A stretch of DNA of 32,000 nt, from positions 720,001 through 752,000 of the forward strand of contig NC_014408.1 of assembly GCF_000145295.1 (NCBI RefSeq). Reading direction: 5' to 3'. Position numbers and translations under genes: made by a program. The DNA is from Methanothermobacter marburgensis str. Marburg. GTDB taxonomy: Archaea; Methanobacteriota; Methanobacteria; Methanobacteriales; Methanothermobacteraceae. Each line of letters begins with the position of its first letter. Position 1 is the first letter of the stretch. The notes beneath the pieces were generated by a model. The model was not told the DNA's origin. It saw nothing but the letters and a program-made list of their open reading frames with translations, and made no database searches. Shown in pieces: positions 1 to 32,000 of this stretch.

Positions 1-18
1 GGATGTAGAGGTAAAGAA

Positions 19-465
19 ATGTTGGATGCTCTTAAAAGTATTCTGAGGAAAACATCAATCCACGTGTGTCTTGTGAACACCGGAGGGTGCAACGGCTGCG
101 ACATAGAGGTCCTTGCACTCCTCTCACCCAGATATGACCTTGAACAGTACGGTATATACGTCCACCAGAACCCCAGGGAGGCTGATGTGATACTGGTGAC
201 CGGTGCCGTTACAGAGCAGTGGAGAGAGAAGCTTCAGAGGATATACAGCAAGGCACCTGAGCCAAAGATAGTGGTGGCCCTGGGCAACTGCCCCATCTCA
301 GGGGACGTGTTCAACCAGGAGGGTGGGAGCGTCTATGCACCGGTCTCTGACTTCATACCGGTGGACGCTGAGGTCCCTGGTTGTCCGCCAAGGCCATCTG
401 AGATACTTGAAGCGATACTGTCTGTGGCACCCGGTGCAATAGCAGAGAGGGGGAGAAAGAGATGA
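19..465 (+). CDS. ehaN: Energy-converting [NiFe] hydrogenase A, small subunit (NuoB/HycG-like, one [4Fe-4S])
   Basis: 148-aa ORF with the Cys ligand pattern GGCNGC ... GNCP ... GCPP typical of NuoB-type subunits. ATGA stop/start overlap with the large-subunit gene at 462-465. Symbol assigned from the gene order N-O-P-Q-R-S-T that I recall for the Methanothermobacter eha operon (Tersteegen and Hedderich 1999). Confidence 0.85.
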
Positions 466-1574
466 TACTGCCACTTGGACCCATGCACCCCGGCTACAAG
501 GAGCCCATAAGGCTCAAGGTTAAGACAAGGGGTGAGAAGGTTCTCAAGGCCGAGATAGAGTATGGATACGTTCACAGGGGAATAGAGAGGGTGATGAGGA
601 ACAAGACCTGGCAGAAGGCCATATACCTCTCTGAGCGGGTCTGCGGGATATGCTCATATATACACACACAGACCTTTGCAGAGGCATTTGAGGCCATATC
701 TGAGGTGGAGGCCCCACCGAGGGCCCAGTTCCTCCGTGCACTGACCAACGAACTTGACAGGATACAGAGTCACCTCATTGCAAATTCAACCTACTTCAAG
801 GCCCTTGACCATGAGACAATGTTCATGTACATGCTGGCCCTGAGGGAGCCTGTCATGGATGCCATCGAGTTACTCACAGGTAACCGTGTCAACATGGGCT
901 GGAACGTTGTGGGGGGTGTGAGGATGGACGCCTCAGAGGATCACCTCTCAAGGATAAGGGAGATCATAGTGGACCTTGAAAGGGAATTCGACCGTTACGT
1001 TGAAATGTTCGAGCACGGGCCACTCATAGGACTCAGGTCAAGGGACGTGGGTTACATGAGCCGTGAGGAGGCAGAGAAGGCCCGGGCAGTGGGACCCATC
1101 GGAAGGGCCTCGGGTATACGGTATGACTTCAGGGAGGATCACCCCACCTACCGGGATCACCTGGATTTCAGGACGATCTGGAGGGATGAGGGGGACAACT
1201 TTGCAAGGGTCATGAACCGCTTCGATGAGATAAGGGTCTCAATTGACCTCATAAAGCAGGTGATAGACAGTATCCCCTCCGGCCCTGTGAGGAGGAAGGT
1301 GGATGTGAAGGCAGGCTACGGGGAGTGGAGAAACGAGGCACCCCGCGGCGAGGTGGCCTACATGATTGAGACCAACGGAAACCTCATAAAGAACATCTCC
1401 ATAAGGACCCCCAGCATCATGAACATCGATGCCTGTGCAAAGTACATGCTGCGTGACGTTGCAACCGTTGCAGATGCCGTTGCAACCTATGCCAGTGCAG
1501 ACCCATGCATAGCATGTGCAGAGAGGGTCGTGGTCCTGGACGAGAATGAGGGAAAGAGGGAGATACTCCTTTAA
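462..1574 (+). CDS. ehaO: Energy-converting [NiFe] hydrogenase A, large (NiFe-binding, NuoD/HycE-like) subunit
   Basis: 370-aa ORF with the N-terminal NiFe motif [10 protein letters not shown] (RxCGxCxxxH) and the C-terminal motif DPCIACAER (DPCxxCxxR). Translationally coupled to the small subunit. Confidence 0.9.
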
Positions 1575-1598
1575 AAGAATTGATCATGTTGATGTCCT

Positions 1599-2621
1599 AT
1601 GTCCTCTGTAATATGGTACCTCTACGAGTTTGCCCGCAAATCATGGGCAGAGAAATTTGCAAATGCACATACAGAACATGAGATCCTTGAAAAACCCGAA
1701 AGGTTCAGGGATTTCCCCACAGTACATAAGGAGTACTGCATAGGCTGCGGGGCCTGCACCACAGCATGCCCTGCCCCCGGCGCGATAAAACTGGTCCGCG
1801 ATACCGACACCTCCGAGGAGGAGGGCCTGACCTACCCGGTGATAGTGAGGGGGGCCTGTATCAGGTGCGGATTCTGCGCCGAGGTCTGCCCCACCGACCC
1901 CAAGACTATAGAATGCGGTGAGAACCACCTCATAAGGGAAGAGTTCACAATCGTACCCTCAGAGAAGCTCTACGTGATAGACGATTACCTCTGCATACGC
2001 TGCAGGAAATGCATGAAGGCCTGCCCGGTTGATGCCATCGTTGAGGAGGACGGCAGGGTCGAGATTGACCAGAGCAGGTGCATAGCATGCGGTGACTGCC
2101 TTGAGAAGTGCCCTGTCAAGGGTGCGCTCAAGAGGATACACGTGGCATATGTTGAGGAACAGAAGATGGTTATAAACCTGGCTGTCAATGAACTGGAGGC
2201 GGCCATCGAGGAGCGCAGTGATGATATAAAGAAACTCGGGGCGGGTGAGGTCTACAGGATGAACCACCCCCTGCGACCCCTCCTTGAAAGGGCCCTTGAG
2301 ATTCTGCCCGATGAGGATATAACCAGGGACATCCTTGAGATGATAACAGACCGCCTGAAGATGAGGATCATAACATGGAGCCCTGAGAAGTGTGTTCAGT
2401 GCAGGTTATGCGTAGATGAGTGCCCATCGGGTGCCATAACCTACTCGGAGGATGAGGGAGTCGTGAGGGACCCTGAAAAGTGTCTCAGGTGCAGCACATG
2501 CTACCAGACCTGCCCGTTCGGTGTTGCCGGGTACTACGTTGCAAGGTTCCTCATTGACGAGTCCAACGGTGAGGAAGTGATCAGGATCACCATAAAACCG
2601 GCGGCGCTTCCTGTAAAGTGA
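1599..2621 (+). CDS. ehaP: Polyferredoxin with six CxxCxxCxxxCP [4Fe-4S] motifs
   Basis: 340-aa ORF with six motifs counted by eye: [72 protein letters not shown]. Position directly after ehaO matches the 6-cluster EhaP. Confidence 0.85.
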
Positions 2622-2759
2622 TGAGGAGATGATAACATTCCAGCTGCAGCAAAACCCGTAAAGCCCCTGAGGGAAGTTGACGTTGACTATGAAATCCACC
2701 ATGAGAAATGCAGGAACTGCCCTGATAAGCCCTGCCTGAATGCATGCCCTGTTGATGCC

Positions 2760-3983
2760 GTGCACATCGACCCGGACACAGGGGAGGTTGAGATAGATGA
2801 CCGTTGCTTTGGCTGCGTCCTCTGCAGGGAGGCCTGCCCCTACGATGCCATAAGGATGAAGACAATCCTCGGGGAGCCAGTGAGGGAGAACGTCCCTGTG
2901 ATAAACCCCAGGATCTGCCGTGGCTGCGGTGCCTGTGTATCTGCCTGCAGGACAGGGGCCATACACCTGACATCATCAGGGAAGACAGGGGTTCACAGTG
3001 AGATAGACGAGGATAAATGCGTCAGGTGCGGCTACTGTGCAAGGGCATGTCCCACAGAGGCCATAAAATATGGTGAGATCCTGCCGAGATCCGTGGTGGG
3101 TGGAAAGGCTGTTGTGGTTAACCAGAGGGACTGCATAGGCTGCATGACCTGCACCAGGGTCTGCCCATCCAGGGGCGCCATAAAGGTTGGTAAGATCAAC
3201 AGGCTCCCCTACATAGACCCATCATACTGTGCAAGGTGCGAGGAGTGCATGGATGTCTGCCCATCAGCAGCCATAAAGTACTCATCCAGAAAGAGGGCAT
3301 ACGAAAACTTCTCAAAGCTAAATAACATGGAGATAGCAGGGGAGATCCTTGAGAGGGAATCAGAGAAACTCGTAAGGAACCTTGGCAGGATAGACTCGGT
3401 TCTGAGGAGCGTGAAGAGAAGGTTCTCCAGGGATGAACCCGAGTTCAGTGTGGATGTCACAGATGAAATAAGGGAAGGTATAGAGGAACTCGTTGACTCG
3501 GACCTTGAAATCCTGGAACTCAACCATATAGTGGACTTCACAAAGCCAAAGAGGAGCATAAGGGTCCTTGAGGAGAGGTGCATCGGCTGCGGGCTATGCG
3601 TCACCGAGTGCCCGGTTGGAGTTATAGAACCGGTAACACCAGCCCCTGTTGAGATAAAGGATGGATGCGTCTTCTGCGGTCGCTGCAGAGGAGTTTGCCC
3701 TGTTGATGCAGTTGAAATAACAGAGGAGGGCTTCAGGGCATCCGATGGCAGGATATACCTTGAGCGCAGAATCCTCAGGGGACCAAGAAGCGGTTCAGTG
3801 GAGGTGGATCATGTCATCTGCCAGAGGTGCGGTGTCTGTGTCAACCACTGCCCCGTTGATGCCATGGCAATGGATGGTGAGGTGGAGGTTGATGATGACA
3901 CCTGCATACTCTGCGGTGAATGCCAGGACATATGCCCTGTTACCGCAGTGAAACTTAACCTGGAGGATGATAACCTTGAATAG
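2760..3983 (+). CDS. ehaQ: Polyferredoxin (nine motifs in this ORF, a tenth encoded in-frame upstream); coordinates are the minimal ORF from the first canonical start (GTG)
   Basis: 407-aa ORF with nine CxxCxxCxxxC(P/R) motifs. The same frame is open back to 2625 and encodes a further motif, CRNCPDKPCLNACP, at 2709-2750. The true start is therefore almost certainly upstream of 2760 (see finding). The 3-prime end is secure. Confidence 0.8.
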   Translation: MHIDPDTGEVEIDDRCFGCVLCREACPYDAIRMKTILGEPVRENVPVINPRICRGCGACVSACRTGAIHLTSSGKTGVHSEIDEDKCVRCGYCARACPTEAIKYGEILPRSVVGGKAVVVNQRDCIGCMTCTRVCPSRGAIKVGKINRLPYIDPSYCARCEECMDVCPSAAIKYSSRKRAYENFSKLNNMEIAGEILERESEKLVRNLGRIDSVLRSVKRRFSRDEPEFSVDVTDEIREGIEELVDSDLEILELNHIVDFTKPKRSIRVLEERCIGCGLCVTECPVGVIEPVTPAPVEIKDGCVFCGRCRGVCPVDAVEITEEGFRASDGRIYLERRILRGPRSGSVEVDHVICQRCGVCVNHCPVDAMAMDGEVEVDDDTCILCGECQDICPVTAVKLNLEDDNLE

Positions 3984-4992
3984 GGTCTTTGTGACAGACT
4001 GCGAGGGCCCGGTTTCACTGAACGACAACGCATTCGAGGCCGCGGCCCACTTCATGCCTGAAGGTGACAGGTTCTTCAGGAAGGTCAGCGAATTTGATGA
4101 CATACTGGCAGATGAGATAAAAAGGCCCGGCTACAATGCAGGGGACACCCTGAAACTCATAGTCCCCTTCCTGGTGGCCTACGGTGTCACCGATGAGAAG
4201 CTAATTGAATTCTCAGAGGAAACCCTCAAACTTGTACCAGGGGCAGAGGAGACCCTCGAGCTTGCCATGCAGCTCATGCCAGCCTACATAATAAGCACAA
4301 GTTACAGGCACTACATAGAGGCCCTCTGCAGGCGGACAGGCTTCCCCATTGAGAACACCCGCCACACAACCCTCACCCTCAACGTCCCTGTTGGGGATGA
4401 TGAAAGGGAGATGCTCATGAAACTCAGGGAGGAAGTCATTGATGGAGACTTCCAGGACCTGGATGAGATATTCTTCAAGAAAATACCACAGATGAGGATA
4501 GGGAGGCTCCTTGAGGAGGTCCAGACTGTTGGCGGGGACGGTAAGAGGGTCGCCCTGAAAGGGATACTCTCTGAACTTGGTTTAACAGCGAAGGCGGCCA
4601 TGTATGTGGGTGACAGCATAACAGATGTCGAGCCCCTCAGGGAACTCAGGGGGAAGGGTATACCCATCTCATTCAACGGCAACAGGTACGCACTCAGGGA
4701 GGCCGAGGTTGCCGTCATATCCGAGGATGCAAGGGCCCTCCTGCCACTCGTGGACCTCCACTCAAGGTTCGGGAGGAACTACGTAATGGAATTCGTTAAG
4801 GCGTACTCCGATGACCCTGAAAGGGCCCTTGAATCCTTCAGGGTGGACTTCAGGGTTGCTGAGAGATTCGAGAACATATTCCGGGACGCCTACCCAACCA
4901 TCACACCGGTGGATGATACCGATGAACTCGTTGAGGAGAGCCTCGCAGTCAGGAAGAGGATCAGAGGGGAGGATGTGGGGTCCCTGGGCTGA
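3967..4992 (+). CDS. ehaR: HAD-superfamily-like hydrophilic protein of the eha operon
   Basis: 341-aa ORF with N-terminal VFVTDCEGP (HAD motif I-like, with D-C-E instead of DxD) and late MYVGDSITD (HAD motif IV-like GDxxxD). It overlaps the ehaQ stop. In-frame TTG at 3976 is an alternative start, with GGAGG at 3962-3966. Confidence 0.7.
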   Translation: MITLNRVFVTDCEGPVSLNDNAFEAAAHFMPEGDRFFRKVSEFDDILADEIKRPGYNAGDTLKLIVPFLVAYGVTDEKLIEFSEETLKLVPGAEETLELAMQLMPAYIISTSYRHYIEALCRRTGFPIENTRHTTLTLNVPVGDDEREMLMKLREEVIDGDFQDLDEIFFKKIPQMRIGRLLEEVQTVGGDGKRVALKGILSELGLTAKAAMYVGDSITDVEPLRELRGKGIPISFNGNRYALREAEVAVISEDARALLPLVDLHSRFGRNYVMEFVKAYSDDPERALESFRVDFRVAERFENIFRDAYPTITPVDDTDELVEESLAVRKRIRGEDVGSLG

Positions 4993-5013
4993 ATGGATCG
5001 TCAGGTGTTGATT

Positions 5014-5904
5014 ATGGAGATTAACGGAACGGTGATCGAGGATACATTTTCAGAGGCCTTCACCGGAAGGTGTGTGAGGGCCACCATAACGGCCCGTGAC
5101 ATGGAAACCGTAAGGAGGGCGGCCTACGATTCAACTGCAACCCCAGGCGCGGTTATAGGGAGAGTTGAGGGTGGCGTTGAATCATTCCACTCGGCTGATG
5201 AAACACCAGATGGGAGGCCAGGGGCCACTGTACAGTTCTACTATGCCCTCCCCGACCTGGAGAAGTTCCAGGTTGAACTCTCCTACAGGATCAGGCAGGA
5301 CATACTGGTGAAACCATTCACAGCCCTCTACAATTCCACACCTGACCCTGAGGGGTACATGGATATGATGAAGCATGTGGGCCACTGTGGGGACGGTTAT
5401 GAGTGGATTGAGGAGTTTGGTGGCCGTGAAATGATCAACATCCCCATAGCGGTCCCGGACTTTAAGATTGAGTCAAAGATGGGGTACAGGGATGCGATCA
5501 TGGGGGCCAACTTCTGGTACATGTGCAGGGACCCTGAAACCGTCCTTGAGGCTGGAAGGGCCGCCATAAATGCCATAGGGGAGGTTGAGGGTGTTGTAAC
5601 ACCCTTCGATATCTGCTCGGCCGCCTCCAAGCCCGAGACCAATTACCCCTGGATAGGCCCCACAACCAACCACCCCTACTGTCCAAGTCTCAGAGACTTA
5701 CTGGGTGATAAGTCAAAGGTCCCTGAGGGGGTCGGGTACATACCGGAGATAGTCATAAATGGCCTGTCCCTTGAGGCACTTGAGGAGGCCATGAGGGCGG
5801 GTATAGAGACTGTCTGCCGCTACGACGGCGTCCTGATGGTGTCAGCGGGTAACTATGATGGTAAACTTGGGGACCACAGGATAGACCTTCATGGTGTTCT
5901 CTGA
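5014..5904 (+). CDS. ehaS: Formylmethanofuran:tetrahydromethanopterin formyltransferase paralog (Ftr-like)
   Basis: The N-terminus [16 protein letters not shown] matches what I recall as the conserved Ftr N-terminus, and the ~296-aa length fits Ftr. ATG 5014 is preferred over the ORF-track start 4993 because AGGTG sits 6 nt upstream and Ftr proteins begin at this motif. Confidence 0.75.
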
Positions 5905-6842
5905 TGTTATTCGATGCCGTGGGCCTCGGGGCCCTTAACATGGACCAGCTCCACATGGTTGAGAGGATAGCAGGACCCGACGAGGAGGTCTTTGTACGCA
6001 GTATCCTGGAGTCCTGCGGTGGATCAGCAGCCAACACCATAATAGGCCTTGCAAGGCTTGGCCTGAGGACGGCCTTCATCGGCAAGGTTGCCGGTGACAG
6101 GGAGGGTTCCATCCTAAGGGAGAACCTGAAGGGGGGGGGTGTCGCCGATTACGTTGCCGTTTCAGATGAGGGAAGAAGCGGCAGGGTCATGGGATTCGTT
6201 GACCCCCAGGGAAACAGGGCACTCTATGTGGACCCCGGGGTTAACGACACCCTCAGCATGGATGAGGTCCGGGAGGAGGCACTGAAAACCAGGCTACTGC
6301 ACCTCACATCCTTTGCAGGATCAGGTATCAGGGTCCAGAGGGAGGTCCTGGGGGTCATCGATGACTCTGTGACAGTGAGCCTCGACCCCGGCCACCTATA
6401 TGCGGAGCGGGGCGCATCTGAACTTGAGGGTATCCTTGAGAGGACAGACATTCTCCTGGTCAACCGGAGGGAACTGGAGATCCTGACAGGATCCCCTGAC
6501 CCTGCCATGGCATCGGCAGAACTGGGGGTTGACGTGGTTGTCATGAAGATGGGCTCTGAGGGTGTCAGGGCCTTCGATGGCTCCGAGGTGATGGTTGAGG
6601 CACTCGAGACCAGCTGCAGGGATACAACGGGCGCCGGGGATGCATTCAATGCAGGTTTCCTCTATGCATGGCTTTCAGGACATGGGCTTGAGGTGTCATG
6701 CCTCTTTGGAAACTACATGGCATCAAGGTGCATAGAGGGCTACGGTGCCACATCGTCCCTCCCAGGGAGGGAGGCCCTTGAGGTTCTGGAGGGGTACCTC
6801 AGGGATACCTATCAGGAAAAGCGCGGTGATTCTGGAAAATAA
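5904..6842 (+). CDS. ehaT: PfkB/ribokinase-family carbohydrate kinase
   Basis: 312-aa ORF with N-terminal GGSAANT and the C-terminal PfkB signature DTTGAGDAFNAGF. Its ATG overlaps the ehaS TGA by 1 nt (cTGATGt). Confidence 0.8.
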   Translation: MLFDAVGLGALNMDQLHMVERIAGPDEEVFVRSILESCGGSAANTIIGLARLGLRTAFIGKVAGDREGSILRENLKGGGVADYVAVSDEGRSGRVMGFVDPQGNRALYVDPGVNDTLSMDEVREEALKTRLLHLTSFAGSGIRVQREVLGVIDDSVTVSLDPGHLYAERGASELEGILERTDILLVNRRELEILTGSPDPAMASAELGVDVVVMKMGSEGVRAFDGSEVMVEALETSCRDTTGAGDAFNAGFLYAWLSGHGLEVSCLFGNYMASRCIEGYGATSSLPGREALEVLEGYLRDTYQEKRGDSGK

Positions 6843-6921
6843 TTTAAGTGAACATGTTTAAACTAATAGAGGAGGATCATGTTAATCTCTTTAAGGATTG
6901 AACAAATACCGGGGTTGTATC

Positions 6922-7677
6922 ATGGATATTGTCTTTAAAAAGAAACTTGATGATCTCCAGAGGGACGTTGCACTGAAGTCGATGGACCTTGAGGAGAGCC
7001 CTGAGGAAGTCGGGGTGGAACTTGGAAGGTGCAGTGTTCGCGATAAATTCATAGACATAACACCAAAGTGCGTCAGGTGCAACCTCTGCGTTGAGGAGTG
7101 CCCTGTTGACGCAATATCAGATTCATCTGCCTCACGGGCCGCCAGGATACTCGATAACTGTGTTAAATGTGAGATATGTGCCCAGACCTGTCCCGTGAGA
7201 TGTATAAATGTTGTTGAGAGCACAGCCACAATTGATGAGGATGTCACATACAACCTTGAATACCTGAGGATTCCCCACAGAACACTCCGCATGAGGGATA
7301 TTCAGGTTACAGATAAATGCACCGCCTGCGGCACCTGCGAGAGGTTCTGCCCCACAGGCGCAATAAGGGTGGGGGAAACTGCAGCGGTTGATAGATCCAT
7401 ATGCATTGGATGCGGTGCCTGCGTCAACGTGTGCCCCTCAGATGCCATAAAACTTGAAAGGGAACTCGGACCTGTCATTGAGACCCGTAGACTCATGGTT
7501 GATCAGGATGCATGTGTTGAGTGCCTTGTATGTGAGGAGAACTGCCCCACCGGAGCCATAAGGATTGAGGATGGGGAAGTTGTTGTTGATGGAGATAAAT
7601 GTATCCTCTGTGAGGTCTGTTCGTCTAAGTGTCCTGTGGCAGCACTTAAACTGGAGAGGTTGTCAGATGAAAGTTAA
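6922..7677 (+). CDS. Polyferredoxin with six [4Fe-4S] motifs (MvhB-like)
   Basis: Six motifs: CVRCNLCVEECP, CVKCEICAQTCP, CTACGTCERFCP, CIGCGACVNVCP, CVECLVCEENCP, CILCEVCSSKCP. The start is ambiguous between TTG 6898 (ORF track) and ATG 6922. Confidence 0.8.
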   Translation: MDIVFKKKLDDLQRDVALKSMDLEESPEEVGVELGRCSVRDKFIDITPKCVRCNLCVEECPVDAISDSSASRAARILDNCVKCEICAQTCPVRCINVVESTATIDEDVTYNLEYLRIPHRTLRMRDIQVTDKCTACGTCERFCPTGAIRVGETAAVDRSICIGCGACVNVCPSDAIKLERELGPVIETRRLMVDQDACVECLVCEENCPTGAIRIEDGEVVVDGDKCILCEVCSSKCPVAALKLERLSDES

Positions 7678-8302
7678 GGAGATAATGGATAAGGAGTTTA
7701 TAGCCGTCTCCCCTGGGGACCGGGTTGTTGATGTATCCCTGAAGATGGAGAAGACAAGGAAATTCACAACACCTGTTGTTGATGATGAGGGGAAGCTTGT
7801 TGGATGGGTTACAAGCTTTGATGTTATGAGGGGACTCAGGGATGGAGTTGAACTTGTATCCGATGTCATGCAGCCCCCTGAGAGGATAGTCCACGTCAAT
7901 GAGAACGACCCGGCGCGGCTGGCGGTCCTTGAAACAGCCCACCACAAACTTGTTAGTGTCCCTGTACTGGATGATGAGGGAAGGGTTGTCGGTGTTGTGA
8001 GGTCCTTTGACATCGTTGAGACCCTCTCACAGCTCTATGAGATCAAGGTCTACAAGATATTTGAGGCCATGAACAGTGAACTCAAGGGTGTTAGCTGGGA
8101 CGAACTCATGGAGGCCGCAGCAATCATCACAAGGAGGCGCACTGGTAAGAGGATCAAGCCGAAGGAATACGAGGAGAGGATCAGGAACTCCACATTTGGC
8201 GAGGCCATATGGGCTACAGGTGGCCTTGAAAAGTTCTTTGTGGGTCTGATAGCCATAGGTGAACTTGTGATTGCAAGAAAGATTGCGAGGGCAAGGAAGT
8301 AA
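7667..8302 (+). CDS. CBS-pair domain protein with a C-terminal basic/hydrophobic tail
   Basis: MKVKEIMDKEFIAVSP begins a typical CBS domain, and a second CBS unit lies around HKLVSVPVLDDEGRVVGVVRSFDIV. ATG 7667 is chosen because the 34 codons upstream in the ORF track lie inside the polyferredoxin gene and look non-coding. This gives an 11-nt overlap with the upstream stop. Confidence 0.75.
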   Translation: MKVKEIMDKEFIAVSPGDRVVDVSLKMEKTRKFTTPVVDDEGKLVGWVTSFDVMRGLRDGVELVSDVMQPPERIVHVNENDPARLAVLETAHHKLVSVPVLDDEGRVVGVVRSFDIVETLSQLYEIKVYKIFEAMNSELKGVSWDELMEAAAIITRRRTGKRIKPKEYEERIRNSTFGEAIWATGGLEKFFVGLIAIGELVIARKIARARK

Positions 8303-8306
8303 TCCC

Positions 8307-8323
8307 CTTCTTTTTTTTATTTC
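8307..8323 (+). terminator. Oligo-T tract (cttcTTTTTTTTatttc) immediately after the CBS gene stop
   Basis: A run of 8 T at 8311-8318, 9 nt after the stop. Archaeal RNA polymerase terminates at oligo-T tracts. Confidence 0.5.
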
Positions 8324-8392
8324 ACTAATTCCCTTCTGGACTTTTGAGGGTTTTTTACTGGCGCCTTCTACAATTACTGATATTAAGGAACA

Positions 8393-8430
8393 CTTATATA
8401 ATATGAATACATATGAATGTGTATTCATAT
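8393..8430 (+). promoter_or_regulatory. TATA-like box (cttatataat) plus an ATATGAAT repeat/palindrome operator candidate upstream of the metal ATPase
   Basis: ATATGAATACA at 8401-8411 and its exact reverse complement TGTATTCATAT at 8420-8430 (11-bp arms, 8-bp spacer). A third direct ATATGAAT copy lies at 8411-8418, 10 bp from the first. The TATA-like element abuts the left arm, and the CDS starts at 8446. Confidence 0.45.
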
Positions 8431-8445
8431 GTTCAGGTGAATTGT

Positions 8446-10263
8446 ATGGGGTGTGAATGCAGCTCATGTTCCCCGGAGGAGGGGGATAAAGATATACGGA
8501 TCATCGCAGCATCAGGCGCGCTCCTCATATCAGGAATCATCCTCAGCTTCGCAGGTGGTTTGATCTCAGTCCCCTTTCTACTTGCCTCAGTGGCGGCTGC
8601 CGGCTACAGGATATTCCCACCAGCAATCAGATCAGTTCTGAGGGGACGCTTCACAGTGAACTTCCTCATACTCATAGCAGCCGCTGGGGCCATATTACTG
8701 GGTGACTACACAGAGGCGGCCCTTGTAACGGTTTTATATAACATCGCAGAGTACCTTGAGGAGTACGCCCACAGAAGATCCCACAGATCAGTGGAATCAC
8801 TCATAAAGCTCAGACCTCGAACCGCAAGGGTCCTTGGTGATGGGGAGAACATAATTAAGGTCGAAGAGGTTAGATCAGGGTCCATAATCGGTATAAAACC
8901 CGGCGAAACCATCCCACTCGACGGAACAGTCACCAGGGGCAGGTCAAAGGTGGACCAGTCAAATATAACAGGGGAATCCCTTCCCATAACTGTCCAGGAG
9001 GGCAGTGATGTATTTGCAGGTACCCGGAACCTTGACGGATACCTGGAGGTCAGGGTTACAAGGGAAGCAGATAACACGGTGCTTGCAGGTGTTATTGAAA
9101 CCGTTAAAAGGGCTGCCACCAGAAGGTCCCGCAGGGAGAGGTTCATAGAACGCTTCGCATCAGTCTACACTCCAGCTGTTATAGCCCTTGCGGTTCTAAC
9201 GGCAGCAGTCCCTATCATAATGGGTGGATCCATCGGGACATGGGTGTACAGGGCCCTTGTCCTTCTTGTAATCTCATGTCCATGCGCACTCCTCATATCG
9301 ACACCGGTTGCAATGGTCTCAGGGATGACCGCCGCTGCAAGAAGGGGTATACTCATCAAGGGCTCGGAGTTCCTGGAGGCCATGGCCTCGGTGAGAAACA
9401 TAATCTTCGATAAAACAGGAACCCTCACAGAGGGATCCCCCAGGGTCACCTCAGTTGAACCCGTCGAGAGGAAGGATGAGATTCTAAGGATTGCAGCCTC
9501 CCTTGAGAGGAGGTCAGGTCACCCCATCGCAGAGGCCATAGTGGACTCCTACCATGGAGAAACAGATGAGGTCAGTGAATTTGAGTCCATGCCAGGGAAG
9601 GGTGTTTCAGGCCACATCAACGGGGTGAAGTACACCATTGGAAGCCCTGAGCTTGTCGGTGCCAGCCCAGGTAAGGGGACCACAGTCTACCTTCAGGGGC
9701 CAGAGGGAATAGCAGGAAAGATAACCCTCTCAGATACCATCAGGGATTCAGCTAGTAGGACAATCTCAGAACTCAGGGATAGGGGACTTGAGATTATGAT
9801 GCTGACAGGGGACACCGAGGAGGTTGCAGCTGAGGTTGCAGGGGAGCTTGGAGTTGAAAACTACCAGGGAGGTCTCCTCCCTGAGGATAAGATGAAGGTT
9901 ATTGATGAGGTCAGAAAGAGGGGACCCGTTGCAATGGTGGGTGATGGTGTTAACGATGCACCGGCCCTTGCAGCTGCAGACGTGGGGATAGCAATGGGTG
10001 TCCGGGGATCGGATGTGGCACTTGAAACAGCCGATATAACCCTTGTGGAGGATGACCTTGAGAGGATAGATGAACTCATGGATCTAAGCCGGAGGACCAT
10101 CCGCACCGTGAGAATCAACACGGCTTTAACGGTTACAGTTAAACTATCCCTTGCAGTGCTCTCTGTCACAGGTTCCGTACCCCTGTGGGTAGCGGTTGCT
10201 GTGGGTGATATGGGCCTGTCGCTCTTTGTTATAGTGAACAGTCTGCTCATTGCAAGGTACTGA
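8446..10263 (+). CDS. P1B-type heavy-metal-translocating ATPase, Zn/Cd/Pb (P1B-2) signature
   Basis: Motifs DKTGTLT, TGD, GDGVNDAPAL, and the transmembrane SCPCALLISTP (CPCx4SxP). Also N(x)7K (NTALTVTVK) and GDMG (DxG) in the last helices, as in ZntA/CadA-type pumps. Start ATG 8446 is preferred, with AGGTGA 6 nt upstream. The N-terminus MGCECSSCS is Cys-rich and no HMA domain is present. Confidence 0.85.
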   Translation: MGCECSSCSPEEGDKDIRIIAASGALLISGIILSFAGGLISVPFLLASVAAAGYRIFPPAIRSVLRGRFTVNFLILIAAAGAILLGDYTEAALVTVLYNIAEYLEEYAHRRSHRSVESLIKLRPRTARVLGDGENIIKVEEVRSGSIIGIKPGETIPLDGTVTRGRSKVDQSNITGESLPITVQEGSDVFAGTRNLDGYLEVRVTREADNTVLAGVIETVKRAATRRSRRERFIERFASVYTPAVIALAVLTAAVPIIMGGSIGTWVYRALVLLVISCPCALLISTPVAMVSGMTAAARRGILIKGSEFLEAMASVRNIIFDKTGTLTEGSPRVTSVEPVERKDEILRIAASLERRSGHPIAEAIVDSYHGETDEVSEFESMPGKGVSGHINGVKYTIGSPELVGASPGKGTTVYLQGPEGIAGKITLSDTIRDSASRTISELRDRGLEIMMLTGDTEEVAAEVAGELGVENYQGGLLPEDKMKVIDEVRKRGPVAMVGDGVNDAPALAAADVGIAMGVRGSDVALETADITLVEDDLERIDELMDLSRRTIRTVRINTALTVTVKLSLAVLSVTGSVPLWVAVAVGDMGLSLFVIVNSLLIARY

Positions 10264-10310
10264 TGCTATTGAGAACCATTATTCTTAAATTTAGGACTCA
10301 ATTCATCACT

Positions 10311-10345
10311 AAAAAAAGAATAAAATAGTGGTTTAAAAACCACTA
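10311..10345 (-). terminator. Hairpin plus T-tract terminator for the minus-strand gene, in the convergent gap with the ATPase gene
   Basis: Perfect palindrome TAGTGGTTTAAAAACCACTA at 10326-10345 overlaps the TAG stop. On the minus strand it is followed by TTTTATTCTTTTTTT (10311-10325). Confidence 0.55.
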
Positions 10346-12076
10346 GAAGGGAAGACTTGCGTATATTCCCTTAATCTTTGCTGTAGCAGTGTTCCAGCTT
10401 GATACAGCGCCGAGACTGTTTCGTGAACTCGTGGCATCTGCAGCGTACCAGGTGTCACCCACAAGTACCTGGGCCCAGACATGGCCGTAGGTGTTACCTG
10501 AGGTGAAGGTGCATGTACCATGCACGTACCTGGCAGGTAACCCTGCAGCCCTGAAGAGGGCCACCAGGAGGTGTGAATGATCCACGCAGTTACCTGTCCT
10601 TGTTTTTAGCGTGCCAGTGGCACCGTATCTTGTGTTGTAGTAGAAGCTGTAGCTGATGCTGTCGCGTACCCACTTGAATATCGCTGTTGCCTTATCCCAT
10701 GCACTGGTGAGGCCTGAGGTTAGGCTGGCTGCCAGTGACCTGATTGCCGTGTCATTCACCTGGCAGTTTGCTGTTGCCGAAAGGTACCGGGAGGTGCCCT
10801 CACCGTTGTAGGGGTCATTCTCAGGTCTCTTCTTAAGCGATGATGATGGGGTTGTTGATGTAGCACTGATCTTCTTCACCGTGACGTAGTTGGGGAGTCT
10901 GCCACTATCAGCATGGAATGCAAGGATCCTTGAAACCGCGTATATGAGGTTATCAAAGGATATTCTGCCGATACTGGAACTCACATAGTTGGGTGCCCTG
11001 CCGTTACTGTTTATGAACTTCAGCACATTCTCTGCAAGTTCGATGTAGGCTGACTTTGAGAGCTGCCCCGTCGCTGACCCTGATGGGTTCGGCGCGGCTT
11101 TCACTGAACGCACTGTGAGTGAAGCTGATTTTCCTGCACTTTTAAGGAGGTCCTTTAACATCAGGTCAAGGAACTGTGCAACTGTCAGCTTCTGGCTTCC
11201 CACTGATACTGTTGATGGCAGCTTACCGTAGGTTTCTATGTACTTTTTGAGGTCAACTGCAGCGCTCTTAAGCGATGATGATGGGGTTGTTGATGTAGCA
11301 CTGATCTTCTTCACCGTGACGTAGTTGGGGAGTCTGCCACTATCAGCATGGAATGCAAGGATCCTTGAAACCGCGTATATGAGGTTATCAAAGGATATCC
11401 TGCCGATACTGGAACTCGCATAGTTGGGTGCCCTGCCGTTACTGTTTATGAACTTCAGCACATTCTCTGCGAGTTTGATGTAGGCTGACTTTGAGAGCTG
11501 CCCCGTCGCTGACCCTGATGGGTTCGGCGCGGCTTTCACTGAACGCACTGTAAGTGAAGCTGATTTTCCTGCAGTTTTAAGTAGGTCCTTGAGCATCAGG
11601 TCAAGGAACTGTGCAACTGTCAGCTTCTGGCTTCCCACTGATACTGTTGATGGCAGCTTACCGTAGGTTTCCATGTACTTTTTGAGGTCAACTGCAGCGC
11701 TAAGTGTGTTTGCATGGTTCACACCTGAATTATCACCTGCAGCCTGGAAATGGCTGCCTGAATTGCCACTGACGTTCGCCATGTCTGCATCTGCCACTAC
11801 AGGTTTATCTGTGGTGTTAGGTGTATACGCTTCTCTGTCCACTGAAACAGGGGGCTCGGTGTTATCTGCACTCAGATGATCGGCCCCGCTAGGCAATGTG
11901 CCGTCGCTGTCACTGTCCACCATGTCTTCACTGTAACTTTCATTTAAACTTGAACACTGATCCAGTGACTTCTCACATTCCACTTCACTCTCGAAAGCTG
12001 TATCATCAGCTGCCACTGCATATCCTGCCGTATTCATGAGGAGCATGCATGCAGTGAGCATGCACACCAGTCTCAT
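10343..12076 (-). CDS. Secreted protein with duplicated pseudomurein-binding-type repeats and a C-terminal transglutaminase-like cysteine peptidase core
   Basis: 577 aa. The N-terminal signal-like peptide is MRLVCMLTACMLLMNTAGYAVA. Two 145-aa units carry motifs such as AAVDLKKYxETYGKLPSTVSV...AQFLDLM and NVLKFINSNGRAPNY...ISFDNLIYAVSRILAF, which resemble the pseudomurein cell-wall binding repeat of PeiW/PeiP-type proteins. The C-terminus has TGNCVDHSHLLVALFRAAGLPARYVHG ... GHVWAQV ... WYAADAT, the Cys/His/Asp arrangement of the transglutaminase core. Confidence 0.8.
   Translation of the reverse strand: MRLVCMLTACMLLMNTAGYAVAADDTAFESEVECEKSLDQCSSLNESYSEDMVDSDSDGTLPSGADHLSADNTEPPVSVDREAYTPNTTDKPVVADADMANVSGNSGSHFQAAGDNSGVNHANTLSAAVDLKKYMETYGKLPSTVSVGSQKLTVAQFLDLMLKDLLKTAGKSASLTVRSVKAAPNPSGSATGQLSKSAYIKLAENVLKFINSNGRAPNYASSSIGRISFDNLIYAVSRILAFHADSGRLPNYVTVKKISATSTTPSSSLKSAAVDLKKYIETYGKLPSTVSVGSQKLTVAQFLDLMLKDLLKSAGKSASLTVRSVKAAPNPSGSATGQLSKSAYIELAENVLKFINSNGRAPNYVSSSIGRISFDNLIYAVSRILAFHADSGRLPNYVTVKKISATSTTPSSSLKKRPENDPYNGEGTSRYLSATANCQVNDTAIRSLAASLTSGLTSAWDKATAIFKWVRDSISYSFYYNTRYGATGTLKTRTGNCVDHSHLLVALFRAAGLPARYVHGTCTFTSGNTYGHVWAQVLVGDTWYAADATSSRNSLGAVSSWNTATAKIKGIYASLPF
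10832..11701. repeat. Tandem direct duplication, 2 x 435 bp, inside the CDS (unit 1 at 10832-11266, unit 2 at 11267-11701)
   Basis: Manual alignment of the two units gives about 10 mismatches in 435 bp with no indels. The period is 145 codons, so the frame is preserved. Confidence 0.9.
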
Positions 12077-12598
12077 GTTTACCGAAATTTTACCGCCTCC
12101 AATCCACAGTGCCTGGTAGGGTCACTGTGACATTAAAAACTTGAATTTAAGGTTATATATAAATATTTTGGTTTATTTGACCTAAAAGAGCCTTATATGA
12201 ACCTTTTAAATCAAAATAGGCTTTATGAAATCTTTTCATTTTCAGGATAGATGAATATGCTCTTTCCATCTCCAGAATGGGCTGAATGACAATTCCCAAT
12301 TCTTTATCCAGCTGAAAGGCACATATAGAACCCAATATTTCAGCCGGATTTTAATTGGATTCCATTTTAAGTATAGGGGCTCTCCAGAGGTGATTTAACA
12401 TGGTGTGGTGGCAGGCCCATATAATCCTCAAGGGGCACACTCAATTCAGGAGACATTAGAAAGGAGCTTGATGCTTTATAGGCCTATATAACGTCTTATA
12501 ACGGTTTAAAACGTATTCAAGGGCACAATAACAATCCTGAAGAACCGGAGTTAACTTTATCTACTGATCATCGAGTAATAGGTAAATGGTGATATTAT

Positions 12599-12991
12599 AT
12601 GATGAGTCGTGAGATGATGGATGCCATCGAAAAGGAACTCGTTTTTGTTGCAACCGCCGATGAGGAGGGCACACCAAACGTGGTCCCCATAGGATTCGCA
12701 AGGCCACTTGATGAGAGGACCATCCTCATTGCAGACAACTACATGAAGAAGACCATAAGAAACCTCCATGAAAACCCAAAGATGGCACTGATACCACAGA
12801 ACGCCAGGGAATGCCCCTACCAGTTCAAGGGAACAGTTGAAATCTTCAAATCAGGCAAATACTTTGACATGGTCGTTGAATGGGCCCAGAACGTCATGAC
12901 AGAACTTGAACCAAAATCCGCCATACTCATGACTGTTGAGGAAATATACTCAGTAAAGCCGGGACCAGAGGCCGGTGAAAAGGTGGCCTGA
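12599..12991 (+). CDS. Pyridoxamine-5-prime-phosphate-oxidase-like FMN-binding split-barrel protein
   Basis: 130 aa. The N-terminal pattern LVFVATADEEGTPNVVPIGF...ILIADNYMKKTxxNL is typical of small archaeal PNPOx-like flavoproteins. The family call rests on memory of the motif only. Confidence 0.55.
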   Translation: MMSREMMDAIEKELVFVATADEEGTPNVVPIGFARPLDERTILIADNYMKKTIRNLHENPKMALIPQNARECPYQFKGTVEIFKSGKYFDMVVEWAQNVMTELEPKSAILMTVEEIYSVKPGPEAGEKVA

Positions 12992-13010
12992 AGCCCCCAG
13001 AGTGACATGG

Positions 13011-14426
13011 ATGTGTGGTATAGCAGGGTTCAGGGGAGCGGGCGCCAGGGACAAGGTCGCCGCGATGCTCAGAACAATTGGACACAGGGGCCCCGATGCA
13101 AGAGGCCTCTACCATGACGGCAGGATCACCATAAAAACCAGTGAGGGGGAGGATGTGCTTGAGGCCCCTCCATCAGAGGACATTGCACTTGGCCACAACC
13201 TCCTCTCAATAGTGGGCGGACCCCAGCCGGTTGCAGGTGATGGTGTTCTGGTATTCAACGGTGAAATCTACAGTCATGACATCCCAGCTGGGGGCGATGC
13301 CCACCTCATACTGGACCTCATAGAGGGCCACGGCGGCGACCTTGAGGATGCAATCCGATCTGCAGTCAGTGAACTTGACGGGGACTACGCCTTCATCTAC
13401 ACCGATGGAAAGAACCTTGCGGCGGTGAGGGACCCTGTGGGTGTCAAGCCACTCTACCATTCAGGGGAGGCCTTTGCATCGGAGAGAAAGGCCCTGTGGA
13501 GTATAGGTCTGCGGAACGTGGAGAGTCTTCAACCTGGTCACGCCATTATAAATGGGAGGATGGTGAAGCTGCGGGGACTCCCCCAGCCCAGAAAATGCAC
13601 TGAGAGCCCCCATGAACTTAAAGGTCTCCTGAAATCTGCTATCAGGGAGGCGGTAAAAAAGAGGACCCGCGGACTCAACAAGGCAGCACTTGTATTCTCA
13701 GGTGGTGTGGACAGCACCCTCCTTGCGGTTCTCCTCAGCGAATACCTGGACATCACCCTCTACACCGTGGGCACGCATGGATCGGCGGATGTTGAATTCG
13801 CATCAAGGGCAGCAGAGGACCTTGGCATGGACCTCAATGTAATTGAGGTTACAGAGAAAACCGTGAGGAGTGCACTTCCCCACGTCCTCGGTGCGATTGA
13901 GGTGTACAGCCCCATGCAGATCGCCATTGCCATGCCCCTCTACCTTGCATCCAGGGAGGCGTCGGCTGCAGGTTTCAGGGTAATGTTTTCAGGGCAGGGA
14001 GCCGATGAGCTCTTCGCAGGATACCACCGCTACAGGAGGCTCCTTGAGGATGGAAACCTTGAAGAGGCGCTGAGGCATGATTTGGAGAACATCTACCATG
14101 TCAACCTTGAACGGGATGATGCTGTTACAATGGCAAACTCGGTGGAACTCAGGGTCCCCTTCCTTGGCCTGGAGGTTATAGAGTTAGCCCTCAGGGTCCC
14201 CACCTGCTTCAAGATAACTGGCCCCGATGATGAGATGAGAAAGCACATCCTCAGGGAGGTGGCTTCTGAGATGGGAGTCCCTGAGTACATTGCAAAGAGG
14301 CCCAAGAAGGCGGCCCAGTACGGTTCAGGGGTTGATCGGATACTTAGAAGGAGGGTGCTCCCTGGATTCGACCATGAGTCCTTCCTGAGGAGGCTTATGA
14401 ATGAAGGTGGTGTGGTTCAGAGATGA
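13011..14426 (+). CDS. Asparagine synthetase B-like glutamine amidotransferase (Ntn class II GATase plus PP-loop synthetase domain)
   Basis: MCGIAGF N-terminus (catalytic Cys2, so ATG 13011 rather than the track start 12975). PP-loop SGGVDS in ALVFSGGVDSTLLAVLL. GQGADELFAGY motif. Confidence 0.8.
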   Translation: MCGIAGFRGAGARDKVAAMLRTIGHRGPDARGLYHDGRITIKTSEGEDVLEAPPSEDIALGHNLLSIVGGPQPVAGDGVLVFNGEIYSHDIPAGGDAHLILDLIEGHGGDLEDAIRSAVSELDGDYAFIYTDGKNLAAVRDPVGVKPLYHSGEAFASERKALWSIGLRNVESLQPGHAIINGRMVKLRGLPQPRKCTESPHELKGLLKSAIREAVKKRTRGLNKAALVFSGGVDSTLLAVLLSEYLDITLYTVGTHGSADVEFASRAAEDLGMDLNVIEVTEKTVRSALPHVLGAIEVYSPMQIAIAMPLYLASREASAAGFRVMFSGQGADELFAGYHRYRRLLEDGNLEEALRHDLENIYHVNLERDDAVTMANSVELRVPFLGLEVIELALRVPTCFKITGPDDEMRKHILREVASEMGVPEYIAKRPKKAAQYGSGVDRILRRRVLPGFDHESFLRRLMNEGGVVQR

Positions 14427-14469
14427 TCCCATCATGGGTTCGCCTCTCTAAATTTGTCGTGTCTTGATC

Positions 14470-14483
14470 TAAGCATTTATATC
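14470..14483 (+). promoter_or_regulatory. Near-consensus archaeal TATA box (TTTATATC at 14476-14483) with a purine-rich BRE-like flank
   Basis: It lies about 70 nt upstream of the ATG at 14552, which has an AGGAGGA ribosome-binding site. It is the only strong TATA-like element in the 125-bp gap. Confidence 0.4.
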
Positions 14484-14551
14484 ACTGCACATCAATAGTA
14501 GACTCATATGTTCACATTCACGATTACCCATCACACTAGGAGGAATCCTGC

Positions 14552-14767
14552 ATGAAGATAGAGAAAGAGGCTGAGAAGATCCTCGAGGAATTCTCAAGGG
14601 CACTTGAAAACGTCCCTGAACTTGAGGAAACATATTACATCGTTGATAACCTTAACAGGACAAGTGAGGATGAGGTTGAGAAGACTGACCCTGAGAAGAT
14701 CCTCAGAAACGCCCCGGTGGATGAGGACGGCAACATAGTTGTTGAGAGGGGTGAATGGACCCAGTAG
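14552..14767 (+). CDS. gatC: Short GatC-like protein (Asp/Glu-tRNA amidotransferase subunit C-like)
   Basis: 71 aa. The C-terminal half, NRTSEDEVEKTDPEKILRNAPVDEDGNIVVERG, resembles the GatC consensus (ReDe...l.NAP..edg.f.VP). Strong RBS AGGAGGA. It is shorter than bacterial GatC, so the call is tentative. Confidence 0.5.
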   Translation: MKIEKEAEKILEEFSRALENVPELEETYYIVDNLNRTSEDEVEKTDPEKILRNAPVDEDGNIVVERGEWTQ

Positions 14768-15256
14768 GTGTTAAGGATGCGGTTAAACCTGGTGATTGAA
14801 CTCCGGGATGCCCCCGGCCAGCTTTTATCTGTACTGGAGCCTCTGGGAAGCTCCGGTGCCAATATAGTGACGGTTATACATGAGAGGGACCGTGAATACG
14901 GGCCTATGGTACCTGTACAGCTCACGGTGGAGGGTGACAGGGAAACCCTTGACGCGGCCATCAGCAAACTCCAGGAGCGGGGTGTTAACATAATCGAGAT
15001 GGACGGCGCCCCCCTCAGGGAGAAATTCACAAGCATACTCATAGGCGAAATCTCAGAGGGAGACCTCCATGAGGCTGTGGAGGCAATAAACAGCGTCAGA
15101 GGCGCCTCTGTATCTGACCTTTCACTCAGAATGTCCGGGGAAAGACAGTCAGCCAGGATAACCGTTGAGGCCGAACATGGAACCAGTGAAATGGTCCTTG
15201 AGAGGATCCAGGAGGCCGCCAGGAGACATGACCTCCTCCTCATAACAGAGGTCTAG
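14768..15256 (+). CDS. ACT-domain protein
   Basis: 162 aa. The N-terminal [33 protein letters not shown] is a typical ACT beta-alpha-beta start. It sits directly upstream of homoserine dehydrogenase. The start is GTG 14768 or ATG 14777. Confidence 0.65.
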
Positions 15257-15258
15257 GG

Positions 15259-16284
15259 GTGATGAGAGTGAGGATATGTCTGGTTGGTCTTGGAGCGGTG
15301 GGTCAGGGATTCCTCAGGGCGGCACAGCTCAAGGGTGAATACCTCAAAAAAAGGTATGGTCTGGAGCTGACCTTCACCGGTGTTGCAGATTCTTCAGGGG
15401 CAATTCATGATGGAAACGGTCTTGATATAGCTGAAATCCTCAGACACAAGAGGGAGGAGGGTGTAGGCTCACACCCCAGTGGAGTTGAGGGTATGAGCGG
15501 CCTTGAACTCCTGGATGAGGTTGAATACGACTGCCTGGTTGAGGCAACCCCCACCAGCATAACGGATGGTGAACCCGGAAGGTCACTCCTCATTAAGGCC
15601 CTCGGGGATGGTAAACACGTTGTAACATCCAATAAGGGGCACCTGGCACTCTTCTACTCTGAACTCATGGAGCTATCCTCAGAGACCGGTGCAGAGCTCA
15701 TGTTCGAGGCATCTGTCGGTGGGGCCATGCCCATAATAAACCTTGCAAGGGAGACCCTCACATCCTGCAGCATAGAATCGGTTATAGGGATACTGAACGG
15801 CACCACAAACTTCATACTATCAAGGATGACCTCAGAGGGTTCATCATATGAACAGGCCCTCCTTGAGGCACAGGAGCTTGGTATAGCAGAGACCAACCCG
15901 GCGCAGGATGTTGAGGGTACAGACGCCGCATGCAAGGCAGTTATACTCGCCAATGCAATCCTCGGAAGGCCATGCACCCTCAGGGATGTCAGTGTGGAGG
16001 GTATCACAGGCATAACACAGGGGGCCATTGAACTGGCAGCCCAGGAGGGTTACCTCATAAAGCTCATCGCTGAAATATCAGATGATACACTGGAGGTGGG
16101 CCCGAGGCTCGTGAGGATGGGGTCCCCCTACGCTGTTGACGGGACACTCAACATGGCAACCCTCAGGACAGACCTTGCAGGTGAAGTTACAGTGGTTGGG
16201 AGGGGTGCCGGGTCCCTGGAGACAGCCTCGGCAATGCTAACAGACACACTCACCATATGGCGGCGGCACAGAGATAGCAGATAA
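15259..16284 (+). CDS. hom: Homoserine dehydrogenase
   Basis: N-terminal Rossmann motif VGLGAVGQG and the conserved [14 protein letters not shown] segment; ~340 aa. The start is GTG 15259 or ATG 15262. Confidence 0.85.
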
Positions 16285-16353
16285 TATTTTAATGTTTTTT
16301 TAATCCCAGCAGTAATGATAATGGAATTACATTTTAATCTCACAGTGATTATC

Positions 16354-17535
16354 ATGAAGTATGTTATTCTTGTTGGAGATGGAATGGCAGATTATCCCCT
16401 TGATGAACTTGATGGCAGGACACCACTCCAGGTTGCGGATAAACCCAACATGGACCAGCTTGCAGAGAAAGGCGCATGCGGACTCCTCAGGACAGTACCA
16501 GAGGGCATGGAGGCGGGCTCAGATGTGGCTAACCTCAGCATAATGGGTTACAATCCCAGACGCTACTACACAGGAAGGGGGCCCCTTGAAGCTGCAAGTA
16601 TAGGTGTGGAGCTCTCCCCTGAGGACGCTGCATTCAGATGCAACCTGATAAATGCAGATGAGAGGATAGTGGACTTTAACGCTGACCACATTGAAACAGA
16701 TGATGCAGCAGAGCTCATAGATACCCTCAACACACACCTTGAAACCCCGGGAAGATTCTATCCCGGAGTGAGCTACAGGAACCTCTTTGTCATCACGGGA
16801 GCCGGTTATACCGATGTGCGAGTCGAACCCCCCCATGACATCGTGGGCGAACCCCTGGACCATCACCTTCCAGGGGGGTCACCTGAGGCAGACCATATAA
16901 GGGAGCTCATGCTCGGCTCAAGGGAGATACTTGAATCACACAGGGTCAACCATGAAAGGATTGCCAGGGGAAAGAGGCCAGCAAACATGATATGGCTCTG
17001 GGGCCAGGGCACCAGACCATCGATGGAACCATTCGCTGAGAAATATGGTCTGAAGGGCGCCACAATAACAGCCGTTGACCTGATAAAGGGCCTTGGTGTG
17101 TATGCGGGCCTCAAGAACATCCATGTCCCCGGCGCAACAGGCTACCTTGACACCGACTACAGGGCCAAGGGGAGGTACGCCGCAGCAGCCCTCGAGGAAT
17201 ACGACTTCCTCTTTGTCCATGTGGAGGCACCCGACGAGGCTGGACACGCAGGTGACGTTGAGGAGAAAATAAAGGCGATAGAGAACATAGACCACTTCGT
17301 ACTGGGAAGGATACTTGATGCTATGACAGAATACGATTGCAGGATATCCGTGCTCCCGGACCACCCGACACCCGTCGAGGTGAAAACCCATGTACCTGAC
17401 CCTGTACCCTGCATACTTGCAGGTGATGGTATTGAACCCGATGCTGTAAAATCATACGATGAATTTTCCGTCAGAGAGGGCTCACTGGGCCTTGAGGAGG
17501 GTCACAGACTCATAGAGGTAATGAAAACCCTCTAG
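16354..17535 (+). CDS. apgM: Archaeal-type cofactor-independent phosphoglycerate mutase
   Basis: MKYVILVGDGMADYP N-terminus and a metal-binding region FLFVHVEAPDEAGH...LPDHPTP, typical of the ApgM family. ATG 16354 is preferred over the track start 16315. Confidence 0.8.
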   Translation: MKYVILVGDGMADYPLDELDGRTPLQVADKPNMDQLAEKGACGLLRTVPEGMEAGSDVANLSIMGYNPRRYYTGRGPLEAASIGVELSPEDAAFRCNLINADERIVDFNADHIETDDAAELIDTLNTHLETPGRFYPGVSYRNLFVITGAGYTDVRVEPPHDIVGEPLDHHLPGGSPEADHIRELMLGSREILESHRVNHERIARGKRPANMIWLWGQGTRPSMEPFAEKYGLKGATITAVDLIKGLGVYAGLKNIHVPGATGYLDTDYRAKGRYAAAALEEYDFLFVHVEAPDEAGHAGDVEEKIKAIENIDHFVLGRILDAMTEYDCRISVLPDHPTPVEVKTHVPDPVPCILAGDGIEPDAVKSYDEFSVREGSLGLEEGHRLIEVMKTL

Positions 17536-17615
17536 GTTCTGGCTTCAGGGTACGAATTTTTAATACCTATGAGCCACATAGACTATTCCATTAATCTTAT
17601 TAAACCAATCAGGAG

Positions 17616-19220
17616 TTGGTTCATCTGGCCAAGTACATTGTTGTAACAGGAGGAGTTGTAAGTTCCATAGGCAAGGGGATAACAGCAGCATCAATTGGAA
17701 GGATACTGAGATCATACGGGCTTTCCGTGACAGCCATCAAGATAGACCCCTATCTCAACTGGGACTCGGGGACCCTCAACCCCTACCAGCACGGTGAGGT
17801 CTTTGTTACCGATGATGGTATGGAGACTGACCTTGACCTGGGCCACTACGAGCGCTTCCTGGACTCAGACCTTCCCGGTGAGGCCAACATAACCACCGGT
17901 AAGGTTTACCTGTCTGTCATCAACAAGGAGAGGTCCGGCGACTACCTGGGCTCATGTGTGCAGATAATACCCCACATCACCGATGAGATCAAATCCATGA
18001 TAAGGGGGATTGCAGATAAAAGCGGGGCCGAAGTCGTCCTGGTTGAGGTGGGCGGAACCGTGGGTGACATAGAGGGACAGCCGTTCCTGGAGGCTCTGAG
18101 GCAGTTGAGGAATGAGGAGGGCCATGAGAATGTCATGTTCGTCCATGTAACCTATGTACCATATCTACGGGCTGCAGGGGAATTCAAGACAAAGCCAACA
18201 CAGCACAGCACAAAGGAGCTCAGGAGTACGGGTATAAACCCCGATATGATAATCTGCCGCAGTGAGATGCCCATAGACTCATCACTCAAAAAGAAGATAG
18301 CCCACTTCTGTGACGTTGAGGAGGAGGCGGTCGTAAACGCCCCAGACGCATCATCCATATATGAGGTCCCCCTGGTCCTTGACAGTGAAAATGTCGGTGA
18401 ATACATAGTGAAGAGGATAGAACTGGATGTTGAGGGAGGGGCGGATCTTAAGGAGTGGAGAAAAATCGTGGAATCCCTCATGATAGATGAGCCGGTGGTG
18501 ACAGTTGGAATAGTGGGCAAGTACGTGGAACTTGAGGACTCCTACATAAGTATAAGGGAGGCCCTCAGGCACGCCGCAGCCCACCTGGGAATCCGCGTTG
18601 AAATTGAATGGATAAGTGCCGATGATAACTTCAGTGTGGATGAACTCAGACACCTTGACTCCATACTGATCCCGGGCGGCTTCGGTGAGAGGGGTATCTC
18701 AGGAAAACTCGATGCTGTGAGATTCGCCCTTCAGGAGAAGATTCCCATCTTCGGCATATGCCTGGGGATGCAGTGCATGGTGATAGAGTTTGCAAGGCTC
18801 AATGGAATGGAGGGCGCCAACAGTACAGAGTTCAACCAGGACACACCCTACCCTGTGATTGACATGATGGAGGAGCAGAAGAGGATAAGGAAGATGGGTG
18901 GAACCATGCGGCTCGGCTCCTATGAGTGCAGGGTCAGGGAGGGCACCCTCGCCCATGAGGCCTACGGGGAGGAACTTGTAACTGAGAGGCACAGGCACAG
19001 GTTTGAGCTGAACAATGAATTCAGGGATGAACTTGAGGATAAGGGCCTTGTGATTTCAGGGACATCACCCGACGAGTTTCTGGTGGAGATTGTTGAAATC
19101 AGGGATCACCCATGGTTCCTGGGATGCCAGTTCCACCCTGAGTTCAAATCAAGACCAAACAGGGCGCACCCACTTTTCGTATCATTCCTGAAGGCGGCAT
19201 TTGAAAACAGGGAATCCTGA
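17616..19220 (+). CDS. pyrG: CTP synthase
   Basis: [17 protein letters not shown]-terminus, GATase active site GICLGMQ, and the C-terminal HPEF motif. The start codon is uncertain: TTG 17616 directly abuts AGGAG (17611-17615), and the only other candidate, CTG 17625, would have normal 9-nt spacing. Confidence 0.9.
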
Positions 19221-19230
19221 TTCCTTTAAC

Positions 19231-19482
19231 CTATTTTTCAAATTTCCCTATAACAGGCTCCCATACCGTGACATCCCCGCTCCTCATAACAGCCCTGAAT
19301 ACACCACCACCATCACCCAGAATCACAAGTCTCACAAACATTGACCTCTCATACTCCCTCTGGAGTACCACGGTCCGGTTTCTCTGAAGGAGTGCGAATG
19401 CAACGATATCTGAATCGGGGTCACCCTCAATAATCCTTGGGGTTCCATTCACCAGGTAAAGCCTCGAAACATTCACACCCAT
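19231..19482 (-). CDS. Hypothetical small protein (83 aa)
   Basis: Clean ORF convergent with pyrG, with coding-like composition. I recognise no motif. Confidence 0.4.
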   Translation of the reverse strand: MGVNVSRLYLVNGTPRIIEGDPDSDIVAFALLQRNRTVVLQREYERSMFVRLVILGDGGGVFRAVMRSGDVTVWEPVIGKFEK

Positions 19483-19991
19483 TGAATTTCACACATCCAC
19501 AACATATAAAAGGTCGTCGCTACTTCTTAGTGGTTCAAGTGAGGTGATGGTACCTGTGGAGTAGAGTGTCTCTGTTCCTGTGAAGTTCCAGCTTCCATAC
19601 TAGAGTATTCAGTAACCCTGTCTTTGAGGCGATCGTGGGTTACAAGGACATAATCCGGTTAGTATGGATTCAACCTTTTGCAGTGCCATCATGGAAGCCA
19701 TGCCTCTCAATGAGGTAATTAGCACGTTCACCCCTTTCAACACCCAGAACGTCCCCAAGGATAATATTACAAGCATGATAACAGATGTTCTTCTATCAAG
19801 TTTTCTAAGATTACTGGTTGATTTTTTGTCCTGACGCAATCTCTCCGTATCCACTGTTGGTTTGTAACCTCTGCATACAATCTGAGATCTCTTCACAAAA
19901 ACTTAAATATCCTCACTCTGAGAATTAATTAAAAACGAGTCCTGAAATATGAGATTCTCTTAACGATGTTTACCATTAGAGGAGTGATTTT

Positions 19992-21140
19992 ATGGTCATG
20001 GAACTGATCTCTGTTTTCATAGCGCTTATCGTTTGTTTCTATGCCTCATACAGTGATATAAAGAGGGGTTTAATACCCAACCGCCTCACGTTTCCTGTTA
20101 TTGGTCTTGGTCTTGCCTTTAACGCCCTGAGGGCCTACACCGAGGCAGACCCCTGGATATTCATATACACCGTCATCTTCACGGCGGGCATATTTGCCCT
20201 TGGCTACATCCTCTGGAGGATGGGTGCCTGGGCCGGTGGTGACGTCAAGCTATTCACGGCCATCACGGCTCTTCTACCCTTCCAGCCATCAATTGTGGAT
20301 TACACCATTGGAGGGGTGGCTTTTCCTGTAACAGCAACTTATCCGTTCCCTTTAACACTTATAATAAACAGCATACTGTCCCTATTACCATTTCTCCTGG
20401 TATACGTCTTCTTCATAATCTACACATCAAGGAGGGACCTCATGGATGAATTCATGGAGCCCCTCAAACAGTATAGGACAAACATGCTCCTTGCCCTTGT
20501 GATCACATCGGCGGTGACGCTCACTTTCATCATAACAGACTTTCTACCCTTCCAGATAATAGTGCTCTCACTCATACTGATATACCTCCTCACCATGGTC
20601 ATATCACGCCTCCCCAACAGGGTGAAGGCTGTGATTGTATCTGTTATAATCGTCTACTCCCTCTACAGGAACTTTGAGTTAACCGTGAGTGGCGTTGTTG
20701 TGCTCTGGGTCTCAATAACAGCCATACAGCTCATAAGAAAACTTTTGACATCAATCACAAGGGAGGCCCTGCAGGATACCATGCACGTGGATGAACTGAG
20801 GGAGGGCATGATACTCGCCCACACACTCTACAGAAAGGGTGATGAATACTACTTTGATGACACCTCATTCACCGACAGATTCAGGACCGCTGCAAGGACA
20901 GGGGATGTCTCCACACTGACCTACAGGGGCGAACCTGTAATTTCGGCAATGGCCGCCGGCCTGGGGGATGAGGAGATCCAGACACTCAGGGACCTTGTGG
21001 ATAGCGGAAAGATCCGAGACGAGTTCCGCATAAGGAGGGGCCTGCCATTTGCCCCCGCAATACTCATCGGGCTTGTGATCTCACTCCTTGTGGGTGACCT
21101 TGCGGTGATACTCTTCAGGGCATTTGACCTGGTATTTTAG
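19992..21140 (+). CDS. Archaeal A24-family prepilin/preflagellin-type aspartic peptidase (EppA/FlaK/PibD-like)
   Basis: 382-aa polytopic membrane protein. The first catalytic Asp is in YSDIKRGLIPN and the second in GAWAGGDVKLF (GxGD-type). The C-terminal conserved GLPFAPAILIG is present. A soluble insert of about 110 aa lies before the last helix. RBS GAGGAGTG is upstream of ATG 19992. Confidence 0.8.
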   Translation: MVMELISVFIALIVCFYASYSDIKRGLIPNRLTFPVIGLGLAFNALRAYTEADPWIFIYTVIFTAGIFALGYILWRMGAWAGGDVKLFTAITALLPFQPSIVDYTIGGVAFPVTATYPFPLTLIINSILSLLPFLLVYVFFIIYTSRRDLMDEFMEPLKQYRTNMLLALVITSAVTLTFIITDFLPFQIIVLSLILIYLLTMVISRLPNRVKAVIVSVIIVYSLYRNFELTVSGVVVLWVSITAIQLIRKLLTSITREALQDTMHVDELREGMILAHTLYRKGDEYYFDDTSFTDRFRTAARTGDVSTLTYRGEPVISAMAAGLGDEEIQTLRDLVDSGKIRDEFRIRRGLPFAPAILIGLVISLLVGDLAVILFRAFDLVF

Positions 21141-21162
21141 CCAAGTATTTAAGAGTGCCTCC

Positions 21163-21186
21163 ACATAAATATCAGCTGAGATATTA
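21163..21186 (+). promoter_or_regulatory. TATA-like cataaata followed by the 14-mer CAGCTGAGATATTA, upstream of the first pilin gene
   Basis: An identical 14-mer recurs at 28046-28059, again just downstream of a TATA-like catattta. See finding. Confidence 0.35.
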
Positions 21187-21205
21187 AATGTTGAAGGTGA
21201 TCCGC

Positions 21206-21637
21206 ATGGATAGCAGGGGACAGGTTTCCCTGGAATATCTCCTACTCATACTCGTGGTCCTCCTTGTGCTGGGTGGCGTGACCATACCCCTCATAGGGAG
21301 CTCAATAGAGGCGAGTACTGATGTATCCAGGGCATCGGATGCCAAGGTGGCTGTTCAGACACTCTCAGATGCAGCAGATATAGTCTATTCCAATGGGCCA
21401 GGGGCAAAGAGAACCGTGAGTTTCTACATCCCCGTTGATGGCACACTCATCTTTGCCAATAACAGCGTGATATTCACAGTTACCTACAGTAACGGTACAA
21501 AGTCAAATATAACAGCCCCCACACAGTACAGCCTCACATCACAGTCAGTGAATGTTCAGAGGGGTTGGTACCGCGCAGTGGTTCAGTGGCCACTTAACTC
21601 CACCACCGTACTCATAACAAATGTAACAAGGACCTAG
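21206..21637 (+). CDS. Class III signal-peptide pilin-like protein (RGQ-type, QxSxExxxL motif)
   Basis: MDSRG|QVSLEYLLLILVVLLVLGGV: a short basic leader, Gly at -1, Gln at +1, Glu at +5, then a hydrophobic helix. Five N-x-S/T sequons in the mature part. ATG 21206 is preferred (AGGTGA 5 nt upstream) over 21188. Confidence 0.75.
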   Translation: MDSRGQVSLEYLLLILVVLLVLGGVTIPLIGSSIEASTDVSRASDAKVAVQTLSDAADIVYSNGPGAKRTVSFYIPVDGTLIFANNSVIFTVTYSNGTKSNITAPTQYSLTSQSVNVQRGWYRAVVQWPLNSTTVLITNVTRT

Positions 21638-21647
21638 GAGGGGTTTA

Positions 21648-22544
21648 ATGAGTTTCTTCTCAAGACTCGGCAGTGCAGTGATAACCCTATTCACACTCAT
21701 TGGAACGGCAATCTTTGGAATCATAAGGCTTCCGGCTAGGATAAGGAGCATAACATCTGATCTCCGGAAGGGAATCTCAGAGGTTGATGTTGACGATGTG
21801 AGAAGAAGGGTCAGGGAAAGGGCTGAGTCAATAGGGGAGCGTATCCCAACCCAGCAGGATGAGGAGGTTCAGGAAATCCTTGAGGAGGCGAGGAACCATG
21901 ACATCAAGTTACCTGAGGACGACGCCCCAATAATCATCAAGGCAGGGCACTTTGACTCAGCAGAGAAGGAAAACGCGGTCCTTAAACTTCAGTTAACAGC
22001 CTCCGGATTCATCGTGCTCTCGATAATATACGTCTTCAATTTCATATCGCTCATTGTATTCATGCCGGCGGCACTTATACTCCTCGGACTCCTCCTGTAC
22101 ATACTCTACCGCCAGATAAGGGTCATGTACCCCGGGGACTTTGAGGCCTACAGGGACTTTTTCCTGATGTACGTGGCTGTTGGGGTCGTTATAATCTTGG
22201 TATCAGGTAATTCTGCCCTCACAATGGCCTTCCCATTTGTATTTTTCCCGGCGCTCACAACACTCCTCTTTGCTGTGCTGGCTGTGGCTGTGGTTTTTCT
22301 GATATTCAGAATAAGATATGTGCGGGACTACACCTTTGGTGAGGTTATAGAGACAGGTGAAAACACGTCCTATGTCAGGGTTGACTATGATATAAGGAGC
22401 AACGTTAAACCAGACGTCTACATCGTTGAGAATGGGGGCTTTGATGTGAAGGTTGGGGATACAGTGAAGCTTGCAGTTGAGGGGTCCGTCATGAGCATGA
22501 GGGGTAACAGGCCTGTTAGAATAACCGGTGTGGAAGGGACGTAA
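21648..22544 (+). CDS. Polytopic membrane protein of unknown function with a charged loop and a C-terminal beta-rich soluble domain
   Basis: 298 aa. One N-terminal helix, a highly charged ~90-aa segment, about 4 further hydrophobic helices, then YTFGEVIETGENTSYVRVDYDI...VKVGDTVKLAVEGS. RBS GGAGGGG; it starts 11 nt after the pilin stop. Confidence 0.6.
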   Translation: MSFFSRLGSAVITLFTLIGTAIFGIIRLPARIRSITSDLRKGISEVDVDDVRRRVRERAESIGERIPTQQDEEVQEILEEARNHDIKLPEDDAPIIIKAGHFDSAEKENAVLKLQLTASGFIVLSIIYVFNFISLIVFMPAALILLGLLLYILYRQIRVMYPGDFEAYRDFFLMYVAVGVVIILVSGNSALTMAFPFVFFPALTTLLFAVLAVAVVFLIFRIRYVRDYTFGEVIETGENTSYVRVDYDIRSNVKPDVYIVENGGFDVKVGDTVKLAVEGSVMSMRGNRPVRITGVEGT

Positions 22545-22618
22545 TCGAATAATAAATAAAAATTAATTTTTTCTAGACATGTACCTGGATGTAACTGGGA
22601 AAAGTGGGGAATAGTTTT

Positions 22619-23002
22619 CTAGACCTGTACAGTGTAGGTCCTATCCCCCAGCCTGACGGTGGTGCTGTTAACCGGCTTTACCCCATTGAGACCTAAGAGG
22701 GACTCAACGGTCCTGTTTATCACAAATGCCCTGTAATTTGAGGGAATGGGCGTGTCAAAGTACACAGTTATAGTTCTGTTGCTTCCACCTGTTATGCTTG
22801 TCTTCGTGACCTTTACTGGCTTCATGGATATATTGGTGTATGCAATCTCAGCGACCGCAGATGAGGCACCCTCCCTTGCAGCGGCGGCTATACTGTTCTC
22901 CTGGGACTGGGGACCTGCAATTGACGAGAATACAAGCACGATTATCACTATGAATGAAACGATCAAGAGAAATTCTGCTGAGATCTGACCCCTGAAGTCC
23001 AT
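22619..23002 (-). CDS. Class III signal-peptide pilin-like protein (RGQ-type)
   Basis: MDFRG|QISAEFLLIVSFIVIIVLVF. GGAGG lies 9 nt upstream on the minus strand. Four N-x-S/T sequons. Confidence 0.75.
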   Translation of the reverse strand: MDFRGQISAEFLLIVSFIVIIVLVFSSIAGPQSQENSIAAAAREGASSAVAEIAYTNISMKPVKVTKTSITGGSNRTITVYFDTPIPSNYRAFVINRTVESLLGLNGVKPVNSTTVRLGDRTYTVQV

Positions 23003-23091
23003 CTATATCATCCTCCTACTCATATATGAATGATCAAGTATATATAACATTCCTGGCATAAATAATCACATATAAAGAGAAGGGGATAAAA
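23003..23091. promoter_or_regulatory. AT-rich divergent intergenic region with several TATA-like elements (ttatatatac, cataaata, acatataaag)
   Basis: An 89-bp gap between divergently oriented pilin-like genes. TATA-like strings are visible, but no transcription start can be assigned from sequence. Confidence 0.35.
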
Positions 23092-23976
23092 TTGAGGGGT
23101 ATACTGTCTGATAAGAGGGGTTTTGCATTTTCACTTGACATACTTCTGGCTCTCATACCATTAACCATCATGCTGGGCATACTTGCCGCTGATATGGACA
23201 ACATAATGTATTTAACACAGAGCACAATCTATCAGAGCGCCCTTGACCGCCAGGCATCTGACATAGCAGACGCCCTCGTTGAAACCTCTGGTGTCCCCCC
23301 AGACTGGGAGCAGCTCGGAAACCCCCAGAGCATAGGACTTGCAAGGTATGACCCTGTGAGAAACATGCCCCAGAAGAACTACCTCTCCCCGGCAAAGATC
23401 GCGGGGATTAACACAACCAACATGGGGGAACTTGTGGGTCCGGAGTATGGTTACTATATAAACATAAGCACCACCGAGGGTCTCACTGTCAGAACCCTTG
23501 GAACCCTTAACACAAGTGCCCCTGACATTGCAAGGGTTGAACGTTACGTCCTCACCACCAAGGTTGAGCGTGTGGGTTCAATAGAGGGCCTCATAAGGGA
23601 TGCTGGGCAGCCAAGGACATACACAACCAACTTCCCAACCAATGAAGCATATCTTAGAATCTACGACTACTGGGTTCTTGTAATCAACAGGGGATACGAT
23701 TCAGCATTCGTGGATGTTAACAACAACCGTGTTGTGCCCCCAAACGAGATAAACAGGCACATCACAGAGATCAAGAAACAGATAAATGAGACCTACCTCT
23801 ACAATAACACAACATTCAGGGATAACATACTGAGTGTCAGAACCCAGAGTAACCCCGGGGCATCAATGGATGTCTACATCCTTGCAGCGCCCAAAGGCAC
23901 CCCCCCAGATCAGATAACACTTGATAACGTGAGGTTAAGGCCAGCCAGATTTGTCCTGTACCTCTGGCTAAAATGA
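23092..23976 (+). CDS. Pilin-like protein with a class III-type N-terminus (KRG|FAFSLDILLALIPL)
   Basis: 294 aa, TTG start. A basic leader ending in RG is followed by a hydrophobic helix with Asp at +6. About 6 N-x-S/T sequons. It is the first gene of a tightly packed five-gene run. Confidence 0.6.
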   Translation: MRGILSDKRGFAFSLDILLALIPLTIMLGILAADMDNIMYLTQSTIYQSALDRQASDIADALVETSGVPPDWEQLGNPQSIGLARYDPVRNMPQKNYLSPAKIAGINTTNMGELVGPEYGYYINISTTEGLTVRTLGTLNTSAPDIARVERYVLTTKVERVGSIEGLIRDAGQPRTYTTNFPTNEAYLRIYDYWVLVINRGYDSAFVDVNNNRVVPPNEINRHITEIKKQINETYLYNNTTFRDNILSVRTQSNPGASMDVYILAAPKGTPPDQITLDNVRLRPARFVLYLWLK

Positions 23977-24003
23977 TAATTTACCTGATGCAGGTGATCA
24001 GTT

Positions 24004-26076
24004 ATGATCCGTGATTTTGGCGATGATGAGGGAGGATTCATATTCACAACCGATGCCGTCCTGGCCCTGGTTGTTGTATTCATATTCACAGCATCAATTG
24101 TGACATACTTTGCGCTTCCAAATTATATGGGGTCTGACCATCAGCACCTTGAGGCCCTGGCAGCGGACGCCCTGGATGTCATGAGACAGGACGGGACACT
24201 CTACTCTGCAGCCGCCATGTACTCCAGGAACAACACGGCAGGCGCAGAGAACCTGATAAGCTCTGAGCTGAGATCGCTGCTACCACCCGGAGTTGGTTAT
24301 GAGTTCAAAATGGGCCCGTACCCGACCCTCAGGAATGACAGCGGGATACTCGTATCAAGGGATACCGCATCCAGGGCCATTGTGATTTCAGGTCCTGAGG
24401 AGGGCTGGCTTGGACGTGCATGGTACAAGATGGAGGAGGTCACACTGGAGGACCAGGAAATAAACTCCACAACAACCGTGTGGAACTTCCATAACTGGCT
24501 CTCCAATTTCTGGAACAGTCTTTATTCAAGACCATACTGGGGGTACCAGACAGCACCCCGGAACATTACCTTCTCGGTCCCATCAAGTAACATCCACTGG
24601 GGTAAATTCCTCCTTGGCTCATGTAACCGGCGGAACAAGGCATCATACGGGGCCAACGTGGTGATAAACAACGTCCCCCATATTGTCAGAAACGATAGTT
24701 TCACCTTCCTTAACCTCAGACCCGGAACAACAAGGGAACTCATGTACAATTATCAGGGGAACATAACGTCACTTGTGGGCGGCTCAAACAGGTTCTATGT
24801 CCAGTTCACCAACATGACCACAACGGGAACCCGGGATTACGATTTGCCATGGTTTTCAATAATAGCAAACTATACAAACACAATAAAGGTGCCGAAGGGT
24901 ATCATTACCCGCACATATGCCTTCAATGACGCTGCTGGTCTCGCAGTACCCAGCTTAACGAGACTGGACAAAAATGGAACCATGGGTTACGGTCGTATAT
25001 ATGACCTCAACACGGGTACGGTTACCAACCTCGACACAAGGAGGGTGATAGCATGGAACAGTATGGTGAGACAGAACCATTTATACTCCAATGGTCTGCC
25101 ATTCGTAATTGATAACGTTAATGGGGGTAGCGCAGATGGATGTGCGGTTAGCGTCACGCAGGACATCCCCATACCCCCAGGTTCAAGGATACTCGATGCC
25201 TATACAGTTGTCAACCCATATGGTGGTGTTGACAATGCCCTTGTGGAGGTATGGAATGGTACCGCCTGGAATGTGGCTTTCTGTTCGTTTGATTATGGTG
25301 GAGTAGACTACAGTTCGGTGAGTGACGGTTACGGTAACGTGCCAGGCACAATATACATCAGGGACTACCTGAGGTCCGGGCAGACCAACAAGGTCCGGGT
25401 GACAATATGGGACAACGTCCCTGGCCAGGACTACGACCTGGTGGGCCTTGTTGACTGCTACTCCACGGTCTCCTACACATCATTACCCATCCAGTGGAAC
25501 AACTACCCCTTTGCAAGCTACCAGAACTCAACCACTGTATCAGCACCTGTAAGGCAGTTTGCCATTGGAACAGATGCCAAGAAGGTCCTGCTCTTCGTGG
25601 GGGCCGGACTTGACACCAAAACCATTAAGGTTGAGGTTAAAAACTCAACCAGCGCCTGGACCCAGCTCTACAATGGCCCTGTGCCCTTCTCACTGGATAT
25701 AGGGGCCATTGATGTTGCAGGAAGTAAGATATTCACAACGGGCGGGACCCCTGGGAACTACAGTGCAAGGCCTGGAACCTATAATATACGTGTCACCATA
25801 AATTCAGGGCAGGGCTGGGAGTCAGGGGACTCCAATGCTGAGATATATTCAGGTACACGTGTTGCTGTCATATACCCGAAATTCCTTGCAAACATGTGGG
25901 CCACAGAATATGCCAACGACGCGTACACGGCCCAGGCCCTTGCAAGGCAGGAGCTCATAGAGATGCTCCAGGCATCAGGTTACAACATAGACCCATCACT
26001 TATAAGGACCGAGGCCCTCTACACGGGGGACATGCCCAATTCATTACCTGTTAGACTAACGCTGTGGAGGAGTTAG
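24004..26076 (+). CDS. Large (690 aa) pilin-like/adhesin-like surface protein with an atypical acidic leader
   Basis: N-terminus MIRDFGDDEGG|FIFTTDAVLALVVVFIFTASIV. 13 N-x-S/T sequons counted by eye. Rich in N/Y/G/T beta-type sequence with no further hydrophobic helix. AGGTGA lies 6 nt upstream of the ATG. Confidence 0.6.
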   Translation: MIRDFGDDEGGFIFTTDAVLALVVVFIFTASIVTYFALPNYMGSDHQHLEALAADALDVMRQDGTLYSAAAMYSRNNTAGAENLISSELRSLLPPGVGYEFKMGPYPTLRNDSGILVSRDTASRAIVISGPEEGWLGRAWYKMEEVTLEDQEINSTTTVWNFHNWLSNFWNSLYSRPYWGYQTAPRNITFSVPSSNIHWGKFLLGSCNRRNKASYGANVVINNVPHIVRNDSFTFLNLRPGTTRELMYNYQGNITSLVGGSNRFYVQFTNMTTTGTRDYDLPWFSIIANYTNTIKVPKGIITRTYAFNDAAGLAVPSLTRLDKNGTMGYGRIYDLNTGTVTNLDTRRVIAWNSMVRQNHLYSNGLPFVIDNVNGGSADGCAVSVTQDIPIPPGSRILDAYTVVNPYGGVDNALVEVWNGTAWNVAFCSFDYGGVDYSSVSDGYGNVPGTIYIRDYLRSGQTNKVRVTIWDNVPGQDYDLVGLVDCYSTVSYTSLPIQWNNYPFASYQNSTTVSAPVRQFAIGTDAKKVLLFVGAGLDTKTIKVEVKNSTSAWTQLYNGPVPFSLDIGAIDVAGSKIFTTGGTPGNYSARPGTYNIRVTINSGQGWESGDSNAEIYSGTRVAVIYPKFLANMWATEYANDAYTAQALARQELIEMLQASGYNIDPSLIRTEALYTGDMPNSLPVRLTLWRS

Positions 26077-26078
26077 AT

Positions 26079-27128
26079 ATGGGCATAATCCGTGACGAGG
26101 ATGGATACGCATTCACACCACTTGCAGTACTCCTCTTTATACCAGTAATTGTAATCGCCATATCCTATGGAAGCATAGCCAATGAGGCCAACATGCTGGC
26201 AGCCCTTACAATGGGTGGAGATGTCACCGTAACGGTGGTTGGCTCAATATACACGACAGTTGAGAAGGCCGCGGCGGATGCGGGTCGTAACGCGGCATAC
26301 AATGCATCAAGGAATGTTATAGATAACGCTGAGTTCTTCCCGGCCGGCACCAGCAAGGCCAACATAACAAGGAATATCGTTGATGCCATAAACGCCAACG
26401 TCATAAACACATCACAGGAGCTTGAAAGGCAGACAGGCCGCCAGATCTACATCAACAATATACCCATAACCAATTACACCAACGCAACATTCACCACATC
26501 AGACGTTACAATAACACAGAATGACCCCTTCGGGTTCTCAGTGGAGATACGCGGCGGCATACCTGTGAAGGTTGTTCAGAAGGACCAGGTATATGAGTTC
26601 CGGCTGCCACAGGTGTCATCCTATGTGAGCCTTGAGGGTATAGAGGACCCCTACATATGGATAAACACCAAGTTCCGTGCAAGTAACGTGATCTACAAGT
26701 ATCCCTACTATGCAAGTAACGGTACATATGCAGACTACAGGCTCAATGAGAGCGTTGACAGGGACGGGAGGCTTCAGAACCTCTGGTACTGCCTCAACGG
26801 GACCGACAACCCCAGTAACATAACACCAAGACCCTACTACTTTGTGGACCCGTATGGCCTTTCATTCTTTGACCGCCTTGAGAACAGGTCATCATCAGCG
26901 GACCCCCAGTACACCCGCATGAGCACCTTCATAATAGGGGACCCCCTACTTGAGGACCACAACGGCAACCAGTACATCTCAAAGGTTGACAGGGAGTACT
27001 TCCTTGGAATCCCTGGGACAACCATCAAGGTGAAGAATAATGTCGTTTATGACCCCCTTGGATATCCATTCTGCCTCTCAGCAACCTACAAAAACCTGCT
27101 GGGTCTTGCAGCAAACAATTACAGTTAG
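26079..27128 (+). CDS. Pilin-like surface protein with an atypical acidic leader
   Basis: MGIIRDEDG|YAFTPLAVLLFIPVIVIAIS. About 10 N-x-S/T sequons. ATG 26079 is preferred (GGAGGAG 6 nt upstream, 2 nt after the upstream stop) over GTG 26064. Confidence 0.6.
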   Translation: MGIIRDEDGYAFTPLAVLLFIPVIVIAISYGSIANEANMLAALTMGGDVTVTVVGSIYTTVEKAAADAGRNAAYNASRNVIDNAEFFPAGTSKANITRNIVDAINANVINTSQELERQTGRQIYINNIPITNYTNATFTTSDVTITQNDPFGFSVEIRGGIPVKVVQKDQVYEFRLPQVSSYVSLEGIEDPYIWINTKFRASNVIYKYPYYASNGTYADYRLNESVDRDGRLQNLWYCLNGTDNPSNITPRPYYFVDPYGLSFFDRLENRSSSADPQYTRMSTFIIGDPLLEDHNGNQYISKVDREYFLGIPGTTIKVKNNVVYDPLGYPFCLSATYKNLLGLAANNYS

Positions 27129-27137
27129 GGTGATTCA

Positions 27138-27533
27138 ATGGATGATGCTGGTGTTTTAAGCATAGACTTCCTCTTCGCAACACTGATAGCTCTCATCATA
27201 ATCGCGGGGATGGTAAGCATGGTGGACAGTGAACTCTCAAGGACACAGGCGGGTGAACTTGGGGAGGCCAGGATGATGGGTGAACGTGTTGTGGGTGCGG
27301 TGAATGCAGCCTACACCAATGGTCCCGGTTATGCTGTTAACCTCACATTAACCTCTGATTTTCCATACACAATTGAGGTGAGGAATGGCAGGGTCACCGT
27401 GTTCTATAAGTCAAGCACCATCAGACTCAACCTTATACCCAAGGTCAACGTGACCACGACCAACATGACTCCAGGATTCACATACACTGTGAGGAACCAG
27501 AACGGCACCATAACCATAACTAAACTCACCTGA
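27138..27533 (+). CDS. Small pilin-like protein with an atypical acidic leader
   Basis: MDDAG|VLSIDFLFATLIALIIIAGMV. 131 aa with 4 sequons. GGGTGA is upstream. Confidence 0.55.
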   Translation: MDDAGVLSIDFLFATLIALIIIAGMVSMVDSELSRTQAGELGEARMMGERVVGAVNAAYTNGPGYAVNLTLTSDFPYTIEVRNGRVTVFYKSSTIRLNLIPKVNVTTTNMTPGFTYTVRNQNGTITITKLT

Positions 27534-27561
27534 GCAATCAAAAAAGTCCGGAGGATCTCTC

Positions 27562-27963
27562 TTGTTCAGTGACCTTAGATGGGAGTATAAGGCCCTTGCA
27601 ATCATTGCCATCATCGCTGTTCTTGTAACGGTGTACTCATACAGCTCATTCAATCAGGGGGAGAGGGTGAGGCTCTCTGATTCAACACAAATCCAACCCC
27701 AGCCACAGCCTGTACCTGTGAGCGTACCCAACATGACAGATAACAGAACAAACACAACTGAGAATGTTACGGCCGAGGAGGCCAGGCAGATAGCCGCAGA
27801 GTCCGGTTACACAGCAGGACAGCCCACAAGGGGCTCAATAAACCTGAACGGCACCAATGTGGAGGTATGGATTGTCCCCCTCCAGAGGAGTGGAAGGACA
27901 GTTAAGGAGGTCTATGTGAGTATGGAGGGCGGACAGATTGTGGGAAGCAGGGAATTCACCTGA
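27562..27963 (+). CDS. N-terminally anchored protein with a PepSY-like C-terminal domain
   Basis: 133 aa. A single helix (ALAIIAIIAVLVTVYSY), a PQPQPVPV linker, a glycosylation-sequon cluster (NMTDNRTNTTENVT), then AEEARQIAAE...VEVWIVPL...VKEVYVSMEGGQIVG, which resembles PepSY. TTG start with GGAGGA 6 nt upstream. Confidence 0.5.
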   Translation: MFSDLRWEYKALAIIAIIAVLVTVYSYSSFNQGERVRLSDSTQIQPQPQPVPVSVPNMTDNRTNTTENVTAEEARQIAAESGYTAGQPTRGSINLNGTNVEVWIVPLQRSGRTVKEVYVSMEGGQIVGSREFT

Positions 27964-28032
27964 TTAAGCAGTTCCGCGGAATCCTTATTTCATCTCTCGG
28001 GGCAGGGAATTCACCTGCAAGCAATAATCACA

Positions 28033-28059
28033 ACATATTTAAGGCCAGCTGAGATATTA
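28033..28059 (+). promoter_or_regulatory. TATA-like catattta followed by the 14-mer CAGCTGAGATATTA (second copy)
   Basis: The exact 14-mer is shared with 21173-21186. It lies 39-48 nt upstream of the next CDS. Confidence 0.35.
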
Positions 28060-28097
28060 TTGGTAAGTGATTAAAGCGCCCCTCAAAAGGATTCACG

Positions 28098-28901
28098 GTG
28101 AATAAAATGGATGTTCTGAGTGTAATCGTAATGCTGGCCCTATTTTTGCTTCTACTTGCATTCATATTCTCCGCTGGCCTCATGACGCCTGTAATTGGCA
28201 GCAAGAACATTATATTCGTGATATTCATAGGCTTCATTGCAGGGACCATTGGCGGTGCATTCCTTATCTCACCGGTTTACGATGAGATCCCTGAAATTGC
28301 AAGGAGCATATACCTCTCAACATCTGGAGCCACAGAAACCGTAACCGCGGATGTCTCAACAGATACCGATATAGAGAGGCTCAAAGAGGATCTTGCCTCC
28401 CAGGAGGGGGTTGTGGATGTCCACTCTGAGGGGATCGTGATAAAGACAGATAAATTCACAGAGGAACGTAAAAGAATAATAGAGGATAAAATAGCGGTTA
28501 TAGACTCCAATATAACCTCATGGAATGTTTACACGAATGGCACCATAATCCTGCAGGTTAAAAGGGGATACAACCCTGTGAATGCCCTTGAGAACCTTGC
28601 GAAGTGGCTCATGTACACCGGAGGTATAAACACAAGGTACAGCACGGTTAAGCTGGTGGTGGAGGTGAAGCCAGCAAATGTCGATGCAGTCGTCTCCTAC
28701 CTTGAGGCGAGGGACATCGTTGTAACAGGTGTCAGGGGCCCTTCAGAGGATAAGGTGGCTGAACTCAGGAGGTTTTTACCGGCTAAATCCAATATAGTAC
28801 TCTTCTGTGGTGTTCTTGGAGTGATAACGGGTCTTGCAGGTGTTTTCATAGATTCCATCATGGGTTCTTTCAGGAAGATTTACAGGAAGTACAGGGGGTG
28901 A
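28098..28901 (+). CDS. Membrane protein of unknown function (two N-terminal helices, ~170-aa soluble region, C-terminal helix)
   Basis: 267 aa. The start is GTG 28098 or ATG 28107. Its stop lies 3 nt before the next start, so it is probably co-transcribed with the Dph6-like gene. Confidence 0.55.
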   Translation: MNKMDVLSVIVMLALFLLLLAFIFSAGLMTPVIGSKNIIFVIFIGFIAGTIGGAFLISPVYDEIPEIARSIYLSTSGATETVTADVSTDTDIERLKEDLASQEGVVDVHSEGIVIKTDKFTEERKRIIEDKIAVIDSNITSWNVYTNGTIILQVKRGYNPVNALENLAKWLMYTGGINTRYSTVKLVVEVKPANVDAVVSYLEARDIVVTGVRGPSEDKVAELRRFLPAKSNIVLFCGVLGVITGLAGVFIDSIMGSFRKIYRKYRG

Positions 28902-28904
28902 AGC

Positions 28905-29585
28905 ATGAGGTCCGCGGTTCTATATTCAGGGGGTAAGGACAGTACAATGGCCCTCTACCATGCACTCCAGGAGTCGGAGGTTCGATTTCTTGTTTCAATG
29001 GTATCAGATAACCCCGAGTCCCACATGTACCATGTGCCAAACATCCAACTCACATCCCTCCTTGCAGAGGCCCTTGGAATACCCCTCATTGAATCCAGGA
29101 CTGAGGGTGTTGAGGAGGAGGAGGTTGAGGACCTTGCAGAGACTCTTTCCATGCTGAAGGAGAGGGGTGTGGATGCTGTTTACTCAGGGGCACTTTACTC
29201 TGAGTATCAGAGGTCAAGGATAGATGAGGTCTGCAGGGGCCTTGGCCTTAAGTCCGTGGCACCCCTCTGGCACAGGGACCCGCTGGATTATATGGAGGAG
29301 GTGGTTGACCTTGGATTCAGGGTCATGGTAACAGCGGTTGCAGCTGAGGGCCTGGATGAGTCATGGCTTGGGAGGATTGTTGACAGGAGGATGATCTCTG
29401 AACTCGCTGATCTCAGTGAGAGGTATGGTATAAACCCCGCCTTTGAAGGTGGTGAGGCTGAGACCCTTGTCCTTGATGGTCCCATATTTAAGAAGAGACT
29501 TGAGATAATTGAATATGAAAAGAAGTGGTTCTTTGATAATGGATTCATGGATATAAAGAGGGCTGTGCTTGTTGATAAGGATTAG
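28905..29585 (+). CDS. MJ0570-family ATP pyrophosphatase (diphthine-ammonia ligase, Dph6-like)
   Basis: N-terminal PP-loop AVLYSGGKDST; ~226 aa; EGGEAETLVLDGP motif near the C-terminus, typical of this family. Confidence 0.75.
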   Translation: MRSAVLYSGGKDSTMALYHALQESEVRFLVSMVSDNPESHMYHVPNIQLTSLLAEALGIPLIESRTEGVEEEEVEDLAETLSMLKERGVDAVYSGALYSEYQRSRIDEVCRGLGLKSVAPLWHRDPLDYMEEVVDLGFRVMVTAVAAEGLDESWLGRIVDRRMISELADLSERYGINPAFEGGEAETLVLDGPIFKKRLEIIEYEKKWFFDNGFMDIKRAVLVDKD

Positions 29586-29633
29586 TTTTATTTTTTGTTA
29601 GTTTATCTGGAGTGCTTGTTGATAGGATTGCTT

Positions 29634-30044
29634 TTATTTTTCATCCATACTTCCCTCCATCTCCCCGGATACATCAGGTGCAAGCCAGTCAATGATCCCC
29701 ATTATATCATCTGATTCAATCTCCACCATTATATCCCCAAGGGGGGTGATGGGCTCCTCGAGAACATTGACACGTCCTATGAGTGCCGCCTGCTTGTTTA
29801 TATAAATTCGGGTCAATTTGCCCCTCATGTTCTTAATTAGGATTCCCCGGGCGGTTAACCGTATCCTCCGCCTTTCAAGGGCCTCCCTGAGTTCACTGAG
29901 ACTCTCAGTATTGCCTTCACCCTTCAGGAAATCTCCATAACCTTCAATTTCAAGGTCTGGAAATACGTTCATAACGGCCTCCCTGACCTTTTCAGGGTCC
30001 TCTGTTGCTCGCACCGGAACCTCAACCCTCACAGTATCCATCAT
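29634..30044 (-). CDS. UPF0201-family protein (predicted RNA-binding, COG1931-like)
   Basis: MMDTVRVEVPVRATEDPEKV... matches the UPF0201 archaeal family as I recall it. ATG 30044 gives an ATGA overlap with the upstream stop; the track start is 30059. Confidence 0.55.
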   Translation of the reverse strand: MMDTVRVEVPVRATEDPEKVREAVMNVFPDLEIEGYGDFLKGEGNTESLSELREALERRRIRLTARGILIKNMRGKLTRIYINKQAALIGRVNVLEEPITPLGDIMVEIESDDIMGIIDWLAPDVSGEMEGSMDEK

Positions 30045-30577
30045 CTTCCCTCCTCGCATAGTTTCCTCAGTATCTTTTTCGCCTGCTTCTTTATCTTCCA
30101 GATGGGGCCCTCATTGACTATCATGTAATCTGAGGTTGCTATTACATTCCCTATTCCGAATCCAAGTTCCCTTTCATCCCTTTCAATGAATTCACTGTAA
30201 CTTGATGAATCATCCTCTCTTCTGCGCTTTTTGAGGCGTTTGAATCTTGTCTTTCGCGTTGAGAATACAGATATCACCCTGAATCCAGGGAAGTTCTCCC
30301 TGAATATCTCGACCTCGTGGGGGCTCCTTATTCCCTCTATGAGGAACCTCTCAGATTTTGCCTTCTGTATCCTTTCAACACACTTCTCGGCAACAACGTA
30401 TTCGCCGTATTCCTCTCTGAGGCGGACAGCCGTTACACCTGGTTCCTCACCGCGTTTTCTGGCTTCATCCCTTATAACGTCACCCATCCTTATAACCTGA
30501 AATCCCATGGACTCGGCGACCCTTGATACGACACCCTTACCTGCTCCTGGCATCCCTGAAACTCCAATAACCACCAT
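30041..30577 (-). CDS. UPF0200-family P-loop nucleotide kinase (adenylate/dephospho-CoA-kinase-like fold)
   Basis: Walker A motif GVSGMPGAGKG at the N-terminus; 178 aa. It shows the conserved archaeal pairing with UPF0201. Confidence 0.65.
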   Translation of the reverse strand: MVVIGVSGMPGAGKGVVSRVAESMGFQVIRMGDVIRDEARKRGEEPGVTAVRLREEYGEYVVAEKCVERIQKAKSERFLIEGIRSPHEVEIFRENFPGFRVISVFSTRKTRFKRLKKRRREDDSSSYSEFIERDERELGFGIGNVIATSDYMIVNEGPIWKIKKQAKKILRKLCEEGR

Positions 30578-30593
30578 ACTTACACACTCTGAT

Positions 30594-31355
30594 TTATTCT
30601 TGTGAAGACTCGATCTCTGGATTGTAACGCCTTATATCAAGCAATTTTATGGTTTCCCTCAGGTTTTCTGTGTTGTCAAATTTCCTGAGGATCCCCTCAA
30701 GTTCCTCCCTTGGGGCATCCCTGAGTTCCCTTACAGTATCTATCAGGGCAGGCACAGCCCTTACAATGTTATCTGTTATACTTATACTGGCCATTCTCGA
30801 TGTACGCGAGAGGGGGTTGAGGTCCACCGTTATGACGGTTTTCCCGGATTTTCTCAGTATCTCGGTCCTATCACCATCTTCGAGGGGTACAAGGACTGTA
30901 TCGGCGCTGTATATACCATCAGGACTTGCTGTTGCCCTTGGGCTCATTATACCATCTATGTGCATGAGTTTACCTGTTCCAAGGACCTCTGATGCCCCAT
31001 GTTCCCTCAGAACCTCCTCGATGAGTTTCACCCTTTTCTCTGTCCTGTGGAAAAGGTTTATCTCGATTTTTCCTCCAATCTCCCCTGCAAGTTCCACAAC
31101 CTCTGCAGGGACAAGGGCTGCAGTGTTCCCGTTAACTGAAATTACAGGGTTCTCTGCAAGGATAAGAGCTGCTGCCGCCGCTTTTATGGCCTTTCTGGCA
31201 GGTTCTGTTGTCTCTTCACCCAGCAGGTAGTCAAAGGCTTCACCCCTTCCATGGGCGATCATCCCTGAGTCTGCAAGTATGCCCTTTCGCCAGGCATCTG
31301 TTATTTTTTCTCTCTGCATAAGTGAATGGTAGCGTGGATGGTCCCTTGAAATCAT
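30594..31355 (-). CDS. Archaeal 4-phosphopantoate--beta-alanine ligase (phosphopantothenate synthetase)
   Basis: HPRYHSL...GMIAHGRGEAFDYLLGE...PVISVNGNTAAL...IEINLFHRT...VLVPLEDGDR...ITVDLNPLSRT. This string of motifs matches the archaeal PPS (COG1701) family as I recall it. Confidence 0.75.
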   Translation of the reverse strand: MISRDHPRYHSLMQREKITDAWRKGILADSGMIAHGRGEAFDYLLGEETTEPARKAIKAAAAALILAENPVISVNGNTAALVPAEVVELAGEIGGKIEINLFHRTEKRVKLIEEVLREHGASEVLGTGKLMHIDGIMSPRATASPDGIYSADTVLVPLEDGDRTEILRKSGKTVITVDLNPLSRTSRMASISITDNIVRAVPALIDTVRELRDAPREELEGILRKFDNTENLRETIKLLDIRRYNPEIESSQE

Positions 31356-31464
31356 GGTACTCTATTGTACCGGACATTTAATAAGTTTATTTCATGTAGT
31401 TAAGTGGGTGTCAGCCAAATATTTTATACCAGCTTGAAGATAGAATTAGGAGGAGGAATCCATA

Positions 31465-31680
31465 ATGGAAGAGGAAGTTGAGATCAAACGAAAACCCAGA
31501 AAGCCAGAGTATGGGAAAAGCCTCTGGGGGATCTACCTTGGGTCAATCCTGGTGATAATAGGTGTTATATGGTTTGCCTTTGCATCAGGCCTTATACCAC
31601 CCCAGTACTCAAGGTTCTGGCCCCAGGCCCTGCTGGTTATTATCGGGGTTCTTATAATCATAAAATCCATCAGGAACTGA
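31465..31680 (+). CDS. Small two-helix membrane protein (71 aa)
   Basis: Charged N-terminus, then two hydrophobic segments. AGGAGGAGG RBS upstream. Confidence 0.5.
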
Positions 31681-31691
31681 GCGGTGATTGT

Positions 31692-32000
31692 ATGAAGGAA
31701 CTCATGAAGCGTCTCTCACTTGCCAGCGGAGTCTCTGGATTTGAGGGAGAGGTAAGGGATATCATAGCATCTGAACTTGAAGGTCATGTTGATAAGATAG
31801 AGGAGGACAGGCTTGGTAACATCATCGCAACCAGGAGTGGGTCCGGTCCATCGGTCATGCTTGCAGCCCACATGGATGAAATAGGCCTCATGGTGAGGCA
31901 CATTGATAAGAAGGGCTTCATAAGGTTTTCAAAGATCGGGGGAATCAGTGACCAGATGATACTCAACCAGGCTGTCTGGATCCACGGGGAGAATGGCCCT
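31692..32000 (+). CDS. M42-family aminopeptidase (FrvX/TET-like), 5-prime part, truncated by the window end
   Basis: My own translation from ATG 31692: [68 protein letters not shown]... The frame is open to the window edge, and SGxE...MDEIG is characteristic of M42 peptidases. Confidence 0.75.

What the first reader, a model, noticed from the sequence alone, without database searches (positions are those of the whole stretch)
19992..28901. Compact type-IV-pilus-like surface-structure locus: peptidase plus seven candidate substrates, but no ATPase or platform gene
About 9 kb holds an A24 aspartic prepilin peptidase (two catalytic Asp motifs visible) and two textbook RGQ|xSxE class III signal-peptide pilins (21206-21637 plus strand, 22619-23002 minus strand). 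A tightly packed run of four further pilin-like genes, a PepSY-like anchored protein and two unknown membrane proteins complete it.

Almost every predicted extracellular part is dense in N-x-S/T sequons, consistent with archaeal surface glycoproteins. No PilB/FlaI-type ATPase and no PilC/FlaJ-type platform gene lies within the window.

As I recall, the Methanococcus maripaludis epd pilus locus also keeps its ATPase and platform genes elsewhere, so a functional filament is plausible. The only surface appendage I know to be described in Methanothermobacter-type organisms is the Mth60 fimbria, whose subunit is not of this kind. This locus may therefore encode an uncharacterised appendage or pilin-dependent secretion or adhesion device.
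Basis: partly seen in the sequence, partly recalled or inferred. Interest (0 to 1): 0.75.

Follow-up and report, generated by a model that had tools for sequence, protein, structure and literature searches.

The report
Epd-like archaeal pilus accessory locus
This stretch of the Methanothermobacter marburgensis genome holds the signal peptidase, six minor pilins and membrane helper proteins of a type IV pilus of a kind already catalogued in methanogens, so it is real and well formed but not a new kind of machine.

Summary
Window 19992-28901 encodes a long-form A24 prepilin peptidase and six proteins with conserved class III signal-peptide N-termini, not seven. It also encodes a DUF2101 membrane protein, a membrane-anchored PepSY protein and a three-TM protein. 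No ATPase or platform gene lies in the window or within 10 kb beyond it.

The window is M. marburgensis Marburg (CP069376). The locus matches the 'clade 1 / system 1' (Epd-like) archaeal type IV pilus. Makarova et al. 2016 catalogued this system for this very genome, with one clade-1 ATPase listed elsewhere. It was studied genetically in Methanococcus maripaludis, where ATPase, platform and major pilin also lie outside the locus.

The gene set is syntenic in about 60 Methanobacteriaceae loci and under purifying selection (dN/dS 0.03-0.20). Distant EppA relatives sit next to a T2SSE ATPase, two T2SSF genes and small Flp-like pilins.

Most likely it supplies the processing enzyme, the priming or tip pilins and accessory membrane parts of a thin pilus used for adhesion and possibly DNA uptake. 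It is experimentally uncharacterised in this genus, but not novel in kind. I could not locate the ATPase in this genome with the tools; that point rests on the literature.

The parts
19992..21140 (+). EppA-type (long-form) A24 prepilin peptidase, 382 aa
   Evidence: Pfam Peptidase_A24 2.7e-17 and Arc_PepC 5.8e-37. NCBIfam EppA model is aligned over its full length (5-331 of 334), but at 47.6 bits against a cut-off of 450. D22 and D84 are invariant. At least 7 strongly hydrophobic segments. dN/dS 0.17.
21188..21637 (+). pil1: canonical class III pilin (MDSRG|QVSLEYLL), in the position of EpdA; the start is 21188 or 21206
   Evidence: Class_IIIsignal 5.7e-8, above the gathering score. The motif MDx[KR]G|Q[VI]SxEYLL is conserved in 70 loci. 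Homologous to the pilin that follows EppA in the distant locus L088 (E 1e-13). 5 sequons.
21648..22544 (+). DUF2101 polytopic membrane protein (COG4025, which Makarova's table lists as arCOG05786)
   Evidence: Pfam DUF2101 5.7e-72. 5 hydrophobic segments. Adjacent to eppA in 79 of 84 loci. [quoted passage not shown]
22619..23002 (-). pil2: canonical class III pilin (MDFRG|QISAEFLL), divergently transcribed
   Evidence: Class_IIIsignal 3.4e-4 here. Orthologues reach Class_IIIsignal 2.7e-7 and TadE 3.3e-5, above the gathering score. Present in about 30 loci. Weakly similar to the third pilin after EppA in L088 (1e-5).
23003..23091 (.). 89-bp AT-rich divergent intergenic region between pil2 and the p294 operon (putative promoters)
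   Evidence: Read directly. TATA-like ATATATAA/CATATAAA boxes. GGAGG-like ribosome sites lie before both start codons. Promoter function is inferred only.
23092..23976 (+). p294: pilin-like protein with a ~260-aa globular part (MRGILSDKRG|FAFSLD)
   Evidence: Orthologues read DSxG|QxFSLDLLLALIP. One N-terminal TM and 6 sequons. No Pfam hit. dN/dS 0.07.
24004..26076 (+). p690: large modular pilin-like surface protein (..DDEGG|FIFTTDA)
   Evidence: Orthologues read MDDKG|FIFTTDAxLAL. Full-length homologues at 45-95% identity occur across Methanobacteriales, including Methanothermus, and all are named 'hypothetical'. AF2 model: pLDDT 83, pTM 0.71, with an N-terminal helix at 16-62 followed by beta-sandwich domains. 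Only generic jelly-roll matches in the PDB, TM below 0.2. 13 sequons.
26064..27128 (+). p354: pilin-like protein without an acidic residue near +5 (..RDEDG|YAFTPL)
   Evidence: Orthologues read MDEKG|YxFTPL with Pro at +5. One TM and 11 sequons. Overlaps p690 by 13 nt if the GTG start at 26064 is used; the KEPCO-1 gene call begins one codon after the p690 stop.
27138..27533 (+). p131: small pilin (MDDAG|VLSIDFLF)
   Evidence: Orthologues read LDxKG|QASAELIF. Homologous to the second pilin after EppA in L088 (5e-9 over 150 aa). An orthologue hits TadE weakly.
27562..27963 (+). p133: N-terminally anchored PepSY-domain protein with a sequon-rich linker; not a pilin
   Evidence: 10 of 26 orthologues hit Pfam PepSY, best 1.9e-7; the window protein itself is below threshold. 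Conserved WEKKAL anchor with no Gly cleavage motif.
28098..28901 (+). p267: membrane protein with 2 N-terminal TMs, an extracytoplasmic double ferredoxin-like domain and a C-terminal TM
   Evidence: AF2 model pLDDT 81. Foldseek gives only weak ferredoxin-like matches and MacB, FtsX and Wzc-type hits. Found with eppA in 62 loci, and kept even where the pilins are absent (L059). No Pfam hit.
28905..29585 (+). Diphthamide-synthase-family PP-loop ATPase, linked to the locus (role in the pilus uncertain)
   Evidence: PF01902 2e-104. Starts 3 nt after p267. Stays next to p267 when the block is inverted in other genera. Makarova et al. note this family (arCOG00035) as co-transcribed with clade 1 loci.

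Best explanation
What it is. This is the Methanobacteriales version of the archaeal 'clade 1 / system 1' (Epd-like, Tad-related) type IV pilus accessory locus.

Proposed mechanism, step by step:
1. Six prepilins are inserted in the membrane by their class III signal peptides. [inferred from sequence]
2. The EppA-type aspartic peptidase (D22, D84) removes the short leader after the conserved Gly. [inferred by homology; cleavage not shown]
3. The exposed parts are N-glycosylated. [inferred from 9-fold sequon enrichment]
4. The three small canonical pilins (pil1, pil2, p131) and the three larger ones (p294, p690, p354) act as minor pilins.
5. These minor pilins prime assembly and sit at the tip or base of the filament.
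6. The 690-aa modular pilin acts as the likely binding module. [inferred by analogy with M. maripaludis minor pilins, which are essential for piliation, and with bacterial minor-pilin complexes]
7. The filament body is built from small major pilins by one CpaF-like ATPase and two TadC-like platform proteins, all encoded elsewhere in the genome. [literature for this genome; not verified with tools]
8. DUF2101, p267 and the PepSY protein are membrane accessory parts. [role unknown]

Likely output: a thin adhesive pilus, possibly also the DNA-uptake pilus behind the natural transformability reported for M. marburgensis.
For: Family assignments.

Conserved cleavage motifs in orthologues. Class_IIIsignal, TadE and TadF hits among orthologues.

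Synteny. pyrG-eppA-pil1-DUF2101 and the block p294-p690-p354-p131-p133-p267-dph recur in about 60 of 84 Methanobacteriaceae loci. All locus genes are under purifying selection.

Link to a complete machine. Distant members of the same peptidase family lie directly beside T2SSE, two T2SSF genes and small Flp-like class III pilins. They are followed by homologues of pil1, p131 and pil2.

Genome identity. The window is M. marburgensis Marburg.

Literature:
- Makarova 2016 describes exactly this gene content for clade 1 and lists one clade-1 ATPase (YP_003849202.1, 523 aa) for this genome.
- The M. maripaludis Epd locus has the same split organisation, and its genes are needed for piliation.
- Those genes are also needed for natural transformation in M. 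maripaludis.
- Natural competence has been reported for M. marburgensis.

The p690 model shows a pilin-type N-terminal helix plus beta-sandwich modules.
Against: - No filament of this type has been reported in Methanothermobacter; I found no such paper.
- The ATPase, platform and major pilin of this genome were not located with tools here.
- In this strain four of the six pilins lack Gln at +1, which is important for EppA cleavage in M. maripaludis. Their processing is therefore uncertain.
- The peptidase scores far below the NCBIfam EppA equivalog cut-off (47.6 against 450).
- According to Makarova's tables the minor pilins fall in arCOGs other than those of EpdA-C. Orthology to individual Epd proteins is therefore not shown.
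- I could not retrieve M. maripaludis sequences for a direct comparison.
Confidence: 0.8

Rival explanations
1. The pilin-like proteins do not form an extended pilus. Instead they form a short pseudopilus or a surface-anchored assembly, like a type II secretion pseudopilus or the Sulfolobus bindosome. This would export or display proteins through the pseudomurein wall.
For: - No pilus has been seen in this genus.
- Three of the six pilins carry large globular parts.
- A PepSY protein and a MacB/FtsX-like ectodomain protein are in the operon.
- The locus holds no small major pilin.
Against: - None of these proteins gave a significant Pfam hit to a substrate-binding or enzyme domain.
- In distant relatives the same peptidase and pilin set is joined to several small Flp-like major pilins, which is typical of true filaments.
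- The homologous M. maripaludis system makes real pili.
Confidence: 0.08
2. The locus is the assembly and processing machinery for Mth60-type fimbriae. This follows Makarova et al. 2016, who listed MTH60 (arCOG10348) as the major pilin of the clade 1 system in Methanothermobacter.
For: Makarova et al. 2016 make this assignment. The two ORFs I take to be Mth60-like paralogues lie upstream of the eha operon, roughly 27 kb from eppA (my estimate from the KEPCO-1 locus L085).
Against: - The two ORFs at that position have Sec-type signal peptides (for example ..LLTNPVSGASA|VQE). They have no short leader-Gly-Gln...Glu motif.
- Kaster et al. 2011 list MTH60 as a CDS specific to M. thermautotrophicus, with only two low-similarity CDS in M. 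marburgensis. Yet M. marburgensis keeps this locus intact and under selection.
- Recombinant Mth60 self-assembles, and the fimbriae are treated as non-T4P (Fink 2023).
Confidence: 0.03
3. The locus is a decaying remnant of an ancestral pilus system, split from its ATPase and no longer functional.
For: The ATPase and platform have been separated from the locus in all 84 Methanobacteriales loci examined. Complete loci in distant archaea keep them together. Some species lack p690, p354 or all nearby pilins (L017, L022, L059).
Against: - All ORFs are intact.
- dN/dS is 0.03-0.20 for every gene.
- The catalytic Asp residues and the cleavage motifs are conserved across the order.
- The split organisation is also that of the functional M. 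maripaludis system.
Confidence: 0.05

Closest known systems
Archaeal type IV pilus 'clade 1' (Makarova, Koonin and Albers 2016), called 'TFF system 1' in the 2026 bioRxiv preprint 10.64898/2026.04.22.720090
   Same: - Long-form EppA-type peptidase.
- At least five class III minor pilins.
- Two extra membrane proteins.
- A linked diphthamide-synthase-family ATPase.
- Found in Methanobacteriales, Methanococcales, Thermococcales and DPANN archaea.
- This very genome is in the 2016 census.
   Different: Nothing essential; this is a member. The published descriptions are computational and give no gene-by-gene account or experiment for Methanothermobacter.
Methanococcus maripaludis Epd pilus locus (mmp0231-0241: eppA, epdA-C and others)
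   Same: - The peptidase gene is followed directly by a pilin with RGQ...E.
- It is a multi-gene accessory operon.
- ATPase (mmp0040), two platform genes (mmp0038/39) and the major pilin (mmp1685) are encoded elsewhere.
- Substrates have Gln at +1 and an acidic residue at +5.
   Different: - The peptidase scores only 47.6 bits on the EppA equivalog model, against a cut-off of 450.
- The minor pilins are in other arCOGs.
- The p294-p690-p354 block, the PepSY protein and p267 have no shown counterpart.
- The cell wall is pseudomurein.
- No filament or phenotype is known.
Bacterial Tad/Flp pilus
   Same: - In the distant relatives (L087, L088) the ATPase is CpaF-like, with the RMRPDRIIVGEVRG motif, there are two TadB/C-like platform genes and there are very small Flp-like major pilins.
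- Orthologues of pil2 and p131 give TadE/TadF-type N-terminal hits.
- The peptidase has no methyltransferase domain.
   Different: - No secretin or outer-membrane parts.
- The peptidase has extra TM segments and the archaeal Arc_PepC domain.
- The pilins are glycoprotein-like and three are large.
Bacterial minor-pilin priming and tip complexes (GspH-I-J-K, FimU-PilV-W-X, ComGD-GG) and modular pilins such as Streptococcus sanguinis PilB
   Same: - A run of four consecutive pilin genes.
- One lacks the acidic residue at +5 (p354), as GspK does (my own knowledge).
- One is a pilin module fused to large binding-type domains (p690), as in S. sanguinis PilB (PMC8179133, abstract seen).
   Different: There is no detectable sequence or global fold similarity. 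The analogy is functional and untested.
Mth60 fimbriae of M. thermautotrophicus
   Same: A surface appendage of the same genus, with an adhesion function.
   Different: The two ORFs upstream of eha that I take to be the Mth60-like paralogues carry Sec-type signals. Recombinant Mth60 self-assembles. MTH60 is listed as specific to M. thermautotrophicus. No such gene lies in this locus.

Membership tests
Archaeal T4P clade 1 / TFF system 1 (Epd-like) | Long-form A24 prepilin peptidase (EppA type, extra TM segments plus the Arc_PepC domain) | tested here: met
   PF01478 and PF06819 both hit. The NCBIfam EppA model is aligned end to end. D22 and D84 are invariant. There are at least 7 strong TM segments.
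Archaeal T4P clade 1 / TFF system 1 (Epd-like) | Several pilins with class III signal peptides (Gly at -1, hydrophobic helix; EppA substrates have Gln at +1 and an acidic residue at +5) | tested here: met
   Six genes qualify. pil1 and pil2 are fully canonical. p131 has Asp at +5, and its orthologues have Gln at +1. p294, p690 and p354 are non-canonical at +1 and +5.
Archaeal T4P clade 1 / TFF system 1 (Epd-like) | A clade-1 (CpaF-like) T2SSE ATPase in the genome | not testable with these tools
   Absent from the window and from 10 kb on either side. Literature: Makarova Tables S2-S4 list YP_003849202.1 (523 aa, arCOG01819) for M. marburgensis Marburg. In distant archaea, relatives of the peptidase sit next to T2SSE.
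Archaeal T4P clade 1 / TFF system 1 (Epd-like) | Two TadC-like (T2SSF) platform genes | not testable with these tools
   Not in the window. Two T2SSF genes flank the peptidase homologue in L087, L088 and L089. Their presence in this genome was not checked.
Archaeal T4P clade 1 / TFF system 1 (Epd-like) | Small (~55-70 aa) Flp/EpdE-type major pilin (arCOG06620) | tested here: not met
   None lies in the 32-kb window. Makarova et al. report a member (MTH1102) elsewhere in the sister species. As in M. maripaludis, the major pilin is expected outside the locus, so this does not exclude membership.
Archaeal T4P clade 1 / TFF system 1 (Epd-like) | COG4025/DUF2101 membrane protein and a linked diphthamide-synthase-family ATPase | tested here: met
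   DUF2101 at 5.7e-72 and PF01902 at 2e-104. Both are syntenic with eppA across the order.
EppA equivalog (NCBIfam NF053826, the M. maripaludis type) | Score at or above the curated cut-off of 450 bits | tested here: not met
   47.6 bits. It is a homologue with the same architecture, not an equivalog.
Archaellum | FlaK-type peptidase, archaellins and FlaH/I/J | tested here: not met
   The FlaK model scores 27 bits against a cut-off of 330. No archaellin family and no T2SSE or T2SSF (FlaI/FlaJ-type) family was hit among the ORFs scanned in the window.
Mth60 fimbriae | An Mth60-family subunit with a Sec-type signal peptide | tested here: not met
   No such gene lies in the locus. The two ORFs upstream of eha that I take to be the Mth60-like paralogues have Sec signals, unlike the six pilins here.

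The most novel reading that the evidence does not exclude
The locus provides the processing enzyme and the tip or priming complex of a competence (DNA-uptake) pilus. This pilus would underlie the natural transformability reported decades ago for M. marburgensis. The modular 690-aa pilin would be the binding module. DUF2101, p267 and the PepSY protein would form a Methanobacteriales-specific accessory complex that lets a type IV filament pass a pseudomurein wall.

A hint in favour: in one uncultured archaeon (L089) the same system lies directly beside an OB-fold gene and a TctA gene. Genes with those two annotations (OB-fold MMJJ_13020, TctA-family MMJJ_13030) were found essential for transformation in M. 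maripaludis; homology to them was not tested.
Probability: 0.25. Interest if true: 0.6.

Novelty: already known. Interest (0 to 1): 0.28.

Why it matters
As a discovery it adds little. The system type, its split organisation and its presence in this very genome are published.

Its practical value is as a well-delimited target in a model methanogen that now has genetic tools:
- Deleting the peptidase or the distant ATPase would test whether Methanothermobacter makes a second, type IV appendage besides Mth60 fimbriae.
- The same mutants would test whether that appendage mediates the old, never explained natural competence of M. marburgensis.

The gene-by-gene anatomy given here goes somewhat beyond the published census and gives concrete hypotheses:
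- three canonical and three non-canonical pilins;
- one pilin without the +5 acidic residue;
- a modular 690-aa pilin;
- a PepSY protein;
- a protein with a double ferredoxin-like ectodomain;
- an invariant eppA-DUF2101-p267-dph core.

Tried and rejected
1. Reaching the M. maripaludis or Thermococcus loci for a direct protein comparison.
- The single genome-contig scan with an EppA alignment returned only Methanobacteriales.
- The representative search listed 150 distant relatives. None of the 20 tested with NCBIfam was a true EppA equivalog; the maximum was 60 bits against a cut-off of 450. Those I could name were DPANN or unnamed MAGs.
- Orthology to EpdA-C and EpdF therefore stays untested.

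2. Locating the ATPase and platform in this genome.
- They are not in the window, not within 10 kb beyond it, and not within 10 kb of eppA in any of 84 loci.
- I had no seed close enough to Methanobacteriales, and no protein search was left.
- A last look-up (P0241) gave a 2-kb contig.

4. DUF2341 / PilY-like adhesin for p690. No such Pfam hit in p690 or in 34 homologues.

5. Rfam found nothing in the window, including the 509-bp region upstream of eppA.

6. Expression data. The supplements of Casini 2023 are not held. Fonseca 2020 is not held.

7. The transglutaminase at 10343-12076 as part of the system. It is not conserved near eppA outside Methanothermobacter, so I left it out.

Full report
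WHAT IS THERE

- **Peptidase, 19992-21140(+).** It encodes a 382-aa A24 peptidase: Peptidase_A24 at 2.7e-17, plus the archaeal C-terminal domain Arc_PepC at 5.8e-37. The NCBIfam model for the M. maripaludis pilin peptidase EppA aligns over its whole length (5-331 of 334), but at 47.6 bits against a cut-off of 450. It is therefore a homologue with the same architecture, not an equivalog. In an alignment of 12 homologues the two catalytic aspartates, D22 and D84 (in AGGD), are invariant. A crude hydropathy scan gives at least seven strong membrane segments, consistent with the 'long form' of the enzyme.
- **Six pilin-like genes.** Each begins with a short charged leader, a glycine and a hydrophobic helix:

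| Gene | Coordinates | N-terminus |
|---|---|---|
| pil1 | 21188/21206-21637 (+) | MDSRG\|QVSLE |
| pil2 | 22619-23002 (-) | MDFRG\|QISAE |
| p294 | 23092-23976 (+) | KRG\|FAFSLD |
| p690 | 24004-26076 (+) | DEGG\|FIFTTD |
| p354 | 26064-27128 (+) | DEDG\|YAFTPL |
| p131 | 27138-27533 (+) | DDAG\|VLSID |

- **Not chance.** A six-frame scan of all 32 kb for this pattern finds these six genes. Its only other hits are three evident false positives: the N-terminus of the P-type ATPase ORF, a piece inside the peptidase, and a 71-aa ORF at 31465-31680.
- **Three further membrane proteins.** They are DUF2101 (21648-22544, 5.7e-72), a single-anchor protein (27562-27963) and a three-TM protein (28098-28901).
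- **Sequons.** N-x-S/T sequons occur at 2.56 per 100 residues in the pilin-like set. The 17 cytoplasmic proteins of the window have 0.28, and composition predicts 1.18.
- **No ATPase or platform.** None of the window's long ORFs that I scanned hits T2SSE or T2SSF.

Corrections to the finding:
- There are six candidate substrates, not seven. The anchored protein has no Gly motif.
- Its PepSY nature is real at the family level: 10 of 26 orthologues hit Pfam PepSY, best 1.9e-7, although the window copy is sub-threshold.

WHERE IT COMES FROM

- The peptidase sequence is found exactly in NCBI record CP069376.1.
- Casini et al. 2023 name that record as the reference genome of Methanothermobacter marburgensis Marburg.
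- In the syntenic strain KEPCO-1, the 10 kb beyond the window ends hold the eha hydrogenase operon on one side and uvrABC on the other. Again there is no ATPase or platform gene.

CONSERVATION

A scan of one genome per species with an EppA alignment returned 80 loci, all Methanobacteriales. tblastn of the window proteins against them shows two blocks:
- pyrG-eppA-pil1-DUF2101, which is essentially fixed.
- p294-p690-p354-p131-p133-p267-dph, present in about 60 loci. It is either co-oriented, as here, or inverted as one piece together with the neighbouring RNA-binding-protein gene.

Further points:
- pil2 occurs in about 30 loci.
- Some species lack p690 and p354 (L017, L022). One keeps only eppA-DUF2101-p267-dph (L059). 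That quartet is therefore the invariant core.
- The N-terminal motifs are conserved across the order:

| Gene | Conserved motif in orthologues |
|---|---|
| pil1 | MDx[KR]G\|Q[VI]SxEYLL |
| pil2 | MDx[KR]G\|QISxEF |
| p131 | LDxKG\|QASAEL |
| p294 | DSxG\|QxFSLD |
| p690 | MDDKG\|FIFTTDA |
| p354 | MDEKG\|YxFTPL, with Pro rather than an acidic residue at +5 |

- Among 78 orthologues of pil2, p131, p294 and p354, 17 hit Class_IIIsignal, 5 hit TadE and 1 hits TadF. A pil2 orthologue passes the gathering score for both Class_IIIsignal and TadE.
- Against a 96%-identical Methanothermobacter MAG (L005), every gene has dN/dS between 0.03 and 0.20. The locus is maintained by selection.
- No ORF with a T2SSE-type Walker A motif lies within 10 kb of eppA in any of the 84 loci. 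Separation from the motor genes is the rule in this order.

LINK TO A COMPLETE MACHINE

An exhaustive HMMER search of cluster representatives found about 340 relatives of the peptidase at E below 1e-10. Three with long contigs were inspected.

- **L087 (Diapherotrites MAG) and L088 (metagenome contig).** The order is T2SSE ATPase, two T2SSF genes, several 53-62-aa class III pilins (MDSKGQGALEYLLLIG...), the EppA-like peptidase, then two or three 120-170-aa pilins.
- **L089.** It shows the same order after a truncated ATPase.
- **Homology to the window.** The first pilin after the peptidase matches pil1 (E 1e-13 and 1e-12). The second in L088 matches p131 (5e-9 over 150 residues). The third matches pil2 weakly (1e-5).
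- **ATPase type.** The ATPases carry the CpaF/TadA-type motif RMRPDRIIVGEVRG.

This ties the window's peptidase and small pilins, by homology and gene order, to a complete Tad-like type IV filament system.

WHAT IS ALREADY KNOWN

*The 2016 census.* Makarova, Koonin and Albers 2016 (PMC4858521) define 'clade 1' type IV pili of Methanococci, Methanobacteria and Thermococci. According to that paper, clade 1 has:
- a dedicated 9-TM peptidase, EppA (arCOG02300);
- at least five minor pilins per locus;
- a diphthamide-synthase-family PP-loop ATPase that is probably co-transcribed;
- two TadC genes and one ATPase.

Their tables list exactly one secretion ATPase for M. marburgensis Marburg, of clade 1 (gi 304314055, YP_003849202.1, 523 aa).

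*The M. maripaludis system.* The 11-gene locus mmp0231-0241 lacks its ATPase (mmp0040), its platform genes (mmp0038/39) and its major pilin (mmp1685). EppA substrates have Gln at +1 and an acidic residue at +5. Most genes of the locus are needed for piliation (PMC4187195). Epd genes are also needed for natural transformation (PMC10133366).

*The 2026 preprint.* It reclassifies the group as 'system 1' and notes its presence in Methanobacteriales.

I found no experimental work on such pili in Methanothermobacter.

THE MTH60 QUESTION

- Makarova et al. listed MTH60 as the major pilin of this system.
- Kaster et al. 2011 list MTH60 as a CDS specific to M. thermautotrophicus, with only two low-similarity CDS in M. 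marburgensis.
- Fink et al. 2023 treat Mth60 fimbriae as assembled by a non-T4P route, because the recombinant protein self-assembles.
- I translated the two ORFs just upstream of the eha operon, which I take to be those distant paralogues. Both have ordinary Sec-type signal peptides and no class III motif.

STRUCTURE MODELS

- **p690.** Modelled with 35 homologues: pLDDT 83, pTM 0.71. It has a 47-residue N-terminal helix (16-62), as in type IV pilins, followed by several beta-sandwich domains. PDB matches are only generic jelly-roll folds with TM below 0.2. No DUF2341 (PilY-like) signal appears in it or in 34 homologues. It looks like a modular pilin: a pilin module carrying large, probably binding, domains.
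- **p267.** Modelled with 18 sequences: pLDDT 81. It has two N-terminal helices, an extracytoplasmic domain built from two ferredoxin-like units (80-226) and a C-terminal helix. PDB matches are weak: a designed ferredoxin-in-ferredoxin protein, and MacB, FtsX and Wzc ectodomains. Ferredoxin-like ectodomains are also typical of bacterial PilN/PilO and GspL/GspM (my own knowledge). A role as an alignment or wall-spanning accessory is possible but unproven.

MOST LIKELY MECHANISM

Shown:
- gene content;
- conserved motifs;
- synteny;
- purifying selection;
- homology to parts of complete systems.

Inferred:
1. There are probably three transcription units. The first is eppA-pil1-DUF2101 (gaps of 65 and 10 nt). 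The second is pil2 alone, read from an 89-bp AT-rich divergent region. The third runs from p294 to dph (gaps of 27, -13, 9, 28, 134 and 3 nt).
2. The peptidase cleaves the prepilins after Gly on the cytoplasmic face.
3. The exposed parts are N-glycosylated.
4. The six pilins act as minor pilins that prime and cap a filament. p354, which lacks an acidic +5 residue as GspK does, would sit at the very tip. p690 would be the binding module.
5. Small major pilins are polymerised by the distant ATPase and the two platform proteins.
6. The output is adhesion and perhaps DNA uptake. Natural competence of M. marburgensis is on record.

Weak points:
- In this strain p294, p690, p354 and p131 lack Gln at +1.
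- The motor genes were not seen by me.
- No filament has been reported.

VERDICT

However, the system is a catalogued member of a known family in a genome that was part of the published census. Interest is modest. Its main value is as a defined genetic target for testing a second appendage and the basis of competence in Methanothermobacter.

Noticed in passing
L089:5851-7384 (Logan ERR15087765 contig 826959): In this uncultured archaeon the system-1 pilus cluster is two T2SSF genes, small pilins, the EppA-like peptidase and three small proteins. It is followed directly by an OB-fold gene (PF01336, 26.9 bits, at the gathering score) and a TctA gene (PF01970, 2.1e-43). Genes with those two annotations (MMJJ_13020/13030) were reported as essential for natural transformation in M. 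maripaludis. I did not see this adjacency mentioned in the passages I searched. The contig also shares the apgM and asnB neighbours with the window.
   Followed up: partly
window 23092-30059, compared with L011, L023, L024, L028 and others: In roughly half of the Methanobacteriaceae loci the whole block from p294 to the dph gene, plus the RNA-binding-protein gene, is inverted as one unit relative to pyrG-eppA-pil1-DUF2101. pil2 is mostly missing in the inverted arrangement.
   Followed up: partly
window 19992-29585 compared with L005: Synonymous divergence from a 96%-identical Methanothermobacter MAG is very uneven. It is 0.32 for pil2, 0.20 for p690 and 0.18 for p133. It is about 0.01 for pyrG and dph and 0 for p267. 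This suggests recombination or allele exchange in the surface-exposed genes.
   Followed up: no
window 22569-22584 and 22615-22630: A 16-nt direct repeat, TTTTCTAGAC(A/C)TGTAC, matching at 15 of 16 positions. The second copy covers the last codons and the stop codon of pil2 on the minus strand. The first copy lies just after the DUF2101 stop, next to a T6 run. It may be a duplicated 3' end or a shared terminator region.
   Followed up: no
window 19483-19991: A 509-bp stretch without a convincing ORF upstream of eppA, with low G+C (0.44 in that kilobase) and no Rfam match. In L005 the homologue of the 83-aa ORF lies about 2.3 kb upstream of eppA, against about 0.5 kb here.
   Followed up: partly
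window 10343-12076 (-): A protein with four pseudomurein-binding repeats and a transglutaminase core. Makarova et al. note a link between a transglutaminase family (arCOG09555) and clade 1 pili in Methanobacteriales. Here it lies 8 kb from eppA, and it is not found near eppA outside Methanothermobacter.
   Followed up: partly
L087:3714-6824 and L088:4402-7455: The pilus ATPase of the Diapherotrites MAG carries an intein (Intein_splicing and LAGLIDADG_3). The ATPase of L088 is a 1017-aa tandem duplication of two complete T2SSE units, about 50% identical to the L087 extein.
   Followed up: no
L085:2263-3523 (-), just upstream of the eha operon in strain KEPCO-1: Two paralogous ~170-aa secreted proteins, probably the Mth60-like CDS MTBMA_c07820/30 of Kaster et al. 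2011. They have Sec-type signal peptides and long stretches of identical sequence in their first ~125 mature residues.
   Followed up: partly
window 19231-19482 (-): An 83-aa ORF, called as a gene in the NCBI record, with three N-x-S/T sequons, no TM segment and no Pfam hit. tblastn finds it in only three of the fetched loci: L001 (this genome), L005, and a weak 36% match in L026.
   Followed up: no
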